IMG/VR virus record: IMGVR_UViG_3300032321_001382
DNA: 64,000 bases
Origin: a virus
Taxonomy: Duplodnaviria > Heunggongvirae > Uroviricota > Caudoviricetes
Strand: one strand, 5' to 3'
Shown: piece after piece, positions 1 through 64,000 of the stretch
Layout of the letters: each line of letters opens with the position of its first letter
How positions within the stretch are numbered: the first letter of the stretch is position 1
Notes under the pieces: model-generated
Seen by the model: the letters and a program-made list of their open reading frames with translations, nothing else
What the model was told of the DNA's origin: nothing
Database searches by the model: none
Translations under genes and position numbers: made by a program

Positions 1-179
1 AAGCACCGCCTCAGCCTCAGCCTCAACAAGCGCCCCCGCCACCACCTCCTAGTGAGCCAGTTTATTCTGCTCCACCAGAAGAAGATTTTAGTGTAATTAG
101 CGAATCTCCAAATAAAGGAAATGGTATCAAGCCAGATATTATTGTAGCACCAAAAAGAAGAGGCAGACCAAAAGCATAA
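1..179 (+). CDS. 3' end of upstream gene (partial): Pro-rich tail with an AT-hook-like RRGRPK motif
   Basis: Frame starting at nt 3 reads APPQPQPQQAPPPPPSEPVYSAPPEEDFSVISESPNKGNGIKPDIIVAPKRRGRPKA, stop TAA at 177-179. The AT-hook core GRP is flanked by R/K. Confidence 0.5.
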   Translation, partial: APPQPQPQQAPPPPPPSEPVYSAPPEEDFSVISESPNKGNGIKPDIIVAPKRRGRPKA

Positions 180-181
180 TC

Positions 182-994
182 ATGGGTAGAGAACCAAAAT
201 TACTTGTAGCCATTGGCAAAAAAGGAGTTGGAAAATCTTATACAACAGAAAAGATGATTCAAAGCTATGTAGTTGGCAATCCCGCTAAAGGAGTACCAGC
301 CCGTAGAGTATTGATATTGGACGTAAATGATGAATATGTTAATTACAAGGCTATAAGGATACAAGATATCACACTATTTTCTGTACATCCTATGATTGAG
401 GTTAGGAGAATTAGACCCTTTTTGGATGATGGTAAAAAAATGACTCTTGATGATATTGCGCAAACACTTTTTATTATTTTGGATACTTTTAGAAATGGCT
501 TGCTGTTAATAGAAGATGTAAATAAATATATTAGTGACTTTATGCCAAATGACTTAACTGGTGCTATTTGTACTAATAGACATATAGGAGTTGACATTAT
601 ATTGCATTATCAATCTATTGGACGTATTACATCAAAAGTTTGGCAGAATGTTAATATAATTAGATTACATAAGTTTACAGATACCGTTAAGAAACACAAA
701 CATAAGTTTGAAGATAAGTTTGAGTATCTATCTATTTGTGAGGCAATGATTAATCATAAGTACGAACAAGGAGAAAAGCACTTTTATTTATATGCAGATA
801 TAGATAACGACAAGATTTATGGTCCATTCACAGATGCTGATATGGAATTCGCTGTAAATGCATTTCTACAACAGAATTATAACAACTTAATTAACCCAAT
901 ATTGAATTCTAGAGACGATATGGGTAAGAAAATACACACACCTCAGACTGCAATCGCAGATATGAAAAAAAGGTTGATGAATTACAAAAAATAA
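182..994 (+). CDS. P-loop NTPase with deviant Walker A (GKKGVGKS); ParA/MinD- or Zot/packaging-ATPase-like
   Basis: 270-aa ORF. N-terminal VAIGKKGVGKSYTT resembles the deviant Walker A of ParA/MinD. A hydrophobic stretch followed by D (VLILDVND) could be Walker B. Confidence 0.55.
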   Translation: MGREPKLLVAIGKKGVGKSYTTEKMIQSYVVGNPAKGVPARRVLILDVNDEYVNYKAIRIQDITLFSVHPMIEVRRIRPFLDDGKKMTLDDIAQTLFIILDTFRNGLLLIEDVNKYISDFMPNDLTGAICTNRHIGVDIILHYQSIGRITSKVWQNVNIIRLHKFTDTVKKHKHKFEDKFEYLSICEAMINHKYEQGEKHFYLYADIDNDKIYGPFTDADMEFAVNAFLQQNYNNLINPILNSRDDMGKKIHTPQTAIADMKKRLMNYKK

Positions 995-1448
995 AATACT
1001 TAATTTCAAGGTATTTTATATACAATTAATGCAATTGCATTCAAAATCAACCATTTACATTGACAATATAGTCGCTATACCTATTCCGTTTGTTTTCAAA
1101 CATGATTAAATTTGGTCTTGGAATTGTTCTTGTTATATGTCGGGTTTTATGTTATTATTTAAAACAAAGGTTTGTACCTATTTTAAAATTTTAACCCAGA
1201 GCTCATCCATATTAAAGAAGAGGTAGGTAAAAGTTCTTAATTGATAAGTTTTTGAATAAATAGTTTTTGAAAATTATTTAGTATATAAGACTTAAAGCTT
1301 AAAAATAATAACTACTAATTTTTAAGAAACAAAACCAAAGAGTTGAAGGTTTAAAATTTATTGTTTTTTAATGTTGACATTCAAGAAATGAAAAATTGCC
1401 CCCTAAGACAAAGAAAACAAATATTTAAAACAAACAAAATTTAACAAA

Positions 1449-2165
1449 ATGTCACAAGTACGTAATTACTTAAACATGGCTAAGAATCAAGCAAACGAAA
1501 ACTATATGAGTTTTGCTGGAAATCAACAAGCCCAATTCGGAAACAACATGGGTGGAATGAGAACTTCTACTCCAGTTTATGCTAACGCAACTGGCGGTAA
1601 CAACGCTCCTCAGTCTCAACCTTACATTATCACTGTATCTAACGCTTCTGCAACTGCAGTTAGCAACTTCGATGTATTAGGTGCTTACACTTACATCAAT
1701 GGTGGTACTGGTACTTATTCTAATGGTTCATTAACTATTGGTAACGTAACAATTAGCTCTGCTATTTCTAACGTAACTTACCAACAATTCTTGTACCAAT
1801 CAATGAACCAACCTTTCTCTGTAGGTTTAACTTACATCGAGTTAGTATCTGGTTCTAGCTCTCAAATTACTCAGACTTTCACCTTGAATACTCAAGATGC
1901 GAATGGTAATCAAATGTTAAGAACAATCGTTCCAACAATTGACCCTTACCAACAACAATCAACTATTGTTGCTGTTAAGCAATTGTATTCTATTGATGGT
2001 TATACTAAATTAACTTTCAATACAATCCAAGCTTCTTCTGTATTTAGAATTCACTTCTACCCAAGCACTAACATCAACTTAGCAGCTGGTTTAGGTGGTC
2101 AAGCAGTAGCTCAAAGCTATGGTAACCCTAACATCGTAGGTGTACCAACTTACATTCAAGGATAA
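1449..2165 (+). CDS. Gln/Asn/Ser/Thr-rich protein; candidate abundant virion structural protein
   Basis: 238-aa ORF preceded by a 450-bp AT-rich non-coding leader and followed directly by a strong rho-independent terminator. It is an isolated transcription unit with no TM segment and a composition typical of beta-sandwich structural proteins. Confidence 0.6.
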   Translation: MSQVRNYLNMAKNQANENYMSFAGNQQAQFGNNMGGMRTSTPVYANATGGNNAPQSQPYIITVSNASATAVSNFDVLGAYTYINGGTGTYSNGSLTIGNVTISSAISNVTYQQFLYQSMNQPFSVGLTYIELVSGSSSQITQTFTLNTQDANGNQMLRTIVPTIDPYQQQSTIVAVKQLYSIDGYTKLTFNTIQASSVFRIHFYPSTNINLAAGLGGQAVAQSYGNPNIVGVPTYIQG

Positions 2166-2187
2166 TCCACAAATGTAAATAATCAAG

Positions 2188-2230
2188 GAAGGGGCGATGG
2201 AGTTTCACCACTTTATTCGCCCCTTTTTTT
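2188..2230 (+). terminator. rho-independent terminator
   Basis: GGGGCGATGG...TTCGCCCC stem followed by TTTTTTT at 2224-2230. Confidence 0.75.
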
Positions 2231-2243
2231 AAATTTTGTCTTA

Positions 2244-2681
2244 ATGAACTTATACTTATATATTGCTCAAAATAATCCAGATGCGGCTTACGAAATTTGT
2301 AAGAAGTATGGATATTTTAATGTCAATTCAATAGAAGAGTTAGCAAATTGTTTACAAAGCATAGTTGCTGAAAATGGACAAGAGTGTTTAAAAGAAATTC
2401 TAGAGATACACCCAGAAAAAGAGGTTATCTTAGAAGTATTTGACTACAAAAAAAAAGTCAATGAAGTACCTTTAGAGGAGGTTCTTCAAAAAATATTTGA
2501 TAAAAATAAGCCAGTGGAAAAGGAAAAGAGCGAGGAGAAAAGTGATTGTGGTTGTATGAAAAGCGCAGATGCTACTCCAAGTACACCTAGTGCTCCATCA
2601 GTTTCTGTTAATCAAACAAACACTTATATTTTAGTAGGAGCTTTAATTGTTTCTTTGGCAATTATATCAATGAAAAAATAA
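2244..2681 (+). CDS. tail-anchored membrane protein; acidic N-domain, Pro/Ser/Thr linker, C-terminal TM
   Basis: 145 aa; C-terminal YILVGALIVSLAIISMKK hydrophobic anchor. Confidence 0.55.
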   Translation: MNLYLYIAQNNPDAAYEICKKYGYFNVNSIEELANCLQSIVAENGQECLKEILEIHPEKEVILEVFDYKKKVNEVPLEEVLQKIFDKNKPVEKEKSEEKSDCGCMKSADATPSTPSAPSVSVNQTNTYILVGALIVSLAIISMKK

Positions 2682-2686
2682 TAAAA

Positions 2687-3037
2687 ATGGAAAATGAACA
2701 AGTTATAGATTTAGTAAGAGGTTTATTTGTAAAAGTTATATCTTATGATAGGTTAGCTCTTGTTGATATTCTTAATAATGATGGATTCTCAATTAGCCCA
2801 AATGCTGATGAAGAAACATTAATTAATACATCATTAACTGCTATGCAAGTAAGTGAGAAATTTAGAGATGATTTATCTCAACTTATGATTAAATATGCAG
2901 ATTCTGGAACAAATTACAAATCTTTTGCTCCATATCAGAATGATTTAACAGAAAGTCTATCTCCACAAGAAATAATGGGTAATGAACAATTACCAGTAGA
3001 TGAAATTTTTTACAAAGCACCTTTATTTGCTAAATAA
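2687..3037 (+). CDS. acidic hypothetical protein
   Basis: 116-aa ORF packed tightly after the previous gene. Confidence 0.5.
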   Translation: MENEQVIDLVRGLFVKVISYDRLALVDILNNDGFSISPNADEETLINTSLTAMQVSEKFRDDLSQLMIKYADSGTNYKSFAPYQNDLTESLSPQEIMGNEQLPVDEIFYKAPLFAK

Positions 3038-3055
3038 AATAATAATAACACAAAT

Positions 3056-3397
3056 ATGACAAACGAATTTTTAAATCAAACTGGAACTACAGCAGCGGCA
3101 ACAACAACTTCAAAATCTCCTAATTGGTTAACTACCGCATTAGATACTGTGAAGTTTGGTGTTTCTACTTGGTCTGATGCTCAAAAAAGACAAGCAGAAG
3201 CCGATACAGCAGCTGCAGCTCTTAAGTTAGAAAACCTTAAATTAGCAGCTCTTAAACAAGAAGCTATTAATGCAGCAACAACTAGTACTAGTGTAGCTAC
3301 AAAGGTAAAATCTTATGGTATTCCTATCGCTATCACTGGCGTAGTAGTTGCTTTGGGAATTGCAACTTATTTCTACTTCAAAAAGAAAAAAGCTTAA
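3056..3397 (+). CDS. C-terminally anchored membrane protein with Ala-rich coiled segment
   Basis: 113 aa; C-terminal IAITGVVVALGIATYFYFKKKKA TM. Confidence 0.55.
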   Translation: MTNEFLNQTGTTAAATTTSKSPNWLTTALDTVKFGVSTWSDAQKRQAEADTAAAALKLENLKLAALKQEAINAATTSTSVATKVKSYGIPIAITGVVVALGIATYFYFKKKKA

Positions 3398-3398
3398 T

Positions 3399-3839
3399 AT
3401 GGCTAATGGCAAAATAGGAGTTGGTGCAACAATTGGCATAGTTGTCGCGGTTACTGCGGCGGTTGGTCTTGGTCTTTATTTTATTTTAAAGCCTAAAAAA
3501 ATTATTGCTGCAACACCAAGTACTGGTGGTTCTTCTATTAACGCTGCTCAAGTAGCCGCACTGCAAGCTCAATTAGAAAAAATGCAAGCTGATGCAATAG
3601 CAAGTCAAAATAATATTTCTAATCAACAAAAAGAACTAAACAAACAACAATTGAATAGTATTTTATTAGCTTTGGGTGGTAAAATAGCTAGTGCTGGAGT
3701 AGATAAATTGATTAATTCTTTTGGTAGTGGCAGCAAAAATAGTTACTTAGATACTAGTTTAGCAGATACGGCTCCAGATTATGTTACAGATTCTATTTGG
3801 ACTGATTCTAAATATGGTTATTTAAGTCCTTGGGGATAA
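3399..3839 (+). CDS. N-terminally anchored membrane protein (signal-anchor family)
   Basis: Track ORF 3348..3839 trimmed to the in-frame ATG at 3399, immediately after the upstream stop. Begins MANGKIGVGATIGIVVAVTAAVGLGLYFILKPKK. Confidence 0.55.
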   Translation: MANGKIGVGATIGIVVAVTAAVGLGLYFILKPKKIIAATPSTGGSSINAAQVAALQAQLEKMQADAIASQNNISNQQKELNKQQLNSILLALGGKIASAGVDKLINSFGSGSKNSYLDTSLADTAPDYVTDSIWTDSKYGYLSPWG

Positions 3840-3852
3840 AATTAAAATAATT

Positions 3853-4074
3853 ATGTACGCAAAGAAGTTCTTAAATGCTGTGAGTGAAGAGAAGTCGAAA
3901 AGTACGACCACTATCATCAATGACCTTACAAAAGGTACAATGACTGGAGCGGCAATAGGGGCTGGAATTGGAATTTATATAGGTTTTTCAAGAGATAAAA
4001 ACTTATTAATGACTGGATTTTTAGGAGCAATATTAGGAGGGGCTATATCAAGAATATTTATAGTTAAAAAATAA
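3853..4074 (+). CDS. small membrane protein (glycine-zipper TM)
   Basis: 73 aa; GAAIGAGIGIYIGF and GFLGAILGGAI hydrophobic segments. Confidence 0.5.
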   Translation: MYAKKFLNAVSEEKSKSTTTIINDLTKGTMTGAAIGAGIGIYIGFSRDKNLLMTGFLGAILGGAISRIFIVKK

Positions 4075-4080
4075 AAAAAA

Positions 4081-4284
4081 ATGGCAATACTTAGTAGTCA
4101 CAATTGTTTAACAAAAAAGTGCAATACTTGTTCTTTCTTTCAAATAGAGAGCACTAGTGTTGAATCATCAGCTAGCTCTGACACTATAGTTGCGGTTTGT
4201 AAACCAAATTATTTATTAATTGGAGGTTTAGTAGCATTAATTATAGCGTCACCAATAATTTATAAAAAATTAAAAAAATCATAA
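4081..4284 (+). CDS. small Cys-containing C-terminally anchored protein
   Basis: 67 aa; C-terminal LLIGGLVALIIASPIIYKK. Confidence 0.45.
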   Translation: MAILSSHNCLTKKCNTCSFFQIESTSVESSASSDTIVAVCKPNYLLIGGLVALIIASPIIYKKLKKS

Positions 4285-4285
4285 A

Positions 4286-4528
4286 ATGAACAAGGATACA
4301 AAAATATTATTAGGAGTTGCTGGTTTAGCACTATTAGGGTATTTTCTATGGGAAAAGTCATCAAAAGATGCAGCAAACGACACTACTAAAGCATACGCAA
4401 ATGCAAGTGGTAAGTCTGGAAGCCCTTGTTCTTTTAAGATGGATGGAGAGATTGTTAGTGGTACAAGAAGTGAATTAGACAATAAGTATTGTTTCACTAG
4501 CGATGGTAAAAGAGGTTTAGCAATTTAA
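4286..4528 (+). CDS. signal-anchor paralog family member (MNKDTKILLGVAGLALLGYFLWEK)
   Basis: N-terminal motif M-x-K-x-TK-[IM]-x-LG-(hydrophobic)-Y-[FY]-x-W-[KE]K shared with more than 10 other ORFs in the window; Cys-containing C-domain. Confidence 0.6.
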   Translation: MNKDTKILLGVAGLALLGYFLWEKSSKDAANDTTKAYANASGKSGSPCSFKMDGEIVSGTRSELDNKYCFTSDGKRGLAI

Positions 4529-4537
4529 AAAAAATAT

Positions 4538-4873
4538 ATGAACAAAAAAACAAAAATGGTATTAGGAGTTGCAGCAATAGGTGCTGTTGCTTATTATTTC
4601 TGGAAGAAGTCTAAGACTGCAGCATTCGCTAATCAATCTGGACCAATAGGTATTTACCCAACTATTTATGGCTCTGGTGCTGCCGCAGAAAAGGCTATTA
4701 GTAGTTGTACTTGGCTTAAAAGATGTTCAAATGGAAAAGCTTACTGTTTCAATACCCAAGATGCTTATAGCAATTTCAAATGTCCAGTAGGCAATGAAGA
4801 TGTTAGATATAATCAAGCAAGCGTACTTGCACCAAAACAAAATGTACAACAAGGACGTATTTCTGGAATGTAA
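4538..4873 (+). CDS. signal-anchor paralog family member (MNKKTKMVLGVAAIGAVAYYFWKK)
   Basis: Same N-terminal family motif; 111 aa; Cys-containing ectodomain. Confidence 0.6.
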   Translation: MNKKTKMVLGVAAIGAVAYYFWKKSKTAAFANQSGPIGIYPTIYGSGAAAEKAISSCTWLKRCSNGKAYCFNTQDAYSNFKCPVGNEDVRYNQASVLAPKQNVQQGRISGM

Positions 4874-4888
4874 TTAAAAATTTAATTT

Positions 4889-4934
4889 TAAACATAAAAA
4901 CAAACAAAATGAACAAAAAAACAAAAATGTGGTT
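4889..4934 (+). repeat. duplicated leader plus start segment (copy 1); copy 2 at 5387..5435
   Basis: taaacataaaaacaaacaaaatgaacaaaaaaacaaaaatgtggtt at 4889-4934 versus taaaaacataaaaaacaaacaaaatggacaaaaaaacaaaaatgtggtt at 5387-5435, a near-identical promoter/leader/N-terminus cassette on two paralogs. Confidence 0.7.
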
Positions 4935-5070
4935 AGGCGTAGGAGTAGTAGCAGTAGCTGCTTATTATTTCTGGAACAAGAAGAAACAATCAGATTCAGC
5001 AGCAGCAGCGGTAGCTCCAAAAGCATTTGCTAATATGACTGCTGGAGTACAAGGACCAGTAACAAAATAA
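4909..5070 (+). CDS. signal-anchor paralog family member, 53 aa (not in ORF track)
   Basis: Read manually: ATG at 4909 gives MNKKTKMWLGVGVVAVAAYYFWNKKKQSDSAAAAVAPKAFANMTAGVQGPVTK, stop TAA 5068-5070. Its leader and first codons duplicate those of the 5410 gene. Confidence 0.5.
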   Translation: MNKKTKMWLGVGVVAVAAYYFWNKKKQSDSAAAAVAPKAFANMTAGVQGPVTK

Positions 5071-5097
5071 TTAATTAACAATTAAAAATTAAAAAAA

Positions 5098-5223
5098 ATG
5101 GCAGACACAACAACAACAACAACTGGATTTTTCCAATCAGCAACTGGTATTGCTATCTCTTTAGGAGTATTATTTGTATCAGTTTGGGCTATTTCTAAAG
5201 CTTGGAAATCTGGACAAAAATAA
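5098..5223 (+). CDS. 41-aa membrane peptide (MADTTTTTTGFFQSATGIAISLGVLFVSVWAISKAWKSGQK)
   Basis: Manual read; ATG 5098, TAA 5221-5223; single TM. Confidence 0.35.
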   Translation: MADTTTTTTGFFQSATGIAISLGVLFVSVWAISKAWKSGQK

Positions 5224-5226
5224 ATT

Positions 5227-5385
5227 ATGGAAGTACCTAAAGCCTTAACATCGATAGGCGCAGTAGCTGGTTTATACTATGGAGTTACCAAGAACAAAGG
5301 TTTTTGGGGGACTGCTGGTTTTACTCTTTTATTTGCAATTGGAGGAGCGGCTCTAGGTAATTTCTATGAAGCTATTAAAAAATAG
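5227..5385 (+). CDS. 52-aa membrane peptide
   Basis: Manual read; ATG 5227, TAG 5383-5385; MEVPKALTSIGAVAGLYYGV...GFTLLFAIGGAALGNFYEAIKK. Confidence 0.35.
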   Translation: MEVPKALTSIGAVAGLYYGVTKNKGFWGTAGFTLLFAIGGAALGNFYEAIKK

Positions 5386-5409
5386 TTAAAAACATAAAAA
5401 ACAAACAAA

Positions 5410-6402
5410 ATGGACAAAAAAACAAAAATGTGGTTGGGCGCTGGTATTTTAGGTGTTGGCGCTTACTTGCTTTGGAAGAGTAAAAAAGCAGCTGCAGTAT
5501 CATCAGCTCCAGCTAATTTAGTTGGTTTTGATAGTGGAAGTTTCTATGAGCCTCATACCGCTAAATATGGTGTGGGTGAAGGAGTTTTCGCTAATCAAAC
5601 TGGTGGAATGATTAATTCTAACGAAGTAGTAGGCGGACACGCTGGAGTAGACAATCAAGGAATTTTTGCTAATCAAACTGGCAAAAGAGGTTCTGTATTT
5701 GTAGGTCCTTTAGACCAAGGTACATATGGACCATTTAATGATTCTACTCGTGGAAATAGAGTATTTCCTACAGTATATGTACCTTCAGATTCTACCTCTA
5801 AGAAAATGAAATTTGTTAGCCAAGATGGTACAAGCTTCTTTGATGTACAAGGTGGTCGTCAAGGAATTTTCGCTAATCAAACTGGAGCTAGTGAAAGCTT
5901 TTACGATGTAAGAGGTGGACACGCTGGTGTACATGGTCAAGGAATCTTTGCTGATGCTACTGGTGTAGATACAAAAAACCTTGGAAAATTAACAAATAGA
6001 AAAGGATTTGCTAATCAACCTTTTAACTTTGGTGGAACAATGCCTTTTGCTGCAGAAATTGGTGATAATGAAAAATTTGCTAATGCTGGAGGAATTTTAG
6101 ACAAAGCTAAAGCAGCTTGGAAAGCTAATAAATATTTACCTCAGTGGGGTACAGAAGCTACTTCTACTAAATTTACTGGTGAAGTTGGCGATAATGAAAA
6201 ATTTAATGCTACTGGTGGAAGAACTACTCCTATTCATACCATGAATGCTGCTGGAACTGGTTCAAAATTCTTTGATGTTCAAACGGCAAAATATGGTGAT
6301 AACCAAGGAGTATTTGCTGCAGCAGAAAAGATGAACGCTAGTGGAAAGGAAGGTGGTTTAATAAACGTTCCATCTGTACGTCAGGCTTGGGTTAATAGAT
6401 AG
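5410..6402 (+). CDS. signal-anchor paralog with internal GIFANQTG and EIGDNEKF(A/N)A(T)GG repeats
   Basis: 330 aa. N-terminal MDKKTKMWLGAGILGVGAYLLWKSKK. Five or more copies of G(I/V)FANQTG (an NQT sequon) and two copies of E(I/V)GDNEKF. Confidence 0.65.
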   Translation: MDKKTKMWLGAGILGVGAYLLWKSKKAAAVSSAPANLVGFDSGSFYEPHTAKYGVGEGVFANQTGGMINSNEVVGGHAGVDNQGIFANQTGKRGSVFVGPLDQGTYGPFNDSTRGNRVFPTVYVPSDSTSKKMKFVSQDGTSFFDVQGGRQGIFANQTGASESFYDVRGGHAGVHGQGIFADATGVDTKNLGKLTNRKGFANQPFNFGGTMPFAAEIGDNEKFANAGGILDKAKAAWKANKYLPQWGTEATSTKFTGEVGDNEKFNATGGRTTPIHTMNAAGTGSKFFDVQTAKYGDNQGVFAAAEKMNASGKEGGLINVPSVRQAWVNR

Positions 6403-6476
6403 TATTTTTTAAAATTAATTAGAAATAAGTTACTAGGGTTTACCAATCTTAGTAACCTATATTTCTATATCCATAT

Positions 6477-6668
6477 ATGAAAAAGAAAAACATTTTATTA
6501 GTAGGGGTATTGGCTTTAGGGTCATACCTTTTTTGGCGTTATAGCAAAACCAAGAAAAACTTCTCTGGTTTCCCAAAATCTACGTATAAAGAGGAGCCAG
6601 TTCAAGATATTTTATATAAATTTGGGATGCCTGAATTTGGCAAACCAGAATATATAATAAAAAATTAA
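6477..6668 (+). CDS. signal-anchor paralog family member (MKKKNILLVGVLALGSYLFWRYSKTKK)
   Basis: 63 aa with the family N-terminal motif. Confidence 0.5.
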   Translation: MKKKNILLVGVLALGSYLFWRYSKTKKNFSGFPKSTYKEEPVQDILYKFGMPEFGKPEYIIKN

Positions 6669-6672
6669 AAAA

Positions 6673-7008
6673 ATGGAAAAATCTGCAAACAAAAGATGGA
6701 AGGAAAGTGGTTCAACTTTGACCTTTAAAGAGTGGATTGACAGAGAAAATAAAAAAAATGAGCCTTTTGAGGGGGATTTTATCCCATTTAAACAAGAGGA
6801 AATCGCTATGGTTAATGCTGTTGGAAGCGACTCAATAAGTCAAACTATTGAAGCTGCAAAACAAGATTTGATTGATGCAAGTGGTTATAAATCAGCATCT
6901 AGCAAATCAAATGTATTAGGATTAAACAAAGGGGTTTTAGTATTCTCGACTTTATTAATAGTCGGTTCATTATCATATTACTTCTATCAAAAATATAAAA
7001 AGAAATAA
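6673..7008 (+). CDS. C-terminally anchored protein
   Basis: 111 aa; C-terminal VLVFSTLLIVGSLSYYFYQKYKKK. Confidence 0.5.
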   Translation: MEKSANKRWKESGSTLTFKEWIDRENKKNEPFEGDFIPFKQEEIAMVNAVGSDSISQTIEAAKQDLIDASGYKSASSKSNVLGLNKGVLVFSTLLIVGSLSYYFYQKYKKK

Positions 7009-7292
7009 TGTTAGAAAAAAAGCATATATTTTTATTGGGCGTTGTTGCTATTGGCGTATTAATATATATTAATTCCAATAAAAAATTAGAAATGGTTATG
7101 GTTGAAGTTGAAGAACCATCTAAAACAGCAGAAAAAAAATCTTTTGATAGCGCTACTTTACCACTTACATTAATGCCACCAACTAGACTTGGAGATGGCG
7201 AGCAGCTACCAAATAATAATATTAAAAAGAACTTCTCTTCAATACTTAATTTAAAACCAAGATTGGATAAATTATCTAATAATTTCTTATGA
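7008..7292 (+). CDS. N-terminally anchored small protein
   Basis: 94 aa; HIFLLGVVAIGVLIYINS TM. Start overlaps the upstream stop (TAATG). Confidence 0.45.
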   Translation: MLEKKHIFLLGVVAIGVLIYINSNKKLEMVMVEVEEPSKTAEKKSFDSATLPLTLMPPTRLGDGEQLPNNNIKKNFSSILNLKPRLDKLSNNFL

Positions 7293-8071
7293 TAGTAAAA
7301 GTACCTACCAGATACGAGGAGTTAACTTTAATTATAAAGGTACTTACTCACGAACCAGCTAAGATTAGAATTAAGGTTATTGATGACGCTCAAGTTGATA
7401 CATCATTTACTGATAGATTTAAGACCGTAGATGGCGAAAGCATATTCTACGTAAGGATGCCAGTAAGTCCTCAAAATGCTTTAGTATATATATACAATGA
7501 AGATAATGGTAACTTAATGCAAGATGAAGATGACACATTTGAGGTAGAATCTATAACAAAAGGAGCTTTAGAGAAGAAATTAGATGTAATTGACTTCTCA
7601 AATACTGATGTAAGAAGCTTTGTAAACTTCGCTACTAGATTTTCTTATAATGCTGGTACTTTACCAAGCGGTACTTACGTAAGTGATGATAGAAAATTTG
7701 TAATTAAATATTTGCCACTTATTGAAGATAATGGAAAAGAGCAATCAACTCCAGCTAGAATAGATATTACTAATGGAAATATTGAAATATCTAAAAAACA
7801 ATTTGTAAAATTTACCGTTCCTAATAGAATGGCAATTTTATTGCATGAGTTTTCTCACGTATATCTAAATGATAATGTAGATGATGAAGTAGAAGCTGAT
7901 TTAAATTCATTATTAATATATTTAGGTTTAGGTTATCCAAGAATAGATGCTTTTGAGGTGTTTGCTAAAACATTTATGAACGCACCTAGTAAGCAAAATA
8001 AAGATAGATACGATAAAATAAAAGGCTTTATAGATAATTTCGAAAACCATAATACATACTTGTACGACTAA
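7289..8071 (+). CDS. putative zinc metallopeptidase (HExxH)
   Basis: 260 aa; AILLHEFSHVYLNDNVDDEVE contains HEFSH plus downstream acidic residues (zincin-like). Lies directly upstream of the lytic transglycosylase. Confidence 0.5.
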   Translation: MIVKVPTRYEELTLIIKVLTHEPAKIRIKVIDDAQVDTSFTDRFKTVDGESIFYVRMPVSPQNALVYIYNEDNGNLMQDEDDTFEVESITKGALEKKLDVIDFSNTDVRSFVNFATRFSYNAGTLPSGTYVSDDRKFVIKYLPLIEDNGKEQSTPARIDITNGNIEISKKQFVKFTVPNRMAILLHEFSHVYLNDNVDDEVEADLNSLLIYLGLGYPRIDAFEVFAKTFMNAPSKQNKDRYDKIKGFIDNFENHNTYLYD

Positions 8072-8073
8072 TA

Positions 8074-8784
8074 ATGGCATATACTAAACTTACCATAAGA
8101 ATACCAGAGGTCAATAAGACCTATGCAAACTATTCTACTCCTAGTGGTAAGCAATCTAATGTGCAACTTGTCAAAAAAATAGACAACAATTATGGTAGTA
8201 TAATAGAAAAGTGGGGGAAAGTATTTGATATACCAAAAGGTGTTTTAATTGCATTTATAGCAACAGAAAGTGGTGGTCGTCAAGGATTATATAATTTTTG
8301 TTGTTATGGACTCATGCAAGTATCTCCAGATATTGTATGGGAATATCCATTAAGATGGTCTGGTACAGTATCTACTCCACTACCGCAAGAGGTAAAAAAT
8401 ATATTAAATAGTAAAGCATCTGGTATATTAACGGCTAAAAATTTCAGCTCTACTTTAGATAATAAAATTAAAAAAGCATTATTAGATGATGCTAGTTTTA
8501 ATATTATGTGTGGGACTATGTGTTTGAGATGGCTAATAGAGAGGTTTTCAAACTTTTTAACTGGAGGTCAGCTTAATAAAGCAATTATAGGATATAATTC
8601 AGGTGCATATTCTACTCATATAAATACATTTGTTGCGGGAATCAGAACTCCTAATAAGATACCAAAAGATACTACAACATTTGTAAATAATAGCAGTATA
8701 CCTCGTGAAACAAAAAATTATTTAATTAAAATGTTGGGGGTAGATGGATATATGAGTTTAATTTATAAAGATAAAGTTATATAG
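8074..8784 (+). CDS. lytic transglycosylase (SLT domain)
   Basis: 236 aa; FIATESGGRQ...YGLMQVSPD...IIGYNSGAY matches the SLT family ES / GLMQ / YNxG motif series. Confidence 0.7.
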   Translation: MAYTKLTIRIPEVNKTYANYSTPSGKQSNVQLVKKIDNNYGSIIEKWGKVFDIPKGVLIAFIATESGGRQGLYNFCCYGLMQVSPDIVWEYPLRWSGTVSTPLPQEVKNILNSKASGILTAKNFSSTLDNKIKKALLDDASFNIMCGTMCLRWLIERFSNFLTGGQLNKAIIGYNSGAYSTHINTFVAGIRTPNKIPKDTTTFVNNSSIPRETKNYLIKMLGVDGYMSLIYKDKVI

Positions 8785-8786
8785 CA

Positions 8787-9044
8787 ATGAATAAAAAAAT
8801 TATAATTATAACTTCGTCTGTATTAGGAGCAGCTATATTGGGATTTTTTGCATATAGACTATATTCTAGGTGGAATAAAGAAGTAATAAGCGATGGCAAC
8901 ACTACTATTTTGGTTTCAAAAAATGAACCTAGTAATGTTGAAGTAGTTGATTCTTCTGGAGAAGCTATTGGAGATGTTAAAGAAACAACATATCCAGAAG
9001 ACTTACAACAATTTGAAATTCAAAGCGGAATGGGAGACTATTAA
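8787..9044 (+). CDS. N-terminally anchored small protein
   Basis: 85 aa; IIIITSSVLGAAILGFFAYRLY TM. Confidence 0.45.
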   Translation: MNKKIIIITSSVLGAAILGFFAYRLYSRWNKEVISDGNTTILVSKNEPSNVEVVDSSGEAIGDVKETTYPEDLQQFEIQSGMGDY

Positions 9045-9056
9045 AATATATATATT

Positions 9057-9581
9057 ATGAAAGGAGATACAATTAAATATTACAATGGCTTACCACAATG
9101 GGCAAGAGGAATCGTTGTCGTTGGTGGATTAGTTATTGGATACATAGCAGTAAATGCTGTTATTAAAAAAATAACACAAAACAAAAAAGATGCATCTGCT
9201 CTACAAGAAATAAGTACAGCTAGTGGAGACTTAAACTCTGTTATTGCTAGTGGTACAAATCCTACTTTGAATAATTCTCAACTAGAGGCTATGTCAAGTG
9301 CTATAATTGAGGCATCTAATGGTTGTGGAACGGATAATAATATGATTTTTGCAACATTTTCAAAGATTAAAAACGATGCTGATATATTATCTTTTATTAA
9401 AGTTTTTGGATTAAGAAAAAAGACTAGATGTCCTTTTACTTCTGATACTATGGAAAGCTTTTGGTCTAATTATACTACTCCAATGTCTTTATCGGCTATG
9501 GTTAATAGTGAGTTAGACACAACTGAAATTCAAAAAATTAATGATGGATTTTTAGCAAAAGGAATGAAATATCAATTTTAA
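9057..9581 (+). CDS. N-terminally anchored protein
   Basis: 174 aa; WARGIVVVGGLVIGYIAVNAVI TM. Confidence 0.5.
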   Translation: MKGDTIKYYNGLPQWARGIVVVGGLVIGYIAVNAVIKKITQNKKDASALQEISTASGDLNSVIASGTNPTLNNSQLEAMSSAIIEASNGCGTDNNMIFATFSKIKNDADILSFIKVFGLRKKTRCPFTSDTMESFWSNYTTPMSLSAMVNSELDTTEIQKINDGFLAKGMKYQF

Positions 9582-9591
9582 AAAAAATATT

Positions 9592-9894
9592 ATGGTAAAT
9601 TTTATTGATGAAGAAGGCTATGTGATTCCAGAACCTCCAATTCCAGAAGAAATGCATCCTTATGACCCTATAGATGATAGTTGGTTAAAAAGAATGACAG
9701 ATTCTGGTGTAGTTCGTCCTGATGATTTAATTACACCTACTCCTATGGCAGTATCTTCAGCGGTTGAAACACCTCCTCAAGTAGAAACTATCTTAGGAAA
9801 TGGGTTAACAAATTCTCAGAAATGGTCTTGGGTAATAGGTCTTACTTTTGCGGCTTGGGCTTTATTATATTGGTCTCAAAAAAAATCAAATTAA
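9592..9894 (+). CDS. C-terminally anchored acidic/Pro-rich protein
   Basis: 100 aa; C-terminal WSWVIGLTFAAWALLYWSQKK. Confidence 0.5.
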   Translation: MVNFIDEEGYVIPEPPIPEEMHPYDPIDDSWLKRMTDSGVVRPDDLITPTPMAVSSAVETPPQVETILGNGLTNSQKWSWVIGLTFAAWALLYWSQKKSN

Positions 9895-10349
9895 TGTCAA
9901 AAAGTACAACTTTAATAGTAGCGGCTATAGGTTTGGGTGGATTAGGCTATTTCCTTTATAAAAAAGGGTTATTTTCTAACAAATCGGCAACTTCAGTAGT
10001 GACAGATACTAAAGTAACACCAAATCCCGCCCCAAATCCAACTATAAAAAACCCTATAACTTGCCCTAGTGGTTCTAAGTTGCAGTTGGTGGACATTAAT
10101 TGTAATGGTGCTGATTGTGAGGTGCATTGTGTGGCAATACCAGCCCCTCCAGAGAGAAAAATAATGCCAATAGACCCAATAGTAAATATGTACCCAATAG
10201 ACCCTATTGAGGTTGTAATAGACCCTTATGTTGGTAAGCCATCTTTACAGAATCAAGTTCCAGTAACTACATACACAAACGACCCATTTATTAATAATAA
10301 CAATAATTGGTCAGTGAATAAGAATCTTAATCAATTATTATATTTATAA
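9894..10349 (+). CDS. signal-anchor paralog family member (MSKSTTLIVAAIGLGGLGYFLYKKG) with PIDP repeats
   Basis: Track ORF 9822..10349 trimmed to the ATG at 9894, which overlaps the upstream stop as TAATG. Cys-containing ectodomain with PIDPI repeats. Confidence 0.55.
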   Translation: MSKSTTLIVAAIGLGGLGYFLYKKGLFSNKSATSVVTDTKVTPNPAPNPTIKNPITCPSGSKLQLVDINCNGADCEVHCVAIPAPPERKIMPIDPIVNMYPIDPIEVVIDPYVGKPSLQNQVPVTTYTNDPFINNNNNWSVNKNLNQLLYL

Positions 10350-10358
10350 AATAAAAAA

Positions 10359-10715
10359 ATGGAAAAAAATACAAAAATAATACTAGCAATTGCAGTAGGC
10401 GGATTGGGATATTATCTTTATAAAAAAGGATTTTTCTCAAAAAAAACAGCTAATACATCAGTGGTGACAACACCAGAAGCCGTTTCAGAACCAACATATC
10501 CAATGGGTATTGGAAAAGATGGCTCTAAATTCCCATTATCTGAAGGAGATTATGTTGCTAATGGACAAGAAACTGCTATTTTATATGGTGGCGAATTAAG
10601 ACCTATAACAGCGGCGTATGCAGCAAAATATGCGGGTGGAACTTGGGAAAGAACTAAGATTTTAGATAATATTGTATATAGTAGTATACCTCGTGGAGCG
10701 GTATTAGACGCATAA
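10359..10715 (+). CDS. signal-anchor paralog family member (MEKNTKIILAIAVGGLGYYLYKKG)
   Basis: 118 aa; the leader and N-terminus (LYKKGFFSKKTA) are near-duplicates of the upstream paralog. Confidence 0.55.
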   Translation: MEKNTKIILAIAVGGLGYYLYKKGFFSKKTANTSVVTTPEAVSEPTYPMGIGKDGSKFPLSEGDYVANGQETAILYGGELRPITAAYAAKYAGGTWERTKILDNIVYSSIPRGAVLDA

Positions 10716-10725
10716 TTTATAAAAA

Positions 10726-11226
10726 ATGAAAAAAGGTCTGACAGCATTGGCAATAGTTGGAGGTATATCCTTATTTGGATATGCTATTTATAGGTATTTT
10801 GTAAAACAAGTTGATTTATTAAAAGAATTCAGCTGGAAAGTCATTGATTTTAGTTTCGATGTGGCAGATTTGCAAGTTATAAAAGGGGTTATTAAATTTA
10901 GATTTGCAAGTATTGCTGACCTAGAACTAACAATTAGCAAATTTTACTTGGATGTTTATATAAATGGTGATAGAGTTGGTTATATTGAGGATGTAAGTAC
11001 ATTTATCATACCAGCACAAGGATATAACGATATACCATTTTCATATACTATTAATCCTCAATATGTTATAAAGAATATAGTAGATATTTTAGCTTACTCA
11101 ACTAAGTTAAAAGATGCTATTATAACCTTTGATGGATATGCTCAAGTAAAGAGTGGATTTATTAGTGCAACAATTCCAATAAAAAGTAATTGTTCTGTAA
11201 AAAATATGGAGTGTACAATGGCTTAA
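10726..11226 (+). CDS. N-terminally anchored protein
   Basis: 166 aa; LTALAIVGGISLFGYAIYRYF TM. Confidence 0.5.
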   Translation: MKKGLTALAIVGGISLFGYAIYRYFVKQVDLLKEFSWKVIDFSFDVADLQVIKGVIKFRFASIADLELTISKFYLDVYINGDRVGYIEDVSTFIIPAQGYNDIPFSYTINPQYVIKNIVDILAYSTKLKDAIITFDGYAQVKSGFISATIPIKSNCSVKNMECTMA

Positions 11227-11286
11227 ATATGATATAATTATCGTATTTTAGCAACACATATTAGTGAAATTAAAAAAAGTATAAAA

Positions 11287-11715
11287 ATGATAGATTTTAT
11301 CCAAAAAGAAACTAAAGAAATTATGTATAAGTGTTGCGAGAGATACGCAAAACAGAAGGTAAGGGGAGTACAAAGTGTTCAGTTGATACTAGGATTAGAT
11401 GAGAAGGGGAATACTTATACGATGTGTGAAGATTATGTGAGAAAAGAAAACTATGACATATTGCAAGTTCTTGGTGTTCCCGTTGACTTTTTAGGTTATA
11501 GTCAATTAGCGCCTCCTTTCATACTAAAGTCTTTAGTTAGATTTTCGGAAGAGTACAAAATACCATTAGAAAAAACTCTAGTGATGTGTGTACCAACAAA
11601 AAACGAGAAAGGCAAAAATGATATTTTGCTTTTTGTATATAAGGGTAATGAATATGTTAAAACCATAAACTTTGATGACTTGTTTAGGGAAGAAGACTTT
11701 GAGTTGCCGACATAA
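11287..11715 (+). CDS. hypothetical protein
   Basis: 142-aa ORF with no recognisable motif. Confidence 0.45.
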   Translation: MIDFIQKETKEIMYKCCERYAKQKVRGVQSVQLILGLDEKGNTYTMCEDYVRKENYDILQVLGVPVDFLGYSQLAPPFILKSLVRFSEEYKIPLEKTLVMCVPTKNEKGKNDILLFVYKGNEYVKTINFDDLFREEDFELPT

Positions 11716-11732
11716 AATAAAAATAAAATAAA

Positions 11733-11996
11733 ATGACATTTTTTACTAAAACATTAACTGAAGGAACATTCGTATTATCAGCATCTGAAGGAGCAAGCAT
11801 GATTAGTATTCAACCACAGACATCCTCTAGTTGTACTTTCATAGGAAGTGGTACATACAATGGCGCATCTTCATCTGCAATAACAATAAGTAATAATAAT
11901 ACTCTTACAATAAGCTCTTCTAGTCCAACTTCACCTCTTAATGGTATTACCATTACATGGGTAAGTGGAACTATTGATATTATTGTAGGATTTTAA
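11733..11996 (+). CDS. Ser/Thr-rich small protein immediately upstream of the giant fibre gene
   Basis: 87 aa; S/T-rich. Confidence 0.45.
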   Translation: MTFFTKTLTEGTFVLSASEGASMISIQPQTSSSCTFIGSGTYNGASSSAITISNNNTLTISSSSPTSPLNGITITWVSGTIDIIVGF

Positions 11997-12006
11997 AATA
12001 TAAAAA

Positions 12007-15000
12007 ATGGCATTAACTAATTTTGGATTTACTAGTGGTGGTTGTGGAATAGATTGTGTAGGGTTAACCTCTGTGGGTTTAACTACACCAAGTGCATTTT
12101 GTGTACCCAATTCTCCATTGACAGCAAACGGCAATTTGAATTTATGTGGTGCTGGTTCTGCAACTCAATATATTAGAGGAGATGGTACCTTAGCCGATTT
12201 TCCAAATATTGGTGGGGGTGGTGGAGAGGTATTCTTTTTTAATGGCAATACTTCTCAAGGTTCTATTGGTGGAAATACATATTATCAATTAGGTACTACT
12301 GCTGGTACTGGCGCTGCTGCTAATTTTTCAGTTACTGGAGATGCGGTTTTAGCTAGATTTATCACAAATGCGAATGTTCCAAATCAAATTTTAATGCCAG
12401 CGGGTAACTGGTTCTTTTCTGCATATTTCTCAGTAACAAGTAGTGCAAGCAACCCAATTGTAACAGCTACTATTCAAAAATATAATGGTGCTACATTTAC
12501 AACATTAGCAACATCTACATCGGAAGTCATTACTAATGGAACTGGTATTGAAATATATAATTTTGCAGCTTCTATTGCTGATAGTGCTCTATTAGCTACA
12601 GATAGAATAGCAATTACATTTACTACTTCTAGTACTAGTGGTAGTACAATGACATTGTATACTGAAAATTCTCATATAAGTCAAGTTGTAAGTACTTTCC
12701 CAACAGGAATATCTACTTTAAATGGATTGACTTGCAATTCTCAAAATTTTTGTACAACTACTTGTGGTACAGATTTTACAATATGTTCTAGTGGGTCAAC
12801 TCATTGTTGGAATATTCCAAATGCCTCTTGTACATCAAGAGGTTTATTAAGTTGTACCGACTATGCTTCGTTTGCATCAAAACCAATCGTTGTTGGTTCT
12901 GGATGCAATTCTACATTAAGATGTGGTGTTAATAATTTAGCTTGTGGTATTGCTAGTGCCTCTTTAGGTGGATGCAATAATACTGCTAGTGGAAATTATT
13001 CATTTGTAGGTGGTGGTTTTTGTGTTAATGCGGTTGCATTAAATTCAACAATAGGAGGGGGTAGTACAATTTTAGCTAGTGGATGTGGTTCAGCAATTCT
13101 AGGTGGTAAAAGTAATACGGCTAGTGGAAATTACTCAGCTATTTTAGGTGGTCAATGTAATACAGCATCAGCTGCATTTAGTGGTGCATTTGGTTGCAAC
13201 TTAACTGCTTGTAATGCTTGTACTTTTTATACAAATAATTTATGTGCTTGTGGTAGCTTATATACTTCTGCAGTAACTAGTGGTTGTGCAGCTTGTGTTT
13301 CTACTAATGGTCAAATTATTGGGTATACTCCAACGGTTGCAACCCCAGCTATTATAGTTGTAGGGGCTGGAGCTAATTCTACAATTAGGTGTGGTGTTAA
13401 TAATACTGCTGCTGGAATTGCTGCCGCTGCTTTAGGTGGATGTAATAATTCAGCTGTTGGGGCTAATACATTTGTAGGTGGCGGTAATTGTAATATTGCT
13501 TGTAACGCTTGTAGTATTGTTGTTGGTGGTCTATCTAACATATCTTGTGCCGCTTATTCATTCATAGGTGGTGGTAATCTTAATTGCACTGACACTGGGG
13601 TTGCCGCAGTTGTTGTTGGTGGTACGAGTAATTCAGCCCCTAGTGCTTGTACATTTATAGGTGGAGGTCAAGGCAATTCAACTCAAGGTATATATTCATC
13701 TATAACTGGCGGTTATCTTAACACAACTAATGGCGCTTGTTCAAATGTAGGTGGTGGATTTAATAACATAGCTAGATGTGCGCTTTCAAGCGTATTAGGT
13801 GGAACTGGTAACACAGCTTGTGCAAACTGTTCAGTTGTATTAGGTGGTTCTAATAACGCAACACGAGAAACTGGAGCATTTTCTGCCGTATTAGGTGGAA
13901 GTGGTAATCAGGCTTGTTGCAATTATACTGCCGTATTTGGATGCAATATGTGTAATACACAGCCTTGTACTTTTATGGCTAACAACTTTGTTGTTGGCGA
14001 CTTTGTTGGTTGTGGTGGGTGTTCTTTAGCCTTAGATGCTAATGGAAAAATATGCCTTGGTGCGGCTGCATCTCCTTCAATTATAGTTGCTGGTGCTGGA
14101 GCTAATTCAACAATAAGATGTGGTGTTAATAATACTGCTGCTGGCATTGCTGGTGCTGCATTAGGTGGATGTAATAATTCAGCTATTGGGGTAAATGGAT
14201 TTGTAGGTGGCGGTAATTGTAATATTTCTTGTGGTGCTTGTTCTTCAGTATTAGGTGGATTTACTAATAAAGCTTGTGGGGCTTTTTCAAGTGTAGGTGG
14301 TGGTAGAAGTAACACATCAACTGGATGTGATTCATCAATAGGTGGTGGTGCTAGTAACACAGCTAGTGCTTATAGGTCAACAATAGGTGGTGGTGGTTCT
14401 AATACAATCAATAGTGGTACTGCAACAACAATTGGTGGTGGTAGAAGTAATACTATTACAACTGGATTTGGTGATTCAACAATTGCGGGTGGTAGAAGTA
14501 ATACAATCTCTTCTACATACGGCTCAACAATAGGTGGAGGTTGTTCTAATGTAATAAGTGGTAGTAGTTCAGTAATAAGTGGAGGTTATGGTGGTAATAC
14601 CGCTTCTACATATACAGTGATTGGTGGTGGTCTTTATAATTGTATAGGCGGTACTGGAGCTTGGGGTGCTGTACTTAGTGGTGTGAATAATTGTATGTGT
14701 GCTGGTAATGTATTTTCAGTAATTGGTGGTGGTAATGCACATATTATTTGTAATAGTGTTTGTGGTGGAGCGATATTTGGTGGTAAAGCAAATACGGCAT
14801 CGTGTAATTATTCTTCTATATTAGGAGGTTTAACTAATAGAACTGATGGAGTTTACTCTGCTGTATTAGGTGGTTGTAACAATACGGCATCTTGTAATTA
14901 TACTGGTGTATTTGGTTGTAATTTATGCAATACGCAAGCGTGTACATTTATGTCTAACAACTTTGTTGTAGGCGACTTTGTAGGCTGTGGTGGTTGTTCA

Positions 15001-18000
15001 CTTGCCTTAGATGCTAATGGTAAAATGTGTATTGGAGCAGCTGCTTCTTCTATTATAGTTGTAGGTGCTGGAACTAATTCTACGGTTAGATGTGGTGTTA
15101 GTAATTCAACTTGTGGTACTGCTAGTGCGGCACTAGGTGGGTGTAATAATTCTGCTTCAGCAAATTATGGATTTATAGGTGGGGGTAATTGTAATAGTGC
15201 AGCTGGAACATTTTCTGCCGTAGTTGGTGGGTGTAATAATTGTGCAGCTAGTAATAGAGATTTCGTTGGTGGTGGTAGTGGTAACACAGCATCAGGAACT
15301 TATAGTTTTGTTGGTGGTGGGTGTAATAATTCAGTTAGTGTCTGTGGAAGTAATTCCGTTATAGTTGGTGGACAAAACAATAGTGCAACTGGTGGTAGAG
15401 GATTTGTTGGCGGTGGTTTATGTAACACTTCATCAGGAAATTGTTCTTTTGTAGGTGGTGGATTTACTAATATAGCTTGTGGAGTTTTTTCATTCGTAGG
15501 TGGGGGTTGTAATAACACAGCTTATGGAAGTAGGTCAACAATAGTTGGTGGATGTTGTAACATAATTTGCGGTTTTAATTCATTTATAGGTGGCGGTGCT
15601 TTAAACACTACAATAGATTCTACTTCAACAATTGTGGGGGGTTCAAATAATTTACTTGCTTGTGCTATTTCATTTATAGGTGGAGGTAATTGTAATGTAA
15701 GTTGTCAATTTCAATCAGTTATAGTTGGTGGTACTCAAAACATAATTGGTAGTAATTTCAATCATTGTCATTCATTTATAGGTGGAGGTAATTTTAATTT
15801 AGTTTGTGGCACAGCTTCTAGTGTAGTTGGTGGTTGCTGCAATAGTGCTTGTAATACTCATTCTGCCGTATTAGGTGGGTGTGGTAATAATGCATCTTGT
15901 AATTACACTGGTGTATTTGGTTGTAATATGTGTAACACACAGCCTTGTACTTTTATGTCTAACAACTTTGTTGTAGGCGACTTTGTAGGATGTGGTGGGT
16001 GTTCTTTAGCTTTAGATGCTAATGGTAAAATGTGTATTGGAGCTGGTGGTGGTGGTGGAATTATAGTTTTAGGTGCTGGATGCAATTCTACTTTAAGATG
16101 TGGTGTCAATAATGCCACTAGTGGTGCATATAGTGGTGCTCTTGCTGGTACTTGTAATGTAGTTTCTGGAGCTTGTTCATTTATAGGAGGAGGAAAAATA
16201 AACACAAGTAGTAATTCATATTCTTCAGTTTTAGGTGGTTTATGTAATTGTGCTGGAGGATTTGGAAGTTCAACTGTCAGTGGTTATAAAAATTGCTCTA
16301 CTGGTAGATATGCTACTATTTTAGGAGGTAATCAAAATACTAACTCTTCATATTATTCATCAATAGCTGGTGGACAACAAAACTTAATATCAAATAGTTA
16401 TAATTCAAATACTGGTGCGGGGTACTATAATCGAATTATTGATTCAAACTTTAGTGTTGTTGCGGGAGGTTATATAAATCAAATTTTTTCATCAATCCAA
16501 AGTGGTATTTTAGGTGGTGGTAGAAATAGAATATGTTGTGGTTGTGTAAACTCTACGATTAGTGGGTATTATGGCTGTCTAAATAATAGTAGTTTTGGAC
16601 AAATTGGCTCTGGTTCTTACAATTGTCAACAATGTGCTTGTAGAAGTACAATTTTAAATGGATGCTATAATAAAATAGGTGGTACTGGTGGTTGTTGCAC
16701 TTTAAATTCCTTAATTGGTGGTGGTGCTTGTAATATTATTTGTTATAGTGATGGTGGTTGTTTTTCTCCAACTTGTAATACTTCTTATGGCGCTATTTTA
16801 AATGGTTGTAATAATAACACTTTTGGTAATTACTCACTAATAGGTAATGGTCTTTGTAATATAGTAAATACTTCATCTTCTTTAACAAATTATGCTGTAT
16901 TAAATCAATGTGTTACTAGTTTTTGCGTTAGTGGTGATTATACTACTCAGTTTTGTGCTGGAAAATGTATAATATTAACTGGTGGTACTGGTGGTTGTAA
17001 TTCATTTGTATGCAATACATCTTCTACATTCTATTTAAGTGGTGATGAGACTTCAACATATATACCTTCTGTTAGACCAGTAATTTTCTATAGTACAATT
17101 AATCCAACTTTTAACTTGTATTGTACTACTGGTTTTAGTAATGATATTTGTGTTTTTGGAGATGTTACTTGTGACTTAACTCAATGGCAAAGATGTGTTT
17201 TATTTTGTAATACAATAACTGGATGTAATTGTGGTAGTTTAGCAATTAATGGTGTAGCTTCTGGATATGGAGGAAATACTTGTTATGTTGGTCCTTATAC
17301 TGAAATTTATGTACCAGCTGGAGTTGATTCTTCATTATATGATACAGTAACATTATGTCAATATATATCTGGTAGTGGATGTGTAACTGCCTCAAGTTTT
17401 GATGGAACAAATACAGCTATAACTGCATCAAACTTTTATGCTGGTGTAAATACTTGTTATAATTGTGTAAATTATTTACCATTTAATACTTGTGTTCCAG
17501 TATCAAGTTCATCTTTTGATTGCGTAAATACTTGTGTTACAATATCTGGTTATTTGTATTGTACTGGTATTTATTCCAATGCAAGCATTTGTTCAGTAAC
17601 TGCTAGTAATTATTCTAGTGTAATAAATGGACAATGTAATATTGTAAGTGGTAACTACTCTACAGCCAATGGATTATGTAATAATGTAAGTGTAAATTAT
17701 TCAAGTGCATTTGGTTGTAATTTATGCAACACTCAGGCTTGTACTTTAATGGCTAACAACTTCGTTATTGGTGACTTTGTAGGCTGTGGTGGATGTTCTT
17801 TAGCTTTAGATGCTAATGGTAAAATGTGTATTGGAGCTGGTGGAGGCGGTGGTGGAATCATCATTGCTGGTAGTGGAACTGATTCTACATTAAGGTGTGG
17901 TGTTGGTAACACTGCAAGTGCAATTGGTAGTGCTTCTTTAGGTGGTTGTAACAACACTGCTAGTGGATGTTATTCATTTGTAGGTGGTGGACAATGTAAT

Positions 18001-21000
18001 ATTGCGAATGCTTGTAATTCTATTATTGTAGGTGGGTGTTGTAATTCACTAAACTATGCTTGTGGTGCATTTATTGGAGGTGGGTATTGTAATTCAAGTA
18101 ATAGTGAATGTTCTGTAATAAGTGGTGGTTATTGCAATGAAATATTATGCAGTAGTAATTCTAATATAAATGGTGGTTTTTGCAATATTATAAATAATTC
18201 TTCTACTAATTCATCAATATTAGGTGGTAGTGGTAATATAGCTTGTGGCGCTTATACTGGTGTATTTGGATGTAACTTAACCAATTGTCAGGCTTGTACG
18301 TTTATGTCTAACAACTTTGTTGTAGGCGACTTCGTTGGTTGCGGTGGATGTTCACTTGCCTTAGATGCTAGTGGTAAAATGTGTATTGGTGCTGGTGGCG
18401 GAGGTGGTGGTATCATTATTTTAGGTACTGGAACTTCTTCTACTATAAGATGTGGGGTTTGTAATGATGCTTTTGGTAATGGTGGTTCTTCATTAAGTGG
18501 ATGTTATAACATTAGTTGTGGTGATTACAATATAATAGGTGGTGGTAAATGTAACCAAACAACTAGTGGTCTTTATAATGTGATAGTTGGTGGTACTCAA
18601 AACTGCGTTTCTGCTTTTGTTAATACAGCCTTCATAGGTGGTGGTCAAGGAAATCAAGTTAATGGAAGTAATGGTACTGTTGTTGGCGGAACTTTCAATT
18701 CTTCTGTTTGTGATGCATTTGTGGGTGGTGGTAATGCTAACACCGCAAGTGGACAATATAGTATAATTGTAGGTGGTCATCAAAACGGTGCTCTTTGTAA
18801 TCACGCATTTATTGGTAGTGGTAACAATCATTTTAATTGTGGTTGTAACTCGGTTATAGTTGGTGGTGCTGAACACCTTGTTTGTGGAAATTATGCATTT
18901 GTAGGTGGTGGTTTATGTAACTCAGCTTGTGGAAATTGTTCAATTGTAGTTGGTGGTTGTAATAATACAGCTTCTTGTAATTATAGTTCAATAGTAGGCG
19001 GACATAATAATATTTCATCAAATCAACATTCTTTTGTTGGAGCTGGTGATTTTAATATTTCTTGTGGTGATTCATCATCAGTAGTTGCTGGTAGATGCAA
19101 TTGTGCTACTTGTGGATATGCTTTTGTTGGTGCTGGTCTTTGTAATACTGCTAGTGGTTGCGCTTCTTCTATTATTGCTGGTAGCGTAAACACTGCAAGC
19201 GGATATTATTCAACAATTAGTGGCGGATATTTAAACACTGCAAGTGCAGCTTATTCAACAATTAGTGGTGGTCATAGTAATATTGCTTCTGGATGCCACA
19301 CATTTATTGGGGCTGGTGATTTTAACTGTGGTTTAAATTACCAATCAATAGTCGTTGGTGGTCAATGCAACATTTCTTGTGGAGATTTTGCATCTATTGT
19401 TGGTGGTTTATGTAATATATCAAGTGGAACTTATTCATCTGTAGTTGGTGGCGGTACAAATAGTGCTAGTGGAGGTTATTCATTCATTGGTGGTGGGTGC
19501 GCTAACTCAGTAATTTGTGGTAATTCTAGTGTTGTAGGAGGTAGTAATAATACAAATTGCCAATCACTTTCGTTCATTGGTGGTGGTCTACTTAATACAA
19601 TAAATATAAATTTAACTGAGTCTAGTTCAGTTCTTGTTGGTGGACAATCTAATACACTTAATGGAAATGCTGCTGTTATTGTAGGTGGTCAATGTAATAC
19701 GACTTGTGGTAATTGTTCATTTGTAGGTGGTGGTAGTGGGAATACGGCATTATGTGATTATAGTGGTGTATTTGGATGTAACTTATGTAACACTCAGGCT
19801 TGTACGTTTATGTCTAACAACTTTGTTGTTGGTGACTTTGTAGGTTGTGGTGGATGTAATTTAGCTTTAGATGCTAATGGGAAAATGTGCCTTGGTGCTG
19901 CTGTATCTGCTTCTATTATAATTTTAGGTTCTGGATGTAATTCTACTTTAAGATGTGGTGTAAATAATTTATCTTCTGGTGTTGCTAGTGCCTCTTTAGC
20001 TGGTTGTAATAACATAGCTAGTGCATTTTATACATTTGTCGGTGGTGGGTGTTGTAACTTGGCTTGTGGTAATTTCTCATCAATTTTGGGTGGATTCTGC
20101 AATACAGCTTCTGGTTATTATGCTGGAGTATATGGTTGTAACTTAACAAATACTCAGTCTTGTACATTTATGTCAAACAACTTTGTTGTTGGTGACTTTA
20201 TACCTAATGGTGGATGTGGATGTGTAGTAAGTATAGATATTAATGGTAAAATGTGCTTACAAGCAGCTTGTGGTGGCGGTGGTGGTGTAAGTCAAATCAC
20301 TGCTGGAACTGGTATTACTATAAGTCCAGCTTGTGGAACTGGTAATGTAACTATTTGTTCTACTGGAAGTGGACCAATGGTATCAGGAAGTGGTTATTGC
20401 TCAATATATGGTAATGGAGGTAGTAATTCAGCTAATGGAAATTATGCATTTGTTGGTGGTGGTCAAGGTAATAATGTAACGGGTCCATACACTACAATTG
20501 GTGGTGGTAGAAGTAATTCTATATCAGTTAGTTTTGGTGATTCAACAATTGCTGGTGGTAGAGGGAATAATATTTATGACAATGCATCAACAATTGGTGG
20601 TGGATGTTCTAATGCTATATGTAGTCCTAGTTCTGTAATTTCTGGTGGTTATGGTGGATGTACTTCTTCTGCATATACGGTAATAGGCGGTGGTCTTTAT
20701 AATGTAGTAGGCGGTGGTGGTGCTTGGGGTGCGGTATTAAGTGGTGTGTCAAATTGTATGTGTGCTGGTAATGTATTCTCGGTAATTGGTGGTGGTAATG
20801 CACATATTATTTGCAATAGTGTTTGTGGTGGAGCCATATTTGGTGGTAAAGCAAATACAGCATCTTGTAATTATTCTGCTATATTAGGTGGTTTAACTAA
20901 TAGAACTGATGGAGTTTACTCTGCTGTATTAGGTGGTTGTAACAATACGGCATCTTGTAATTATACTGGTGTATTTGGTTGTAACTTATGTAACACTCAG

Positions 21001-23748
21001 GCTTGTACATTTATGGCTAACAACTTCGTTGTTGGTGATTTCGTTTCAAGTGGTGGATGTGGTTGTAATGTTAGTATTGATGCAAATGGTAAAATGTGTT
21101 TACAATCTGCTGCTGCTGCTAGCGTAATGAACGTTGGTTGTGGAACTTGCTCTATTGTTGGTAGTGGTTGTGGTAATCTTGCTTGTGGTGCTTGTTCATT
21201 TGTAGGTGGTGGACAATTTAACACAGCAGTTTGTGGTTTTTCTACAATTAGTGGGGGATATTGTAACGCTGCTAGTGGAAATAATTCATTTATAGGAAGT
21301 GGTGAATGTAACTTAGCTGGCGCTTCTAATTCAATTGTAGTTGGCGGTAGTTGTAATACAGCTTGTGGAAATTGTGCAATTGTAGTAGGTGGTTTTAATA
21401 ACCAATCAACTTGTTGTTATTCATTCATTGGTGGTGGAAATTGTAATTTATCTTGTGGATGTTCCTCATATATAGGTGGTGGTTCAGAAAACACCGCTAG
21501 TGGTAAATACTCTGTCATAAATGGTGGTTGTAATAATACTGCAAATTTCTTAGGAACTGTAGGTGGTGGTTCTTGTAACACTGCAAGTTGTTACTCAACC
21601 ATAGGTGGAGGTCGTATAAATACTGCTTATCAATATTCTACTATTGCTGGGGGTAATGGAAATACAGCTTGCAATGGTTCATTCGTAGGTGGTGGTAATA
21701 CTAATAGTGCTAGTGGATGTTATGGATTTATAGGTGCTGGTAGAAACAACATAGATTGTGGTCTTTGTTCTTCAATCGTAGGTGGATGTTTTAACTTTAC
21801 TTGTTGTAATGGTACATTTATAGGTAGTGGAAGCTGTAATATAGCTTGTGGAAATTGTTCAATTGTAGTTGGTGGTTGTAATAACCTATCAACTTGTTGT
21901 TATTCATTCGTTGGTGGTGGTGAGTGTAATATATCTTGTGGAGATTACTCAGCTGTATTAGGTGGTCAATGCAACATTGTTGCTGTACCTTATGCAGCGG
22001 TATTTGGTTGTAATGTTTGTAATTTGAATAGTTGCACTTTTGCTGCCAATAACTTCACAGTTCAAGACTTCTGCGCTTGTGGTGGATGTGGTTGCAATGT
22101 GAGTATTGACGCTACTGGTAAACTTTGCTTACAAGCTGGTGGTGGCGGTGGTGGTGTTATGGCTGCTGGTACTGGAATTTGTTCTATTGTTGGTAGTGGG
22201 GATAATAATATAGCTTGTGGAAATTGTTCTTTTGCTGGTGGTGGTTGTAATAACCAATCAACTTGTAATTATTCATTTATAGGCGGTGGTGAATGTAATA
22301 TATCTGGTGATTGTAATTCATTCATAGGAAATGGTTTTTGTAACACAGCTAGTGGTAAATATGCTGTAGTGGTTAGTGGTTGTTGTAATAGTGCTTACAA
22401 TCTTGGATTTGTAGGTGGCGGAACTTGTAATATAGCTTGTAATTATGCAACAATAGGTGGTGGTCGTTACAATAATGCTTCAGGTAATAGTTCATTCGTA
22501 GGTGGTGGAGATAGTAGTAATGCATCAGGATTCTTTTCAGTTGTTAGTGGTGGACTTAGTAATACCTCTAGTGGATGTTATTCTGCTATCGTAGGTGGAT
22601 GTTGCAACTTTACTTGTGCGTGTAATTCATTTATTGGTGGAGGTCAAAACAATACAGCTTGTGGAAATTGCTCATTTGTAGGGGGTGGTTGTAATAATCA
22701 AGCTACTAATGACTATTCAATAGTTGTAGGTGGTGATTGTAGTTATTCTTGCGGGTCTCGTTCAGTTGTAGTTGGTGGTTGTAATAACGTAGCAAGTTGT
22801 GTATCTTCATTCGTAGGTGGTGGTCAATATAATACATCTAGTTCATGTTTTTCATTCATAGGAAATGGATGTTGTAACACTGCTAGTGGTAAATATGCTG
22901 TTGTAGTAAGTGGTAAAAATAATAGTGCTAATTATCTTGGATTTGTAGGTGGTGGATGTTGCAACACAGCTAGTTGTTATTCAATTGTCGTTGGAGGTCG
23001 TTGTAATACAGCCCAGCCTTATAGTTATGTAATAGGTGGTTTTGCAAATACTGCTTGTTGTAGTGGATTCATTGGTAGTGGTACTACAAATACTACTTTA
23101 GGTTCACTTTCATTTGTAGGTAGTGGGTGTTGCAATACAGCTAGTTGTAATTATTCATTCGTTGGTAATGGTGCATTTAATATTGCTTCAGGATGCGAAG
23201 CATTCATAGGAAGTGGATATTGTAACACTGCTTGCGGAAATTGTTCAGCTATATTAGGTGGATGTAATAACGTAGCTAGTGCTGCTTGGAGTGGTGCATT
23301 TGGTTGCAACTTAAATGCTTGTAATGCTTGTACATTCTATACTAATAACATCTTCTCTTGTGGTGATATTTATGCTACTGGTAACATAACTGCTTGTTCT
23401 GATTCTAGGGTTAAAGAAAACATAAGACCAATTGAGAATGTATTATCTAGAATTAATTGTTCAAGAGGTGTTGTATATGATAGAATTGACACTAAGGCTA
23501 AGAATGAAATTGGTTTCATTGCTCAAGAATTAGAGGTTAACTTCCCAGAACTTGTTAAATCTGATAATGGAGATAATAAGTTTGTAAACTACCAAAGTGG
23601 TGTTGCCGTAGTATTTGAGGGATTAAAAGAGCAACAAAAAATTATTAACAAACAAGGTGAGACTATTACTAAACAAGGTGAGGAAATAAAGCAACTTAAG
23701 GCTGATGTTATAGAACTTAAAACTATAATCAATGGCTTTACCAAGTAG
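12007..23748 (+). CDS. giant (3913 aa) Cys/Gly-rich repeat fibre or spike protein with C-terminal Peptidase_S74 intramolecular-chaperone domain
   Basis: One uninterrupted 11.7-kb ORF. Hundreds of 14-16-aa repeats of the type GGG.CN.ASG.YS.VGG (Hep_Hag / YadA-head-like). Repeat blocks are separated by about 11 copies of a conserved module of roughly 50 aa, GVFGCNLCNTQACTFMSNNFVVGDFVGCGGCSLALDANGKMC. The C-terminus SDSRVKENI...IGFIAQELEVNFPELV is the S74 autoproteolytic chaperone signature. Confidence 0.85.
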   Translation: MALTNFGFTSGGCGIDCVGLTSVGLTTPSAFCVPNSPLTANGNLNLCGAGSATQYIRGDGTLADFPNIGGGGGEVFFFNGNTSQGSIGGNTYYQLGTTAGTGAAANFSVTGDAVLARFITNANVPNQILMPAGNWFFSAYFSVTSSASNPIVTATIQKYNGATFTTLATSTSEVITNGTGIEIYNFAASIADSALLATDRIAITFTTSSTSGSTMTLYTENSHISQVVSTFPTGISTLNGLTCNSQNFCTTTCGTDFTICSSGSTHCWNIPNASCTSRGLLSCTDYASFASKPIVVGSGCNSTLRCGVNNLACGIASASLGGCNNTASGNYSFVGGGFCVNAVALNSTIGGGSTILASGCGSAILGGKSNTASGNYSAILGGQCNTASAAFSGAFGCNLTACNACTFYTNNLCACGSLYTSAVTSGCAACVSTNGQIIGYTPTVATPAIIVVGAGANSTIRCGVNNTAAGIAAAALGGCNNSAVGANTFVGGGNCNIACNACSIVVGGLSNISCAAYSFIGGGNLNCTDTGVAAVVVGGTSNSAPSACTFIGGGQGNSTQGIYSSITGGYLNTTNGACSNVGGGFNNIARCALSSVLGGTGNTACANCSVVLGGSNNATRETGAFSAVLGGSGNQACCNYTAVFGCNMCNTQPCTFMANNFVVGDFVGCGGCSLALDANGKICLGAAASPSIIVAGAGANSTIRCGVNNTAAGIAGAALGGCNNSAIGVNGFVGGGNCNISCGACSSVLGGFTNKACGAFSSVGGGRSNTSTGCDSSIGGGASNTASAYRSTIGGGGSNTINSGTATTIGGGRSNTITTGFGDSTIAGGRSNTISSTYGSTIGGGCSNVISGSSSVISGGYGGNTASTYTVIGGGLYNCIGGTGAWGAVLSGVNNCMCAGNVFSVIGGGNAHIICNSVCGGAIFGGKANTASCNYSSILGGLTNRTDGVYSAVLGGCNNTASCNYTGVFGCNLCNTQACTFMSNNFVVGDFVGCGGCSLALDANGKMCIGAAASSIIVVGAGTNSTVRCGVSNSTCGTASAALGGCNNSASANYGFIGGGNCNSAAGTFSAVVGGCNNCAASNRDFVGGGSGNTASGTYSFVGGGCNNSVSVCGSNSVIVGGQNNSATGGRGFVGGGLCNTSSGNCSFVGGGFTNIACGVFSFVGGGCNNTAYGSRSTIVGGCCNIICGFNSFIGGGALNTTIDSTSTIVGGSNNLLACAISFIGGGNCNVSCQFQSVIVGGTQNIIGSNFNHCHSFIGGGNFNLVCGTASSVVGGCCNSACNTHSAVLGGCGNNASCNYTGVFGCNMCNTQPCTFMSNNFVVGDFVGCGGCSLALDANGKMCIGAGGGGGIIVLGAGCNSTLRCGVNNATSGAYSGALAGTCNVVSGACSFIGGGKINTSSNSYSSVLGGLCNCAGGFGSSTVSGYKNCSTGRYATILGGNQNTNSSYYSSIAGGQQNLISNSYNSNTGAGYYNRIIDSNFSVVAGGYINQIFSSIQSGILGGGRNRICCGCVNSTISGYYGCLNNSSFGQIGSGSYNCQQCACRSTILNGCYNKIGGTGGCCTLNSLIGGGACNIICYSDGGCFSPTCNTSYGAILNGCNNNTFGNYSLIGNGLCNIVNTSSSLTNYAVLNQCVTSFCVSGDYTTQFCAGKCIILTGGTGGCNSFVCNTSSTFYLSGDETSTYIPSVRPVIFYSTINPTFNLYCTTGFSNDICVFGDVTCDLTQWQRCVLFCNTITGCNCGSLAINGVASGYGGNTCYVGPYTEIYVPAGVDSSLYDTVTLCQYISGSGCVTASSFDGTNTAITASNFYAGVNTCYNCVNYLPFNTCVPVSSSSFDCVNTCVTISGYLYCTGIYSNASICSVTASNYSSVINGQCNIVSGNYSTANGLCNNVSVNYSSAFGCNLCNTQACTLMANNFVIGDFVGCGGCSLALDANGKMCIGAGGGGGGIIIAGSGTDSTLRCGVGNTASAIGSASLGGCNNTASGCYSFVGGGQCNIANACNSIIVGGCCNSLNYACGAFIGGGYCNSSNSECSVISGGYCNEILCSSNSNINGGFCNIINNSSTNSSILGGSGNIACGAYTGVFGCNLTNCQACTFMSNNFVVGDFVGCGGCSLALDASGKMCIGAGGGGGGIIILGTGTSSTIRCGVCNDAFGNGGSSLSGCYNISCGDYNIIGGGKCNQTTSGLYNVIVGGTQNCVSAFVNTAFIGGGQGNQVNGSNGTVVGGTFNSSVCDAFVGGGNANTASGQYSIIVGGHQNGALCNHAFIGSGNNHFNCGCNSVIVGGAEHLVCGNYAFVGGGLCNSACGNCSIVVGGCNNTASCNYSSIVGGHNNISSNQHSFVGAGDFNISCGDSSSVVAGRCNCATCGYAFVGAGLCNTASGCASSIIAGSVNTASGYYSTISGGYLNTASAAYSTISGGHSNIASGCHTFIGAGDFNCGLNYQSIVVGGQCNISCGDFASIVGGLCNISSGTYSSVVGGGTNSASGGYSFIGGGCANSVICGNSSVVGGSNNTNCQSLSFIGGGLLNTININLTESSSVLVGGQSNTLNGNAAVIVGGQCNTTCGNCSFVGGGSGNTALCDYSGVFGCNLCNTQACTFMSNNFVVGDFVGCGGCNLALDANGKMCLGAAVSASIIILGSGCNSTLRCGVNNLSSGVASASLAGCNNIASAFYTFVGGGCCNLACGNFSSILGGFCNTASGYYAGVYGCNLTNTQSCTFMSNNFVVGDFIPNGGCGCVVSIDINGKMCLQAACGGGGGVSQITAGTGITISPACGTGNVTICSTGSGPMVSGSGYCSIYGNGGSNSANGNYAFVGGGQGNNVTGPYTTIGGGRSNSISVSFGDSTIAGGRGNNIYDNASTIGGGCSNAICSPSSVISGGYGGCTSSAYTVIGGGLYNVVGGGGAWGAVLSGVSNCMCAGNVFSVIGGGNAHIICNSVCGGAIFGGKANTASCNYSAILGGLTNRTDGVYSAVLGGCNNTASCNYTGVFGCNLCNTQACTFMANNFVVGDFVSSGGCGCNVSIDANGKMCLQSAAAASVMNVGCGTCSIVGSGCGNLACGACSFVGGGQFNTAVCGFSTISGGYCNAASGNNSFIGSGECNLAGASNSIVVGGSCNTACGNCAIVVGGFNNQSTCCYSFIGGGNCNLSCGCSSYIGGGSENTASGKYSVINGGCNNTANFLGTVGGGSCNTASCYSTIGGGRINTAYQYSTIAGGNGNTACNGSFVGGGNTNSASGCYGFIGAGRNNIDCGLCSSIVGGCFNFTCCNGTFIGSGSCNIACGNCSIVVGGCNNLSTCCYSFVGGGECNISCGDYSAVLGGQCNIVAVPYAAVFGCNVCNLNSCTFAANNFTVQDFCACGGCGCNVSIDATGKLCLQAGGGGGGVMAAGTGICSIVGSGDNNIACGNCSFAGGGCNNQSTCNYSFIGGGECNISGDCNSFIGNGFCNTASGKYAVVVSGCCNSAYNLGFVGGGTCNIACNYATIGGGRYNNASGNSSFVGGGDSSNASGFFSVVSGGLSNTSSGCYSAIVGGCCNFTCACNSFIGGGQNNTACGNCSFVGGGCNNQATNDYSIVVGGDCSYSCGSRSVVVGGCNNVASCVSSFVGGGQYNTSSSCFSFIGNGCCNTASGKYAVVVSGKNNSANYLGFVGGGCCNTASCYSIVVGGRCNTAQPYSYVIGGFANTACCSGFIGSGTTNTTLGSLSFVGSGCCNTASCNYSFVGNGAFNIASGCEAFIGSGYCNTACGNCSAILGGCNNVASAAWSGAFGCNLNACNACTFYTNNIFSCGDIYATGNITACSDSRVKENIRPIENVLSRINCSRGVVYDRIDTKAKNEIGFIAQELEVNFPELVKSDNGDNKFVNYQSGVAVVFEGLKEQQKIINKQGETITKQGEEIKQLKADVIELKTIINGFTK
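14431..14990 (+). repeat. 560-bp intragenic duplication inside the giant fibre gene (copy A; copy B at about 20491..21050)
   Basis: Protein segments TIGGGRSNTITTGFGDSTIAGGRSN...GGLYN.(I/V)GG.GAWGAVLSGV.NCMCAGNVFSVIGGGNAHIICNSVCGGAIFGGKANTASCNYS.ILGGLTNRTDGVYSAVLGGCNNTASCNYTGVFGCNLCNTQACTFM are almost identical between the two positions, and the DNA is nearly identical over several hundred bp. Confidence 0.75.
23398..23745 (+). other. Peptidase_S74 intramolecular chaperone domain (C-terminus of giant fibre)
   Basis: SDSRVKENIRPIENVLSRI...VYDRID...EIGFIAQELEVNFPELV, then a coiled-coil tail. Confidence 0.8.
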
Positions 23749-25888
23749 TGGACCACTCAGTTTTCAAGATATTGCTACAGAATTAGGGGTTAATCCCCCT
23801 CTTTCTTTAGAGGCTATGAGTACAACTGCTGGGTTTACAGCGCCCTTTGCTGTTACTGATTTTTATGGTTATAGTGGAGCTGCTCCTGATGTGGTAACAA
23901 GTGGACTAGTTTTATATTTAGATGCTGGTCAAACAACTAGTTATTCTGGAAGTGGTAGTACATGGACTGATTTAAGTGGTTATGGAAATAATGCAACACT
24001 AGTTAATAATCCGACATTTAGTAGTTCTTATGGGGGTAACCTTGAATTTCCTTATTCAAATGTTTATGGTCAAATTAATGATGCAGCTAGCTTACAATTT
24101 GGCACTGGTGATTTTACTATTAGTTTATGGGAGTATCCAATAGTAGTAAATGATGGAAGTAATCAAAGGACTATACTATCTAAAAACTATACTGGCTTTG
24201 AAATATTTATTTATCAATCTATTCTTAGAGGATATTTTGGTGGTGTCAATCAACTTGAAGGCACAACAACATTAACGGCTAATATTTGGTATAATTTTGT
24301 ATTTGTAAGAAGTGCTGGTGTAATTACTTCTTATATAAATACTATACAAGATGGACAATATGCGTATGCGGGTGATGTTAGTAATATAGGTACGGGTCTA
24401 TATATAAATATAAGACCATCTACACCATATTATGGAAATCAAAATATGTCAAATATTTTACTTTACAATAGAGCATTAACTAATGCTGAAGTTGTTCAAA
24501 ACTACAATGCTTTTGCTTCTCGATTCAGTTATACACCTTTGCCAATTACCTCTGGATTAACATTATTATTAGATGCCGAAAATACTTCTAGTTATTCTGG
24601 AAGTGGAACAAGCTGGAATGATGTAAGTGGTAATAACAATAATGGTACATTTAATGTTGCCCCAACATACAATGCTGGTGGTTATTTTCAACTAAATGGA
24701 ACTGAACTTGTACAAAGTTTCCCAAGTAGCATATCTCAAACATTGAGTTCAAAAACTATAATAGTATGGTTTAATATAGCAGATACTACTAGAAGAGGTT
24801 TAATTGCAACTAGAGATAGTAATAGTAATGGTGGATGGGCATTTGTTGTAAATAGAACTGCTACTGGAAATCTAACTTTTTTCAATGTAGCTGGTGGTGG
24901 TTTAATTGAAAAAGCGGGTGGAATAACCCCTTCTAATTGGTATATGGCTACACTAACATATAACTATTCTACACTCGAGGCTGAATTATTTGTAAATGGA
25001 ATATCAGTAGGTACTCAATCCTCTTTAGGCGCTGGTAGTAATGTTGCATTTAATGGAGTAGTTGCTGCTGAACAAGAAAATGATTTTGGAGGAGCATTTG
25101 CGGGAGGATATAGTATAGTTAACATATACAATAGAGTTTTAACTTCATCTGAAATCATATTCAACTATAATGCTTATGCCTCTAGATTTAATTTGACACC
25201 AATTCCCGTTAGTCCAATACAAGATGGATTAGTATTATATTTGAATGCAAGTAACCCTTCAAGTTATTCAGGAAGTGGTACAACTTGGTATGATTTAAGC
25301 CCTAGTGGAAATAATGTATCATTAACTAATGGACCAACTTATAGTAGTTCTAATGGTGGATATTTAGAATTTAATGGATTTAGTCAATATGGTGTTTTAT
25401 CCAATCCAGCAGCTCTTCCTATTGGTAATGAAATGTCTATGGGTTTTTGGTCTTATGGTTTAAGTGTAGCAAATACATATTTGTTTTGTGGTTTAGGGGT
25501 TGGTAATAGAACTGTAAATGTACATTTACCTTGGGGCGATTACAATGTTTATTGGGATTGTGGAAATTCTGGAGGTTCGTTTAACAGACTATCCACATAT
25601 CTAGGTTCAAGCTATCAAGGATGGCATTATTGGATGTTTACCAAAAATGCCTCTACTGGTATTATGAACATATATAAAGATGGTGTATTATTAATATCAG
25701 GAGGTGGATATGTTTATACAATTAACCAAAGTGATTATGCTACAATAGCTAAAGCTGGTCCTAGTGCTCCTGAATATTGGAATGGTTATTTAGCTCAAGT
25801 TCAAGTATATAATAGAGAATTGAGTGCTGGGGAAGTAGTAACTAACTATAATATTTCTGCATCCCAATATGGATTAACACCAATTTAA
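23732..25888 (+). CDS. three-fold LamG/concanavalin-A-like lectin-domain protein (candidate distal receptor-binding protein)
   Basis: 718 aa. Three repeats begin L(V/T)L(Y/L)LDA..(T/P)SSYSGSG(S/T).W.D(L/V)SG.(G/N)NN. and end with a YNR.L(T/S)..E(V/I)..NYNA.ASRF tail typical of the Laminin_G_3 jelly roll. The start overlaps the giant ORF by 17 nt in another frame. Confidence 0.7.
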   Translation: MALPSSGPLSFQDIATELGVNPPLSLEAMSTTAGFTAPFAVTDFYGYSGAAPDVVTSGLVLYLDAGQTTSYSGSGSTWTDLSGYGNNATLVNNPTFSSSYGGNLEFPYSNVYGQINDAASLQFGTGDFTISLWEYPIVVNDGSNQRTILSKNYTGFEIFIYQSILRGYFGGVNQLEGTTTLTANIWYNFVFVRSAGVITSYINTIQDGQYAYAGDVSNIGTGLYINIRPSTPYYGNQNMSNILLYNRALTNAEVVQNYNAFASRFSYTPLPITSGLTLLLDAENTSSYSGSGTSWNDVSGNNNNGTFNVAPTYNAGGYFQLNGTELVQSFPSSISQTLSSKTIIVWFNIADTTRRGLIATRDSNSNGGWAFVVNRTATGNLTFFNVAGGGLIEKAGGITPSNWYMATLTYNYSTLEAELFVNGISVGTQSSLGAGSNVAFNGVVAAEQENDFGGAFAGGYSIVNIYNRVLTSSEIIFNYNAYASRFNLTPIPVSPIQDGLVLYLNASNPSSYSGSGTTWYDLSPSGNNVSLTNGPTYSSSNGGYLEFNGFSQYGVLSNPAALPIGNEMSMGFWSYGLSVANTYLFCGLGVGNRTVNVHLPWGDYNVYWDCGNSGGSFNRLSTYLGSSYQGWHYWMFTKNASTGIMNIYKDGVLLISGGGYVYTINQSDYATIAKAGPSAPEYWNGYLAQVQVYNRELSAGEVVTNYNISASQYGLTPI

Positions 25889-25971
25889 AATATTGGGCTA
25901 TAAAATAATCAAAATTTCGTATATTTACACTATATTTTAACAATATATTTTAACAATAAAAAACAAATAAA

Positions 25972-26199
25972 ATGGCAGATTTAACACCCTTAGAATTAGA
26001 ATTACAAGCAGTTGAAGCTCAAATTGAAGCTGCAAGACAAGCTAAAATGGAAGCATTTATGGCTAAAATAGAAGCGGAGAAAAAAGCTAAAGAAGATGCT
26101 GAAGCAGCAAAAAGCCAAGAGCAAAAAGATGCTGAATTAGCAGCTGTAATTGCTGAAAAAAAAGCTCATTTAGCTCAAATTCAAGAAGAATTAGCGTAA
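25972..26199 (+). CDS. small Ala/Glu/Lys-rich coiled-coil protein
   Basis: 75 aa, entirely helical heptad-like; followed by a hairpin terminator. Confidence 0.5.
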   Translation: MADLTPLELELQAVEAQIEAARQAKMEAFMAKIEAEKKAKEDAEAAKSQEQKDAELAAVIAEKKAHLAQIQEELA

Positions 26200-26204
26200 A
26201 TAAT

Positions 26205-26235
26205 TAGCCTAGAAATAGGCTACTTATATTATTTT
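26205..26235 (+). terminator. hairpin terminator candidate
   Basis: TAGCCTA-GAAA-TAGGCTA perfect 7-bp stem followed by a T-rich run (cttatattatttt). Confidence 0.45.
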
Positions 26236-26255
26236 AAACAAAAAAATGAAAATAA

Positions 26256-26801
26256 ATGGAATATGTATATTATGTTGATAATCAACAAGTAAAAGAAGAA
26301 CAAGAAATTAAATTATTAAAAGTTTATAATAATCACAACGAGGAAATTGATGGTAAAATAGTCGCTTTTTGGATTAAAGAAAATGCTTTACCTAACTACG
26401 AAGAAGAATTTTTACAATCAAGAATTAATGACGTAGTATATGTCTGTCTTGATAGTTCAAATGATGAAATAGTGGGTGTTTGTTCTGGAAATAGCGTTTA
26501 TTTTGAGCAATTAAGAAACTATTTCTTTTATTTAAGAATATTTGTTGCTGAAAAGTGGAGGGGTAATAATAGGAATGTAGCTATAAACTTATATTATGGC
26601 ACATATGACCTATTAAATGAGCTTAAGGTGTTTAATCTACAAAATATTGTAGGTATTCTTATAGTTTATGAGAGTGAGCATTTAAACAAAGTAATTAATT
26701 ATTACCACTCAGAAAAGTATAGAAACCAAGTATTAGTAGGGTTTACAGATAAAAATGAACAAATAAGAATAACTTATTTCAATGATGTTAAAATGTTTTA
26801 G
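26256..26801 (+). CDS. hypothetical protein
   Basis: 181-aa ORF. Confidence 0.5.
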   Translation: MEYVYYVDNQQVKEEQEIKLLKVYNNHNEEIDGKIVAFWIKENALPNYEEEFLQSRINDVVYVCLDSSNDEIVGVCSGNSVYFEQLRNYFFYLRIFVAEKWRGNNRNVAINLYYGTYDLLNELKVFNLQNIVGILIVYESEHLNKVINYYHSEKYRNQVLVGFTDKNEQIRITYFNDVKMF

Positions 26802-26804
26802 TAT

Positions 26805-27488
26805 ATGTTAGGATTTTTTATAAAGACGCTCTCTCATCTGTTGTTATTCTATATCATAGTAATATCAATAGCGTATGCTTTATTAATATCTAATGGTACG
26901 TTACAATCAAAATATAAGCATCTTGTTAGAGAGTTTAAATATTCTGTATTAAGTCTCTTATTATTTAGTGTAATAGCTACTATTTTATATGAAACTAAAT
27001 TATTAAATTATACTACGCTATATTATAATATTAGTGAACATGGTTGGTTTTACTATTTTGGTATAATACCTATAATATTTCTTATATATGACTTTTATTT
27101 TTATCTCACACATATCTTAATGCATCATAAAAAATTATTTAATTTCTTTCATTTAACTCATCATAAATCTAAAGAGATTTCTCCCATGTCTGCTTTATCT
27201 ATGGACCCATTAGAAGCAATTATTAATCATGGAGCTTTACTTTTATTATTTTTATTATTTCCAATACATACATCTCATGTTTATTTATGGGTAGCAGTAA
27301 CAATAACTTATACTACTTATCTTCATTTAGGAACAGAGATATTTTCAAATAAATTCTTACAAACTAAGCTTGGAAAATTAATTAATACTACTACAACTCA
27401 TTCACAACATCACCTAAAATTTAAAGGTAATTATGGTTTTTATACTTTAATTTGGGATAAATTATTTAAAACAGAAAGAAATGCCTAA
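26805..27488 (+). CDS. fatty acid hydroxylase / sterol desaturase superfamily membrane enzyme (histidine boxes)
   Basis: 227 aa with several TM segments and the His boxes HILMHHKKLF, FHLTHHKSK and THSQHHLKFKGNYG, which match the di-iron HxxHH motifs of the FA_hydroxylase family. Confidence 0.65.
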   Translation: MLGFFIKTLSHLLLFYIIVISIAYALLISNGTLQSKYKHLVREFKYSVLSLLLFSVIATILYETKLLNYTTLYYNISEHGWFYYFGIIPIIFLIYDFYFYLTHILMHHKKLFNFFHLTHHKSKEISPMSALSMDPLEAIINHGALLLLFLLFPIHTSHVYLWVAVTITYTTYLHLGTEIFSNKFLQTKLGKLINTTTTHSQHHLKFKGNYGFYTLIWDKLFKTERNA

Positions 27489-30400
27489 TGTACCTATATC
27501 CAGTTTACCATTTACTAGTTCGGTAAATCCAACTGCCTTAGTACCCATAGTTCAAAATGGGATTACTTGCTCTACCTATGCTTGCTTATTAGGAAGTGGT
27601 GGAGGCGGAGGTGGTGGTAATGTTACTTGTTTAGTAGCTGGAAGTGGAGTTATTTTGAGTCCAACGACTGGTGTGGGTGTAGTAACAGTTACTAGTACGG
27701 GTAGTGGCTCAAGTGGTTCAAGTGGCTCTGCTGGAACAAGCGGCTCGAGTGGATTGTCTTTTGGTACAAGTGGTACAAGTGGTTTATCTTTTGGTACAAG
27801 TGGTACAAGTGGCGCAAATGGTACAAGCGGCTCAAGCGGGTCGAGTGGAATAAATGGTTCTAGTGGACAAACATTTGGTACAAGCGGAACTAGTGGTTTA
27901 TCTTTTGGTTCTAGTGGTACTGCTGGTACAAGTGGTTTATCTTATGGTACAAGTGGGACTAGTGGAGCTAATGGAACGAGTGGTTCTAGCGGTTCTAGTG
28001 GTTTCTCTTATGGTACAAGTGGAACTAGTGGTTTATCTTTTGGTTCTAGTGGTACAAGTGGTTTATCATTTGGTACTAGTGGTACTAGTGGCTCAAGTGG
28101 GTCTAGTGGCTCTAGTGGTACAACTTTTGGTTCTAGTGGTACATCTGGTTTATCTTATGGTACTAGTGGTACATCTGGTAGTTCAGGCTCTAGTGGTGCT
28201 ACTTTTGGTACTTCTGGTTCTTCAGGCACTTCTGGCTCTAGTGGATTAAGTTTTGGAACAAGTGGTACATCTGGCTCTAGTGGTACAACTTTTGGTACTA
28301 GTGGTACTAGCGGTACTAATGGTTCTAGTGGGTCAAGCGGTTTATCTTATGGTACAAGTGGAACAAGTGGCTCAAGTGGAGCTGCTGGTACTAGTGGTTT
28401 TACATATGGCACTAGTGGAACTAGTGGTTCGAGTGGAGCTGATGGAACTAGTGGAGAGACATATGGTACAAGTGGAACTAGTGGTTCGAGTGGAGCTGCT
28501 GGAACTAGTGGACAGACATATGGCACTAGCGGAACTAGTGGCTCAAGTGGAAGAAATGGCTCAAGTGGAACTAGCGGTTCAAGTGGAATTTCATTTTTCG
28601 GAACAACAAGTGGAACTAGCGGTACAAGTGGCTCAAGTGGAGCTGCTGGAACTAGTGGAGAAACATATGGTACAAGCGGCACTAGCGGGTCAAGCGGGAC
28701 CAGTGGCTCGAGTGGAACTAATGGCTCAAGTGGGACTAATGGCTCAAGCGGGACTAGCGGGACTAGTGGCTCGAGTGGGACGACTGGGACTAGCGGTTCA
28801 AGTGGTTCTGCTGGAACTAGTGGATTGTCTTTTGGCACAAGTGGAACTGCGGGAACCAGTGGAGAAACATTTGGTACAAGCGGTACTAATGGTACAAGTG
28901 GCACTAGTGGGTCTAGCGGGTCTAGTGGCTCCAGTGGTTCGAGTGGCTCGAGTGGGACTAGCGGGACTAGCGGTACAAGTGGTTCGAGTGGCTCGAGTGG
29001 TTCAAGTGGTTCGGCGGGAACGAGCGGTGCTACATTTGGAACAGCAGGAACCAGTGGTTCGAGTGGCTTAAGCGGTACAAGTGGTGTTAATGGATTAAAT
29101 GGTACAAGTGGTGTTAATGGTACAAGTGGCGTTAATGGTGTTAATGGTACAAGTGGGTTAAATGGAACGAGTGGCGTTAATGGAACGAGTGGGTTAAGCG
29201 GTACAAGTGGTTCTAGTGGTTCTAGTGGCTCAAGTGGTTCTGCTGGAACTAGTGGAGCAACATTTGGTTCAAGCGGTACAAGTGGCGTTGGAGGTATATT
29301 AATACTTGGTTCTGGTGCTAATTCTACAGAAAGATGCGGCGTTAATAATACGGCATCTGGCGCTTATTCATTCGCTGGCGCTGGTCAATGCAATATTGCT
29401 TGTGGTTGTGGTTCTTCAGTTATAGGTGGTCAATGTAATAGTGCTTGTGGAGCATTTACTGGTGCATTTGGTTGTAACCTTACTAATACACAAGCTTGTA
29501 CATTTATGGCTAACAACTTTGTTGTTGGTGACTTTATATCTTTTGGTGGATGTGGATGTGGTGTTAGTATAGATAATAGTGGAAAGTTATGCTTACAAGC
29601 TGGCGGAGGTGGCGGCGGTGGTGGTATAATAGTACTTGATAGTGGATGTAACTCATCTGTAAGATGTGGTGTAGGTAATTCAGCTACAGGAGCTTATTCA
29701 TTCGCTGGTGGTGGTCAATGTAATACTGCTTCAGGTAACTGCTCATTTGTTGGTGGTGGTTTTTCTCACTCAAATTGTGGCGTTTATTCTACAATAGTAG
29801 GGGGTCTTTGTAATTTAGCTTGTGGTGCTTGTAATGTATTTATAGGTGGTGGTATATGTCATAGTGCGTTAGCTGCTTCTACTACAATTGTAGGTGGGGT
29901 ATGTAATTATACTTGTGGAGCACATTCTTTCATAGGGGGTGGATTTGGTAATCGCACTCTAGCTCTTTGTTCAACTATTGTGGGAGGTTGTTGTAATTTT
30001 ATACTTGGCGGAACTTCTTATGGTTTCATAGGTGGTGGAAGTAATAATTGTGTCGCATATAGTACATCTCAAGGAAATTATGGAGTAGTCGTAGGTGGTA
30101 ATGGTAACACTGCTGGACCTAATTCTGCTGTAGTAGGTGGAAGTGGTAATACCGCTAGTACTTATAATATGTTTATAGGTGGTGGTGTTAATAATAAAAT
30201 ATGTGCAGACCATCAAAACGGTGTTATTGTTGGAGGTTGTGCTAATATAATATATCGTGGTTACAATAACTTTATAGGCGGTGGTCAAGCAAATTTTATT
30301 TGTGTTCCCACATTTGGTAGTGCATTTGGAACTTTAGTGGGTGGTTGCACAAATTGTATGTGTGGTCAATGTGGTTTTATTGGAGGTGGTGCTAAAAATC

Positions 30401-31743
30401 TTGTAGGAGCTTCTGCTAATGGTGGAGTTGTAGTAGGTGGTTTATGTGGTACAGCAAGTGGAGCTTATTCAGCCATAGTTGGTGGTCAAACTAACATAGC
30501 AAGTGCGACAAATTCTTTTGTAGGTGGTGGTCGTTGTAACTGCGCTACTGGTCTTTGTGCCGCTGTTTTAGGTGGTCAATGTAATACAGCAAGTGGTTGT
30601 TATTCTAATGTAGCTAGTGGATGTAAAAATACAGCAAGTGGTCGATATGCTGGTGTAGGAGGTGGTAAAGATATTCTTAATCAAGGTGGTTATAGTTTTA
30701 TAGGTAGTGGAATTAGTAATTGTACTGGTTCAAACTTAAATTTATATGCTTTTATAGGTTCTGGATTTGCAAATTGCGTTACTGGACCTTGTTCACTTGT
30801 TGCTGGTGGTGGTAGCAACTCAGCAAGTGGATATCATACAGCCATACTTGGTGGTCGTAATAATATATCCAGTGGTGCTTGTAGTGCTATTGTTGGTGGA
30901 TGCGCTAATTCATCTACTACTGCATTTAGTTTTGTAGGTGGTGGATGTAATAATATTGCTTGTGGTGCTGCAGCTACTATATCTGGCGGTTATTGTAACA
31001 GAGCAAGTGGAGCTTGTTCTACTATATCTGGTGGTTATGGCAACCTAGCAAGTGGTGGATGGTCAACTGTCGCTGGTGGTAATAGTAATGCTGCTTGCAC
31101 TTTTAATAATATTTTTGTAGGTGGTGGTGCTAGTAATAAAGGAAATTCTGCTGGAGCAACAATTGTAGGAGGTATTTTTAATTGTAGTGTAACTGGTATT
31201 TATACCTCTATTTTAGGTGGTGCTAGTAATACGGTATGTGGTGCTTGTTCTGCAATATTAGGTGGTTCTGGAAATATAACAACTGCAGCATTGAGTGGTG
31301 CATTTGGATGTAATGTTAACAATATTACAGCTTGTTCATTTATGTCTAACCAATTAATAGCTTGTAATATATTTGGAGCTGGGGCTATTTGTGCTGACGC
31401 AAATGGTGTAATTGTTCCAGTAGTTTCAGATAGCAGATTAAAGACAAATATTTGTCCTTTAAATTCTGGAATGGATAAGGTATCATTATTAAATCCAGTT
31501 AGCTTTGAATGGAAAGATGAATTTAAAAAATCAAATGGAATTGATAGACAAATAGGCTTTATCGCTCAAGAAGTTAAAGAGGTAGTACCAGAGGCGGTAT
31601 TTGTTACAACAAGTGGTAATTTTGGATTAAATGATAGCCCTATTGTAGCACTATTGACCAAGGTTGTTCAAGACCAAGAAAAAAGAATCAATACTTTAGA
31701 AAAAAGAGTAGAAAATCTAGAGTTTTTAATGAAAAATAAGTAA
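27481..31743 (+). CDS. 1420-aa fibre protein: collagen-like Gly-X-Y region, then Cys-rich Hep_Hag-like repeats, then C-terminal Peptidase_S74 chaperone domain
   Basis: About 530 aa of G(T/S)SG(S/T)(S/A/N)G triplets with periodic LSFG/TFG/TYG interruptions, including roughly 25 perfect GVN/GTS/GLN triplets. Downstream come the same linker module (GAFGCNLTNTQACTFMANNFVVGDFISFGGCGCGVSIDNSGKLC) and repeat type as the giant gene. The C-terminus is SDSRLKTNICPLN...IGFIAQEVKEVVPEAVF. Confidence 0.85.
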   Translation: MPNVPISSLPFTSSVNPTALVPIVQNGITCSTYACLLGSGGGGGGGNVTCLVAGSGVILSPTTGVGVVTVTSTGSGSSGSSGSAGTSGSSGLSFGTSGTSGLSFGTSGTSGANGTSGSSGSSGINGSSGQTFGTSGTSGLSFGSSGTAGTSGLSYGTSGTSGANGTSGSSGSSGFSYGTSGTSGLSFGSSGTSGLSFGTSGTSGSSGSSGSSGTTFGSSGTSGLSYGTSGTSGSSGSSGATFGTSGSSGTSGSSGLSFGTSGTSGSSGTTFGTSGTSGTNGSSGSSGLSYGTSGTSGSSGAAGTSGFTYGTSGTSGSSGADGTSGETYGTSGTSGSSGAAGTSGQTYGTSGTSGSSGRNGSSGTSGSSGISFFGTTSGTSGTSGSSGAAGTSGETYGTSGTSGSSGTSGSSGTNGSSGTNGSSGTSGTSGSSGTTGTSGSSGSAGTSGLSFGTSGTAGTSGETFGTSGTNGTSGTSGSSGSSGSSGSSGSSGTSGTSGTSGSSGSSGSSGSAGTSGATFGTAGTSGSSGLSGTSGVNGLNGTSGVNGTSGVNGVNGTSGLNGTSGVNGTSGLSGTSGSSGSSGSSGSAGTSGATFGSSGTSGVGGILILGSGANSTERCGVNNTASGAYSFAGAGQCNIACGCGSSVIGGQCNSACGAFTGAFGCNLTNTQACTFMANNFVVGDFISFGGCGCGVSIDNSGKLCLQAGGGGGGGGIIVLDSGCNSSVRCGVGNSATGAYSFAGGGQCNTASGNCSFVGGGFSHSNCGVYSTIVGGLCNLACGACNVFIGGGICHSALAASTTIVGGVCNYTCGAHSFIGGGFGNRTLALCSTIVGGCCNFILGGTSYGFIGGGSNNCVAYSTSQGNYGVVVGGNGNTAGPNSAVVGGSGNTASTYNMFIGGGVNNKICADHQNGVIVGGCANIIYRGYNNFIGGGQANFICVPTFGSAFGTLVGGCTNCMCGQCGFIGGGAKNLVGASANGGVVVGGLCGTASGAYSAIVGGQTNIASATNSFVGGGRCNCATGLCAAVLGGQCNTASGCYSNVASGCKNTASGRYAGVGGGKDILNQGGYSFIGSGISNCTGSNLNLYAFIGSGFANCVTGPCSLVAGGGSNSASGYHTAILGGRNNISSGACSAIVGGCANSSTTAFSFVGGGCNNIACGAAATISGGYCNRASGACSTISGGYGNLASGGWSTVAGGNSNAACTFNNIFVGGGASNKGNSAGATIVGGIFNCSVTGIYTSILGGASNTVCGACSAILGGSGNITTAALSGAFGCNVNNITACSFMSNQLIACNIFGAGAICADANGVIVPVVSDSRLKTNICPLNSGMDKVSLLNPVSFEWKDEFKKSNGIDRQIGFIAQEVKEVVPEAVFVTTSGNFGLNDSPIVALLTKVVQDQEKRINTLEKRVENLEFLMKNK
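27700..29290 (+). repeat. collagen-like Gly-X-Y coding repeat (low-complexity DNA)
   Basis: ggt/ggc/gga appears every 9 nt with act/agt/tct/agc in between; spurious antisense ORFs overlap it. Confidence 0.7.
31426..31740 (+). other. Peptidase_S74 intramolecular chaperone domain (C-terminus of second fibre)
   Basis: SDSRLKTNI...SFEWKDEF...RQIGFIAQEVKEVVPEAV. Confidence 0.8.
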
Positions 31744-31768
31744 TTTCGAGTACAAAATAAATTAAAAT

Positions 31769-32089
31769 ATGTTAGTAGCAAAAATTAATCCAGCCGTAAA
31801 ATTGGCTAAACAAGACGACTTATTTAACGTATCATCAGTTGAAGTTGATAGCATCCTTGTCGCAGCTAGACCCTATGTATTAGGTTCTAAAGAAGTAAAT
31901 TTTGAAGTTCTTTTTGGTAATGTTGGCACTTCAGAAGAAACTGGAGAAAAACAATTCGTTAGCCTAAGTTCTCAACAAGTTTTATTAACAGCTGAGGAAA
32001 TTGGCGAGTGGGGTACAGATGATACAATTATATTAACAGCAGTTGCTGCAAAATTAGGTACATCTATAGAGTCTTCAGAACTATTTTAG
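31769..32089 (+). CDS. hypothetical acidic protein
   Basis: 106-aa ORF. Confidence 0.5.
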   Translation: MLVAKINPAVKLAKQDDLFNVSSVEVDSILVAARPYVLGSKEVNFEVLFGNVGTSEETGEKQFVSLSSQQVLLTAEEIGEWGTDDTIILTAVAAKLGTSIESSELF

Positions 32090-32109
32090 TAACAATAAAG
32101 CGAAAATAA

Positions 32110-32982
32110 ATGAATATTATATTCCAAATTTCTGGTGGAATTGGTAAATCTATTACATCCACAGCAGTCTGTAAAGCAATAAAAAAGAAATATCCAAACG
32201 ATAAATTAATCGTTGTTACTGGTTATCCAGATGTATTTACTAATAGTAAAGATGTAGATATGGCTTTTGGCTTTGGTCAAGAAGGCTATTTCTATACAAA
32301 ATACATAGAAAATCAAGATGTAAAAATAATGGCTTTAGAGCCATACGTAGTAACAGAGCACGTTCAACAAAAAGAACACCTTATCGAAACGTGGTGTAAA
32401 CTATGTGATGTGCCTTACAATGGAGAGCAGCCAGAGGTGTTTATAAACGATAGAGAGCGCTCTTTCTTCCAAGAAAAATATAAAAGTGATAAGCCAATTT
32501 TGTTAATGCAAACAAATGGCGGAGCAGAACAACAACAAGTAAAATACTCTTGGGCAAGAGATATTCCTCGCCATGTAGTAGATGCAGTTGTTAATGAATT
32601 CAGAAATGATTATAATATAGTTCATATTAAAAGAGAAGACCAATATGGTTTTGATGGCACTTTTGCAGTAACAGACAACTATAAAGGAATATCTGTTTTA
32701 ATCGAAATGAGCGAGAAAAGATTATTCATGGATAGTTTTGCTCAACACACTGCAGCGGCTATAAATAAGCCATCTACCGTTCTTTGGATAGCCAATACCC
32801 CAAAAGTATTCGGATATGAATTACATGAAAATATTGTATCAAATCCATTTACTGCTAAAGGAGATTTAAAGAATAGTTTTTTTGGAAAATTTAATATTGT
32901 TGGAGCTTTAGAAGAATTTCCTTACAAAAACGAATTAGAAATATTCGATGTAGAAAAAGTAATTGCTTCTCTTAAAAAATAG
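32110..32982 (+). CDS. GT9-family (heptosyltransferase-like) glycosyltransferase
   Basis: 290 aa. N-terminal MNIIFQISGGIGKSITSTAVCKAIKKKYPNDKLIVVTGYP resembles the ALGD-type N-terminus of LPS heptosyltransferases. The C-terminal region carries a DS..QHTAAA block. Confidence 0.5.
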   Translation: MNIIFQISGGIGKSITSTAVCKAIKKKYPNDKLIVVTGYPDVFTNSKDVDMAFGFGQEGYFYTKYIENQDVKIMALEPYVVTEHVQQKEHLIETWCKLCDVPYNGEQPEVFINDRERSFFQEKYKSDKPILLMQTNGGAEQQQVKYSWARDIPRHVVDAVVNEFRNDYNIVHIKREDQYGFDGTFAVTDNYKGISVLIEMSEKRLFMDSFAQHTAAAINKPSTVLWIANTPKVFGYELHENIVSNPFTAKGDLKNSFFGKFNIVGALEEFPYKNELEIFDVEKVIASLKK

Positions 32983-32987
32983 CATTT

Positions 32988-33155
32988 TGTAGGGTGGTGA
33001 AATAGAGGGAACTTCCCTTATGGCAAACACACCCACTCGTCTCGTGGGCGCAGATAACGAAATAGAAAAGTAGTAAGGGGTTGACCACCAGCTTGCAAGC
33101 ATAACTGCTACTTTCCGAATCGCTGCTTGAAGGTTCGACCCCTTCTCCTACAGCC
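32988..33155 (+). ncRNA. tRNA-like / tmRNA-like structured RNA
   Basis: The 5' TGTAGGG (32988-32994) pairs with the 3' TCCTACA (33146-33152) as a 7-bp acceptor stem, followed by discriminator G and CC. Next to it lies a canonical T-arm GAAGG-TTCGACC-CCTTC (33129-33145). About 130 nt intervene, containing ATG GCA AAC...GAA AAG TAG TAA, a short reading frame ending in a tandem stop. The RNA sits in an intergenic gap just upstream of a bidirectional terminator. Confidence 0.4.
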
Positions 33156-33197
33156 TTCCCTATAGTCTCAGTATTATAGGTCTGCTCCTTATGGGAG

Positions 33198-33226
33198 AAA
33201 AAAAAGCCCCTTGATTGGGGTTTTTT
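33198..33226. terminator. bidirectional rho-independent terminator
   Basis: AAAAAAAA-GCCCC-TTGATT-GGGG-TTTTTT. It lies between the + strand tRNA-like RNA and the minus-strand tRNAs. Confidence 0.75.
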
Positions 33227-33231
33227 AATTG

Positions 33232-33302
33232 ATGCTTCACTAAGATTCGAACTTAGACTAAGAGAACCAAAAACTCTGGTGCTACCATTACACTATGAAG
33301 CA
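33232..33302 (-). tRNA. tRNA, anticodon UUG (Gln) by my fold; imperfect anticodon stem
   Basis: Minus-strand sequence TGCTTCA-TA-GTGT-AATGGTA-GCAC-C-AGAGT-TTTTGGT-TCTCT-TAGT-CTAAG-TTCGAAT-CTTAG-TGAAGCA-T. It has a good acceptor, D arm and T arm (TTCGAAT loop) and one T-T mismatch in the anticodon stem. Confidence 0.5.
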
Positions 33303-33308
33303 TTATTG

Positions 33309-33395
33309 CGGAAGGTCAGGGATTCGAACCCCAGATACCATTTCTAGTATGCTAGTTTTCAAGACTAGTGCATTCAACCGCTCTGCCAACCTTCC
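33309..33395 (-). tRNA. tRNA-Ser (anticodon UGA), class II with long variable arm
   Basis: Minus-strand sequence GGAAGGT-TG-GCA-GAGCGGTTGAA-TGC-A-CTAGT-CTTGAAA-ACTAG-CATACTAGAAATGGTATC-TGGGG-TTCGAAT-CCCTG-ACCTTCC-G. 87 nt, with a 3-bp D stem and an 18-nt variable arm typical of tRNA-Ser. Confidence 0.8.
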
Positions 33396-33396
33396 T

Positions 33397-34005
33397 TTAT
33401 TTCCTTTTAACATACAAGCAATCAAATTGAAAATCCCAACATCTTTTCTTATCAACTAGCGAAAAACCCCTATCTAAAAGATATTTATTTATCTCACTAT
33501 CTATTTTTTGATTTTCAAAACAAACTCTCTCTTCCGTTTCGATTTGTATAGCTTTTATTTCATTTATCTTATCACCTAGACCATCTAAAACCTCATATCC
33601 ATGACCCTCTACATCAATTTTAATTAAATCAATTTGGAAATCAAAGGTATCTAGTCTTATAGACTTTACTATATTTTTCTCATATTCTAGATTGTCAACA
33701 TGAAAGGATTTTTTTATAGAAGAAATACCTCTAAGTAGTTCGTTGTCAGACACAACTGATAAAAATTCTATCTCACCATTTTCATTAGAAGCAGCTACAT
33801 TGTATACTTTATACTTATAATTATCAATTATGTTATTATATGACTTTACATCAGCTTCTATTATGTGACAATTTTCAGTATTTAAATTCCAATACTTGGA
33901 AACATAATCAGTATCCTTACCATCTCTGCTACCTACCTCCATAAAAGAAGTTGGTTTAAAATAAGGTTTTAATATATCTGTAAGTTGTCTTAAGTCGTTT
34001 CTCAT
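33397..34005 (-). CDS. FkbM-family methyltransferase
   Basis: 202 aa; SFMEVGSRDGKDTDYVSKYW matches the FkbM SAM-binding block (f.DiGAn.G). Confidence 0.55.
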   Translation of the reverse strand: MRNDLRQLTDILKPYFKPTSFMEVGSRDGKDTDYVSKYWNLNTENCHIIEADVKSYNNIIDNYKYKVYNVAASNENGEIEFLSVVSDNELLRGISSIKKSFHVDNLEYEKNIVKSIRLDTFDFQIDLIKIDVEGHGYEVLDGLGDKINEIKAIQIETEERVCFENQKIDSEINKYLLDRGFSLVDKKRCWDFQFDCLYVKRK

Positions 34006-34622
34006 TTTGATTGTATATTGGATTCAAACTCTTTATTTTGAACTATTGTATCAAATGGAATTACAATCCTAGTATTATATAGACCACTTTGGTTTGAATT
34101 CAAACTCATATGCTGTAATATTTTAGCATAAAAATTATCTATTTCCATACCACTAGGTATAGCCATATTAATTATATCATCATATATTTTATGTTTTAAA
34201 GCATAAGCATGAGCGCAAACAATTTGGTTTCTGAAAAAATTCTCTACCAATCCTCCAAAATATAATAAATCCCAATCATTAAGAATAGATTCGTTTAGCC
34301 CTAGTATTTTACTTGGATTATCTAAAATTTGTACATCATCTTCTAGAATTAAAATTTTGCCATATCCTTTTTCCTTTGCTATTTTAACTATTCCCAAATG
34401 AGAAGCACGACACCCTAAAGAGTTTAAAATATACTTATCATCTATTTTGTTAAAATTCCTCCAATACTTAGGTTCTGGTATCTCTGTAAAGCTAATAGCA
34501 TCAAACCTTTCAAAGTTTGTTATACCAAATTTATCAAACTGCGCTAATAGGTTATTTTTCCTATTAACATCTTTTGCTAAATTTATATAAAATATTTTGT
34601 CAAAATACTTATTAATGTCCAT
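34002..34622 (-). CDS. glycosyltransferase family 25 (LPS/LOS-type)
   Basis: 206 aa; MDINKYFDKIFYINLAKDVNRKNNLLAQFDKFGI...FDAI is the GT25 N-terminal signature. Its start overlaps the upstream gene. Confidence 0.65.
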   Translation of the reverse strand: MDINKYFDKIFYINLAKDVNRKNNLLAQFDKFGITNFERFDAISFTEIPEPKYWRNFNKIDDKYILNSLGCRASHLGIVKIAKEKGYGKILILEDDVQILDNPSKILGLNESILNDWDLLYFGGLVENFFRNQIVCAHAYALKHKIYDDIINMAIPSGMEIDNFYAKILQHMSLNSNQSGLYNTRIVIPFDTIVQNKEFESNIQSK

Positions 34623-35443
34623 TATTTGCTATATCTAAAGTATTTAAAAAACCATTCGTGATTAGTGTAAATCCAATCACATACTTCTTTGGTTAATAAT
34701 GCTTTGGCTTTAGAAGGAGTCAACTTAAGTTGTTTTCTAATAGTGTGGTCTCCAAAAGCTCCATAAACCTCATCATCTTCTTTAGTAACTTGTTCAATAT
34801 TATCAAAATCGTGTTTAAAGTGTGTAATACCTAAATATTGATAAATCTTAGTCATGGTACTATCTGGATAAAGGCATAAATCCTCATATTTTATAAATAA
34901 AATCTTAGCATCATTTCCAGTTCGGATGATTTCTTGTAATCTTTCAATAGCCATACCCACTGGAGGATTCTGTAGCCAAAAGTCGATACGCTTAGGAACC
35001 GTTGTGGCTTGACCAGTTGACCAATTCACAATTCCTTGGCTCTTTTCTGGATTTTTTCTAAAATTACCCTCCATAGAAGCAAAAACATCTCTCAAATCCC
35101 TAACCATACAAATAATCTTAGGTTCTTCACCTCTAATGCTTGTAAGAAAATCGAAATGAATACCCCAACCTCTGCTTTTGTCAATAACATACTTTTTATC
35201 AGTAATAGAATTATAGAAAGCATCCATACCCTCTTTGCAAAAGGCTGTATAACCCTTTTTCATTAGTTCTTTGTCTTGGGCAATAAATTCTGGTGATGTG
35301 CTATAATTCTCTCTAGCAGCAAAAATAAGCTCTAAAACACCACTCGTAGGAGTTGCGTAAATATCTGGATTTTGTGCTAAAATGTTCTGAAGCATTGTGC
35401 TTCCAGCTCTAGGTAGTGAGCTTTGAAAAAATAAATTTTCCAT
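34622..35443 (-). CDS. PAPS-dependent sulfotransferase
   Basis: 273 aa; 5'-PSB-like LPRAGSTML and 3'-PB-like MVRDLRDVFASM motifs. Confidence 0.7.
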   Translation of the reverse strand: MENLFFQSSLPRAGSTMLQNILAQNPDIYATPTSGVLELIFAARENYSTSPEFIAQDKELMKKGYTAFCKEGMDAFYNSITDKKYVIDKSRGWGIHFDFLTSIRGEEPKIICMVRDLRDVFASMEGNFRKNPEKSQGIVNWSTGQATTVPKRIDFWLQNPPVGMAIERLQEIIRTGNDAKILFIKYEDLCLYPDSTMTKIYQYLGITHFKHDFDNIEQVTKEDDEVYGAFGDHTIRKQLKLTPSKAKALLTKEVCDWIYTNHEWFFKYFRYSK

Positions 35444-35726
35444 AATGTAGTTTCGCTTTAAAAAATGATTAATTTTACTACACGAAAGTAAAAATAAAAT
35501 ACCATAAAAGGAAATAAATTATGAAAAAAGTTGACATTCGTTTTAACACCAATTTCCCATCTAGAAGCCAATACGAATGGCGTGTATTAATTAATGGAGA
35601 TGGGGTTTCTATTCTTACATTGTTTCCTATACTACAGCTACATTTATTGAGGGTCATGGTATGAAATGGCACTTATCTACAGAAGCAAATGAAATAGAGA
35701 TTGATAACTCTTTAATTACCAACAAA

Positions 35727-36803
35727 TTAGCTATTATTAAGTAAGTGTTCTATATCAGTTAATACCCTATCTAGAGATATTTTCTTATGACACTCGAATT
35801 GTCTAGGTGTATCCTCATGCTCTGGACACCAATTCCAATCTCCTTTGTTAAATTTGAATAATTCATTGTTCCAACATCCATTACATATGCTTGTATCACT
35901 TATTCTGGTACAATCTGACTGAAATTCATGTGTATTTACCGAGAAGTTGGAAATCATCACAACCTTTTTATTTAAAGCCCAAGAAAGCCAAGACAATCCG
36001 CTTGATAAGCCAATAAAGAACTCTGAGTGATGTATTATATTGCTTACATTTTGTATTGACTTATCTTCTATATTAACAATATTTTTAAACTCGTTTTTCT
36101 CCATAGAAACCTCAATTACCTTATATCCTCTTTCATTTAATGAGTCAATTAATTCCTGCCAATAGTACCAAAGTTTACATTGGGATGTAGAAAAGGTAGA
36201 TATAGCTATATATTTCTCTTTTATAGGGCGCTCCATTACTTCAAAATCTACATATGGTTTAATTTCCTTAAATGGAATATTTAAAATATTTGTTGCGTTT
36301 TTTTGTAAGGGGATAGTGGATGGATTTACTGGTTCTTTTTTATCATCGTAAAACCAACCTAACTCGAATCCAGCATGAATATTTTCTATTAACTCTCCTT
36401 TTTCAGTAAAATTTATATGTGGATATTTGTTACGAAATAGATTATTATGAAAACATGATACAATAACATCACATTTGTAAAAATTTCTAAACTCTTCGCA
36501 ATAAGGCATCCAAGCTATAGTATCACCTAATGAACTACTTTCAAAATTTATAAGCACTCTTTTACCTTGAATTTCATCCTTTATACTTATTTTTTTTACA
36601 AAATTACCCTCAAATGTCACTAAAACAAAAATATCAGAAAAGTACTTTTTATCTAATCTAGCCCAACTACTCGGTTTTAACTTTGTTTGATAAATTATTT
36701 CATTCTTCTCTAAAAAACAAACATCGTATTCCCTATCTAACCCACCATCATTAAGTATTTCAAAAAATAAACCATCTACATGATGAATATTATATGTAAT
36801 CAT
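35727..36803 (-). CDS. GT9-like glycosyltransferase with C-terminal Cys4 cluster (resembles autotransporter protein-heptosyltransferases)
   Basis: 358 aa. KRVLINFESSSLGDTIAWMPYCEEF is an ALGD-type N-motif, and FFIGLSSGLSWLSWALNKKVVMI matches the DSG..HLA block. The C-terminus carries a CNGCW...WCPEH...FECH cysteine cluster. Confidence 0.5.
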   Translation of the reverse strand: MITYNIHHVDGLFFEILNDGGLDREYDVCFLEKNEIIYQTKLKPSSWARLDKKYFSDIFVLVTFEGNFVKKISIKDEIQGKRVLINFESSSLGDTIAWMPYCEEFRNFYKCDVIVSCFHNNLFRNKYPHINFTEKGELIENIHAGFELGWFYDDKKEPVNPSTIPLQKNATNILNIPFKEIKPYVDFEVMERPIKEKYIAISTFSTSQCKLWYYWQELIDSLNERGYKVIEVSMEKNEFKNIVNIEDKSIQNVSNIIHHSEFFIGLSSGLSWLSWALNKKVVMISNFSVNTHEFQSDCTRISDTSICNGCWNNELFKFNKGDWNWCPEHEDTPRQFECHKKISLDRVLTDIEHLLNNS

Positions 36804-37840
36804 TTATATAAGTTTAAATATTTTTCTTTAGTTAATCTAGAGGATACATTATTGTCAAACTTTGTCACGCTAGAATACATATAAGACAATGATTTACAAA
36901 CATTTATCCAATCATATTTTAATCTAGATTTACTCATTTCGTATACCCATACATCATAGTTTCCAATTATATGTTTTATACCATCAATTAGGCACATAGT
37001 CATTAAAGAGCCAGATGGTAATGGTTCCTGAATTACATACATACCATCAATATCTTTTGTACCCTTGTAAGTACCAACGATGGGTAAACAACAACTAGCT
37101 GATTCCAATAATGTCAAATTTGGATGACCAGCTTCTAAAAAAGAAGGATGTAAAAATATTGTGTGTTCTTTATATATATCTAAAAGTTCATTTTCAGTTG
37201 GGTTATTATCTATAATTCTTAGATTGCTATATTCTAATAGGTCTTTATGCAAATCAAAAAATTGTTTATTTGCTTGGGCTCCTACTATTGTTATGGGCAA
37301 GTTTAATTCTTTTGCAGCATTTATTCCATGTATAAAACCCTTTCTATCAATACTTTGGTCTCCAGCTAATCCATTATTAGCTACCATAAGTAATTTATGG
37401 TTTACATAATCATTTTTAAAACTTGGAGTAAAAAAGCTAGTGTTTACGCCATGTGACAAGTAAAATAATTTATCTGTTTCTTCAAAATATTGAATTAAAT
37501 GCTCTGCGTGTGTTATTGAGAATATAGAACCTTTCATAGCTTCTAAATTTTGCTTGTATACGTCACTATCTTTTCCATACCATTCTGTGTGGTGGTCATG
37601 CAATGAGAAAATATATGGTATATTACGACTTTTTGCCTCTAAGCATAGATTAGCCATATGTATATGAACTATGTCATATTCCATTGGTCTGATATCGTTT
37701 AGGTACTTAATATCAACACTATGTCCTAGTTCTTCAAAAGAACTTTTATATTCTCTTATAATTTTCTCAACAGCTCCCCAACCCATTTCCCCAATAGGTT
37801 TAATTGGAATCATTCCCGTTTGCAATTGGCAAATTCTCAT
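36800..37840 (-). CDS. GT4-family (GT-B) glycosyltransferase
   Basis: 346 aa; the C-terminal FLHPSFLEAGHPNLTLLESASCCLPIVGT matches the GT4 E-x7-E region. Confidence 0.65.
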   Translation of the reverse strand: MRICQLQTGMIPIKPIGEMGWGAVEKIIREYKSSFEELGHSVDIKYLNDIRPMEYDIVHIHMANLCLEAKSRNIPYIFSLHDHHTEWYGKDSDVYKQNLEAMKGSIFSITHAEHLIQYFEETDKLFYLSHGVNTSFFTPSFKNDYVNHKLLMVANNGLAGDQSIDRKGFIHGINAAKELNLPITIVGAQANKQFFDLHKDLLEYSNLRIIDNNPTENELLDIYKEHTIFLHPSFLEAGHPNLTLLESASCCLPIVGTYKGTKDIDGMYVIQEPLPSGSLMTMCLIDGIKHIIGNYDVWVYEMSKSRLKYDWINVCKSLSYMYSSVTKFDNNVSSRLTKEKYLNLYK

Positions 37841-40527
37841 ATAAATGTTTTTTCTTGTTTATCAATAAGTGAATATCCATTCAATTGTGTCGTTATCCTA
37901 TGCTTCAAAATACCCATCTTGTATGGAGATTTTTTAAAAATAGTATTGAAATATATATCAGCAGCATCCCATTTGTGAGTCCTCAATGTTTCAAACAACC
38001 ATTTTTTAGTATATTTTGGGAACATAATACATTGTAAACCAATTATCTTGTCGGTAATAAACAATAAATCTTGATTAGGTATTTCTTCAATTACATTTGA
38101 CTGCAACCACCCATGCTCTAAAGTTCTAGTATCTCCAAATGACATATAACCAATATTGTTTTTAGTAACAATTTTCAAAGAATTACTTATTATATCTATA
38201 AACTCATTTATAGTACTTTCTATTAAACAATCTCCCTCACAAACTATAAGAAAATCTTCGTCATCGAACTCTGTTAATATAGCATTTTTAAAAGATTCGT
38301 AACACCCATAATGAGAGGGTGTAAGAGCTGTTCCAATTTCCTGAATGCGATTTTCTTCAAATAAAAACATAGATACGCAAGCTGGTCTTAAACAATTACC
38401 CCTTGGTGGCAAATCGCTATATGGCTCGTTTGTGTGTAATACATACTCCCATCCAAAATCCTTAACTCTTTCTAAAGACTCTTTGCTTATTTTATGCTTT
38501 TCATCATTAAGTGTAGTTTGAATATGGACTAATTTTATTTTTGGCATTTTATTTTTATGCTTGAAGCTTCCAGTTTTATCGTAATCATTTATATTTTTTT
38601 CATTCATTAAATATTTTTCAACTTTATATATGTCATCTCCATCGTAAAACTCTAGTATTATTTCAATTTCTTTTCCATCATAATAAAACTCTTTTTTAAA
38701 CTCCCTAGTCTTATTTATTTGGAAACTATTATTGTAAAACTCTAATCCATTTTCTTTCATTGTAACATTTATCTTCCTTTCATCTATGTTATAAGTAAAA
38801 AAGTAAAACATATATTTATTTACAAACTCAATAGGCAAAATTGAGTAGTACTCTGAATTTGAAGCTACGCCAACACCGCTATTGGTTAAAAATGTATCTT
38901 GTTCATTTTCAATAAGATGAACGTCATTTTCATTAAATGATAATACCTTCTTAACTAGATAATCTTCTAAAAAATTCTGAGCTCCAATATTTTCACAAGC
39001 ACGATTGTAAGACTCTGCATCTCTTACATTATCAAAATTGTGTAAAAAGAAATCAACGCTAAAAGTCATTCCATTTGTTTGTATACCTCTTCCAAATGGC
39101 GTAGCTAGTGTTCCCAAATAGGCTTGACATTTGCCAGATTCTATATAACTAAGAGATTCATTTATAGTAGCTAAGTCATCCTCATGTACAACAACATCAT
39201 AGGTATTATAAAAGAAACGCCTATATCCAAGCTCCCTTGCTAGTTTGGCTCCATTGTACATATTGGTGAGAACAGTTAATGATTGATTGCTATTCTTTAA
39301 TCCATTGATATTTATATCAACCTCGTATTCATTATTGTAATTAAAAAACTTTGTATAAAAACTATGATGCGTCAAGGGATTATTCGCGTCATATACATAA
39401 TAATCAACCATTTTTTGTATTTCTAAATCCACGGGGTAATGTGAAACAAGCATTATCTTCCTTTCTAATTTATAAAGACTTTGTATTGTATCCTTAGTAA
39501 GCTGAACCCTACTTTTTAAATTAGGATAAGTACCAATTATAATAAGCTCTTCTCCATTTACCTTGGGCTTTGGGTTAGTGATTCTCAATATAATATTAGA
39601 ATCCTCCTTCAAATCATCAACTAAAAAATTGAAATTATGCTCATTATTATACCTATTCAAATAAACATCTAGATTAAATAATAGCTTAGGTACATCATCA
39701 AATTTTATTGCCTCTTTGATAACTATTGGGTTTAGTTCTTTGTTATACTTGTCGCCCCTAGATGGAAATAAAAACAAATCGCAAGCCCTAATAAATTCTT
39801 CGGTATCATCTCTTTCTCCCCAAATGATACAATTACTTGGCTTATTATTCATTAGTGGCTGCCAATAACTTGAAAAATTTTCAGCAGTATTACCTAGAAA
39901 ATGAAATTTAATTTTGTAATCTTCTAAACTTTTAGCCAATTCAAATGCATATTTCTGATTCTTTCTAGGGGTAAATAATCCAATAACAACAACGTGCTTA
40001 TAATCGTCTTGCAGTCCTAGTATTTTTCTACTTTCTTTTCTATCTCTATTATATTTATCTACTGGGTACTCTATCAAACTTGTAGGAACATCAAAATCTC
40101 TATATTTTAATAACGTATAAGGACTTACAAAAACAAACTCATCTGGTAAAAAAACCTTGTCTTCAACTTTAAAGCTAGAGTCATGTGTCGTTTCAACTAT
40201 CTTGTATGTCCTATCTTTTTTATATATCAATTTAGCAATCTCACTATCCATAAACATTTCAGGAAACTCCTCCATAGCAATAACGCTTGGATTATATGCT
40301 TGTATTATATTGACTATTAGGCTCTTATCTTCTCCTAGGGAAATAAAGTGGTCGTTTCCGATTAAATCTATAATACGATTTCTTTGTACTATAAAAGTAT
40401 TCGATAGGAAGCTGTACTCTATCAATAATATTTCAAAATCATCTTTTAATAATTCGATTTTATTGGCTGTCACTTGTGGAGCACCGCCAGTTGAACAATG
40501 TGGGGTTATAACTAAAAGTTTTTTCAT
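37837..40527 (-). CDS. 896-aa multidomain glycosyltransferase (N-terminal GT-B-like plus additional domains)
   Basis: N-terminal MKKLLVITPHCSTGGAPQV is Rossmann-like; large central and C-terminal regions follow. It is translationally coupled to flanking glycosyltransferases through 4-nt overlaps. Confidence 0.55.
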   Translation of the reverse strand: MKKLLVITPHCSTGGAPQVTANKIELLKDDFEILLIEYSFLSNTFIVQRNRIIDLIGNDHFISLGEDKSLIVNIIQAYNPSVIAMEEFPEMFMDSEIAKLIYKKDRTYKIVETTHDSSFKVEDKVFLPDEFVFVSPYTLLKYRDFDVPTSLIEYPVDKYNRDRKESRKILGLQDDYKHVVVIGLFTPRKNQKYAFELAKSLEDYKIKFHFLGNTAENFSSYWQPLMNNKPSNCIIWGERDDTEEFIRACDLFLFPSRGDKYNKELNPIVIKEAIKFDDVPKLLFNLDVYLNRYNNEHNFNFLVDDLKEDSNIILRITNPKPKVNGEELIIIGTYPNLKSRVQLTKDTIQSLYKLERKIMLVSHYPVDLEIQKMVDYYVYDANNPLTHHSFYTKFFNYNNEYEVDININGLKNSNQSLTVLTNMYNGAKLARELGYRRFFYNTYDVVVHEDDLATINESLSYIESGKCQAYLGTLATPFGRGIQTNGMTFSVDFFLHNFDNVRDAESYNRACENIGAQNFLEDYLVKKVLSFNENDVHLIENEQDTFLTNSGVGVASNSEYYSILPIEFVNKYMFYFFTYNIDERKINVTMKENGLEFYNNSFQINKTREFKKEFYYDGKEIEIILEFYDGDDIYKVEKYLMNEKNINDYDKTGSFKHKNKMPKIKLVHIQTTLNDEKHKISKESLERVKDFGWEYVLHTNEPYSDLPPRGNCLRPACVSMFLFEENRIQEIGTALTPSHYGCYESFKNAILTEFDDEDFLIVCEGDCLIESTINEFIDIISNSLKIVTKNNIGYMSFGDTRTLEHGWLQSNVIEEIPNQDLLFITDKIIGLQCIMFPKYTKKWLFETLRTHKWDAADIYFNTIFKKSPYKMGILKHRITTQLNGYSLIDKQEKTFI

Positions 40528-41459
40528 ATAATTTCTAATATTTTATTAAATACTTGTTCTGTTGATGGGTGACATTCATATGTCTTTTTGTTTTCTAAGC
40601 ATCCTATAAGTGGGGGAACTCCTTGAATATCGCCCCATTGCTTAACTCCATGCTTCATATTAGAGGCACATTCCAAATTACACGAACCACGAACATAATT
40701 GTATTTGTAGGTTTGACTTAATTTTCTATATGGAGCTCTAAATTCTGGCTTTATAGAAGAGCCTAAATGTATAATATTAGAATCAGTTGTTCCAGCTAAA
40801 TGTAATAAACCAGAGTCCATGGTTACAAAACAAGAAGCCTTGTCAATAAGATTCCAGCAATCAGAAATTGATGTTTTATTCATAAGATTCAATCCATTTT
40901 CTATACTAAAATTAAAAACTGGCTTTTCAACATCAAAAAACCCCATCTCTTTTGAGTCTTTCCCAATAGAGACAACGCTAATACCATTATCATTAAGCAT
41001 TTTCGTCAACAACATCCAATTTATATCTCCCCAAGTTCTACTTTCCCAAGTACTTACTGGGTGTATTAGAACATATCTATCTGGTATTGTGATATTTAAC
41101 TCTTCAATAGGACGATAAAAACACTCTAACTCGTCTTTACCTAGCATAAATCCCAAGCTGATTGCATGAAATTGTCTAATATCTATCATATTGTGCTTGT
41201 ACTCAATCCCCTTTTCATTTTTACCACCAATATTGTAAAATGAATTATGTACTATGTAATTTTTATTTATATAATCCATATTTACCGAGCTTATTTTTAA
41301 ACTTTTATCTACATAGATATTGTTTTTAAATAGCTCTGGCATTAAAGATAGTATGGTTATCTTTTGTTCGTAAGATTCTGATAATTTTTTAATAGTTGGA
41401 GTTGAGCAAATCAAGTCTCCAAGTCCCTTGCACTCACCTAGATTTAAACAAACTTTCAT
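40524..41459 (-). CDS. GT9 heptosyltransferase-like glycosyltransferase with C-terminal Cys cluster
   Basis: 311 aa. LIHPVSTWESRTWGD...DSGLLHLAGTTDSNIIHLGSS is the classic GT9 C-domain. The C-terminal region carries CNLECAS...C...YECH. Confidence 0.65.
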   Translation of the reverse strand: MKVCLNLGECKGLGDLICSTPTIKKLSESYEQKITILSLMPELFKNNIYVDKSLKISSVNMDYINKNYIVHNSFYNIGGKNEKGIEYKHNMIDIRQFHAISLGFMLGKDELECFYRPIEELNITIPDRYVLIHPVSTWESRTWGDINWMLLTKMLNDNGISVVSIGKDSKEMGFFDVEKPVFNFSIENGLNLMNKTSISDCWNLIDKASCFVTMDSGLLHLAGTTDSNIIHLGSSIKPEFRAPYRKLSQTYKYNYVRGSCNLECASNMKHGVKQWGDIQGVPPLIGCLENKKTYECHPSTEQVFNKILEII

Positions 41460-41554
41460 TTAAAATTTTTTTTACTTTCGCATAAGCTAAATAAATTGCT
41501 TATTATATACAAAGATAATGAATAGTTTATTATATTTGCACATTATTTATACAT

Positions 41555-41932
41555 ATGAAAATAGAAATAAGCACTGGAGAAGCACTAGATAGGTTATCGA
41601 TATTGAAAATAAAGTCTACCAAAATAAAAGACCAAAATAAATTAATAAATGTTATAAACGAGTATACATATCTAAAAAATGTAATATATCAAGAGCTTCT
41701 TCTGGATGAGGAAAACAACTTTTTTATATCACTATATAATATCAATAATCTTTTATGGGAAGTCGAGGATGAGTTAAGAAGATTAGAAGTTGATATGATT
41801 TTTAATGATAAATTTATTAATTTCGCCAGAGAGGTTTATAAACTAAACGACCAAAGAGCAAAAATAAAAAAAGATTGTAATGTTTTTCACAAATCAACAT
41901 TTGTTGAAGAAAAGTCTTACAATCATATGTAA
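41555..41932 (+). CDS. hypothetical protein
   Basis: 125-aa ORF at the strand switch. Confidence 0.45.
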   Translation: MKIEISTGEALDRLSILKIKSTKIKDQNKLINVINEYTYLKNVIYQELLLDEENNFFISLYNINNLLWEVEDELRRLEVDMIFNDKFINFAREVYKLNDQRAKIKKDCNVFHKSTFVEEKSYNHM

Positions 41933-41964
41933 ATAATTGATTTACAATTAAATATGAAAATAAA

Positions 41965-42408
41965 ATGATAATATTACTTTATGGGCAACCAGCCTCTGGA
42001 AAAACTACACTCTCCAACGAATTGATGAGAATTTACGATAAGGAAGACGCTATTCAAATAGATGGCGATAAGTGGAGAGATGTTACAAAAAATAAAGATT
42101 ATAGCAAAGAAGGTAGAAATCGCAACCTAAAAGGTGCTTTTGATATGGCTATATACTTAGAAAGGGCTGGTTATATGCCAATTTTAAGCTTTGTAACACC
42201 CTATGAAGAATATAGGAAATACTTGGCAGAAAATAGCAATAAACTTATTGAAATATACTTGTTTTATAATGAAAGCGTAGATAGAGGTAGAAATGATTTT
42301 TTTGCAAAAGACTTTGAAAAACCATCCAAGGACTTTTTAGCATTAAATACCTCTTTGTTTTCAGTAGAACAATGTGTTAATGAAATAATTAACTATATTA
42401 AAATTTAA
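41965..42408 (+). CDS. cysC: adenylylsulfate (APS) kinase
   Basis: 147 aa. LLYGQPASGKTTLS (P-loop) and IDGDKWRD...SKEGRNRNLKGAFDMAIYLERAGYMPILSFVTPY align motif-for-motif with the CysC blocks LDGDNVR...S..DR.ENIRR..EVA....AG.....AFISP. Confidence 0.7.
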   Translation: MIILLYGQPASGKTTLSNELMRIYDKEDAIQIDGDKWRDVTKNKDYSKEGRNRNLKGAFDMAIYLERAGYMPILSFVTPYEEYRKYLAENSNKLIEIYLFYNESVDRGRNDFFAKDFEKPSKDFLALNTSLFSVEQCVNEIINYIKI

Positions 42409-42414
42409 TAATAT

Positions 42415-42813
42415 ATGTGGGAAAATAAAGTTTATGTAAAAAGTAGTTTAATGCCAAAGGCAACCCAATATGCACTATTTATTGGAAGATGGCAACCACT
42501 GCATGATGGTCACAAAGCTCTTTTTCAACAAGTCTTGGATAGAGGAGAAAGTGTTTGTATAGCTATAAGGGATGGGGAAACAAACGAAAAAAATCCGTTT
42601 ACTCCACAAGAGGTTTTAGAGAAAATATCAGAATATTATAAAGACAATATCGTTTCAGGAAAAGTCAAAGTCATTATCATACCAGATATTTGTAGCGTTA
42701 ACTTTGGAAGAGGGGTAGGTTATGATATCATAGAGCATATTCCCCCATCAGAAATAGCAGACATTAGCGCAACTAAGGTGCGTGAAGAAATGCGTAAAAA
42801 AGGTGAATTATGA
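42415..42813 (+). CDS. cytidylyltransferase-family nucleotidyltransferase (TagD-like, HxGH)
   Basis: 132 aa; FIGRWQPLHDGH is the (T/H)xGH motif and the C-terminal ADISATKVREEM matches ISTTxIKEEI of glycerol-3-phosphate cytidylyltransferase. Confidence 0.65.
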   Translation: MWENKVYVKSSLMPKATQYALFIGRWQPLHDGHKALFQQVLDRGESVCIAIRDGETNEKNPFTPQEVLEKISEYYKDNIVSGKVKVIIIPDICSVNFGRGVGYDIIEHIPPSEIADISATKVREEMRKKGEL

Positions 42814-43031
42814 GCTTAGGAGTAGATAAAAAACGACATATTGCCAAGACTATTAGTTATAGGGTTTTAAGCACCCTAATTGGCTTTTTAATAATGTGGG
42901 CTATCAGTGGCTCGCTTAAGGTTGGAGCCGCCTTTGGAGTGGCTGAAATCGTCTATAAACCCATACAATACTATATCCATGAAAGGATATGGTATAAATA
43001 CATCAAATTCGGGTTAAAAAATAAAAAATAA
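42810..43031 (+). CDS. DUF2061-like small membrane protein
   Basis: 73 aa; KTISYRVLSTLIGFLIMWAISGSLKVGAAFGVAEIVYKPIQYYIHERIWYK matches the DUF2061 pattern. By my recollection this family is often encoded next to sulfate-activation genes. Confidence 0.5.
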   Translation: MSLGVDKKRHIAKTISYRVLSTLIGFLIMWAISGSLKVGAAFGVAEIVYKPIQYYIHERIWYKYIKFGLKNKK

Positions 43032-43109
43032 GTAAAAAAAATAGCCTTATTTTTGCTAATATACCCTAATTTAGTGGTATAATATTATTTTTATATCAAA
43101 ATGTAAGAT

Positions 43110-43397
43110 ATGGCGGTAGAAGTTGCTCAGTTAGAAGCGAAAGTCGAGGTATTGACTACGCAAGTTAATGTTATGAATGCTAGTCTAAAGAACATGGACG
43201 ACAATGTAAAAGAGCTATATACAGCCCTTGTAGGTAATAAGCATTTTGGTCAAGAAGGAGCTATAAAAAGGATTGAAAACCTTGAAGAAACCCATGAACA
43301 ATGGAAAACAAAAGTTAACTGGATGTATGGCTATATTTTTGGTATTGCCAGTATTGCTACAATTGTAGTTGAATTCCTTAAAGCAAAATTTAAATAG
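43110..43397 (+). CDS. coiled-coil protein with C-terminal TM (holin-like candidate)
   Basis: 95 aa; C-terminal WMYGYIFGIASIATIVVEFLKAKFK. Confidence 0.4.
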   Translation: MAVEVAQLEAKVEVLTTQVNVMNASLKNMDDNVKELYTALVGNKHFGQEGAIKRIENLEETHEQWKTKVNWMYGYIFGIASIATIVVEFLKAKFK

Positions 43398-43853
43398 ATG
43401 AAAAAAATTGATAAAAGAGTTTGGTGGTCTTTGCCTATTTTATTAGGCATTTATTTAGTTTTCAGACAATACTCTAAAAACAAACCAGCTGTATCGCAAC
43501 CAACGCTTCCATCTGATATTATAAAAACAATAAACAAAATTTCAGCTAATCCAGTTTACTCAAGCAGTTATCCATTAAAAAATGGTAGCAGAGATACTGG
43601 TTCTCCAATTGTGCCAAAAGGATTAGTTGTTGAACTCCAAAAGCTTATAAATCAAAGAGGTTATGTACCTAATTCTTCAGGCATATTAGCTTATACGAAG
43701 TTAAATGAGGATGGTATATTTGGTCCTAAAACTCAAGATGCAGTTTATTTTTGGACTGGTAAAAAGACTATTGATGATGAATCTGATTTATCTATCTTGA
43801 GCGATGCACTTGTTAATAAGTTGCCATTCTCTAATACCCAAATTTTATACTAA
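43398..43853 (+). CDS. N-terminally anchored peptidoglycan-binding domain protein (PG_binding_1-like)
   Basis: 151 aa; LVVELQKLINQRGYVPNSSGILAY...EDGIFGPKTQDAVYFW matches the PG_binding_1 consensus (LQ..L...GY......DGIFGP.T..AV..FQ). Confidence 0.65.
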   Translation: MKKIDKRVWWSLPILLGIYLVFRQYSKNKPAVSQPTLPSDIIKTINKISANPVYSSSYPLKNGSRDTGSPIVPKGLVVELQKLINQRGYVPNSSGILAYTKLNEDGIFGPKTQDAVYFWTGKKTIDDESDLSILSDALVNKLPFSNTQILY

Positions 43854-43865
43854 AAAACTCAAAAA

Positions 43866-44207
43866 ATGTCTCTATCAGATACTTTACAACAATTAATCCA
43901 ATCTGGAATTCAAGTAGCAGCATATTCTACAAATGTTGCTAATAGTGGTGTATCTACAGCTGACACATTAAAGAATCAATTATATGCTAATTCAGCAAAA
44001 ATTCAATCATTGATTAACAAGATATTAGAGAAGGGTGGTATTGTTACTCAAGATGAAGTAAATGCTTTAGATGAGCAAATTAGAATTGCAAAATTAAAAG
44101 CCTTACAAGCAGAATCTAAAATGTCAACAAACAAATATGCAATATATGTAATTGCTGGACTTGCTGTAGTTGGAGCTATTTGGTATTACACTTATAAAAA
44201 GATATAA
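43866..44207 (+). CDS. C-terminally anchored coiled-coil protein
   Basis: 113 aa; C-terminal YAIYVIAGLAVVGAIWYYTYKK. Confidence 0.5.
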   Translation: MSLSDTLQQLIQSGIQVAAYSTNVANSGVSTADTLKNQLYANSAKIQSLINKILEKGGIVTQDEVNALDEQIRIAKLKALQAESKMSTNKYAIYVIAGLAVVGAIWYYTYKKI

Positions 44208-44208
44208 A

Positions 44209-44553
44209 ATGAATAAGATTTTAGTAAAATGGGTTTTAATATTTGGTGGTGGATTATTAGGATTTACTTTGTTCAAACCCAAAAAGCAAACTTTAATAGC
44301 TGCAAACACTAGCGTTGATAGTTCTGCTGATAAATCATTCGATGATACAGAGTCTGATATTAAACCCACCGTAGAAAATGCAGAAATAGTTGCAAGGGCT
44401 TATGGAGCAGCTATGCAAAATAATGAACCAAATGCGACCCTTTCGGAATTAAATAAAGAATGCATGAAAGATTATGGCTTACGATGCTATATGGACAAGG
44501 GCGGTAAATTAGTGGTTTGTGATAAATCTGGTGATATTATATTAAAAAAATAG
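44209..44553 (+). CDS. signal-anchor paralog (MNKILVKWVLIFGGGLLGFTLFKPKK)
   Basis: Track ORF 44170..44553 trimmed to the in-frame ATG at 44209, directly after the upstream stop. Confidence 0.5.
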   Translation: MNKILVKWVLIFGGGLLGFTLFKPKKQTLIAANTSVDSSADKSFDDTESDIKPTVENAEIVARAYGAAMQNNEPNATLSELNKECMKDYGLRCYMDKGGKLVVCDKSGDIILKK

Positions 44554-44554
44554 A

Positions 44555-45841
44555 ATGGCTAATGAGACCTCACTATCGGCTGCATCCCAAGGTTTAGGTG
44601 ATGTAAACATAAACTTGTTTATAAGAAATAATAGAAATTATATACAAGGAGTCGGTGTTATGGGTCAAGGTGGCGGAACTTCTGTCAATGCCAATATTGA
44701 ATATAGATGGAATTTTACCAATTTTGTTTTTAATACTACCCTTCCATATACTGCAATCCTTCAATATAGGGGTGTAGGTGCAACAATTTATAATACTATT
44801 CAAGTCGTTGTTAATGGAACTGATGTAGAGGCTGTTGCTTCAGCACTTAACAGAACACTAATTAGTCAGTTTAATACATATACAGATGCTGGACAAACTT
44901 ATTTAAGTACATACAACAACAAAACAGAATTTAATACATTATACCTAGTTAACCAAGTACCTGATAATATAGCGGATTACATGGTTACTGAAGATGGCTT
45001 GTATATGGTAACCGAAAGTGGTGAACTTTTAATTACACAAGATGTTTCTACAAATGAATTCTTAGTTGAGGTTGTTGTTTATCCAACCGATGACCCAGCA
45101 GTTTTGGTTTATATTCAAGAAGGAGGTGGAGGTGGAACTGGTGGTGTAACTTATGGTCAAGTTGTATCATCTTATGGACAAAATAATTATGATGTTAAAG
45201 GTCTATACATATATTCTCCAAATCAACAACAATTAAATAAGCCAATATCTTATTCATCATATGATGCTCAGGGTAATGCTCAGGTAATAGCTATACCTAA
45301 TGTTTTAAATCCAAATCAAATAGTACCATCTTCACTAGTTGATTTATCTCAATTTGACGGTTCTATTATATTAGATGGTCAGTCTCAAATAAACACACAA
45401 GTTTTACCATTTAATAGTTTACAAATAAAATTCTTGTCTAAAGAAATTGCTAGTAGTGCTGATTTAAGTAATAACTTTTTAGATATGGAAGAAATAACTG
45501 GTACTAAATTCTTTGAGCCACAAGGCGGTGATATTAGTGAGTTTGAAAGAAAAGATGCAGAAATTATAAATGCAATACCAGAAGAGGTTACAAATAGAAC
45601 TCAATTACAAAAATTTAAAACTAATATTAGGAATAATAATGAACCACAAAATAATGGAGATTTAGAATTGGATATATTTAAAGATATATTTAAATCTAAT
45701 ATAAATAAAAAAGGAAAAGAAAATAAATTAAAGTCGGAATCATTAACTAACTTATTGTCAAGTGATTATGTTCCAGTATTATTAATAGGTGTTATCACAT
45801 TTGCTACCTTTATGGCAATTTACAATAAAGATAAAGGATAG
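44555..45841 (+). CDS. hypothetical 428-aa protein, N-terminal beta-rich domain, C-terminal TM
   Basis: Long ORF; C-terminal VPVLLIGVITFATFMAIY anchor; Gly-rich GGGGTGG linker. Confidence 0.55.
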   Translation: MANETSLSAASQGLGDVNINLFIRNNRNYIQGVGVMGQGGGTSVNANIEYRWNFTNFVFNTTLPYTAILQYRGVGATIYNTIQVVVNGTDVEAVASALNRTLISQFNTYTDAGQTYLSTYNNKTEFNTLYLVNQVPDNIADYMVTEDGLYMVTESGELLITQDVSTNEFLVEVVVYPTDDPAVLVYIQEGGGGGTGGVTYGQVVSSYGQNNYDVKGLYIYSPNQQQLNKPISYSSYDAQGNAQVIAIPNVLNPNQIVPSSLVDLSQFDGSIILDGQSQINTQVLPFNSLQIKFLSKEIASSADLSNNFLDMEEITGTKFFEPQGGDISEFERKDAEIINAIPEEVTNRTQLQKFKTNIRNNNEPQNNGDLELDIFKDIFKSNINKKGKENKLKSESLTNLLSSDYVPVLLIGVITFATFMAIYNKDKG

Positions 45842-45842
45842 C

Positions 45843-46055
45843 TTAATTTAAGCTTGCTCTAGCATCATGGTCTATAACGTGCAAATAATATTGCTTAGTT
45901 GCAGAGATAACACAATCTGAGAAAAACTTATTATTACACATAGCACTATATATCATGCTAGTGAGTGTATCCTTTGAAGCTAATACATCAACTTCAACAG
46001 CATCTCTCCCATCAACATCCATCATACTTAACTTTATATAATCCTTATCTAACAT
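45843..46055 (-). CDS. small hypothetical protein
   Basis: 70-aa ORF, the first gene of the minus-strand block. Confidence 0.4.
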   Translation of the reverse strand: MLDKDYIKLSMMDVDGRDAVEVDVLASKDTLTSMIYSAMCNNKFFSDCVISATKQYYLHVIDHDARASLN

Positions 46056-46087
46056 AATATATATTTATGGTTTAAAATTAATGAATT

Positions 46088-46861
46088 TTAATAATAAACC
46101 TCATTAATTAGCGGAAATTCTGCCCTTACTTCGCATTTTTCAAATAAAGGGCATTCTATACATTTTCTATAGTTTGGGTAAGCTTTAAATCCCTCAAACA
46201 ACTCTTTTTCTATACCATTTTTAACCTTATCTATATTTACTTGATGAAAAAAGTATCTATCCTCGTCAACGTGCTGTCTGACAATTTTCATATCATTAGG
46301 ATTCTTACTATTAAAAATGAAATAATAAAATGGGATGTCGTCAATTCCTAAAATCTCTTTAGCTAACATCTTATAGTGTACACCTTGCATCATTAAATTA
46401 TCTTTTTCAGATAAGCTATCCAAGTCCCATCCAAGTTCGTTCCATTTATCGTCTATAAGACCAGAGTATTTCAAATCGATTATACAAACCTCTTTATTCC
46501 ATTCGGCTAAAATATCTAAAACACCACTTTTTTCTTCATTCTGAAGTGTAAAACCCTTTTCCAATATCTTTATGTCATAATGAGCTATTATTTTTTTAAA
46601 CAACTCCACAGCTTGAACTATTCTCTTATATGGTTCTTTCAATTCTTTTTTTAATGTGTATTCTGGCTGTGGTATTTCTCCACTTTTTGGTAAAGAACCA
46701 GTAGCAAGGTATTCGAAATAAATACCCTCTTGCATAGATGGGCTTGTTACAAAAGGAAGATTTCTATCTATATACTTGGCTTTGAATAACAAGCCACATA
46801 GCTTTTCGCTTTTATATTCACTATATCCTTTGATTAAGGATTGGGATATTTTCACATTCAT
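46088..46861 (-). CDS. PD-(D/E)XK nuclease, Cas4/RecB-like with Cys cluster
   Basis: 257 aa; GVLDIL...VCIIDLKYSG...QGVHYK resemble the D / (D/E)xK / QxxxY motifs. One N-terminal Cys (KLCGLL) plus the C-terminal CIECPLFEKC (Cx2Cx5C) matches the Cas4-type Fe-S pattern. Confidence 0.55.
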   Translation of the reverse strand: MNVKISQSLIKGYSEYKSEKLCGLLFKAKYIDRNLPFVTSPSMQEGIYFEYLATGSLPKSGEIPQPEYTLKKELKEPYKRIVQAVELFKKIIAHYDIKILEKGFTLQNEEKSGVLDILAEWNKEVCIIDLKYSGLIDDKWNELGWDLDSLSEKDNLMMQGVHYKMLAKEILGIDDIPFYYFIFNSKNPNDMKIVRQHVDEDRYFFHQVNIDKVKNGIEKELFEGFKAYPNYRKCIECPLFEKCEVRAEFPLINEVYY

Positions 46862-46871
46862 ACTTTTATTT

Positions 46872-47120
46872 TTAACTTGGAGAAATAACTATGTAATAAC
46901 TTTTTTCATCTAGCTTATAAGTCCTATTCCAGAACTCCATAATGTCTTTTCTTTGCTTGGTGCTTGTAAATCTTCTATGAGCCACTTGGTTCATATTAAA
47001 ATCAAGTAAAGCAACGTAACCATGACTTTTATTAATTCTCATTTTCTCTATATCATCATTAATTATCTTCATTATCTTCATATTTTTTAAATTCCCATAA
47101 TGGTACCCATCCCTTTCCAC
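46872..47120 (-). CDS. small hypothetical protein (start uncertain)
   Basis: 82-aa ORF overlapping the upstream ORF; an internal Met may be the true start. Confidence 0.35.
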   Translation of the reverse strand: MERDGYHYGNLKNMKIMKIINDDIEKMRINKSHGYVALLDFNMNQVAHRRFTSTKQRKDIMEFWNRTYKLDEKSYYIVISPS

Positions 47121-47355
47121 CCCATACGTGCTCTACATTATCTATTATTTTTGATGTTTGTCCAAATATAGGCAGAGTTAATGTTTCTGAAATTATTGGA
47201 ATGTTATGTAGTTTTGGATTATTAAGAATAAAATCCCTTAAGAATGTTCTAGCTTGCTTTCTATTAAAAGCTTCTATAGTAACTATTTCATCACTATTAT
47301 AAAACTTGTATTTATAGAAACGCAATACGTATTTCTCTACTGGGTATCTAATCAT
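47059..47355 (-). CDS. hypothetical protein
   Basis: 98-aa ORF. Confidence 0.4.
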   Translation of the reverse strand: MIRYPVEKYVLRFYKYKFYNSDEIVTIEAFNRKQARTFLRDFILNNPKLHNIPIISETLTLPIFGQTSKIIDNVEHVWGGKGWVPLWEFKKYEDNEDN

Positions 47356-47389
47356 ACCGCAAATATATGTATATTATCTTAGGAAATAA

Positions 47390-47683
47390 TCAAAGAATGT
47401 CACTTTTTTTCTTTAGGCTATCTTTTAACGAAACCATAACACTACTTTCTTTAAGTTTTTCTTCGTTTTCAAACTCGTGTTTTTTGCAAAGGTAAAAATC
47501 TTTTGTAATAGGGTATACAGTTGGCTGTAGTGTGAATGCAAAGTATAAAGCCTCTATCTTGCAGTATCCAAGCGGCTTTTCGCCACCAAGCTGAATATCA
47601 CCCTTCCAATGTTTACAATTAAAACATCTTCTTATAATCGGGTATCCATTTTTATTTAAATATGTCGCTAAGTGTTCTACCAT
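47390..47683 (-). CDS. small Cys/His-containing protein (possible zinc-binding)
   Basis: 97 aa; CFNCKHW...YCK...CKKHEF. Confidence 0.4.
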   Translation of the reverse strand: MVEHLATYLNKNGYPIIRRCFNCKHWKGDIQLGGEKPLGYCKIEALYFAFTLQPTVYPITKDFYLCKKHEFENEEKLKESSVMVSLKDSLKKKSDIL

Positions 47684-47703
47684 CTTTATTTAGTTAAATA
47701 AAA

Positions 47704-48414
47704 TTACACTAATTGCTTCATATACAAGTCTTTTTCTTTAAAAAAATCCCTAACTATTTTTCTATTATATTGTGTGTCAATATAATATATACAATCAGTC
47801 TTATAGCAAAGAAAGTCTTTTCCAAGCTTTTTCTTAACCTGATTCATATACTTATAGCAAGTAAGTCTAATAAGCTTGTATACATCTTTAAGCTGGTCAT
47901 CACCATATACAATCTTATATTCATCTATAATCTTGCCATTTTTAATCTTTTGGTATTTTTTATTAGCACCCATAGTACTCAATGCAGCCAGCCTAACAGC
48001 CTTAAAATCATCATTTAGACCTTTATTATATGTATTATCGCTAATTACACCTAGATTATAGGATATACGCCAATAAGCGTGATTTAGGTCTGTAGCAGTT
48101 ATCTTACCAAATAGGTCTTCGTTAAGCTCCTTATTATATTCAATTTGACCATATTTGGTTGGAAGTTTTATAGTATTGGTTTTCAAAAACTCTTTGACAT
48201 CCTTTCTTACCATACCAAAAAGAAACATACCTTTTTTAAAAGCCATTTGTCTTTTCTTATCCATACAAGGGAATATGTATGAGTTATGACCCCATACTAT
48301 TTCATTAGTAAAAGTTCCCTTTTTAATAAGTCCATTTGCTTTTTCCTCAATCATTCTTTTGAAAATAAAATCTTCACTAGTTTTTGAGGTATAAGTAACA
48401 CTCTTGTTTTTCAT
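47704..48414 (-). CDS. hypothetical 236-aa protein
   Basis: Long ORF with good coding texture and no motif I recognise. Confidence 0.5.
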   Translation of the reverse strand: MKNKSVTYTSKTSEDFIFKRMIEEKANGLIKKGTFTNEIVWGHNSYIFPCMDKKRQMAFKKGMFLFGMVRKDVKEFLKTNTIKLPTKYGQIEYNKELNEDLFGKITATDLNHAYWRISYNLGVISDNTYNKGLNDDFKAVRLAALSTMGANKKYQKIKNGKIIDEYKIVYGDDQLKDVYKLIRLTCYKYMNQVKKKLGKDFLCYKTDCIYYIDTQYNRKIVRDFFKEKDLYMKQLV

Positions 48415-49328
48415 TATCCACCAAATTCTTTGGTTATTTTCTCTAAGTTCTTATCGTATTGTAATTTAGTCAATTTACCTTGAGCATAATATTTCTCTAG
48501 TAATTCTGCTGCTTTAATAAATCTCTTATTAAAAGCATTAATAGTATTTATATTAGGCTTTTTAGCTTTAGCAACACGCTTTGCTACAACAGAGAATTCT
48601 TTAATATTTTTATCTAATGTTTTTCTAGCTCTTCTCCTACTATCTTTTTTAGACTTTAATCTTTTTATCCTATCCTCAATTATGTTTTTTACCTGAGTTT
48701 TTTTACTTCTAGTTTCTCTGGTTTTTGGTAGGTTAAAACTGACACTTTCCGTTTCTCCTTGAGGTTGTTGGTTACCTTTTTTATCAATCAAAAACAATAC
48801 AAAGTCTAAGTAATAGTTTTCTGGAGTACCATCGTTTTTCTTTCTAGGTCTAAGTTTCTTGTATCCAGAGAAAATAAACTTACCGCTACTATTATCAGCA
48901 TCTGGTCTTATTTCTTCAACTATTTGCCTAACCCCATTTCTACCATATTCATAGTTTCTTGTATTAAAAATTCTAGTTTCTCCATATTCTCCAGCTGTAA
49001 CTTTAACATAAACACAATCTGGCACCAATTCACTAATAGTCTCATCTAGTGCATACCACTCTACAAAAGCAAATTCACTAGGGTCAATATAATTAAGGTC
49101 GCATATCTCTTTAGGTGGAACTTTTTCAATTTCCGTAATTATTATACTCCTAAGAGGTTTAATTTTAATTTTATACTTAGGGACTCCCTTGTATTGAGGC
49201 ATTATAACCCTCTTAATTATCTCTCGCCTAAGCTTTAGGGATAATTTATTCTCTTCTGGTAGTTTATTATTTAATTTTGTAAACTCTTTAAGAATCCGAT
49301 TATATGTAGTGGGTTTCCTCTTGGTCAT
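48414..49328 (-). CDS. Lys/Arg-rich 304-aa protein (DNA-binding candidate)
   Basis: Long ORF with a very basic C-terminal half (KKTQVKN...KSKKDSRRRARK). It lies downstream of the excisionase-like gene. Confidence 0.5.
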   Translation of the reverse strand: MTKRKPTTYNRILKEFTKLNNKLPEENKLSLKLRREIIKRVIMPQYKGVPKYKIKIKPLRSIIITEIEKVPPKEICDLNYIDPSEFAFVEWYALDETISELVPDCVYVKVTAGEYGETRIFNTRNYEYGRNGVRQIVEEIRPDADNSSGKFIFSGYKKLRPRKKNDGTPENYYLDFVLFLIDKKGNQQPQGETESVSFNLPKTRETRSKKTQVKNIIEDRIKRLKSKKDSRRRARKTLDKNIKEFSVVAKRVAKAKKPNINTINAFNKRFIKAAELLEKYYAQGKLTKLQYDKNLEKITKEFGG

Positions 49329-49336
49329 TTTTAAGG

Positions 49337-49525
49337 TTAGTTTGATTGCTCTTCAATCCAATTCTTAATTTTTTGCTTATCAAACAAAACCTTTCCACCA
49401 ACCTTATTGAATGGAATTTTCTTTTTACTAACTAATGAGTAAATATGAGACTCTGACAATCTTAGCCATTTCGCCAGTTCACGAACCGTTAATAAATCAT
49501 CTAAAATTGCTGTACTCATAATCAT
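49337..49525 (-). CDS. excisionase/AlpA-family helix-turn-helix DNA-binding protein
   Basis: 62 aa; LLTVRELAKWLRLSESHIYSLVSKKKIPFNKVGGKVLF matches the HTH_17 / Xis pattern (L.T..E.A..L..S..T.Y.L...G.IP..K.G....F). Confidence 0.65.
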   Translation of the reverse strand: MIMSTAILDDLLTVRELAKWLRLSESHIYSLVSKKKIPFNKVGGKVLFDKQKIKNWIEEQSN

Positions 49526-49844
49526 TATTTTATGTGGGGGGACAACAAATTTAATTAAAACAAATGTACTTATTACTAAACACCAAAAATAAATACAAAA
49601 TAGTTGTAATGCATTGATTTATATACCCTTATATGTTTTTATCTGTCATTATTATTCTTGTAAATAAGTATTTTTAACTTTATCAAATACTTGGACAAAA
49701 CTTTTTGATTGAAAAATCTGACCCCTCCATTTAATAACTTTAATTTTACTAGTATTACTTTTCATTTCAACAATTTTGGCTTCTTTTTTGAAATTTTCAT
49801 AATGCACTTTTTCTTTTGCACTCCTATTCATATCTTATTAATTT

Positions 49845-50114
49845 TTAATATACTCTATCTTCTATTTCCACTTGGTCTGATTCAATTTTCTCTAATAAAG
49901 CTATCTCATCCTTTGTCAATCTGCTAGTAATATCAATTTCTTTACCTAAAAATTTAATGACAACCTTTATAATTTCGTTGGATAATTCTTCTTGGTCAAT
50001 AAAGGTATGCAATCCATGACATTCTTCCTCTCTTATACTAGAAGAATAAGTGACTTCTTTTTCAACATTTACTAAAGTGTAGTAATTCAAGTAGATAGAT
50101 TCCATGTTTGACAT
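49845..50114 (-). CDS. small acidic hypothetical protein
   Basis: 89-aa ORF. Confidence 0.4.
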   Translation of the reverse strand: MSNMESIYLNYYTLVNVEKEVTYSSSIREEECHGLHTFIDQEELSNEIIKVVIKFLGKEIDITSRLTKDEIALLEKIESDQVEIEDRVY

Positions 50115-50119
50115 TTTTT

Positions 50120-50791
50120 TTAAATTTTATTGTTAAATGGTATAGTGAATTTTTCTAATAATGGAACGTTGCCCCATTTGTCAATATATCTTTGCCTATT
50201 GTATCTCATAGATAAGTTAACCAAATCTGGGGCTTTCTCATATGTTTGACTAACTAGTGCATCTTTTGGATTCAATTGATTATTTACTTCATGTTGTAAG
50301 CCATGCAGCTTTAATCTATACATATAATCGCTATCCTCAAAATAAGCTGGGAAAAAACCTTCATCAAACTCACCTATGTACTCGTACAAGTCTTTGTTAA
50401 TTAAAATTACAGACCAATTTAACTCAGATTGAACCAATCCAACCTCGCTCATTTCTATACACATATTAACTCTTGTATTACCATATCCCAAGTAAACATC
50501 ATCATTAATAATTAAAGCCCAATCTTGTTTTGCAAAAATTAATCTACAGAGCTTATTCCAAGATGCAGCAACACCAATGTTTTCTTTTTGATTATGTACG
50601 TAAATCTGTACGTTTTCTTCTAAATTACTTAGACCTTGATTACCATTATCAATAATATGAATATCTATATCTTTAAAATCTTTTAGGTACTTTTCAATTG
50701 ATGGTAGTAATAGGTCTGCTCTATTAAGTGTGGGTATTCCTATTGAGAACATAATATAAGTTTTTTTTAAAAAAAGGGGCGGGAAACACAA
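50120..50791 (-). CDS. GT2-family (GT-A fold) glycosyltransferase
   Basis: 223 aa; MFSIGIPTLNRADLLLPSIEKYL and the IINDDVYLG DxD-like region. Confidence 0.55.
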   Translation of the reverse strand: MCFPPLFLKKTYIMFSIGIPTLNRADLLLPSIEKYLKDFKDIDIHIIDNGNQGLSNLEENVQIYVHNQKENIGVAASWNKLCRLIFAKQDWALIINDDVYLGYGNTRVNMCIEMSEVGLVQSELNWSVILINKDLYEYIGEFDEGFFPAYFEDSDYMYRLKLHGLQHEVNNQLNPKDALVSQTYEKAPDLVNLSMRYNRQRYIDKWGNVPLLEKFTIPFNNKI

Positions 50792-50806
50792 TAACCCACC
50801 CCCCTA
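50768..50806 (-). terminator. rho-independent terminator (minus strand) with flanking A/T runs, possibly bidirectional
   Basis: Minus strand reads GGGGGGTGGGTTATTGTGTTTCCCGCCCC followed by TTTTTTT; it lies downstream of the 51028..51549 gene. Confidence 0.5.
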
Positions 50807-51027
50807 GAACGAAAAAACACAAACAAACAAACAAACGATGTGCGCTTTGTTAATTCCAATGCAAATATATTCAATTATGTTTAAATTCCAAATATAATTT
50901 ACAAATTGCATGAATTTTTCTGATATTTCATGCACTTTAACTACACTTTAACAATAAATAAAAAAGCCGCTAAGATTTTACCCTAGCGACCTCTTATTTA
51001 CTAACCAAAACCAGCAGTAACCAGCTG

Positions 51028-51549
51028 CTATTCTTTAAAAACAGTAAACATTTTTGTGGTAACTATTCTACCAAAATAAACTTTATGTATAACCAATCCC
51101 ATATCGTCACACTCGTTTTTCAATGCATTTTTAATCCTTGTCAAAGTTGTTTTCTTTTTAATATCCTCCCAATCACAATCTGTTAAATAATCGGCTATAA
51201 TTCCTCTAGCTATGTCGTGAATATTACCAGCAGCCTCGTTAGCCTCTAATAAATACTTTTTAGGGTCTACTATATCAAATTTAATGATAGGTTCAACGCT
51301 AACTTGTTTATTATCTAGTGTAGTAATATTAACGGGATTTACATGGAAAGTATCTATAGTTCTTATTACTTTATAAATCTCATCTATTAATGGAAATTTA
51401 AAATTAACACCAACACTTAAATCTTTTTTATATTTACCAAGTCTCAATAATACACCAGATTCAAAATCCCTTACTATAAAAATAGGTGATAGATAATCAA
51501 TTCCTTTTTCGGCAATCCATTCAAAAAATTTAATTAATCCATCTACCAT
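51028..51549 (-). CDS. hypothetical 173-aa protein
   Basis: ORF with good coding texture, terminator downstream. Confidence 0.5.
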   Translation of the reverse strand: MVDGLIKFFEWIAEKGIDYLSPIFIVRDFESGVLLRLGKYKKDLSVGVNFKFPLIDEIYKVIRTIDTFHVNPVNITTLDNKQVSVEPIIKFDIVDPKKYLLEANEAAGNIHDIARGIIADYLTDCDWEDIKKKTTLTRIKNALKNECDDMGLVIHKVYFGRIVTTKMFTVFKE

Positions 51550-51553
51550 AAAA

Positions 51554-51742
51554 TTAGGATTTTAAAATAAACTCATCTGGTCTATCGATTTCTTTTGGTT
51601 CTATAATTTTATATCCACCCCTAATCTTGGCTAACATTTTTCTTATGCTATCCTCTTCTACATATATTTCAGTAACTCTTTTAATAAGAAATACTTCTTG
51701 TTCTGATAATGACATTTTGTAAAAGTTTTTCGGCAGTCTCAT
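51554..51742 (-). CDS. small hypothetical protein
   Basis: 62 aa, tightly packed. Confidence 0.4.
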   Translation of the reverse strand: MRLPKNFYKMSLSEQEVFLIKRVTEIYVEEDSIRKMLAKIRGGYKIIEPKEIDRPDEFILKS

Positions 51743-51743
51743 C

Positions 51744-52730
51744 CTAATGAATTTTGTTGTTTATAATTCTTTTATTATCTACAGCAAAGCTACCATCCTT
51801 TTCTACAAGTATATGAGCAAAACCTAAATTATGTTTAGTGTTATGTGGGTCATAATCTGGTGCTAATGTACATAAACATCCAACACTCCAACAAGATATA
51901 GGTTCTTCTTTAATTGTAGTTTCACTATGATTAGATGTAGTGTGAACATGACCAATCATCATTGAACTTTTTGCTCTCATAAACACACCCCTTGCAGCAT
52001 TTACTGGAGCCATAAAACCCCTTACTATAGTATGTCCATGAGCCATGTGTAGCTTTCCAGCCCTCAAGATAATGTTTTGGTCGTAAAAATCAATATTATA
52101 TTTTTTCAAGTTTAATCTTTGAGGAAGCCTATAATATTCATCATTAAACAATACGGGAGCTTTTTTCATTAAATATCTTACATACCAATTATCGTGATTG
52201 CCTTCAATCCATACGATATGAGCTTTTGGGAAAAGTGTTCTTAAGTGGGAAAATAAAATTTCAGCATATTCAAACCAATCTCTTACATCGTCTGAACTTG
52301 GTGGAGGAGAATCGTGACTAGTAAATGGAGTATTATCTAGAATATCTCCACCCAATACAATACAATTAATCTTTTTATCTTTACCATATTGTGTTGCTAA
52401 ATTTATAGCATCAATATCATGATTGGGTAAGTGAATATCACTCATCCATAAAATATTATTAGAGCTAACTGGCAAATCAACAAAAATTCTTTGTTTACTT
52501 ATAGATGGAGGTAAATCTGGTGTATGAGTAATTACATCTTGTCTTAAAACTTTTTTACCGTTCTTGGTAGTGCCTAAACTTCCAGTTGCACTTCTTACGA
52601 AAGTTCGAGCATCTTCTTGGTCTTTGTAAATAGCTGGATGGTCATTAAAAAGTTTTGCTGCGATTGAAGACTTAGAGATGGATGGGAATTTTTTAACGTA
52701 CTGAGCCGCTAATTCGGTTTTGTGTGCCAT
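51744..52730 (-). CDS. calcineurin-like metallophosphoesterase
   Basis: 328 aa; ILWMSDIHLP (DxH), NCIVLGGDILD (GDxxD), VWIEGNHDNW (GNH[DE]) and MAHGH form the canonical metallophosphoesterase motif series. Confidence 0.7.
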   Translation of the reverse strand: MAHKTELAAQYVKKFPSISKSSIAAKLFNDHPAIYKDQEDARTFVRSATGSLGTTKNGKKVLRQDVITHTPDLPPSISKQRIFVDLPVSSNNILWMSDIHLPNHDIDAINLATQYGKDKKINCIVLGGDILDNTPFTSHDSPPPSSDDVRDWFEYAEILFSHLRTLFPKAHIVWIEGNHDNWYVRYLMKKAPVLFNDEYYRLPQRLNLKKYNIDFYDQNIILRAGKLHMAHGHTIVRGFMAPVNAARGVFMRAKSSMMIGHVHTTSNHSETTIKEEPISCWSVGCLCTLAPDYDPHNTKHNLGFAHILVEKDGSFAVDNKRIINNKIH

Positions 52731-52791
52731 TTTATTTTTGTTTAGGTTAGTTTCACTATCAATAACGCAACAAATCTAAGAAAATTGTTTA

Positions 52792-53097
52792 TTATTTCAA
52801 CATTTTTATTGTATTTGTTTTCCTAATCTCAATATGTTCATCATTTTCATATAACAAAAGGCACTTTAATTCTCGTAATTCATTGTAACCCAATTTTATT
52901 TTCTTATCGCCAATCTTTATTTTAATTTTATCTCCATTATCCTCTAGTTTAGCGCAAACACTACCCTTAATTCCTTCACTCCAATCACTTGTATTTGAAT
53001 ACCTTAGCTCTATTATTCCATCATTTTCTACAATATCATAATCATAATCTAAATTATCGCCATGCATATCATTTTTAAGCCATACTTGATTTTTCAT
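52792..53097 (-). CDS. hypothetical protein
   Basis: 101-aa ORF. Confidence 0.4.
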   Translation of the reverse strand: MKNQVWLKNDMHGDNLDYDYDIVENDGIIELRYSNTSDWSEGIKGSVCAKLEDNGDKIKIKIGDKKIKLGYNELRELKCLLLYENDEHIEIRKTNTIKMLK

Positions 53098-53175
53098 ATA
53101 TTTTATTTTATTAATTTGTTTTTAATGTCATAGTATATAACCAGCAATATCAAAAAAATTGCCACAAATACACCT

Positions 53176-53562
53176 CTAATAATTTTCATTATCAATTCTT
53201 TTCTTTATATTAATCTGGTCTGTTATATAAGTAGGTCTTTTAATCTTATGAAAAAACCTGAATTTATTTTTACTAGGCATATCATCAATCATTAGATTAC
53301 AATGTTTACAAGCCATCCTTTGATTTTCAAGCATTTCCCTAAAAGGGTTATTTTCATTTTTTGGATATATATGTTCCAAAGTAGCCATATATAAAGGATG
53401 TCTCTTGCCTATTAAATCTTTTGGGTCTGGTTTTAATAAACAATCATCATTGCAATAACAGCATTTTCCACCTTGTATATTAAATAAAATCGTCAAATTA
53501 TCTCTTTTACTTTTTGAAACTACTTTACAAATTCTTGCTGAATTATTTTTTTGCGAGTGCAT
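53176..53562 (-). CDS. HNH endonuclease
   Basis: 128 aa; CCYCNDDC...ATLEHIYPKNENN...CKHCN fits the Cx2C...H...N...Cx2C HNH zinc-finger layout. Confidence 0.65.
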   Translation of the reverse strand: MHSQKNNSARICKVVSKSKRDNLTILFNIQGGKCCYCNDDCLLKPDPKDLIGKRHPLYMATLEHIYPKNENNPFREMLENQRMACKHCNLMIDDMPSKNKFRFFHKIKRPTYITDQINIKKRIDNENY

Positions 53563-53929
53563 ATATTTTGTATGTGCTGTTTTTTGTGTTAAATGTAATT
53601 ATATCCTCATTTTTAGTATAAGATTGTACTTGTGTTGTCATCCATTCAAAATTTCCATGGATAAAATCTACAATCAAACCTCTTCCAATACCAATATCAT
53701 CATGAGATTGTTTAAATGTACCATCCTCGTTCCACTCAATCCACTTTAGATTGTTACCATATTTAGTTAGTCCATCTCCCCTAACTATTTTATAAGCAAA
53801 CTTGGGTTTGCCACCATGCTCTTCACAAAATAAATCTTCTGTAAATCCAGTGTGAATAATTTTATTACACTTATGACATAGTGTAGCACCAATACCACCA
53901 TTGAATTTATGAATAGGTTTTATATCCAT
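53543..53929 (-). CDS. hypothetical protein with CHKCN...CEEH zinc-ribbon-like N-terminus
   Basis: 128-aa ORF. Confidence 0.45.
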   Translation of the reverse strand: MDIKPIHKFNGGIGATLCHKCNKIIHTGFTEDLFCEEHGGKPKFAYKIVRGDGLTKYGNNLKWIEWNEDGTFKQSHDDIGIGRGLIVDFIHGNFEWMTTQVQSYTKNEDIITFNTKNSTYKIYALAKK

Positions 53930-54114
53930 AGGTTTCTTTTAAAGAAATTAATAACACTAATAATCAAATCCATAACAGCTAAAAATGGCGCTAAAACCAA
54001 TACCATTAAGGTGTCTAATGCAGCTGTATCACCGATAGTTCCCTTATTTGCAGCTTTAGATAACTTAAATAAACAATAAATAACACTTGCTAAATAAAAT
54101 AATGTAAATAACAT
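53920..54114 (-). CDS. small two-TM membrane protein
   Basis: 64 aa, hydrophobic. Confidence 0.4.
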   Translation of the reverse strand: MLFTLFYLASVIYCLFKLSKAANKGTIGDTAALDTLMVLVLAPFLAVMDLIISVINFFKRNLWI

Positions 54115-54115
54115 T

Positions 54116-54430
54116 TTATAAATTTTTAATATTTTCTCTTACGTTTTCTGACATTTCTTTTCTTTCTTTATAATTACTACCCCTCAATAATGGGTTTTGT
54201 TCTTGAATTTTTCTTCTAGCTCTACTTATTGATTCAAAACTAGTTAGATTACCGCTAGACATATTTTTTAAAAAATCATAAGCCGACTTGTTTTGTAAAG
54301 CTTCTTTTCCACCTTCTTCATAAAAATAATAAGTAGCGACTAATAAGTTATCACTATCCCTAGTTTTTGGATTCCTTATGAGTAATTCCTCTACTATTGA
54401 TTTAACATCTTTTAAATTTTCAAAATTCAT
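54116..54430 (-). CDS. hypothetical protein
   Basis: 104-aa ORF. Confidence 0.45.
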   Translation of the reverse strand: MNFENLKDVKSIVEELLIRNPKTRDSDNLLVATYYFYEEGGKEALQNKSAYDFLKNMSSGNLTSFESISRARRKIQEQNPLLRGSNYKERKEMSENVRENIKNL

Positions 54431-54597
54431 AGTTTTAATTTTTAAAATAATCTAATAATGATTCTTTAATTTTTTGTGCTTCGTAATTTTCGATTTTATT
54501 TATATTATCTCTACAATCTGTATAACTCTTATATACATCTGTTTTATCATTAAAAAGTTCTTTTTTCTCTGCTTTATAATAACAATAATAATTTTGG

Positions 54598-54894
54598 TTA
54601 TACTTTACTTGAAATATTTTCACCTTTGCTATAGAATTTTTTAACATATTCGCTACCACTAGTTACTTCTGCGTTTTCTTTTAACTCTGCTTGTAAAAAT
54701 CCAAAGTCAAATGCAGCAGATAGAATGCTAGCCTCAATATCGTAAGAGTTTTTAAGTAAATTAATCATAGTATCAACATTCAAGGTGTAGTCATAATCCT
54801 TGAATTTTTCATCTTTTGATAAGATTTCTTTGGTTTGCAAGATAATGTCAATTAACTCTTGCATCGGTGTTTTGTGGATGTTTTGGTTTTCCAT
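54598..54894 (-). CDS. hypothetical protein, first gene of the minus-strand operon
   Basis: 98-aa ORF adjacent to a 250-bp divergent intergenic region; the overlapping 54435..54659 ORF is an alternative. Confidence 0.4.
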   Translation of the reverse strand: MENQNIHKTPMQELIDIILQTKEILSKDEKFKDYDYTLNVDTMINLLKNSYDIEASILSAAFDFGFLQAELKENAEVTSGSEYVKKFYSKGENISSKV

Positions 54895-55147
54895 TTATTT
54901 TCGTTTTGGTTTTTAATTTAATGCGTTGTTTTGGCTGACGCACCCCAGCTCCTTTAGGGGGATTAGTAGTATGTTTTTATTTTCTACATCAAAGATATGT
55001 ATATTATATCAAACAATAACAAATAATTGTTAAAATTATCTTAATTTTTTATGATAAAAAGCATATGCAAACACTAAAATATGGTAAATATGAATTATTT
55101 TTGATATTATTCCGAAAATTGGAATATTTTATGTATAAACGTCAAAA

Positions 55148-57772
55148 ATGAGTAAATATAGAAATTTTGCACCTTCAAGATTTGTACCAGTAGAAGAACC
55201 TGCTGTTTTTGATGATTATATTGACAATACTTATGAATTACAAGTAGCTCAAGCTAATACCTATGCACAAGAACTTGCTAACCAACAAGCAGCACAATTA
55301 GCTTACGAACAAAGAGTGGCAGCTGAAGCTGAAGCCGCAGCAGCGGAAAATCTAAGATTAGAACAAGAGTTAATAAACATAATTGCGGAAAGACAAAGAC
55401 GAGCCGAACTTCAAGCAGCAATTGATGCACAAGCTGCAAGAGATGCACAAGCCATTAGAGATGCACAAGCCGCAGAGGCGGCTCGACAATATCAAATGTA
55501 TATTACTCAGCTAGCTTTAGCCGCAGCAGCAGCAAAAGCAGAGGCTGATAGGATTGCCGCCGCAGATAGAGCCGCAGCGTTAGCAGCAGAAAAAGCAGCA
55601 GCAGATAAGATAGCAGCCGAAATAGCCGCAGCCGCAGCAAAGGCAGCTGCCGATAAAAAAGCAGCCGATGAAGCAGCCGCAGCCGCAAAAGTAATTGCTG
55701 ATAAGAAAGCAGCCGATGATGCAGCCGCAGCAAAAGCAGCAGCTGATAAACTAGCAGCCGATTTATTAGCAGAAGAAGTTGCCTTAGCAAAAACAATTGC
55801 AGATAGAAAAGCAAGAATAGATGCCGCAGCCGCAGCAAAAGTAATTGCTGATAAGATAGCAGCTGATGAAGCAGCAGCCGCAGCCGCAAAAATCATTGCT
55901 GATAAAAAGGCAGCAGATGAAGCAGCCGCCGCTGCAAAAGTTATCGCCGATAAGAAAGCAGCAGATGAAGCAGCCGCCGCAAAAGTGATTGCCGATAAAC
56001 TAGCAGCTGATTTGTTAGCAGCACAACTTGCAGCAGAACAAGCTGCAATAGATAAAGCTGATGCTCTTAAAGCAGCTACAGCCGCTGCAGCAAAGTTATT
56101 AGCAGCAGAAAAAGCAGCATGGGTTAGATATGAATGTCCAGATGGATTTACTTTAGATGCTAATAATCAATGCGTTGCAATTGTGGTTTGCAATGTAGAT
56201 TATACATGGAATGGCACTGATTGTGTAAAATATGATGCTACAATTACATATACTTGCCCTTCGGGATATAGTTTAGGCACTGACAATAAATGCAAGGCTG
56301 ACTTTACTTGTGCAGCAACAGATACTTGGAATGGTGAGAAATGCGTGCCTTATGTAAAACCAGATTATGTTAGATATATCTGTGATTTGGCTGGATACGT
56401 TATGGATGCTAATGGAAAATGTGTTAAAGATGTTACTTGTGCAGATGGATTTACTTTTGATGGGAAAGAGTGTGTAAAATTCACACAAGTATGGATACCA
56501 GATTTAGTTTGCGATACTGGGTTTACTATGAACAAGGATGGCAAATGCGTTAAAGATGTAACTTGTAAAGATGGGGAAACTTTCGATGGCGAAAAGTGTA
56601 TCAAATATGTTATTCCCGATTATACAAGATATGTTTGTGATGTTGCTGGATATACAATGGATGCTAATGGTAAATGCGTTAAAGAAATCACTTGCAAAGA
56701 TGATGAAACTTTTGATGGAAAGGCTTGTGTTAAATTTGTAAAAGTTTGGACTCCGAATCTTGTTTGCGATGCTGGTTATACTCTTTTACCTGAATTAATG
56801 TTGAGTGGAAGGGTCTATCAAGAAGCTAAATGTGTTAAAGACGTAACTTGTAAAGAGGGTGAAACCTTTGATGGAGAAAAATGTATCAAATATGTAATTC
56901 CTGATTATACAAGATATGTTTGTGATGAAGGATATACAATGGATGCTAATGGCAAATGTGTTAAAGAAATCACTTGTGCAGATGATGAAACTTTTGATGG
57001 AAAGGCTTGTGTTAAATTCGTAAAAGTTTGGACCGCCAATCTTGTTTGTGATGAAGGATACACAATGAACAAAGATGGTAAATGTGTTAAAGATGTAGTT
57101 TGTAAAGATGGATATACTTTTGATGGAGAGAAATGTATTGAATATGTAGTTCCAGCTTATACAAGATATGTATGTGATGAAGGATATATACTAAATATTG
57201 ATAATAAATGCGTAAAAGAGGTTGCTTGCGCAGATGGATTTACATTTGATGGTAAAGAGTGTGTTAAATATACCGCCGTATGGACTGCTAATCTTGTTTG
57301 CGATGAGGGATATACAATGAACAAAGATGGTAAATGTGTTAAAGATGTCACTTGTAAAGATGGATATACTTTTGATGGAGAGAAATGTATTGAATATGTA
57401 GTTCCAGCTTATACAAGATATGTATGCGATGAAGGATATACATTAGATGCTGACAACGATTGTGTTAAAGAAGTAACTTGTGACGATGATTACACTTGGG
57501 ATGGAAAAAAATGTGTTGAATATATTTCTGATGCAAAATGCAAGGAGGGATACACTTGGGATGGCAAAGATTGTATTGCTTGTCCAGAAGGATTTGCGTT
57601 TAATGATGATTTAGAGTGCGTAGAAACTATAGAAACAACAACATCTACTTGCCCAGATGGGTATGAATTTAATAAAGAGGGTAAATGTATTAAAAGTACA
57701 ACAACAATAATACTCACTTGCCCAGACAATTATGTATTGGCTGATGATAAATTATGTTACCCTAAAAAATAA
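55148..57772 (+). CDS. 874-aa surface protein: Ala-rich coiled coil plus about 12 tandem Cys-containing repeats of roughly 40 aa
   Basis: Residues about 20-320 are AAADK(K/I)AADEAAAAAKVIADKKAAD heptad-like repeats. Residues about 330-874 are repeats of the type Y(T/V)RYVCDEGYTMDANGKCVKE(I/V)TC.DG.TFDG.KC(V/I).(F/Y)V with near-identical DNA copies. Confidence 0.75.
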   Translation: MSKYRNFAPSRFVPVEEPAVFDDYIDNTYELQVAQANTYAQELANQQAAQLAYEQRVAAEAEAAAAENLRLEQELINIIAERQRRAELQAAIDAQAARDAQAIRDAQAAEAARQYQMYITQLALAAAAAKAEADRIAAADRAAALAAEKAAADKIAAEIAAAAAKAAADKKAADEAAAAAKVIADKKAADDAAAAKAAADKLAADLLAEEVALAKTIADRKARIDAAAAAKVIADKIAADEAAAAAAKIIADKKAADEAAAAAKVIADKKAADEAAAAKVIADKLAADLLAAQLAAEQAAIDKADALKAATAAAAKLLAAEKAAWVRYECPDGFTLDANNQCVAIVVCNVDYTWNGTDCVKYDATITYTCPSGYSLGTDNKCKADFTCAATDTWNGEKCVPYVKPDYVRYICDLAGYVMDANGKCVKDVTCADGFTFDGKECVKFTQVWIPDLVCDTGFTMNKDGKCVKDVTCKDGETFDGEKCIKYVIPDYTRYVCDVAGYTMDANGKCVKEITCKDDETFDGKACVKFVKVWTPNLVCDAGYTLLPELMLSGRVYQEAKCVKDVTCKEGETFDGEKCIKYVIPDYTRYVCDEGYTMDANGKCVKEITCADDETFDGKACVKFVKVWTANLVCDEGYTMNKDGKCVKDVVCKDGYTFDGEKCIEYVVPAYTRYVCDEGYILNIDNKCVKEVACADGFTFDGKECVKYTAVWTANLVCDEGYTMNKDGKCVKDVTCKDGYTFDGEKCIEYVVPAYTRYVCDEGYTLDADNDCVKEVTCDDDYTWDGKKCVEYISDAKCKEGYTWDGKDCIACPEGFAFNDDLECVETIETTTSTCPDGYEFNKEGKCIKSTTTIILTCPDNYVLADDKLCYPKK

Positions 57773-57779
57773 TTAATAT

Positions 57780-59012
57780 ATGTTACCAATAATAATAGCG
57801 GCAGCTGCAGTAGGAGCTGCAATGGTTTCTTCAAATAAATCTATAGCTAAACAAGTAATAAGCAAAGACCCAATTATAGACCCGATTCCAGACCCGATTC
57901 CAGACCCGATTCCAGACCCAATTATAGACCCGATTCCAGACCCGATTCCAGACCCGATTCCAGACCCTATTCCAGACCCAATTCCAGACCCAATTATAGA
58001 CCCAATTATTGGCACTAAACCAATTGATTTAGAATCTATTACAACAGATATAGTTGATGCAACTACGAGCAAATCATCTACGACCAAAAAGGGTTCTGTT
58101 GTTATTGGTGCATTAGACAAAGGCTCTTTTGGAAAAGTTAAGAAAGGTTCTTTAATTATACCTCCTCTAGATAAGGGCGAATTTGTTCCAGATAAACCAA
58201 AACTTAAAGGTTCATTAATTATACCTCCTTTAGATAAGGGAAGTTATGGCGCTCCTAGGAAAAAGGGTTCATTAATTATACCTCCTTTAGATAAGGGCGA
58301 ATTTGTTCCAGACCCTCCAAAGTTAAAGGGTTCTGTTATTGTTCTTCCACTAGACAAGGGTTCATATAATACCGCTAAAAAGAAAGGCAGTGTTTATGTA
58401 GCTCCATTAGATAAGGGAGAATTCGTTGCAGACAAACCAGTCTTAAAAGGTTCTGTTATTGTTCTTCCATTAGATAAAGGTTCATACAATACTGCTACAA
58501 AAAAGGGTAGTGTTTATGTAGCTCCATTAGACAAGGGTGAATTTGTTCCAGATAAACCAGTCTTAAAAGGTTCTGTTATTGTTCTTCCACTAGATAAGGG
58601 AGTATATACAAAACCGAAATTAAAAGGTTCTATTCAAGTTGGTGCATTAGATAAAGGAGAGTTTGTTTCAACTAGAGTGCCAGTTGGAACTATTATACAA
58701 TTACCAGTAATAACCAATCCTCCAGCTAGAGTAAAAACTGGTTCAGTGATTATTCCTCCATTAGACAAAGGAGAATTTGGAGCAGCATCAACTGGTGCAA
58801 CCACTGGTGGTGTTAGTGGTGGAGGCGGTGGTGGTGGAACTAGTGGTGGTGGATGGAGTGGTGGTGGCACTGCGGGCGGAGGTGGATTTGGTGGTGGAGG
58901 TGGAAGTTCATTCGTATTCGATTGGATTTGGTTTCCAACATCAAGTGGAAGAAAAGGTTCTATTGAAATTGGCGAATTAACTGGAGAATTTGATAAAGCA
59001 GAACAAAAATAA
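57780..59012 (+). CDS. 410-aa N-terminally anchored repeat protein: (DPIP)n tract, ten KGS(L/V)I(I/V)(P/L)PLDKG(E/S)(F/Y)... repeats, Gly-rich tail
   Basis: MLPIIIAAAAVGAAMVSS anchor. There are about 12 copies of a 12-bp unit encoding DPIP, then tandem repeats of roughly 22 aa with diverged DNA, then GGVSGGGGGGGTSGGGWSGGGTAGGGGFGGGGG. Confidence 0.7.
   Translation: MLPIIIAAAAVGAAMVSSNKSIAKQVISKDPIIDPIPDPIPDPIPDPIIDPIPDPIPDPIPDPIPDPIPDPIIDPIIGTKPIDLESITTDIVDATTSKSSTTKKGSVVIGALDKGSFGKVKKGSLIIPPLDKGEFVPDKPKLKGSLIIPPLDKGSYGAPRKKGSLIIPPLDKGEFVPDPPKLKGSVIVLPLDKGSYNTAKKKGSVYVAPLDKGEFVADKPVLKGSVIVLPLDKGSYNTATKKGSVYVAPLDKGEFVPDKPVLKGSVIVLPLDKGVYTKPKLKGSIQVGALDKGEFVSTRVPVGTIIQLPVITNPPARVKTGSVIIPPLDKGEFGAASTGATTGGVSGGGGGGGTSGGGWSGGGTAGGGGFGGGGGSSFVFDWIWFPTSSGRKGSIEIGELTGEFDKAEQK
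57867..58010 (+). repeat. 12-bp tandem repeat (gacccgattcca, DPIP) x12
   Basis: Direct reading of 57867-58010; variants use gacccaatt / gaccctatt. Confidence 0.8.
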
Positions 59013-59417
59013 ATGATAAATAAAACAAATACATTAATAGGGTTAGGTCTAATAGGCTTAACATACTTATTTATTAAAAAAAATAAAAAGGCAAGTTTTA
59101 TGGGGATAAATGATACTTTTGAGGGGTTTTCAAAGATAAGAGGAGAGGGTGCTTCAAAAATAGCAGATAATGCTAAAGAAAAAGGTGGTTTGTCTATATT
59201 GACATATTATCACTTTGTAGTAAAAGAGCCTTATTACAAAAAAGCACAAGAAGGAAAACTAGATTTAGTAAAATCTAAAAAAGAATTGAAACAATTAGTT
59301 GAAGAATTATACCAAGGTATTAATGATATGAGTATTAAACAAATAGCATTTCAGAAATTAGTTGGTAAAATTGAGGTTCTAGGGGAATTATTGATAGAGG
59401 ACAAAGAAGTATCATGA
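59013..59417 (+). CDS. N-terminally anchored hypothetical protein
   Basis: 134 aa; TLIGLGLIGLTYLFIKK TM. Confidence 0.5.
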   Translation: MINKTNTLIGLGLIGLTYLFIKKNKKASFMGINDTFEGFSKIRGEGASKIADNAKEKGGLSILTYYHFVVKEPYYKKAQEGKLDLVKSKKELKQLVEELYQGINDMSIKQIAFQKLVGKIEVLGELLIEDKEVS

Positions 59418-59601
59418 AAGAGACATTAAGTAAAAATTTAAAGCCAATAATAGTCGTAATGGGCATAATTGTATTGGTTTTAATAGCAAAAAAGGTAATA
59501 AATGAAAAAAATTAAAGTAACATTAGGCTTGTTGTTAAGTGGAATAGTTGGATACTTAATATGGAAACCTAAAAATACAATAGAGAAAGTAAGCGAAAAA
59601 A

Positions 59602-60018
59602 ATGGATATACAACCAAAGAAGAAACTAATTGATAGACTAAATACTGGTGATATATTATATACTTCTTGTTCTGACTATCCAATTTGCTACCATCTAGGA
59701 ATAGTAGTAAATGATGAAAAAGGGAAAAGGATATATCACAATTCGCCAGAGAACAAAAATAGGTTTGGTGGAAGCATAGTTTGCGAAAGCTATGATACCT
59801 TTACCAAAAATAGACAAGTTCTCAAGATTATAGAAAGTAAAGTTTCTAAAGAGAAAATAATTGAAGTGTCTCGCAAGTGTAAGAAAGAAACTTGGGATAC
59901 ATTCTTTTTTAATTGTGAAGACTATGTACTAGAAATAGTAGATGGTCATAGAAGGTCGGACTTGAGGGATACTTTTAAAATAGCAGCATTAGGAATATTA
60001 ATTATAGTTTTTATATAA
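59602..60018 (+). CDS. LRAT/NlpC-P60-like permuted papain-fold protein
   Basis: 138 aa; YHLGIVV (His box) and FNCEDYV (NCEHF-like Cys box) in LRAT order; C-terminal TM AALGILIIVFI. Confidence 0.45.
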   Translation: MDIQPKKKLIDRLNTGDILYTSCSDYPICYHLGIVVNDEKGKRIYHNSPENKNRFGGSIVCESYDTFTKNRQVLKIIESKVSKEKIIEVSRKCKKETWDTFFFNCEDYVLEIVDGHRRSDLRDTFKIAALGILIIVFI

Positions 60019-60028
60019 TAACACAAAA

Positions 60029-61627
60029 ATGGCAAACGAGAAAAAAATACAATTATTACTAGCAGCTGGTGTAGGCGCTTTATTGCTATACACCTATTCT
60101 AAATATAATACTTTAAAGAAATTAGGTACACCAACTGGTGGAGGAAATGGTGATGGCACAACTGGTGGTGGTAATACTGGTGGCACTGGTGGTGGCACTG
60201 GTGGTGGCACTGGTGGTGGCACTGGTGGTGGAATTGGTGGTGGCACTGGTGGCACTGGTGGTGGCACTGGTGGTGGCACTGGTGGTGGCACTGGTGGCAC
60301 TGGTGGTGGAATTGGTGGTGGCACTGGTGGTGGAACTGGTGGTGGAACTGGTGGTGGAACTGGTGGTGGTGGAACTGGTGGTACTGGTGGAGGAGGTACT
60401 GGTGGAGGAGGTGGAAATACTGGAAACACTGGAGGTCTTACTTTAAATGATTTAGGTCTTGGAGGAGCTAATGCCGCTGCATTAAAAGCTGCCGCTGATA
60501 AAGCCGCCGCCGCAAAAGCTGCTCTAGCTGCTGCACAAGCTGGTGCGTTAAAATATGCGGCAGATAAAGCTGCTGCAGAAAAGGCTGAAGCAGATAAAGC
60601 TGCTGCTGATAAATTAGCAAACGCAAAAGCACTTGCAGATAAACTATTAGCTGATAAGCTTGCCGCAGAAAAAGCTGCCGCAGAAAAAGCCGAAGCTGAT
60701 AGACTTGCCGCAGAAAAAGCTGCCGCTGACAAGGTTATTGCCGATAGACTTGCCGCAGAAAAAGCCGAAGCTGATAGACTTGCCGCAGAAAAAGCTGTAA
60801 AAGAACAAGCGGCTGCTAAAAAACTTCTACTTGCTAGACAAGCTGAAATAGATTCAGCTAATCTAGCTGCTATAACTTATTCTCAATCTATTGTTGCTGG
60901 TACTGCTCAAAGAATTGCTAATCAAGAAGCAGCACAAGCAACCTATTATGCTTCACAAGATAAATATAATCAAATTCTACAAGCCTTAGCTATTCAAGCT
61001 ATTACAGCTTCTAAAGATGCTGATTCAAATAAAGTGATTGCAGACAAAGCTGCTGCTGATGCTGCTGCTAAAGCTGCTGCTGATGCCGCTGCTAAAAAAG
61101 CCGCTGATGATGCTGCTGCTTTAGCCGAGATTGAAAGAAAAGCTGCCGAAGAAGCTGCTGCTAAAGCTGCGGAAGAAAAAGCAAAAGCAGAAAAAGAAGC
61201 CGCAAAGGGTACTATAATGGACTTTGGTCCATGCTCAAGGGGTGTATTTCGTCAGAATAGTTTTGCGATAATAAATGGTCCAGAAGGTGCCTTGTTCAGT
61301 ATAAGAGCTATAGTACCTACAAAAGATACAGATGAATTATTAGTAAATGAAACGCTTGATGCTAATGGAAGTGTAGATTCTAGAGTAGTTGCTTATAATC
61401 CTGATTTATATAATGTTAAAAAAGCAGCTACTTGGGATGATGCTTGTTTAACTGAAACGACAGATTATAGTGGTTCCACTGGCAGTGGTGGTGGAGGTGG
61501 TGGTAGTTATACAAGTGGGGGTGGTCCTAGATTTGCACCTATAAAAATGGAATTTACATCAAATAAAAGTAAAAAAAGGGTTACAATAGATGTATCAGAA
61601 GGTACATATCAAGGCACAATGAAATAA
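60029..61627 (+). CDS. 532-aa N-terminally anchored protein: (GGGT)n tract, Ala/Lys/Asp coiled coil, globular C-domain
   Basis: Family-like N-terminus MANEKKIQLLLAAGVGALLLYTY. About 70 aa of GGGTGGGTGGT. Then AADKAAAEKAEADKAAADK(L/V)(A/I)..K heptads. Confidence 0.7.
   Translation: MANEKKIQLLLAAGVGALLLYTYSKYNTLKKLGTPTGGGNGDGTTGGGNTGGTGGGTGGGTGGGTGGGIGGGTGGTGGGTGGGTGGGTGGTGGGIGGGTGGGTGGGTGGGTGGGGTGGTGGGGTGGGGGNTGNTGGLTLNDLGLGGANAAALKAAADKAAAAKAALAAAQAGALKYAADKAAAEKAEADKAAADKLANAKALADKLLADKLAAEKAAAEKAEADRLAAEKAAADKVIADRLAAEKAEADRLAAEKAVKEQAAAKKLLLARQAEIDSANLAAITYSQSIVAGTAQRIANQEAAQATYYASQDKYNQILQALAIQAITASKDADSNKVIADKAAADAAAKAAADAAAKKAADDAAALAEIERKAAEEAAAKAAEEKAKAEKEAAKGTIMDFGPCSRGVFRQNSFAIINGPEGALFSIRAIVPTKDTDELLVNETLDANGSVDSRVVAYNPDLYNVKKAATWDDACLTETTDYSGSTGSGGGGGGSYTSGGGPRFAPIKMEFTSNKSKKRVTIDVSEGTYQGTMK
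60135..60440 (+). repeat. 12-bp tandem repeat (ggtggtggcact and variants) encoding (GGGT)n
   Basis: Direct reading; the antisense strand yields spurious PPPVPPPV ORFs. Confidence 0.8.
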
Positions 61628-61650
61628 TAAAATATATTTAAAACACAAAT

Positions 61651-63375
61651 ATGGAAAAAAACACAAAAATTTTAATAGGAGCTGGTGCATTAGCATTAGC
61701 CTATTATTTATATAATGCAAGTAAAGCTACGGCAGCTGTTACTCCAATTGGCACAATGCCAATGCCAATGCCACCAGTAGTTACAACCCCAGTGGCTCCA
61801 GTGGTTACAACTCCAGTGGTTCCAGTGGTTACAACTCCAGTGGTTCCAGTGGTTACAACCCCAGATACAAATAGTGTATTTACACCTTCTTGGGTTACAA
61901 CTCCAGTGGTTACAACTCCTGATACAGTTCCAGTAACTGGTTGGATTTGTCCAGATGGCAGTTATCAACAAGATTGGGTTTACGAAAAAGCTTGTGCTGG
62001 GCATAGTTTAGCAGATAAAGTTGTTGCAGATAAAGTGGTTCCAGTAACTGGTTGGATTTGTCCAGATGGCAGTTATCAACAAGATTGGGTTTACGAAAAA
62101 GCTTGTGCTGGGCATAGTTTAGCAGATAAAGTTGTTGCAGATAAAGTGGTTCCACCTGATGTTTATATTAATGATGTTACAGCTAAAGCTAAAGCAAGAG
62201 AAGAGGCAATAGCCGCTCAAATTGCCGCCGATGAAGCTGCTGCTTTTTTTGCACAAGAAGAAATAGATAGACTTGAATCAGCTCGACTTTACGAAGAAGA
62301 AAGCGCTCGTATGAGAGCTAGGGATAAAGCTAACCAATTAGCTTATCAAACATACTTAGCAGAAATAGCCGCAAAAACTGCTGCTGACAAAGCTGCTAGT
62401 GATAAAATCATTGCCGAGAGAATAGCCGCAGATAAAAAAAATGCTGATGAATTTGCTGCTCAAGAGGCTGCTAGACAAAAAGCTTACAATGATTATATAA
62501 AATCTACACAAACTTGTCCAGAATTCTATGAGTATTCTGTAACAGAAAATAGATGTGTGTCTTCTTATAGTATACAAAATGATAAAGTAACAGCATTAGC
62601 TAAACAAGGACAAGGTTTTATCATGCGTGATATGAATAGAAGAGACCCACAAGTAACCTTAGTTAAGACTTGTCCAGCTGGATATGTAGCTACTTATGAA
62701 AAAGTAATAGGTGAAGGCGCTCCTCAATATATGAAAGATATTAATTGTAGAGCTGCATCTTCTTTAAGCTATCAAGAATTAGAATTACAAGCTAGGTTAG
62801 ATGCTGGTATGGCTCAAACTTCAGATGGAAATTGGCATCTTACTGCCGCTGCTGCTGCTACTGCACAATCTAAAATAGATGCCACAAATGCTGCCGCAGC
62901 TAAACTTGCATTATATACACCTAGACAAAATAATATTAATAACAATATATGTGCAGTTGGTACTGATGGATGGATTAATAACCCTTATTCCACAACAAAT
63001 TTTTCATTGAGTGAATATATTGGTAGATTCAAAGTAACAGCAAGTGAATTAACTACAGCAAGAGCTAGTTGTCCAAATTCAGTATATTCATCAGGCAGAA
63101 TAGCAAATGGTGCTTCAAAAGCATATTTAAGTGAAACTGAAAAAGTTGATATTGATAATAAATTAGGTTATAAACCTTATGAAGCACCAATTACATCAGG
63201 CGCTACAACGGGAGGTAATGTAATGACAGAACCTACAACAAAACCTTGTACACTTATATATTCAAATTGTAATCTTCCGCAAAGATATGAAACAATACAA
63301 ATACCATGGAATGCAGATTGTAGCACATATCAACCACCACTGCCTATGTGCGCACCACCACAACAATGGATTTAA
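61651..63375 (+). CDS. 574-aa signal-anchor paralog with (PVVTT)n tract, duplicated 37-aa Cys module and coiled coil
   Basis: N-terminal MEKNTKILIGAGALALAYYLYN family motif. There is a 30-bp tandem PVVTTPVVPVV repeat and a perfect 111-bp tandem duplication encoding VPVTGWICPDGSYQQDWVYEKACAGHSLADKVVADKV. Confidence 0.7.
   Translation: MEKNTKILIGAGALALAYYLYNASKATAAVTPIGTMPMPMPPVVTTPVAPVVTTPVVPVVTTPVVPVVTTPDTNSVFTPSWVTTPVVTTPDTVPVTGWICPDGSYQQDWVYEKACAGHSLADKVVADKVVPVTGWICPDGSYQQDWVYEKACAGHSLADKVVADKVVPPDVYINDVTAKAKAREEAIAAQIAADEAAAFFAQEEIDRLESARLYEEESARMRARDKANQLAYQTYLAEIAAKTAADKAASDKIIAERIAADKKNADEFAAQEAARQKAYNDYIKSTQTCPEFYEYSVTENRCVSSYSIQNDKVTALAKQGQGFIMRDMNRRDPQVTLVKTCPAGYVATYEKVIGEGAPQYMKDINCRAASSLSYQELELQARLDAGMAQTSDGNWHLTAAAAATAQSKIDATNAAAAKLALYTPRQNNINNNICAVGTDGWINNPYSTTNFSLSEYIGRFKVTASELTTARASCPNSVYSSGRIANGASKAYLSETEKVDIDNKLGYKPYEAPITSGATTGGNVMTEPTTKPCTLIYSNCNLPQRYETIQIPWNADCSTYQPPLPMCAPPQQWI
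61927..62148 (+). repeat. perfect 111-bp tandem duplication (2 copies) inside the coding sequence
   Basis: ccagtaactggttggatttgtccagatggcagttatcaacaagattgggtttacgaaaaagcttgtgctgggcatagtttagcagataaagttgttgcagataaagtggtt occurs at 61930 and again at 62041 with no mismatch. Confidence 0.85.
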
Positions 63376-63403
63376 ATAAATAAAAACAAAAAAGTAAATA
63401 AAA

Positions 63404-63967
63404 ATGGAATCAAAAACAAAAAAAATATTAATTACAACTGGTATAATAGGTGCTCTTAGTTTTGTAGCATATAAGTTATTAGCTAAAGGAAATAATATAT
63501 TACCAACAAATTCGAGTTCTTCACCAATACCTCCTTCAACAGAAGGAACAATGCAAGCACCTCCTATTGAGGATATATCAATTTATAGTGATAGCGAAAT
63601 AAAGGCTGCCGCTGATAAAGCTGCCGCTGCTATCGCTGCAAATAATGGTATTAAATACACTTCAGCAGAATTAGCGGATTTATTACAACAAGACTTCAAT
63701 GGTAATGGTACAAATTGGGCTGCTGGTTCACATGGTGGTGTAGTTGGTGTTCTTTTGCAATTAAATTCTGATGCAGACTTTGATAGTTTAAATACTGCCT
63801 ATGGAGTTAGAACTATTAAAGCTGGTATATTAAAGAGTTTATTTACAAAACCCTATGTGGGAGATATGAATGGAGCCTTTAATAGTGAACTTACTCAAAA
63901 AGAAATAGCTTCTGCTAATGAAATTTTAAGTAAAAAAGGTGTTACTAGACGTATAACTATTATTTAA
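63404..63967 (+). CDS. signal-anchor paralog family member (MESKTKKILITTGIIGALSFVAYKLL)
   Basis: 187 aa with the family N-terminal motif. Confidence 0.6.
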   Translation: MESKTKKILITTGIIGALSFVAYKLLAKGNNILPTNSSSSPIPPSTEGTMQAPPIEDISIYSDSEIKAAADKAAAAIAANNGIKYTSAELADLLQQDFNGNGTNWAAGSHGGVVGVLLQLNSDADFDSLNTAYGVRTIKAGILKSLFTKPYVGDMNGAFNSELTQKEIASANEILSKKGVTRRITII

Positions 63968-64000
63968 TGAATAAAGTTATAACATTAGGTGGCGTTATAA

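Follow-up and report, generated by a model that had tools for sequence, protein, structure and literature searches.

The window, a stretch of 64 kb of viral DNA, carries near its start a + strand gene (182-994) predicted to encode an FtsK/HerA-type (A32/B204/P9-like) genome-packaging ATPase. A model of the protein finds its best structural match in B204, and its sequence gives no significant match to PRD1 P9, PM2 P9, or any PDB chain. The adjoining gene (1449-2165, +) encodes the probable major capsid protein, a strongly conserved candidate for which modest evidence points to a jelly-roll-like beta-sandwich. Directly 3' of it lies a hairpin with a U-run (2185-2230, +; -23.6 kcal/mol, z = -5.2), a candidate intrinsic terminator or attenuator. 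There follows a module of membrane proteins that includes an SLT lytic transglycosylase (8074-8784, +), whose position corresponds to that of P7 in PRD1. At least 18 genes of the window open with a common N-terminal anchor of 26 residues, all on the + strand and in late modules. They lie 3' of the ATPase and capsid genes, in the company of the lytic transglycosylase gene, and the order of genes is that of a PRD1/PM2-like morphogenesis module.

The first of the 18 (3399-3839; 146 aa) has a long-TM variant of the anchor (MANGKIGVGATIGIVVAVTAAVGLGLYFILKPKK) and a coiled-coil-like body; orthologues with its anchor occur in relative loci L003, L005, L007, and L020. Hot-spot array 1 opens with 4286-4528 (80 aa; MNKDTKILLGVAGLALLGYFLWEK), which has YANASG and two Cys and scores 51.7 bits against the anchor profile, of which it is a member by construction. 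Next come 4538-4873 (111 aa; MNKKTKMVLGVAAIGAVAYYFWKK), with FANQSG, a Cys-rich body, an orthologue (P0249), and a part in a 94-nt repeat (D2), and 4909-5070 (53 aa; MNKKTKMWLGVGVVAVAAYYFWNKKK), with FANMTAG and an anchor of a type that P0241 and P0243 carry on differing tails. The larger 5410-6402 (330 aa; MDKKTKMWLGAGILGVGAYLLWKSKK) has about eight FANQTG-type repeats, repeat families D3, D5-D7, and D11, and orthologues (P0283-P0311) of 190-284 aa. The proteins from 6477-6668 (63 aa; MKKKNILLVGVLALGSYLFWRYSKTKK) and 7008-7292 (94 aa; MLEKKHIFLLGVVAIGVLIYINSNKK) have orthologues in L020, at 65% and 63% identity, respectively. The second of these is a looser member of the family, as are 8787-9044 (85 aa; MNKKIIIITSSVLGAAILGFFAYRLYSR; profile score 12 bits) and 43398-43853 (151 aa), which has a weak match to a peptidoglycan-binding domain. 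At 9894-10349 (151 aa; MSKSTTLIVAAIGLGGLGYFLYKKGLFSNK), where the start agrees with that in the public gene call of relative locus L001, the body has a T/P-rich stalk and six Cys, and anchors of the same type are joined to differing bodies in P0337, P0351, and P0373. It is followed by 10359-10715 (118 aa; MEKNTKIILAIAVGGLGYYLYKKGFFSKK), with TSVVTT and copy 5 of repeat D1, and by 10726-11226 (166 aa; MKKGLTALAIVGGISLFGYAIYRYF), which has a LEA_2 domain and is kept in every relative examined. Farther along are 44209-44553 (114 aa; MNKILVKWVLIFGGGLLGFTLFKPKK), 59013-59417 (134 aa; MINKTNTLIGLGLIGLTYLFIKKNKK), and a mini-protein gene also called in public records, 59502-59633 (43 aa; MKKIKVTLGLLLSGIVGYLIWKPK). 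The two longest members are 60029-61627 (532 aa), which has Ala/Lys-rich coiled-coil-like repeats and a Gly-rich tract, and 61651-63375 (574 aa; MEKNTKILIGAGALALAYYLYNASK), whose body combines a PVVTTP stalk, Cys-containing repeats, and Ala/Lys-rich coiled-coil-like tracts and whose anchor is of a type found on a differing body in P0316. The last, 63404-63967 (187 aa; MESKTKKILITTGIIGALSFVAYKLLAK), belongs to an array at 59-64 kb that runs past the end of the window; six more members are present in L013.

The original prediction, made from the DNA alone, listed 12 genes with a common N-terminal motif. All 12 starts carry the layout, and 3399, 7008, 8787, 43398, 59013, and 59502 bring the total to 18. 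It also held that the ectodomains are totally different, and the bodies (Cys-rich, FANQTG repeats, coiled-coil-like, PVVTTP) are in fact mutually unrelated. Ten anchor members searched against curated families (Pfam-A, NCBIfam, and PHROGs) gave no significant match in any library. Being hypervariable, and having T/P-rich stalks and Cys-rich domains, the bodies look surface-exposed or periplasmic rather than like parts hidden under a capsid.

About 12 more genes encode proteins with the anchor at the other end, a C-terminal tail anchor that has the same hydrophobic core and aromatic belt and finishes in Lys; a single TM lies less than about 30 residues from the C-terminus, and an N-terminal signal is absent. 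Such tail-anchored or 2-TM mini-proteins are interleaved with the family on the + strand at 2244-2681, 3056-3397, 3853-4074, 4081-4284, 5098-5223, 5227-5385, and 6673-7008, and others lie at 9592-9894, 43110-43397, 43866-44207, 44555-45841, and 59602-60018. The ends of 6673, of 3056, and of their orthologues score 10-17 bits against the 3' half of the anchor profile. The claim that dozens of single-TM mini-proteins are encoded here is borne out.

Layout and statistical reality of the anchor

The anchor consists of M-x-K-x-T-K, 15-16 uncharged Gly/Ala-rich residues, Y-[YFL]-[LFI]-[WY], and K-K. Its start is rich in Lys and in A-rich codons (M-[NE]-K-[KNQ]-T-K), and its short hydrophobic core, 15-16 residues long in 33 of 64 anchors, leads into an aromatic belt, Y-[YFL]-x-[WY], and then a Lys cluster. 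A T/A/P-rich linker and a juxtamembrane F-A-N-x-x-G motif often come after it. In a logo of 21 non-identical sequences from five genomes, the conserved positions are K3 (18/21), T5 (17/21), K6 (17/21), G10 (15/21), Y19 (12/21), and W22 (10/21). The TM was assigned by hydropathy, and several of the cores are just moderately hydrophobic. Since both flanks are basic (net charge +1.6 on the N-terminal side and +2.4 on the C-terminal side, with the C-terminal flank carrying the greater positive charge in 35 of the 64 anchors), the orientation of the anchor is ambiguous. The cores are 17% Gly, but small-xxx-small patterns (GxxxG, glycine zipper) are not enriched in the TM (20 observed, 20.5 expected, p = 0.61).

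The motif did not arise by chance. Among 154 ATG-initiated ORFs, a loose regular expression matched 17 and a strict one 12, as against means of 0.7 and 0.05 when the DNA was shuffled in trinucleotide blocks and 0.6 and 0.04 when the proteins were shuffled; no shuffle gave more than three loose matches or one strict match. The anchor is found in 18 of 51 genes on the + strand and in none of 31 on the - strand (Fisher p = 5e-5). Its conservation is position-specific and exceeds what composition gives: when residues were shuffled within zones (N-flank, TM, C-flank), z was 9.6 for all 18 members and 3.8 for the 13 non-redundant sequences left after subfamilies were collapsed.

Constant anchors, changing bodies, and a duplicated cassette

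The expanded paralogous family that had been proposed, one anchor on unrelated bodies, is present in the window and kept in its relatives. The ATPase and capsid protein of L020 are 90% identical to those of the window, and the anchors are about 81% identical over residues 1-26, but the remainder of the anchored proteins cannot be aligned. At the DNA level, identity runs at 0.8-0.9 over the anchor and drops to 0.2-0.45 on either side. As judged from these alignments, conservation is block-like, the anchor remaining constant and the bodies changing fast.

Two neighboring members share more than the anchor. A leader of 19 A/C-rich nt with the first 31 nt of gene 4909 (4890-4939, +) recurs as a leader of 20 nt with the first 31 nt of gene 5410 (5390-5440, +), and 48 of the 51 alignment columns are identical, the differences being one 1-nt indel and two substitutions. 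The near-identical cassette of about 46 bp reported at 4889 and 5387 is therefore real. The promoter shuffling read into it found no support: the upstream match is just the A/C-rich leader of about 19 nt, and a leader of this kind also precedes the capsid gene. No k-mer is enriched upstream of the anchor genes, and the Bacteroidota -33/-7 pattern is absent there; the cassette is without a promoter. The gap to the preceding gene is at most 35 nt for 16 of the 18 anchor genes and 74 and 84 nt for the other two.

What the anchor may be

Perhaps there is no specific family at all, only generic Lys-hydrophobic-Lys anchors in an AT-rich genome with A-rich initiation codons, as might be expected in an SD-less (Bacteroidota-type) host. 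An SD-like motif does precede only one of 82 genes, the leaders are 56% A, and the A content of anchor codons 2-7 is 66%, compared with 43% in other genes; the MxKxTK part may be owed in part to selection for A-rich initiation regions. The fall in z on collapsing subfamilies points the same way, as do the poor or absent profile scores of the looser members (7008, 8787, 43398, and 10726). However, composition does not predict a fixed core length or T5, G10, Y19, and W22. The profile, 32 positions built from window sequences only, gives 18-49 bits to independent members in relatives but no more than 5 bits to the membrane proteins of PRD1, PM2, and FLiP. Among 1.84e9 proteins it found 476 clusters at E <= 1e-3, and within the best 150 of these (proteins of 32-394 aa), 147 match from residue 1. 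Applied to a control of 507 kb of phage DNA (37% GC; 2156 ORFs), it matched once, in the sole locus that reaches the capsid module, a related one, while the other generic hydrophobic N-termini, 27 in all with that one, went unmatched. K3, T5, K6, G10, Y19, and W22 are seen again in relatives. The doubt attached to the original prediction, that the motif reflects composition, is largely answered for the core class. By these comparisons the motif is specific to a lineage, and a generic origin seems very improbable.

A comparably small chance attaches to the idea that the N-termini direct export and are then cleaved off (Sec, lipoprotein, or type IV pilin-like class III signals), the mature proteins being secreted or built into a filament. 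A positive n-region does precede a hydrophobic core, and there are weak matches to the archaeal pilin UpsA, but at 14.8 and 16.1 bits these fall far short of the cut-off of 130, and the conserved G(-1), F(+1), and E(+5) of class III signals are absent. No small-x-small cleavage site is present for a Sec-type signal, the core being directly followed by the aromatic belt and two to four Lys, and no member has a Cys in residues 1-30, as a bacterial lipoprotein would, whereas the control loci do show lipoprotein signals. More serious, though still unlikely, is the suggestion that the same anchor holds host-envelope effectors in the inner membrane of the infected cell, with bodies in the periplasm and no part in the virion. 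Such proteins might prevent superinfection, hide receptors, alter the envelope, or set the timing of lysis, and an arms race would account for bodies that are hypervariable even between close relatives. The T/P-rich stalks and the even Cys counts point to extracytoplasmic domains; the module also has the SLT protein, the weak peptidoglycan-binding-domain match, and LEA_2; and 3399 has a weak Rz-like spanin match (E 0.076). Against this, the genes lie in late operons with the capsid gene on one side and the fibre genes on the other, a place taken in PRD1 and PM2 by genes for membrane proteins of the virion, and Lys clusters right after the core disfavor export of a C-terminal body under the positive-inside rule. 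Cys content is no sign of a periplasmic location here, because giant fibre proteins that lack a signal are also filled with Cys-rich domains.

We favor, as somewhat the more probable account, the view that the N-terminus, specific to this lineage, remains uncleaved as a membrane anchor and gives a common address label to a multigene family of single-pass proteins encoded in late structural operons. Each protein would be inserted by its anchor into the host cytoplasmic membrane, from which an internal virion membrane would derive, as in PRD1 and PM2; the tail-anchored mini-proteins would represent the mirror-image design at the C-terminus. The family may have grown by tandem duplication at a few hot spots (4.3-6.4, 9.9-10.7, and 59-64 kb and beyond), with a constant anchor block and a downstream sequence that diverged or was replaced very fast. 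No mechanism of directed diversification was found for the anchor family. Insertion into the membrane, a place in the virion, the topology, and any role of the anchor in sorting are inferences.

The lipid-related genes of the virus (FA_hydroxylase and SPFH, with PAP2 just upstream) together with the gene order support the prediction of a lipid-containing virion. A scan of about 60 proteins turned up no member of a terminase, portal, HK97 capsid, or tail-tube family. The sequence covered amounts to about 83 kb, from a genome of 130 kb or more, and tailed-phage genes could lie in the remainder. The window belongs to a very large and so far undescribed virus of bacteria (at least 120 kb), which probably has an internal lipid membrane.

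Comparison with known systems

The design of the anchor resembles that of mitochondrial outer-membrane tail-anchored proteins, which have a short, moderately hydrophobic TM flanked by basic residues. Here too a short Gly/Ala-rich core of 15-16 residues has Lys on both sides, and about 12 genes of the window use the design C-terminally, but hosts and insertion machineries differ and homology is not implied. By analogy only, the family also recalls the conotoxin superfamilies, Mycoplasma Vlp, and Borrelia surface lipoproteins, in which a conserved leader precedes a hypervariable body and genes stand in tandem arrays. Block-like conservation of an N-terminal targeting segment, rapid turnover downstream, and tandem arrays are common to all. 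Those leaders, however, belong to cellular organisms and are cleaved off, as signal or lipoprotein peptides, whereas the segment described here is viral and apparently an uncleaved anchor.

The closest parallels are with viruses that contain a membrane. Like ATPases of the STIV2 B204 and PRD1 P9 type, the window ATPase is a single-domain protein in the range of about 200-270 aa whose gene adjoins the capsid gene, and its RVLxLDVNDEY, after Walker A, has a counterpart in RVLAWDVDEDY of PM2 P9; its genome is about ten times larger. The genes for PRD1 P7, P11, P14, P16, P18, P20, P22, P32, and P34, PM2 P3-P8, and the structural proteins of FLiP likewise run right after the packaging ATPase and capsid genes, before or around the lytic transglycosylase and spikes, and encode chiefly single-pass proteins of less than 150 aa. 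PM2 P3, P8, and gp j and the FLiP proteins have a C-terminal TM plus basic residues, as do the companion genes of the window, while PM2 P7 has MINKTTIK at its N-terminus and then a TM. These proteins have no anchor sequence in common, either among themselves or with the window family, and the genomes that encode them carry about 5-10 such genes in 9-15 kb. The window has at least 30, of which 18 open with one conserved anchor, and some of the bodies reach 330-574 aa.

The anchor and its specificity

The original prediction proposed a paralogous family of signal-anchored proteins, and all 12 of the starts it named do indeed open ORFs with a common N-terminal layout: M-x-K-x-T-K, an uncharged Gly/Ala-rich segment of about 15-16 residues, Y-[YFL]-[LFI]-[WY], and finally a cluster of lysines. 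Six further genes (3399, 7008, 8787, 43398, 59013, and 59502, named by their start positions) bring the total in the window to 18, every one on the + strand (18/18; Fisher p = 5e-5). The array runs beyond the end of the window, because an adjoining scaffold holds six more members. Of 64 anchors, 33 have an uncharged stretch of 15 or 16 residues.

Among 154 ATG-initiated ORFs, a loose regular expression for the motif matches 17 and a strict one 12, against shuffle means of 0.7 (DNA) and 0.6 (protein) for the loose form and 0.05 and 0.04 for the strict. When residues were shuffled only within zones (N-flank, core, and C-flank), the real alignment of all 18 proved far more ordered (z = 9.6), and z was 3.8 for 13 sequences with the obvious subfamilies collapsed. 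A logo made from 21 non-identical anchors of five genomes, all in the most frequent length class, gives K3 in 18/21, T5 and K6 each in 17/21, G10 in 15/21, Y19 in 12/21, W22 in 10/21, and K23 in 14/21. A search profile of 32 positions, built from window sequences only, was run against 1.84 billion proteins and returned 476 cluster representatives at E <= 0.001; 147 of the best 150 matches align from residue 1, and the proteins concerned, 32 to 394 aa long, continue in unrelated ways.

Generic composition, which the original prediction had named as the explanation that would overturn it, does not account for the anchor, as judged by three controls, one of them the profile search just described. 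Against the window-anchor profile, small membrane proteins from PRD1, PM2, and FLiP reach 5 bits at most. The 507 kb of aquatic phage DNA (37% GC) used as a negative control, which came from a Peptidase_M15-based metagenome scan and represents mostly other contexts, has 27 generic N-terminal hydrophobic starts in 2156 ORFs, many of them lipoprotein-like. It yields one profile match, and this lies within the sole control locus to extend into a related capsid module. The logo, shuffles, strand bias, and controls together thus mark the anchor as a specific N-terminal module that can be recognised as such. No family in Pfam, NCBIfam, or PHROG covers it. Known motifs and signals were considered and set aside: the GxxxG or glycine-zipper packing motif is not enriched in the anchors, and the residues that define type IV pilins, lipoproteins, and Sec-cleavable signals are missing from them.

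About 12 other small genes encode a C-terminal TM segment with aromatic last residues, then two to four lysines (two examples end in ...GIATYFYFKKKKA and ...GSLSYYFYQKYKKK), apparently the design of the anchor mirrored; these tails match the anchor profile in its 3' half, at 10-17 bits. P0247, an unrelated-looking protein of 282 aa among the search representatives, carries three internal tandem anchor-like segments (NKTILGAGAGAAAGYGLYKYLKKKK) in 60-residue repeats.

Beyond the anchor and a short T/A/P-rich linker comes another recurrent motif, [FY]-[AGV]-N-x-[ST]-G. Its strict form occurs six times, as compared with 0.8 expected: at 4394-4411, 4625-4642, 5587-5604, 5665-5682, and 5869-5886, and also at 1578-1595, in the N-terminal arm of the capsid gene. 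ORF 5410-6402 holds about eight looser repeats, and many relatives have looser forms (FANAGG, FANVAG, FVNASG). The motif could serve for docking or processing. It was not taken for an N-x-S/T sequon (FANxTG), since many of the relatives' copies are non-sequon (FANAGG, FANVAG, FVNAIA).

Turnover of the anchor genes

Genes 4909 and 5410 share a near-identical cassette of leader and first codons (4890-4939 and 5390-5440; 48 of 51 columns identical), from which promoter shuffling had been proposed. That proposal finds no support. The upstream part of the cassette is an A/C-rich leader of only 19-20 nt, similar to one that precedes the capsid gene, and the intergenic gap upstream of anchor genes is no more than 35 nt in 16 of 18 cases (74 and 84 nt in the remaining two). 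No 5-mer is enriched upstream of anchor genes, a scan for sigma-70-type promoters found fewer sites than in shuffles, and the Bacteroidota pattern TTTG...TAnnTTTG is not enriched (8 observed, 5.9 expected) and occurs nowhere upstream of an anchor gene. With so short a leader, such small gaps, and no promoter signal, the cassette is therefore a duplicated leader and anchor, not a mobile promoter.

Comparison with L020, a locus from the same sampling project, indicates how the family changes. It shares with the window 90% identity in the ATPase and the capsid protein, and 88% in the conserved mini-proteins 5098 and 5227. At the equivalent hot spot, the MNKKTK genes are 81% identical over residues 1-26 only, the remainder being unalignable; identity at the DNA level is 0.8-0.9 in the anchor and 0.2-0.45 on both flanking sides. 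The copy number of anchor genes and the type of body vary in every relative examined. Judged from these alignments, the family combines a conserved anchor with a variable body and turns over by tandem duplication. Cassette exchange may be an additional process.

The virus, its structural module, and its host

The window is the final 64,000 nt of a metagenome contig of 120,245 nt; the genome extends onto another scaffold, and relatives reach 182 kb. It is AT-rich (about 29-46% GC) and densely coded. Late, structural-looking modules occupy the + strand (0.2-32, 41.5-45.8, and 55-64 kb), and the - strand carries glycosyltransferases, a sulfotransferase, nucleases, a phosphoesterase, and small regulators (33-41.5 and 45.8-55 kb).

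The putative packaging ATPase (ORF 182-994) matches Pfam DUF87/HerA (AlphaFold model pLDDT 76) and, like those of the relatives, is B204-like. Sequence homology to PRD1 P9, PM2 P9, or PDB chains was rejected, the alignment being confined to the Walker A region. The capsid candidate (ORF 1449-2165), jelly-roll-like and highly conserved, has more than 2149 metagenome homologues, the 120 best listed being 68-93% identical; the virus group is common in freshwater and marine metagenomes. In size, the ordered core of the candidate corresponds to a single jelly roll, with modest evidence for the fold: its profile matched no PDB sequence, and a Foldseek comparison of its model with BFVD gave uninformative, collagen/C1q-like matches with low TM-scores. 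Directly 3' of the gene lies a hairpin with a U-run (2185-2230; -23.6 kcal/mol, z = -5.2), a strong terminator and probably an attenuator of transcription toward the genes for membrane proteins.

The gene order, ATPase, capsid, a run of small membrane proteins, lytic transglycosylase, and fibres, is that of PRD1 and PM2. Genes related to lipids or membranes include those for a fatty-acid hydroxylase (26805-27488; 88 bits), an SPFH/Band 7 protein (51028-51549), and, just upstream of the window, a PAP2 lipid phosphatase (6255-6890 of locus L001). A scan of about 60 proteins, with all but about 47 kb of the contig covered, turned up no family of the terminase, portal, HK97 capsid, or tail-tube kind. 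Neither relatives of the virus group nor homologues of the capsid protein were found in GenBank phages or IMG/VR. The literature, as far as it was covered, holds no description of the group or the sample, though an earlier one is possible. The occurrence of the ATPase with the capsid candidate on contigs of 120-182 kb (the window, L001, L003, L005, L007, L009, and L020) looks like the mark of an unrecognised lineage of bacterial viruses, themselves very large and probably non-tailed.

Other genes may be mentioned here. Within the membrane-protein module, 7289-8071 encodes a protein of 260 aa with an HEFSH (HExxH-like) motif, equal or nearly equal in length in all relatives, 85% identical in L020, and with no match in Pfam or PHROG; from its motif, it may be a metalloprotease. 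Two giant repeat proteins (12007-23748, 3913 aa; 27481-31743, 1420 aa, the latter with an additional long G-T-S-G collagen-like tract) are extremely Cys/Gly/Asn-rich and end in a Peptidase_S74 intramolecular-chaperone domain, a C-terminal domain present also in phage fibres and endosialidases. Between the fibre and glycosylation modules lie genes for tRNA-Gln(TTG) and tRNA-Ser(TGA) (33231-33395, - strand). A large island for sugar modification follows (33397-42813); it encodes an FkbM methyltransferase, GT25, a sulfotransferase, two GT9 heptosyltransferase-like proteins, GT1, an 896-aa protein, APS kinase, and a cytidylyltransferase, and suggests sulfated or glycosylated structures on the virion or host surface. 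Two proteins without a match to known families are a protein of 874 aa (55148-57772), whose N-terminal half is Ala/Lys-rich and coiled-coil-like and precedes about 20 repeats that contain Cys and are about 25 residues long, and one of 410 aa (57780-59012), which has repeats of the types (DPIP)n and GSxIxxPLDKGxF as well as a poly-Gly tail. In relatives, IS605/TnpB (Cas12f-like) transposon genes are inserted near the capsid module (4854-6050 of L003 and 19836-20747 of L005).

The peptidoglycan enzymes encoded point to a bacterial host. An SD-like motif precedes only 1 of 82 genes, the other 81 having A-rich leaders without SD. Canonical Bacteroidota -33/-7 promoters (TTTG...TAnnTTTG) stand directly upstream of three operons on the - strand (47360-47394, 50862-50892, and 54990-55023); the late + strand genes have none. 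The SD-less leaders and the -33/-7 promoters fit a host among the Bacteroidota. Assignment through MAG bins was abandoned: the labels conflict (Ignavibacteria, Chlamydiae, Sediminibacterium, Legionellales), and the contigs are therefore probably mis-binned.

Possible roles of the anchor and comparison with known phages

The sequence data show how the anchor is built, how specific and conserved it is, and where in the genome it occurs. From this we infer that it anchors proteins in the membrane without being cleaved; a cleavage site, a lipobox, and the residues of prepilins are all absent. It would insert the family proteins into the inner membrane of the host, an internal virion membrane would then be formed from that membrane, and the tail-anchored companions would follow a mirror-image design. 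The internal membrane of PRD1-type viruses is derived from the host inner membrane. Both flanks of the anchor are basic (net charge +1.6 on the N side and +2.4 on the C side), so orientation in the membrane is ambiguous. The MNKKTK codons, 66% A as compared with 43% in other genes, may also aid SD-independent initiation.

On balance, we favor the anchor proteins as components of the virion membrane. Perhaps, instead, the anchor delivers effectors to the host envelope, the main rival, which the hypervariable bodies, T/P-rich stalks, and Cys-rich domains favor but which we consider rather unlikely. Across so many genes, the two need not exclude each other. Quite tentatively, one might see here an undescribed, globally widespread group of non-tailed bacterial viruses of 120-182 kb, probably on Bacteroidota, with a morphogenesis module of PRD1/STIV type and a membrane inside the virion, missed by virus-detection resources, in which the anchor and F-A-N-x-x-G would serve as a virus-specific sorting signal that loads an expanded, fast-diversifying proteome into a giant membrane.

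To our knowledge, how proteins are selected to enter the virion membrane is unexplained even for PRD1 and PM2, and an anchor common to at least 18 genes per genome is a directly testable candidate for a sorting signal. The 32-residue profile also offers a practical marker, retrieving hundreds of protein clusters of a group absent from GenBank phages and IMG/VR. If the lineage assignment is true, it widens about ten-fold the size range of prokaryotic viruses with such packaging machinery and bears on the evolution of large jelly-roll and membrane virions.

Small membrane proteins within the structural module are of a kind known from membrane-containing phages. What is new is a single sequence-conserved anchor common to at least 18 genes per 64 kb, and the block-like conservation of that anchor set against hypervariable bodies; the mirrored set of tail anchors, also new, is unusual. 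In genome size, moreover, the viruses of this lineage would exceed the cultivated phages with membranes that were compared (9-15 kb) about ten-fold.

Follow-up and report, generated by a model that had tools for sequence, protein, structure and literature searches.

A giant, cysteine-rich beta-roll fibre gene of an uncultured bacterial virus and its probable origin by fibre-gene fusion and internal duplication

A single open reading frame of 11.7 kb, located at 12007-23748 (+ strand) of the 64,000-nucleotide stretch of viral DNA analysed here (the window), raises the question of whether so long a frame is one genuine gene and, if it is, what kind of protein its 3913 amino acids form and how that protein was assembled. 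We consider it likely that one genuine gene is present, encoding a homotrimeric, segmented receptor-binding fibre for a large (> 130 kb), uncultured bacterial virus, and that this gene originated by fibre-gene fusion together with in-situ duplication. The building blocks of the protein (hereafter the giant fibre) are already known; its chaining and cysteine load are extreme.

Architecture of the giant fibre

The frame extends from ATG to stop with no internal stops and no ambiguous nucleotides (N), and the same 3913-aa protein, residue for residue, has been recorded from two long contigs (scaffold_6, 118 kb, and a contig of 120,245 bp). A frame open for 11.7 kb in DNA of 31-38 % GC, along with the identical protein on two contigs, excludes a chance ORF. 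The first-pass annotation of this DNA, which had described a single gene of this size with several hundred cysteines, was therefore correct on both points, with 334 Cys counted (8.5 %) alongside 18.5 % Gly, 12 % Ser and 11.4 % Asn, and with His and Asp at 0.4 % and 1.8 %, respectively.

The protein opens with a conserved N-terminal module (aa 1-290; 12007-12876, +) that comprises a VGL..P.AF.V.NSP.T..G / QYIRGDGTLADFP motif, a Gly5 tract and a jelly-roll beta-sandwich core (aa ~75-230). Its AF2 model had a pLDDT of 81.5 (> 90 in the core), and Foldseek matched it to galactose-binding-like, TNF-like-lectin and CBM jelly rolls as well as to cyanophage tail parts. At least 160 homologous proteins were retrieved at 42-66 % identity, the 120 listed spanning 330-520 aa, and some of the homologues carry Phage_tail_C or Mtd_N; a tblastn search of the module against the phage collection gave no match. 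Judged from these alignments, the module is widely shared and forms the N-terminus of small phage tail-tip and tropism-type proteins. The N-terminus (MALTNFGFTSGGCGIDC..) displayed neither a basic nor a hydrophobic leader when judged by eye only.

The body that follows (12886-23292, +), delineated with a repeat HMM, AF2, Foldseek and profile comparison, consists of about 150 rungs (about 155 by HMM) arranged in 11 segments. The rungs follow the 15-aa consensus S-x-[IV]-x-G-G-x-x-N-x-A-x-G-x-Y, and this 15-aa/45-nt period is strong, with a residue autocorrelation that reaches 0.24 at lag 15, where the background is about 0.09, and 47 copies of a 45-nt phased DNA family (D1). The AF2 model of one unit (aa 1012-1352; pLDDT 89.3, pTM 0.86) contained no helices, and its top Foldseek match was the head of UspA1 (3PR7, chain A; E 8e-7), followed in order by the CbpF, BpaC and AtaA heads and then the ryegrass ice-binding protein. 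A unit profile searched against PDB sequences likewise retrieved UspA1 (3PR7, E 4.8e-52; 3NTN, E 1.6e-17) and the ice-binding protein 3ULT (E 1.4e-7). The body of the giant fibre is a left-handed beta-roll homologous to trimeric-autotransporter (TAA) heads of the UspA1/YadA type. The structure prediction of one unit against YadA-type heads proposed in the first-pass annotation thus yielded UspA1 as the best match, and the label 'Hep_Hag-like' given there stands for the fold class, supported by model, Foldseek and profile, but not for the Pfam family, since Hep_Hag (PF05658) was not matched by the whole protein (E <= 0.01) or by unit 4 (E <= 1). The sole repeat model to match unit 4 was LbR_Ice_bind (PF21300), at 24.6 bits and hence below its 30-bit gathering cut-off; several unit homologues are annotated with this same name. 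The homologue searches were run with single units. A tblastn search of one unit against the phage collection returned no match, where a low-complexity filter probably hid repeat matches, and a megablast search of 12 kb of flanking DNA against this collection was also without a match.

The rungs of 14-16 residues and the GG..N.A.G..S motif are common to the giant fibre and the TAA heads of Moraxella catarrhalis UspA1 (3PR7/3NTN) and of the YadA-like BpaC, AtaA, BoaA and Fusobacterium CbpF, and large TAAs likewise string several heads on one trimeric fibre. However, the giant fibre is encoded by a virus, has 8.5 % Cys, no signal peptide apparent to the eye and no match to Pfam Hep_Hag, and lacks both the membrane-anchor barrel (no anchor-domain match), its C-terminus being a Peptidase_S74 domain, and the coiled-coil stalk or neck (no Pfam match, helix-free unit model), its heads instead being joined by a relic cap and a Gly/Ala hinge. 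The Lolium perenne ice-binding protein (3ULT; LbR_Ice_bind) has the same rung geometry, but is monomeric and devoid of the Cys-rich pattern, and nothing suggests that the giant fibre binds ice.

Segments are delimited by modules of the form 'FGC..C[ST]F..N', of which there are exactly 11 (aa 395, 644, 969, 1304, 1902, 2087, 2589, 2709, 2990, 3333 and 3765). These produce 10 internal junctions, each passing from a cap (FGC..C[ST]F..N...[DS].[NST]G) through a Gly5-6 or Ala/Ser hinge into a restart (II[VLA]G[AST]G.[NDS]ST[ILV]RCGV.N), and the last module leads into Peptidase_S74. Some eleven units with a conserved module, a poly-Gly or poly-Ala hinge and a restart motif had been described previously, and the count agrees with ours; a spacing of 200-330 aa had also been given, but the segments measure 120-598 aa.

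All junctions lie on the + strand. Junction 1 (aa 393-476; 13183-13434) has the cap variant AFGCNLTACNACTFYTNN, which equals the terminal-cap variant, then a linker and a restart, and its DNA is 80 % identical to 23281-23380 (family D11). Cap, hinge and restart recur at junctions 2 (aa 642-719; 13930-14163; AAASPS hinge), 3 (aa 967-1043; 14905-15135; AAASS), 4 (aa 1302-1379; 15910-16143; Gly5), 5 (aa 1900-1978; 17704-17940; Gly6), 6 (aa 2085-2163; 18259-18495; Gly6) and 7 (aa 2587-2664; 19765-19998; AVSAS). Junction 8 (aa 2707-2800; 20125-20406) combines a type-B cap (GGCGCVVSIDINGKMCLQ) and Gly5 with the sequence VSQITAGTGITISPACGTGNVTICSTGSG; type-B caps are also present in junction 9 (aa 2988-3064; 20968-21198), with an AAAAS hinge and the alternative restart VMNVGCGTCSIVGSG, and in junction 10 (aa 3331-3408; 21997-22230), with a Gly6 hinge and an alternative restart. 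The terminal cap (AFGCNLNACNACTFYTNNIFSCGDIYATGNITAC; aa 3763-3797; 23293-23397, +) abuts the predicted cleavage serine. Gaps in rung detection within segment 5 correspond to a Cys-rich non-repeat insert (aa ~1625-1869; 16879-17613, +) that matched no Pfam family and no PDB sequence.

The C-terminus (aa 3798-3913; 23398-23748, +) is a Peptidase_S74 intramolecular chaperone, identified by Pfam and tblastn. PF13884 matched aa 3798-3851 over its full length (model positions 1-58) with 44.4 bits against a cut-off of 22 (E 2e-11), in agreement with the single C-terminal S74 chaperone first proposed for this gene. The domain starts SDSRVKENI and ends in a heptad-like tail. A Ser-Lys dyad, with the Lys five residues downstream of the Ser, marks the predicted cleavage site, as in endosialidase; the corresponding S3798 and K3803 are aligned in a 1420-aa paralogous fibre and nine relatives. 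In tblastn, 964 phage records contained tail-fibre genes matching the giant fibre's S74 domain, with identities of 30-40 %. The S74 domain and Ser..Lys motif are thus shared with tail fibres and tailspikes such as the K1F endosialidase, the T5 pb1 L-shaped fibre and many annotated others, yet the bodies of those proteins are triple beta-helices or coiled coils and not a TAA-type beta-roll, and here one chaperone would serve 11 bodies, the internal pre-cleavage caps having no chaperone of their own.

Trimer state, cleavage and folding direction are inferred by analogy with other S74 fibres. On that analogy, the lone S74 domain would trimerise the giant fibre and set its register, folding would run from the C-terminus to the N-terminus through all segments, and S74 would then cleave itself off at Ser3798. 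The product would be a hinged, beads-on-a-string fibre, the rungs of which alone would measure roughly 75 nm, each contributing about 0.48 nm, and its 11 diverged adhesive heads could bind the host surface multivalently or recognise several ligands on it.

Neighbouring genes and place in the virion

Immediately downstream, a 718-aa ConA-like lectin (Laminin_G_3; 23732-25888, +) that matches virion-structural PHROGs overlaps the stop of the giant fibre gene by 17 nt, and probably belongs to the same fibre cassette. It is followed by the 1420-aa paralogue (27481-31743, +), which carries an adaptor (MPNVPISSLP..), a Pro-free collagen-like G-x-S/T stalk, two beta-roll units separated by one junction of the same type, and S74, with 4.3 % Cys; the first-pass annotation had taken it for a single-unit fibre, a description that these two units and the stalk contradict. 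About 60 neighbouring ORFs, covering 84 kb, were scanned with PHROG and Pfam, and no capsid, portal, terminase or tail genes were recognised, hence the designation 'tail' fibre derives solely from the homology of the fibre parts.

The protein might be real and yet not a tail fibre: a capsid or vertex fibre, a whisker, or a non-virion adhesin or decoy released at lysis, of a virus that is possibly non-tailed. Besides the unrecognised tail, portal and terminase genes of window and flanks, this alternative is favoured by a small HerA/FtsK-like P-loop ATPase encoded at 182-994, by similar beta-roll, collagen and S74 proteins in metagenomic giant-virus bins, and by the giant fibre's lack of the MPNVPIS..LVPIVQNG adaptor present in the 1420-aa paralogue and relatives. 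Nonetheless, its S74 domain matches tail-fibre genes in the 964 tailed-phage records, homologues of its N-terminal module carry Phage_tail_C and Mtd_N, the fibre of a relative lies 4 kb from a terminase-like gene, and hallmark genes may sit in the first 56 kb of the contig, outside the 84 kb scanned. The host is also bacterial, as indicated by the SLT, Peptidase_M15_3, DUF1064 and phage lysozyme genes in the neighbourhood. We therefore regard a location other than the tail as unlikely and retain the receptor-binding fibre as the preferred reading.

Two other assignments of the virus were considered. A eukaryotic giant virus, evoked by cEGF, Sushi and TIL hits, an FA hydroxylase, a sulfotransferase, glycosyltransferases and collagen, was set aside in view of the genes just named that indicate a bacterial host; the cEGF, TIL and DUF5874 matches included no individually significant stretch, and the Sushi matches two. 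A double-jelly-roll virus, based on a 330-aa ORF at 5410-6402 and the HerA-like ATPase, was dropped, the homologues of that ORF being partial matches of 190-250 aa without a known domain.

Distribution and possible role of the cysteines

Cysteines are confined to rung positions 7, 8 and 12-15 and are absent from scaffold positions; 57 of 157 rungs have one and 19 have three. The only significant within-rung associations were among C8, C12 and C15 (positions 12-15, OR 7.8, p 7e-5; positions 8-15, OR 4.7), and position statistics found no pairwise disulfide signature in the rungs. Of the roughly 155 rungs only about 7-10 carry the C-N-x-A-C-G-x-C triad, most Cys being isolated, and every cap has conserved Cys. 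The C8/C12/C15 association resembles a CxxxCxxC metal/redox motif as much as it does disulfide pairs.

Between paralogous units Cys exchanges freely with Ser, Gly, Asn, Ala and Thr; it is more conserved (54 %) than Ser, Ala or Thr (36-40 %). The 11 aligned Cys of the N-terminal module all occupy sites where homologues have S/T/A/G and never Cys (0 %), and several Cys substitutions need two nucleotide changes, at sites 87-98 % conserved in homologues. High Cys content is limited within the window to three surface-type proteins, the remaining ORFs of 100 aa or more having 0-5.5 % and nearly all of them < 4 %; among relatives Cys content forms a continuum between 0 and 10 %, and the best 120 unit matches have a median of 1.25 %. 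These comparisons show that the Cys of the giant fibre are derived: they stand in for small residues (Ser, Thr, Ala or Gly) where the sequence is variable, in turns or at the surface.

Our best guess is that the thiols would remain reduced while in the cytoplasm of the host and, once the cell has lysed, oxidise to intra- and inter-chain disulfides. These would harden the fibre (334 Cys per chain, about 1000 per trimer), and the conserved cap Cys would clamp the three chains together at every junction. Against this reading stand the many rungs with a single Cys or with three, the free exchange of Cys with other residues and the lack of a recognised thiol oxidase among the ORFs scanned. The structural proteins of the Milano virion have 2.4 % Cys, stated by its authors to be significantly above other phages, and form an extensive, experimentally established disulfide network that gives the particle DTT-sensitive robustness (PMC10491603), and a further Agrobacterium phage, 7-7-1, offers a second precedent (PMC12796354). 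Both phages make Cys-enriched structural proteins in the cytoplasm (PMC10491603, PMC12796354), although at 2.4-2.6 % Cys in capsid, neck and sheath, compared with 8.5 % and putative disulfides in the giant fibre. Given such precedent, the Cys of the giant fibre are unusual in number but not in principle (PMC10491603).

Alternatively, the Cys may be near-neutral, small surface residues having drifted to Cys, with no particular function, owing to a compositional bias or to scarce oxygen in the habitat. Their restriction to variable positions, the exchange with Ser, Gly, Asn, Ala and Thr, and the continuous range among relatives would accord with drift. The probability of this explanation is nevertheless small, as the enrichment is limited to three surface-type proteins under the same mutational regime, involves two-nucleotide changes at conserved sites, exceeds Ser, Ala and Thr in conservation between paralogous units and is coherent across the clade.

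A role in metal or redox chemistry, in which triads and Cys-rich caps bind Zn, Fe or Cu or provide reactive thiols for covalent or redox-sensitive attachment, would fit the within-rung association of C8, C12 and C15, the common odd Cys counts per rung and the Cys conserved in every cap, and T4 fibres carry metal ions on their axes. However, the scarcity of the triad, the only moderate conservation of Cys and its exchange with Ser, Gly and Asn, and the lack of enrichment of His (0.4 %) and Asp (1.8 %) as partners make this quite improbable. Similarly doubtful is a bolder version, in which the ~1000 thiols per trimer would constitute an active device, either a metal-loaded or redox-switchable rod or a means of covalent attachment to the host surface through thiol-disulfide exchange, with 11 heads of several specificities and one chaperone folding a fibre ten times the length of those it evolved to fold. 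Post-lysis disulfide cross-linking remains our preferred account of the Cys.

Origin and growth of the fibre

Three comparisons, namely a shared pre-S74 module, a scar at aa ~2756 and a tandem double fibre in a relative, support concatenation of fibre genes. The internal junction is the very module found directly ahead of the S74 cleavage serine in the relatives P0047 and P0180 and in the 1420-aa paralogue; the ten internal modules are thus relics of mature fibre C-termini, i.e. of the cap normally situated before the cleavage serine. At junction 8, a 467-aa fibre of the related scaffold L009 (aa 40-362) had its best blastp match at giant fibre aa 2735-3023 (42 %), and aa 20-91 of the 1420-aa fibre at aa 2740-2811; aa ~2756 therefore carries the scar of a fibre gene minus its adaptor, that is, the post-adaptor start of a free-standing S74 fibre. 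P0180, finally, consists of two complete fibres in tandem with one S74.

The largest internal duplication (copy A, 14425-15120, +; copy B, 20491-21192, +), defined by DNA and protein alignment, covers 706 aligned bp at 81 % identity and includes a 95-nt exact core (14827/20890) that is the longest exact repeat; all other internal DNA repeats are 67-85 % identical. Internal units are 43-61 % identical to unit 4 and any outside homologue is at most 45 % identical, hence in-situ duplication contributed as much as fusion. On this sequence evidence, the gene appears to have arisen when fibre genes were joined end to end and shed their internal S74 and adaptor parts, and segments were in addition duplicated in place. 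The earlier proposal of concatenated fibre bodies retaining one S74 was consequently upheld in its core, with the qualification that duplication had an equal share. A duplication of about 560 bp (14431-14990 versus 20491-21050) had likewise been reported, and exists, but is not near-identical, and with DNA repeats diverged to 67-85 % identity there is no evidence for the present-day recombination hotspot and phase-like length variation also suggested; on an evolutionary scale the number of units does differ among related viruses.

Junction-bearing Cys-rich fibres of related viruses (P0009, P0126, P0133, P0139, P0177, P0199, P0246, P0262, L009, L010-L025 and P0180), found at the syntenic slot and elsewhere, share the cap-hinge-restart junction and the termini of the giant fibre, contain 3-10 % Cys and come from genomes that are syntenic in part. 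They have 1-4 units and 500-2546 aa, as opposed to 11 units and 3913 aa, which makes the giant fibre an outlier, and many end in another C-terminal domain (HSFVESP..). L006 has a 502-aa gene in the corresponding slot; the idea that the giant fibre gene is an enlarged copy of it was rejected because the termini differ. A diversity-generating-retroelement origin of the variable positions was dropped by reasoning only, because no reverse transcriptase occurred among the ORFs scanned and the variability extends over 11 kb.

That the gene is an assembly artefact, in which a short-read assembler joined shorter paralogous or strain-variant fibre genes in frame, is very unlikely, for although the data are metagenomic only, relatives have just 1-4 segments and an N run exactly inside a junction of L009 indicates that assemblers struggle there, repeats of 67-85 % identity with no exact match beyond 95 nt give collapse or mis-joining little opportunity, the N-free frame is unbroken across 11.7 kb, the identical protein recurs on two long contigs and the flanking genes are syntenic with those of relatives.

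The general kind of protein has already been catalogued by automatic annotation, since LbR_YadA-like, Major tropism determinant N-terminal and Peptidase S74 entries of uncultured Caudovirales in UniProt (e.g. A0A6J5KVZ3 and A0A6J7X9E5), and NCBI 'tail fiber domain-containing protein' entries of Bacteroidia and Luteolibacter MAGs, have the same fold and domain combination; the catalogued Caudovirales proteins that share the fold carry LbR_YadA-like, Mtd_N, collagen or S74 annotations. In contrast to the giant fibre, these proteins are of 200-1000 aa and mostly single-unit. The literature searched yielded no account of chained units or of this junction, nor any direct precedent for Cys-rich or YadA-like phage fibres.

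Phage fibres combining beta-roll heads with S74 are abundant in metagenomes, yet in our searches were known only from automatic annotation. The giant fibre and its relatives illustrate how such fibres may grow, with bodies fused at Gly-rich joints, the old cap kept as a junction and the last chaperone retained, which provides a concrete, testable model for the evolution of length and specificity in receptor-binding proteins. It also leads one to ask over what length a single intramolecular chaperone can template the folding of a trimer. Hinge-separated modular beta-roll heads could, in addition, scaffold engineered binding proteins. The Cys content of 8.5 % is about 3.5 times the 2.4 % of Milano structural proteins (PMC10491603), and that the Cys are derived and confined to surface proteins points to selection in favour of thiol chemistry on a viral fibre outside the cell. 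If cross-linking holds true, this would be an extreme case of post-lysis hardening, and metal or redox chemistry, should that prove true instead, would be new for phage fibres.

Organization and growth of the giant fibre gene

The giant fibre gene (12007-23748, + strand) is a single open frame with an ATG start, encoding 3913 aa with no stops and no ambiguous bases, and two long contigs on record encode an identical protein. The window is the final 64 kb of a 120,245-bp contig and its end runs on into another scaffold, the genome therefore exceeding 130 kb. The product is of extreme composition (G 18.5%, S 12.0%, N 11.4% and C 8.5%, the last amounting to 334 residues), and its sole Pfam match is Peptidase_S74 (S74; aa 3798-3851). 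In order, it comprises a conserved N-terminal module (the N-module, aa 1-290), beta-roll segments of 120-598 aa separated by junctions, and the terminal S74 domain. The giant carries exactly 11 copies of the cap motif FGC..C[ST]F..N, at aa 395, 644, 969, 1304, 1902, 2087, 2589, 2709, 2990, 3333 and 3765; the first-pass annotation of a single gene with about 11 repeat units and an S74 terminus was largely confirmed. Every internal module leads into a Gly5-6 or Ala/Ser stretch, after which comes a restart motif; the three together form the junction. Junctions fall into two types (A, VGCGGCSLALD..; B, GGCGC.VSID..), as do the restarts, so that the protein has a mosaic pattern.

The C-termini of the second fibre of the window, a 1420-aa paralogue (27481-31743, + strand) earlier described, incorrectly, as a single-unit relative, and of the relatives P0047 and P0180 read '..FGC..AC[ST]F[MA]SNQL..C..[AT]NGVIV..' followed by 'SD[CS]RLKTNI'. 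The internal 'FGCNLCNTQACTFMSNNFVVGDFVGCGGCSLALDANGKMCIGA' of the giant, followed by GGGGG, is the same C-terminal module, which in these three proteins directly precedes the S74 cleavage serine. All junctions are thus remnants of mature fibre C-termini. A fusion scar was located at aa 2756, where 'GGGGG-VSQITAGTGITISPACGTGNVTICSTGSG..PMVSGSGYCSIYGNG' mirrors the sequence following the N-terminal adaptor and poly-Gly of a free-standing 467-aa S74 fibre from the related scaffold L009; the best match of that fibre to the giant begins at its own residue 40 and spans giant aa 2735-3023 at 42% identity. P0180 (2124 aa, 6.9% Cys) consists of two complete tandem fibres, each with N-module, roll and cap, and has only one S74. 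The earlier proposal of concatenated fibre bodies retaining one S74 was hence both supported and sharpened.

Identity amongst the internal units was 43-75%, and to any outside protein at most 45%. The largest internal duplication (14425-15120 versus 20491-21192), 81% identical over 706 aligned bp, is a segmental copy; the duplication first delimited as 14431..14990 versus 20491..21050 accordingly exists, though in diverged form. The remaining internal DNA repeats were 67-85% identical, the longest exact repeat being 95 nt. Such divergence corrects the previous claims of near-identical DNA between modules and of phase-like length variation. Given the fusion traces, the closer relationship of the internal units and the segmental copy, the growth of the gene therefore involved both fusion and in-situ duplication.

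Fold, termini and relatives of the fibre

Residue autocorrelation of the giant displayed sharp peaks at lags of 15, 30 and 45 (0.24 against a background of ~0.09), its DNA repeat families were phased at 45 nt, and a repeat HMM detected ~155 rungs, a rung being one 15-residue beta-roll repeat with the consensus S1-x-[IV]3-x-G5-G6-x7-x8-N9-x10-A11-x12-G13-x14-Y15. Segment 4 (aa 1012-1352) was modelled confidently by AlphaFold2 (pLDDT 89.3, pTM 0.86) from an alignment of the internal units and 98 homologues, with short strands in each rung at positions 2-3, 7 and 10-11. Foldseek searches of the PDB with this model returned the UspA1 head (3pr7_A, E 8e-7) as top match, followed by the CbpF, BpaC and AtaA heads and, lower down, the ryegrass ice-binding beta-roll; in searches with the alignment profile, E was 4.8e-52 for the UspA1 sequence and 1.4e-7 for the ice-binding protein. 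Homologues are annotated with LbR_Ice_bind or UspA1_rep; in the giant itself LbR_Ice_bind matched under threshold and Hep_Hag was not matched. The Hep_Hag-like fold suggested at first reading was thus correct as to class, the trimeric-autotransporter head beta-roll, but not as to membership of that Pfam family. Unlike the trimeric autotransporters, the giant has no anchor, stalk or neck, and because all three are absent it is not an autotransporter. In BFVD, the same fold was found in 'uncultured Caudovirales phage' proteins annotated as LbR_YadA-like, Mtd_N, collagen or S74; the general kind of fibre is, through annotation, already known. A Cys-rich non-repeat insert of ~245 aa in segment 5 had no detectable relatives in Pfam or amongst PDB sequences.

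The N-module also starts at least 160 small proteins (42-66% identity), some with a terminal Phage_tail_C and some with Mtd_N at the start, and its core (aa ~75-230) was modelled as a jelly roll resembling galactose-binding, TNF-like-lectin and CBM domains. The C-terminal 149 aa share 30-40% identity with tail-fibre genes in 964 phage records, and the S74 cleavage motif is S3798-DSRV-K.

Relatives of the repeat numbered 12,137 in an exhaustive representative search; many were 2000-3858 aa in length, and nearly all of these long proteins were Cys-poor and without the junction. The junction-bearing clade comprised proteins of 1-4 units and 500-2546 aa, and far shorter fibres occupy the same slot in syntenic relatives (502 and 721 aa in scaffold L006; ~1700 and 467 aa in L009); with 11 units and 3913 aa, the giant is the family extreme as sampled. 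In L009 (6621-11779), two called genes of 1142 and 592 aa constitute one ~1700-aa fibre gene, split by a run of N exactly inside a junction module, which shows that such repeats disrupt short-read scaffolds and make gene counts too high. Many junction-bearing fibres, amongst them P0126, P0177, P0199, P0246, P0262 and the 592-aa L009 product (B592), carry a conserved ~100-aa C-terminal domain in place of S74, with the motif ..HSFVESPT.GDNIYR..LPDYY..LN..D.V.VSP..HFG..YG....NSDGEY.VL.IGTRKD.. and with no Pfam match in either of the two members scanned (P0262 and P0177). This may be an alternative folding or receptor-binding domain.

Derived cysteines

The window encodes just three Cys-rich proteins: the giant (8.5%), the 1420-aa fibre (4.3%) and an 874-aa EGF/Sushi-like protein (5.9%; 55148-57772, + strand). 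The last, which matched the Pfam families cEGF, Sushi, TIL and DUF5874 with individually significant stretches for Sushi only, is probably surface-exposed and bears animal-like disulfide-domain signatures. Enrichment in the giant is unusually strong. As an experimental precedent, the structural proteins of phage Milano contain 2.4% Cys, a content described as unusually high by its authors, and the phage forms a disulfide network that confers DTT-sensitive robustness (PMC10491603, PMC12796354).

Cys was never found at the rung scaffold positions of the giant, occurring instead at positions 7, 8 and 12-15 (12-29% each). Co-occurrence was significant only within a rung (position 12 with 15, OR 7.8, p 7e-5; 8 with 15, OR 4.7; 8 with 12, OR 2.5), with one Cys in 57 of 157 rungs and three in 19. 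Between paralogous units, conservation was 54% for Cys, 36-40% for Ser, Ala and Thr and 78% for Gly, and the commonest replacements of Cys were Ser, Gly, Asn, Ala and Thr. All 11 aligned Cys of the N-module stand in place of Ser, Thr, Ala or Gly, Cys being at 0% there in homologues; at one of these sites Thr is 98% conserved, and at another Ala is 87% conserved. The ORFs scanned yielded no thiol oxidoreductase. The most likely putative role of these derived residues is oxidative cross-linking after lysis; metal or redox chemistry is an alternative, as is near-neutral drift.

Neighbouring genes and proposed assembly

The gene for a 718-aa ConA-like lectin protein (23732-25888, + strand; three Laminin_G_3 stretches, PHROG 'virion structural protein') begins 17 nt upstream of the giant's stop codon; the lectin may serve the giant as a partner or as a distal binding protein. 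The fibre cassette includes a membrane di-iron hydroxylase of the fatty-acid hydroxylase superfamily (26805-27488, + strand; E 7e-25), whose 8-nt overlap with the start of the 1420-aa fibre gene suggests translational coupling. A collagen-like stalk occupies aa ~75-690 of that fibre (Pfam Collagen, E 1e-40); it lacks proline and consists of G-[ST]-S and G-x-S-[FY]-G-T-S triplets, an uncommon make-up for a collagen triple helix. The stalk could be a target of heavy O-glycosylation.

Adjoining the cassette is a dense glycan-modification toolkit (33397-41459, - strand; 41965-42813, + strand; 50120-50791, - strand), comprising an FkbM methyltransferase, a sulfotransferase, two GT9 heptosyltransferase-like proteins, GT1/GT4 (one of 896 aa), GT2 and an APS-kinase and cytidylyltransferase pair. 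Sulfotransferase and APS kinase are kept next to fibres in the related viruses L006, L008 and L009. The substrates of the toolkit may be the Ser/Thr-rich fibres, by analogy with heptosylated autotransporter adhesins, or else host glycans. An SPFH/Band-7 domain protein (51028-51549, - strand; E 1e-13) and a small HNH-like protein (53176-53562, - strand) are also encoded.

The 84 kb read yielded no recognisable capsid, portal, terminase or tail gene, and almost none of the ~60 ORFs scanned (window plus L001 and L003) had PHROG matches; the virus is very divergent. Positions 182-994 encode a 270-aa HerA/FtsK-like P-loop ATPase. An SLT domain (8074-8784), a Peptidase_M15_3 (L001 1513-1998) and a phage lysozyme (L003 4376-5008) point to a bacterial host.

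By comparison with S74 fibres and autotransporter heads, the giant would form a homotrimer, presumably attached to a tail, in which the C-terminal chaperone would nucleate trimerisation and then self-cleave at Ser3798, with folding propagating across the junctions toward the N-terminus. The Gly/Ala hinges would produce a jointed fibre, its rungs alone spanning ~75 nm, and the diverged heads would provide multiple adhesive surfaces. The giant is an extreme member of an abundant, uncharacterised fibre family.

Follow-up and report, generated by a model that had tools for sequence, protein, structure and literature searches.

Genomic Context of Fibre 2

The window analysed here, a stretch of 64,000 nucleotides from an uncultured and highly divergent phage, contains two paralogous fibre genes next to an island of sugar-modifying enzymes. 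The gene for fibre 2 (27481..31743, forward strand, as are all its parts) encodes 1420 residues in the ORF list and follows that of the 3913-aa paralogue fibre 1, within a block whose synteny extends to two other viral contigs. An 8-nt overlap joins its start to the stop of the FA_hydroxylase gene upstream, and an ORF of identical sequence is carried by a public metagenome scaffold of 118 kb (ERZ28594751). Since the longest exact DNA repeat within the stalk region is just 35 nt, a mis-assembled repeat is unlikely. Recent slippage was likewise rejected, the repeat copies being 61-96% identical (mostly 61-86%) and the public scaffold carrying the same sequence.

Neither megablast of the fibre 2 gene nor tblastn of a TerL-like fragment and of an 874-aa protein returned a match among 50,697 phage genomes. 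PHROGs scans of 20 other ORFs of the window (8 from the interval bounded by the terminase fragment and fibre 1, 10 small ones upstream and 2 downstream) gave three weak matches only, so that any virion type or tail location is tentative. A weak 'lytic tail protein' match is located upstream at 8074..8784, and a faint SLT match occupies the corresponding site in the related locus L008. Within the window, no gene could be firmly assigned to tail or capsid, and the placement of fibre 2 at the tail is an assumption.

Domain Organization

The N-terminal anchor (27481..27618; aa 1-46), presumed to be the virion-attachment domain, ends in a run of seven glycines and is followed by a connector unit (27619..27705; aa 47-75, NVTCLVAGSGVILSPTTGVGVVTVTSTGSG). 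Residues 19-76, i.e., the end of the anchor and the connector, are similar to the connector between modules in fibre 1 (aa 2739-2789).

Beyond the stalk, a short first beta-roll module (29290..29601; aa 604-707), recognised by its repeat layout, carries the cap motif GAFGCNLTNTQACTFMANNFVVGDF; it aligns to module ends of fibre 1, and AF2 confidence is low there. A Gly8 linker (29602..29625; aa 708-715) separates it from the main Cys-rich body (29626..31425; aa 716-1315), which has the cap GAFGCNVNNITACSFMSNQLIACNIF at its end. Over aa 608-1310, 36 anchors of the repeat phi-x-G-G-x-x-N-x-A-x-G-x-x-S were found, mostly 14-16 residues apart and most of them in aa 716-1315. The body is paralogous to fibre 1 (35-39% identity), matches the UspA1 head 3pr7 in phmmer (1.6e-16) and, by Foldseek with the AF2 model, CbpF, UspA1, BoaA and a ryegrass ice-binding protein. 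Pfam head-repeat models remained sub-threshold on the body (LbR_Ice_bind 19.4 versus 30, UspA1_rep 13.2 versus 27). The matches to the UspA1, CbpF and BoaA heads point to a left-handed beta-roll with turns of 14-16 residues. Thus, the trimeric beta-helical head of the initial annotation stands as a trimeric-adhesin-like fold, but not as a generic beta-helix. Profile searches of the C-terminus found no beta-barrel translocator or membrane anchor domain, its place being taken by Peptidase_S74. Judged from sequence and model, the body forms a left-handed beta-roll of the kind seen in trimeric autotransporter adhesin heads, and fibre 2 is not itself an autotransporter.

The Peptidase_S74 intramolecular chaperone (31426..31743; aa 1316-1420 and the stop codon) is recognised by Pfam at aa 1316-1373 (61.6 bits versus a cutoff of 22, 9e-17). 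The Ser/Lys dyad is contained in SDSRLK at aa 1316-1321, with the counterpart SDSRVK at aa 3798 of fibre 1, and both residues (S709 and K714) are nearly invariant across alignment A1. In the AF2 model, this part has a pLDDT of 76-93, and Foldseek matches it to MyRF ICA 7dc3 (probability 1.00, target TM-score 0.56-0.63) as well as to 3gw6 and 3gud. The C-terminal chaperone proposed earlier is therefore borne out by profile, dyad and fold, and self-cleavage before Ser1316 is predicted. The trimerisation domains, beta-roll and S74, are assigned by homology and lie directly C-terminal of the stalk. A homotrimeric fibre 2 is well supported by these sequence and model comparisons, and the combination of an S74 chaperone with an adhesin-head-like body supports the earlier suggestion that the fibre is an obligate, far-reaching trimer.

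The Gly-X-Y Stalk

Between connector and body, fibre 2 contains a collagen-like stalk of 528 residues (aa 76-603) with 144 exact Gly-X-Y triplets, in agreement with the approximately 530 residues given by the initial annotation. Counted over aa 74-607, there are 171 Gly-initiated units, comprising the 144 exact triplets, 23 units of four residues with the pattern G-x-[S/T]-[F/Y] and one irregular spot. The N-proximal part (27706..28668; aa 76-396) is divided into 20 Gly-X-Y segments of 1-9 triplets (4-28 aa); within aa 76-290, most segments have 3-6 triplets, rather few for a stable helix. The C-proximal part (28669..29289; aa 397-603) adjoins the trimeric body and consists of runs of 18 (aa 397-450), 4, 18 (aa 465-518) and 25 triplets. 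The longest run (29038..29262; aa 520-594), the stretch quoted as GVNGLNGTSGVNG..., includes a GVN/GLN/GTS block and corresponds to the approximately 25 perfect triplets noticed before. In 2000 residue shuffles, the maximum in-register run was 12 triplets, so the observed run of 25 lies far beyond chance. It had been set beforehand that the region would be read as a disordered linker if it held no stretch of at least six triplets; 13 such segments are present, and the collagen-like assignment is therefore retained.

At the X position of the 144 regular triplets, Thr (75) and Ser (51) prevail, and the Y position is occupied by Ser in 116 cases (81%), by Asn in 15, by Ala in 10 and by Thr in 1; the commonest triplets are GTS (67 times) and GSS (47 times). 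The stalk contains neither Pro nor Lys and has only 5 charged residues in 534. The Pfam Collagen model (PF01391) scores 137.4 bits on fibre 2 (cutoff 27.2), with its best stretch at aa 547-603, a score that is driven largely by the Gly period. Animal collagens and a 'spindlefibril/axialfibril' chain, matched in the PDB, were rejected as homologues, since the matches reflect nothing but this period. Thr in the X position and Ser in the Y position both rank low on host-guest scales of triple-helix propensity. What stabilises bacterial and prophage collagens, namely Pro in X, Thr in Y and pairs of charged residues (PMC3368898, PMC8968730), is missing from the stalk. A true collagen triple helix is predicted as likely.

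The Gly period is under purifying selection, because no in-register Gly is replaced (no six-residue unit occurs) though the Gly codons vary freely. All four of them are used in the stalk, with an effective number of 3.5. The comparison of codons and third positions across the repeat, which had been suggested as a check, shows GTS and GSS written in 36 different 9-nt forms. Four copies of a 19-aa repeat differ at 34 synonymous and 8 nonsynonymous codons, and 38 of the 49 nucleotide differences among them fall on third positions. Tandem repeats in the N-proximal stalk have periods of 30, 57, 87 and 114 nt at 66-86% identity, and nested tandem duplications range over periods from 9 to 204 nt.

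These duplications would also fit a flexible, mucin-like Ser/Thr/Gly tether of three separate extended chains, perhaps heavily O-glycosylated, in which the Gly period is a by-product of the expansion of a 9-nt unit. The lack of Pro, the near absence of charge and a protein O-glycosyltransferase gene 4 kb away are consistent with such a tether, as is the unstructured AF2 monomer model of aa 1-400, although a single-sequence model with a pLDDT of 30 is uninformative for a trimer or a polyproline-II bundle. However, a disordered linker needs no Gly at each third residue, yet none has been replaced while the synonymous sites are well mixed. All interruptions but one are insertions, never a Gly substitution, and unrelated Pro-free stalks hold runs of up to 123 triplets beside trimerising domains. 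A tether is therefore regarded as possible, but rather unlikely.

Aromatic Interruptions of the Stalk

The stalk is interrupted 24 times, and in 23 cases by one Phe or Tyr inserted after G-x-[S/T]; the single irregular case is GISFF-GTTS. The LSFG, TFG and TYG interruptions described in the initial annotation are each a one-residue aromatic insertion, so that each segment is 3n+1 residues long. The interruptions follow a gradient, with 20 in aa 76-396 versus 4 in aa 397-595, and nearly all N-proximal segments (aa 76-396) end in one inserted Phe/Tyr. Metagenomic Pro-free stalk proteins contain 0-2 single aromatic insertions each, versus 22 in fibre 2 by the same count. The only comparable case is the unrelated protein P0285, which has 16 aromatic insertions and units of 10 and 13 residues that close with Tyr or Trp; dense aromatic punctuation of a stalk is thus rare.

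The short segments, each closed by an aromatic residue, and the recurrence of the same grammar in P0285 would also be compatible with a non-collagen fold of aa 76-396, leaving only aa 397-603 collagen-like. Such a fold could be an antiparallel polyproline-II bundle or a sheet, as in the snow-flea antifreeze protein or the glycine-rich adhesin domain of gp38, with Phe/Tyr at the turns or in a small core. Polyproline-II bundles use Gly-X-X repeats without Pro. The segments, however, are anything between 4 and 28 residues long, too uneven for an antiparallel bundle, the helices of which should be nearly equal in length, and the chain must still span the distance from the N-terminal anchor to the C-terminal trimer. 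AF2, run on a single sequence, produced no compact fold either, which is weak evidence. This arrangement is considered improbable.

Orthologs and Similar Stalks

Two full-length orthologs, P0008 (470 aa) and P0025 (876 aa), share both termini with fibre 2 but contain no stalk. Their N-termini are 72-73% identical to the first 76 residues of fibre 2 (anchor plus connector), and the connector unit is twice repeated in P0008. As both ends are kept in these stalk-less proteins, the stalk is, by sequence comparison, a lineage-specific insertion between anchor and body. L008, which is syntenic with the fibre 2 locus, likewise encodes a stalk-less fibre 2, and the visible part of the 5'-truncated fibre in L010 contains no stalk. 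With orthologs of 470 to 1420 aa and conserved ends, fibre reach is what varies within this virus lineage, perhaps in connection with thick host envelopes.

The anchor family, as far as the searches capture it, is very small. An IMG/VR search with the N-terminal anchor returned no relatives, and a homologue search with the anchor profile retrieved three short fragments only, missing both P0008 and P0025. Tblastn of the beta-roll body minus S74 gave no match among 50,697 phage genomes. A close homologue of the body is chromosomally encoded in Portibacter lacus (658 kb contig). Alignment A1 was too divergent for use as a locus-search seed.

Metagenomic fibre proteins commonly contain Pro-free Ser/Thr stalks, of which hundreds exist. 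Most of the best 120 stalk matches are Pro-free, with 45-65% Ser+Thr, the longest runs reaching 123 triplets, and 13 of these 120 combine Pfam Collagen with S74. P0027 contains a GTS stalk together with the same Cys-rich body and S74, and one Pro-free Ser/Thr stalk protein is encoded alongside Gp23 and gp13 within a structural module of T4-like type. No experimental work on Pro-free metagenomic stalks was found in the literature.

The Glycosylation Island

Fibre 2 is followed in all three related viruses by a conserved 290-aa gene (32110..32982, forward strand), the product of which is 90% identical in L008 and 60% in L010 and has no family match in profile searches. A sulfotransferase gene (34622..35443, reverse strand; Pfam Sulfotransfer_1) also adjoins fibre 2 in all three relatives (82% identity with L008, 73% with L010), and in L010 both genes are again downstream of the fibre. 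The neighbouring island further contains an Aah/TibC-type protein O-heptosyltransferase gene (35727..36803, reverse strand) and genes for GT9, GT1, GT25, FkbM-methyl- and sulfotransferases. The heptosyltransferase matches TIGR04414 over aa 31-352 (247.4 bits, cutoff 200) and TibC 4rb4 (6e-44). Among the TibC residues listed in PMC4358343, the catalytic Asp110, Thr226, Lys230 and Trp305 are aligned, Arg286 is replaced by Val, and all four iron-finger cysteines (Cys339, 342, 358 and 370; CngC...wCp...feC) are aligned.

Members of the Aah/TibC family modify Ser in the repeats of beta-helix adhesins (PMC4358343), and the enzyme is a candidate for modifying the fibre. The initial annotation had connected the stalk Ser/Thr with O-glycosylation by the island. 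A true member of a protein O-glycosyltransferase family is indeed present, but known substrates resemble the body rather than the stalk, and L008, with its stalk-less fibre 2, still has an island of methyl-, glycosyl- and sulfotransferases. Sugar genes within 10 kb are also absent from four of five other Ser/Thr-collagen fibre loci, P0169 being the sole exception (DegT, GFO_IDH). A general link between such fibres and nearby glycosyltransferases is therefore not supported by these five loci, and the link between the stalk and the adjacent island is weak. It is conceivable, though doubtful, that the fibre is a virus-made glycoprotein, on which the heptosyltransferase primes Ser, the GT9, GT1, GT25, FkbM-methyl- and sulfotransferases extend and decorate the glycan, and glycans and aromatic trios together stabilise the triple helix. 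If so, collagen would be stabilised in a third way, and fibre 2 would be the first phage fibre with a known modification by an adhesin-type heptosyltransferase. The Aah/TibC-type neighbour makes phage-directed glycosylation of adhesin-like fibres directly testable.

Proposed Assembly of Fibre 2

Fibre 2 is probably, though far from certainly, a homotrimeric virion fibre, most likely of the tail, in which an S74-folded beta-roll body precedes the C-to-N zipping of a collagen-like stalk that serves as a spacer. In this scheme, the S74 chaperone would trimerise, fold the Cys-rich beta-roll body and then release itself before Ser1316. The folded body would set the register of the three chains, from which the Gly-X-Y stalk would close into a collagen-like triple helix in the C-to-N direction. 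The nearly uninterrupted aa 397-603 would form a stiff rod of ~59 nm, and aa 76-396 would measure ~92 nm if extended, with a Phe/Tyr insertion every 4-28 residues. As all three chains share each insertion, the helix would be able to resume in register beyond it, and each site could be a local bulge or hinge with three clustered aromatic side chains. The stalk would thus be a spacer of ~150 nm that holds the adhesin-like, receptor-binding body away from the particle, the conserved N-terminal anchor being the particle end.

An alternative in which the phage encodes fibre 2 as a non-virion, adhesin-like protein for secretion or for the cell surface is very improbable: close body homologues do occur in bacterial chromosomes, such as that of P. 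lacus, and the window offers no firm structural gene, but fibre 2 has neither a translocator domain nor a membrane anchor, fibres ending in S74 typically belong to the virion, and the gene follows that of the 3913-aa paralogous fibre in a syntenic block.

Comparison with Known Systems

'Bacteriophage collagen' has been known since Smith et al. 1998, as cited in PMC1079782, and the pairing of collagen with S74 is common in databases; hence, the architecture itself is not new. What goes beyond known cases is a stalk of 528 residues without imino acids and almost without charge, in which the Gly period is nevertheless under selection. If Pro-free stalks are true triple helices, they would widen the sequence rules for collagen stability and allow simple recombinant collagen designs. 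The regular one-residue Phe/Tyr insertions represent a rare but recurring grammar, possibly of built-in hinges or aromatic clamps.

The prophage tail-fibre proteins EPclA-D of E. coli O157:H7 are similar in having a Gly-X-Y stalk between phage-fibre domains, a trimer-setting C-terminal domain and a few conserved interruptions (PMC3368898). In their stalks, of which the longest has 322 aa, Pro occupies about 50% of the X positions, charged residues are numerous, and Phe, Tyr, Cys, His and Trp are absent (PMC3368898), whereas the 528-aa stalk of fibre 2 lacks Pro, has 5 charged residues and contains 23 inserted Phe/Tyr; the C-terminal domains are unrelated. Orf028 of cyanophage P-SSM2 is 49% Gly-X-Y, and its X and Y positions are frequently taken by Pro, Ser or Thr (PMC1079782). 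It shares with fibre 2 and the metagenomic Pro-free fibres the Ser/Thr-dominated triplets in phage fibre candidates, often with Peptidase_S74, but orf028 and the metagenomic stalks, with runs up to 123 triplets, are nearly uninterrupted. Glycosylated Thr in Gly-X-Thr is described for BclA of the Bacillus exosporium and for Riftia cuticle collagen, as cited in PMC3368898 and PMC8968730. According to these citations, both are rich in hydroxy-amino acids and free of hydroxyproline, like the stalk, and O-glycosylation is thought to aid their stability; they have Thr at Y and Pro at X, in contrast to Ser at 81% of Y, Thr at X and no Pro in fibre 2, for which stalk glycosylation is hypothetical.

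AIDA-I/Aah and TibA/TibC of the BAHT family (PMC4358343) provide the parallel for the island: the product of 35727..36803 is a full-length member with the catalytic Asp and the iron-finger Cys, encoded near genes for Ser-rich beta-solenoids. It differs in being phage-encoded, in the Arg286 to Val exchange and in being accompanied by further glycosyl-, methyl- and sulfotransferases, and is a candidate enzyme by sequence. The body shares with the trimeric autotransporter adhesin heads of UspA1, YadA, BoaA and CbpF the left-handed beta-roll, turns of 14-16 residues and the GG..N..A.G..S motif, but fibre 2 is without neck, coiled-coil stalk and beta-barrel anchor, contains ~8% Cys and is probably assembled by S74 in a phage. 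In S74 fibres and spikes (endosialidase, T5 pb1, phage GA-1; PDB 3gw6, 3gud) and in MyRF ICA 7dc3, a C-terminal domain with a Ser/Lys dyad likewise forms the trimer, folds the fibre in front of it and is released by self-cleavage. The known clients of S74 are triple beta-helices, whereas the client in fibre 2 would be a beta-roll body joined to a collagen-like stalk.

The Collagen-Like Stalk of Fibre 2

The fibre 2 gene (27481..31743, + strand) is listed among the ORFs with a product of 1420 aa, and its sequence is also carried by a public metagenome scaffold of 118 kb (ENA ERZ28594751), which agrees with the window at every one of 24,263 bases. Residues 74–607 form 171 Gly-initiated units, which include 144 exact G-X-Y triplets, 23 four-residue units of the type G-x-[S/T]-[F/Y] and a single irregular spot (GISFF-GTTS). 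Unbroken runs reach 18 (aa 397–450), 18 (aa 465–518) and 25 triplets (aa 520–594), the last containing the GVN/GLN/GTS block quoted in the initial annotation, while shuffling these residues 2000 times gave in-register runs of at most 12. Together with a Pfam Collagen score of 137 bits (cutoff 27), these values bear out the proposed collagen-like stalk, and a linker with no stretch of at least six triplets is clearly not what the region contains.

The stalk has no Pro, no Lys and 5 charged residues in 534. In the regular triplets, the X position holds 75 Thr and 51 Ser, and the Y position 116 Ser, 15 Asn and 10 Ala. The interruptions quoted initially are in each case one aromatic residue inserted after a triplet, so that all segments are 3n+1 residues long (10, 13, 16, 19, 22, 28, 55 and 76). 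Their density is uneven, with 20 in aa 76–396 versus only 4 in the body-proximal part (aa 397–595).

Age and Maintenance of the Repeat

All four Gly codons are used in the stalk (78, 44, 32 and 17; effective number 3.5), Ser codons are split by position (TCN at X, mostly AGY at Y), and the 114 GTS and GSS triplets occur in 36 different spellings. Among four copies of a 19-aa repeat, third positions account for 38 of the 49 nucleotide differences, and 34 codon differences are synonymous versus 8 nonsynonymous. Neither an in-register Gly replacement nor a six-residue unit is present among the Gly-initiated units of aa 74–607. The mixed codons, the third-position bias and the lack of Gly replacement show that the Gly period is old and kept at the protein level.

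Tandem Repeats Finder detected nested periods of 9 to 204 nt with a copy identity of 61–96%. A fresh origin by slippage was rejected, as the copies are mostly 61–86% identical and the longest exact DNA repeat is 35 nt; the same short exact repeat and the identical copy on the public scaffold also dismiss an assembly artefact. Genes for tRNA-Gln(TTG) and tRNA-Ser(TGA) (33231–33302 and 33308–33395, − strand) sit between the fibre operon and the sugar/sulfate island. The stalk alone contains 68 TCN Ser codons, and the tRNA-Ser(TGA) could serve such codons.

Body, Chaperone and Oligomeric State

With about 8% Cys, the body (aa 604–1315) consists of turns of 14–16 residues that follow the motif phi-x-G-G-x-x-N-x-A-x-G-x-x-S. 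At the sequence level it is similar to the UspA1 head (1.6e-16), and its AF2 model (mean pLDDT 67.5; 458 residues at or above 70) resembles the adhesin heads CbpF, UspA1 and BoaA as well as the ice-binding beta-roll of ryegrass. As Pfam head models stay below threshold on the body and no membrane anchor was found in fibre 2, the body is adhesin-head-like, yet the protein is not an autotransporter. The S74 chaperone forms the last 105 residues, confirming the initial assignment: Peptidase_S74 scores 61.6 bits (cutoff 22), SDSRLK lies at aa 1316, and the fold matches the MyRF ICA and 3gw6. All solved relatives of the body and of the chaperone are trimers, and a homotrimeric fibre 2 is therefore well supported by homology.

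Stalk-Less Relatives and Locus Organization

The N-terminal 76 aa, comprising the anchor (aa 1–46) and the connector (aa 47–75), both encoded on the + strand, share 72–73% identity with the metagenomic proteins P0008 (470 aa) and P0025 (876 aa). Both also share the C-terminus of fibre 2 and have no stalk. The same study yielded a scaffold of 50.7 kb (L008) that is syntenic with the window, with protein identities of 27–90% over the block, mostly 40–90%. Its genes are ordered as fibre 1 (2037 aa), a stalk-less fibre 2 (470 aa), a 105-aa gene and a 291-aa gene, followed by methyl-, glycosyl- and sulfotransferases and an APS kinase. In the 111 kb IMG/VR contig L010, the fibre C-terminus is 61% identical to that of fibre 2, and no stalk occurs in the visible part of at least 1000 aa, the 5' end being cut by the contig end; a 290-aa gene and a sulfotransferase follow this fibre as in the window. 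Since stalk-less relatives share both ends, the stalk has been inserted between an anchor and a tip that are both conserved, and fibre length is the trait that varies in this lineage.

The 290-aa protein (32110–32982, +; no family assigned) lies after fibre 2 in each of the three related viruses with 60–90% identity, as does the sulfotransferase (34622–35443, −) with 73–82%. L008 also keeps a cytidylyltransferase-like gene along with its APS kinase. The conserved sulfotransferase and the APS kinase suggest that PAPS-dependent sulfation is tied to the fibre locus.

Fibre 1 (12007–23748, +) is a paralog of 3913 aa with many Cys-rich beta-roll modules, an S74 domain (SDSRVK at aa 3798) and no Gly-X-Y run of at least four triplets. 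The connector between its body modules is similar to aa 19–76 of fibre 2, a segment that includes the connector unit. A 3.7 kb insert between the two fibres, absent from L008, encodes a lectin-like Laminin_G_3 protein (718 aa, 23732–25888), a 75-aa ORF, a 181-aa ORF with weak likeness to GNAT and a membrane protein of the fatty-acid-hydroxylase family (26805–27488, +; Pfam 6.6e-25), whose gene overlaps the fibre 2 start by 8 nt.

Only three of 20 other window ORFs tested had PHROG matches, all weak: a TerL nuclease-like fragment (182–994), a 'lytic tail protein' (8074–8784) and an 874-aa Cys-rich protein (55148–57772, +) assigned to a family of unknown function. The latter also matches eukaryote-type modules (cEGF, Sushi, TIL and DUF5874), and tblastn with it or the TerL-like fragment found no match in deposited phages. 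The virus is very divergent.

The Glycosylation Island

The island (33397..41459, −) encodes an FkbM-family methyltransferase, a GT25, a sulfotransferase, a GT9, two GT1-type enzymes and a second GT9. Of the two GT9 enzymes, the first (35727..36803, −) is a predicted full-length Aah/TibC-type protein O-heptosyltransferase (TIGR04414, 247 bits; cutoff 200). It matches TibC at 6e-44, and the catalytic Asp, Thr226, Lys230, Trp305 and all four iron-finger cysteines agree in the alignment, with Val in place of TibC Arg286. Its presence makes protein glycosylation run by the phage plausible.

Whether the stalk Ser/Thr residues are the target, as proposed initially, is more doubtful. This family is known to modify Ser in the beta-helix repeats of adhesins (PMC4358343), which resemble the fibre bodies, unlike the stalk. 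Part of the island is retained in stalk-less relatives, and at four out of five other loci for Ser/Thr-collagen fibres no sugar genes lie close by. In the known cases of collagen stabilised by sugars (cited in PMC3368898 and PMC8968730), Thr stands at Y, a pattern almost absent from the fibre 2 stalk.

Of 50,697 phage genomes, only 4 have homologs of the heptosyltransferase, and none of these homologs is annotated there as Aah/TibC-type. In Microcystis phage Mel-JY01 (4750–8430), the homolog is fused to an FkbM methyltransferase: the 1226-aa 'methyltransferase FkbM' has a C-terminal domain of this type that is 38% identical to the enzyme of the window. Its neighbours encode a structural protein and a cytidylyltransferase-like enzyme, giving the same enzyme set as in the window.

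Proposed Assembly and Stability of the Stalk

Trimerisation, self-cleavage, register setting, zipping and a hinge or clamp can be inferred as steps of fibre 2 assembly. The S74 domain would trimerise and fold the beta-roll before cutting itself off; the folded body could then fix the register, and the stalk would zip from the C- to the N-terminus, in keeping with the longest perfect runs lying beside the body. A one-residue insertion in three identical chains would let the helix resume in register, and each site would gather three aromatic side chains as a hinge or clamp.

What casts most doubt on a triple helix is its stability: the fibre 2 stalk lacks the Pro at X, the charged pairs and the Thr at Y on which the characterised collagens of bacteria and prophages depend (PMC3368898, PMC8968730). 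The stalk could instead be a flexible, non-helical tether, but its strict Gly conservation makes this unlikely; an AF2 model of aa 1–400 is unstructured, although as a monomer model it decides neither way. That only the punctuated half takes another fold is more improbable still, given its very unequal segment lengths. If the stalk is triple-helical, it would span about 151 nm, with about 59 nm nearly perfect and about 92 nm punctuated. The trimer of the initial annotation stands by homology of body and S74, and its long reach is supported as well, while the proposed link of the stalk Ser/Thr to the island is weak; the initial interpretation therefore holds in part.

Distribution of Similar Stalks

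A homolog search with aa 1–607 retrieved more than 1800 proteins. The best 120 are for the most part Pro-free, with 45–65% Ser+Thr in the triplet region and runs of up to 123 triplets, and 13 of them also contain S74. P0027 shows the whole fibre 2 design in miniature, combining 14 GTS triplets with S74 and the same body, and one Ser/Thr-collagen fibre gene sits in a T4-like structural module. By the same count, single aromatic insertions number 0–2 in the other proteins versus 22 in fibre 2. An exhaustive HMMER search with aa 74–400 against 1.84 billion representatives gave 3642 matches; among the best 150, the aromatic grammar was found only in P0285, an unrelated multi-domain protein with 16 Tyr/Trp insertions and 10- and 13-residue units. 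Such insertions are rare. P0285 and two further unrelated metagenomic multi-domain proteins (P0266 and P0305) have Pro-free GTS/GSS triplets ended by G-x-T-Y/W, GVDGNFY or GSFL, and the set also has three-residue GTSSTS insertions that keep the register.

BLAST found no counterpart of the fibre 2 gene or of its beta-roll body in the 50,697 deposited phage genomes, whereas the S74 domain by itself does have matches there. Fibres that combine a collagen-like stalk with S74 are already known, and fibre 2 represents an unusual variant of this kind, being Pro-free and very long, with only five charged residues, regular aromatic insertions and an adhesin-head-like beta-roll.
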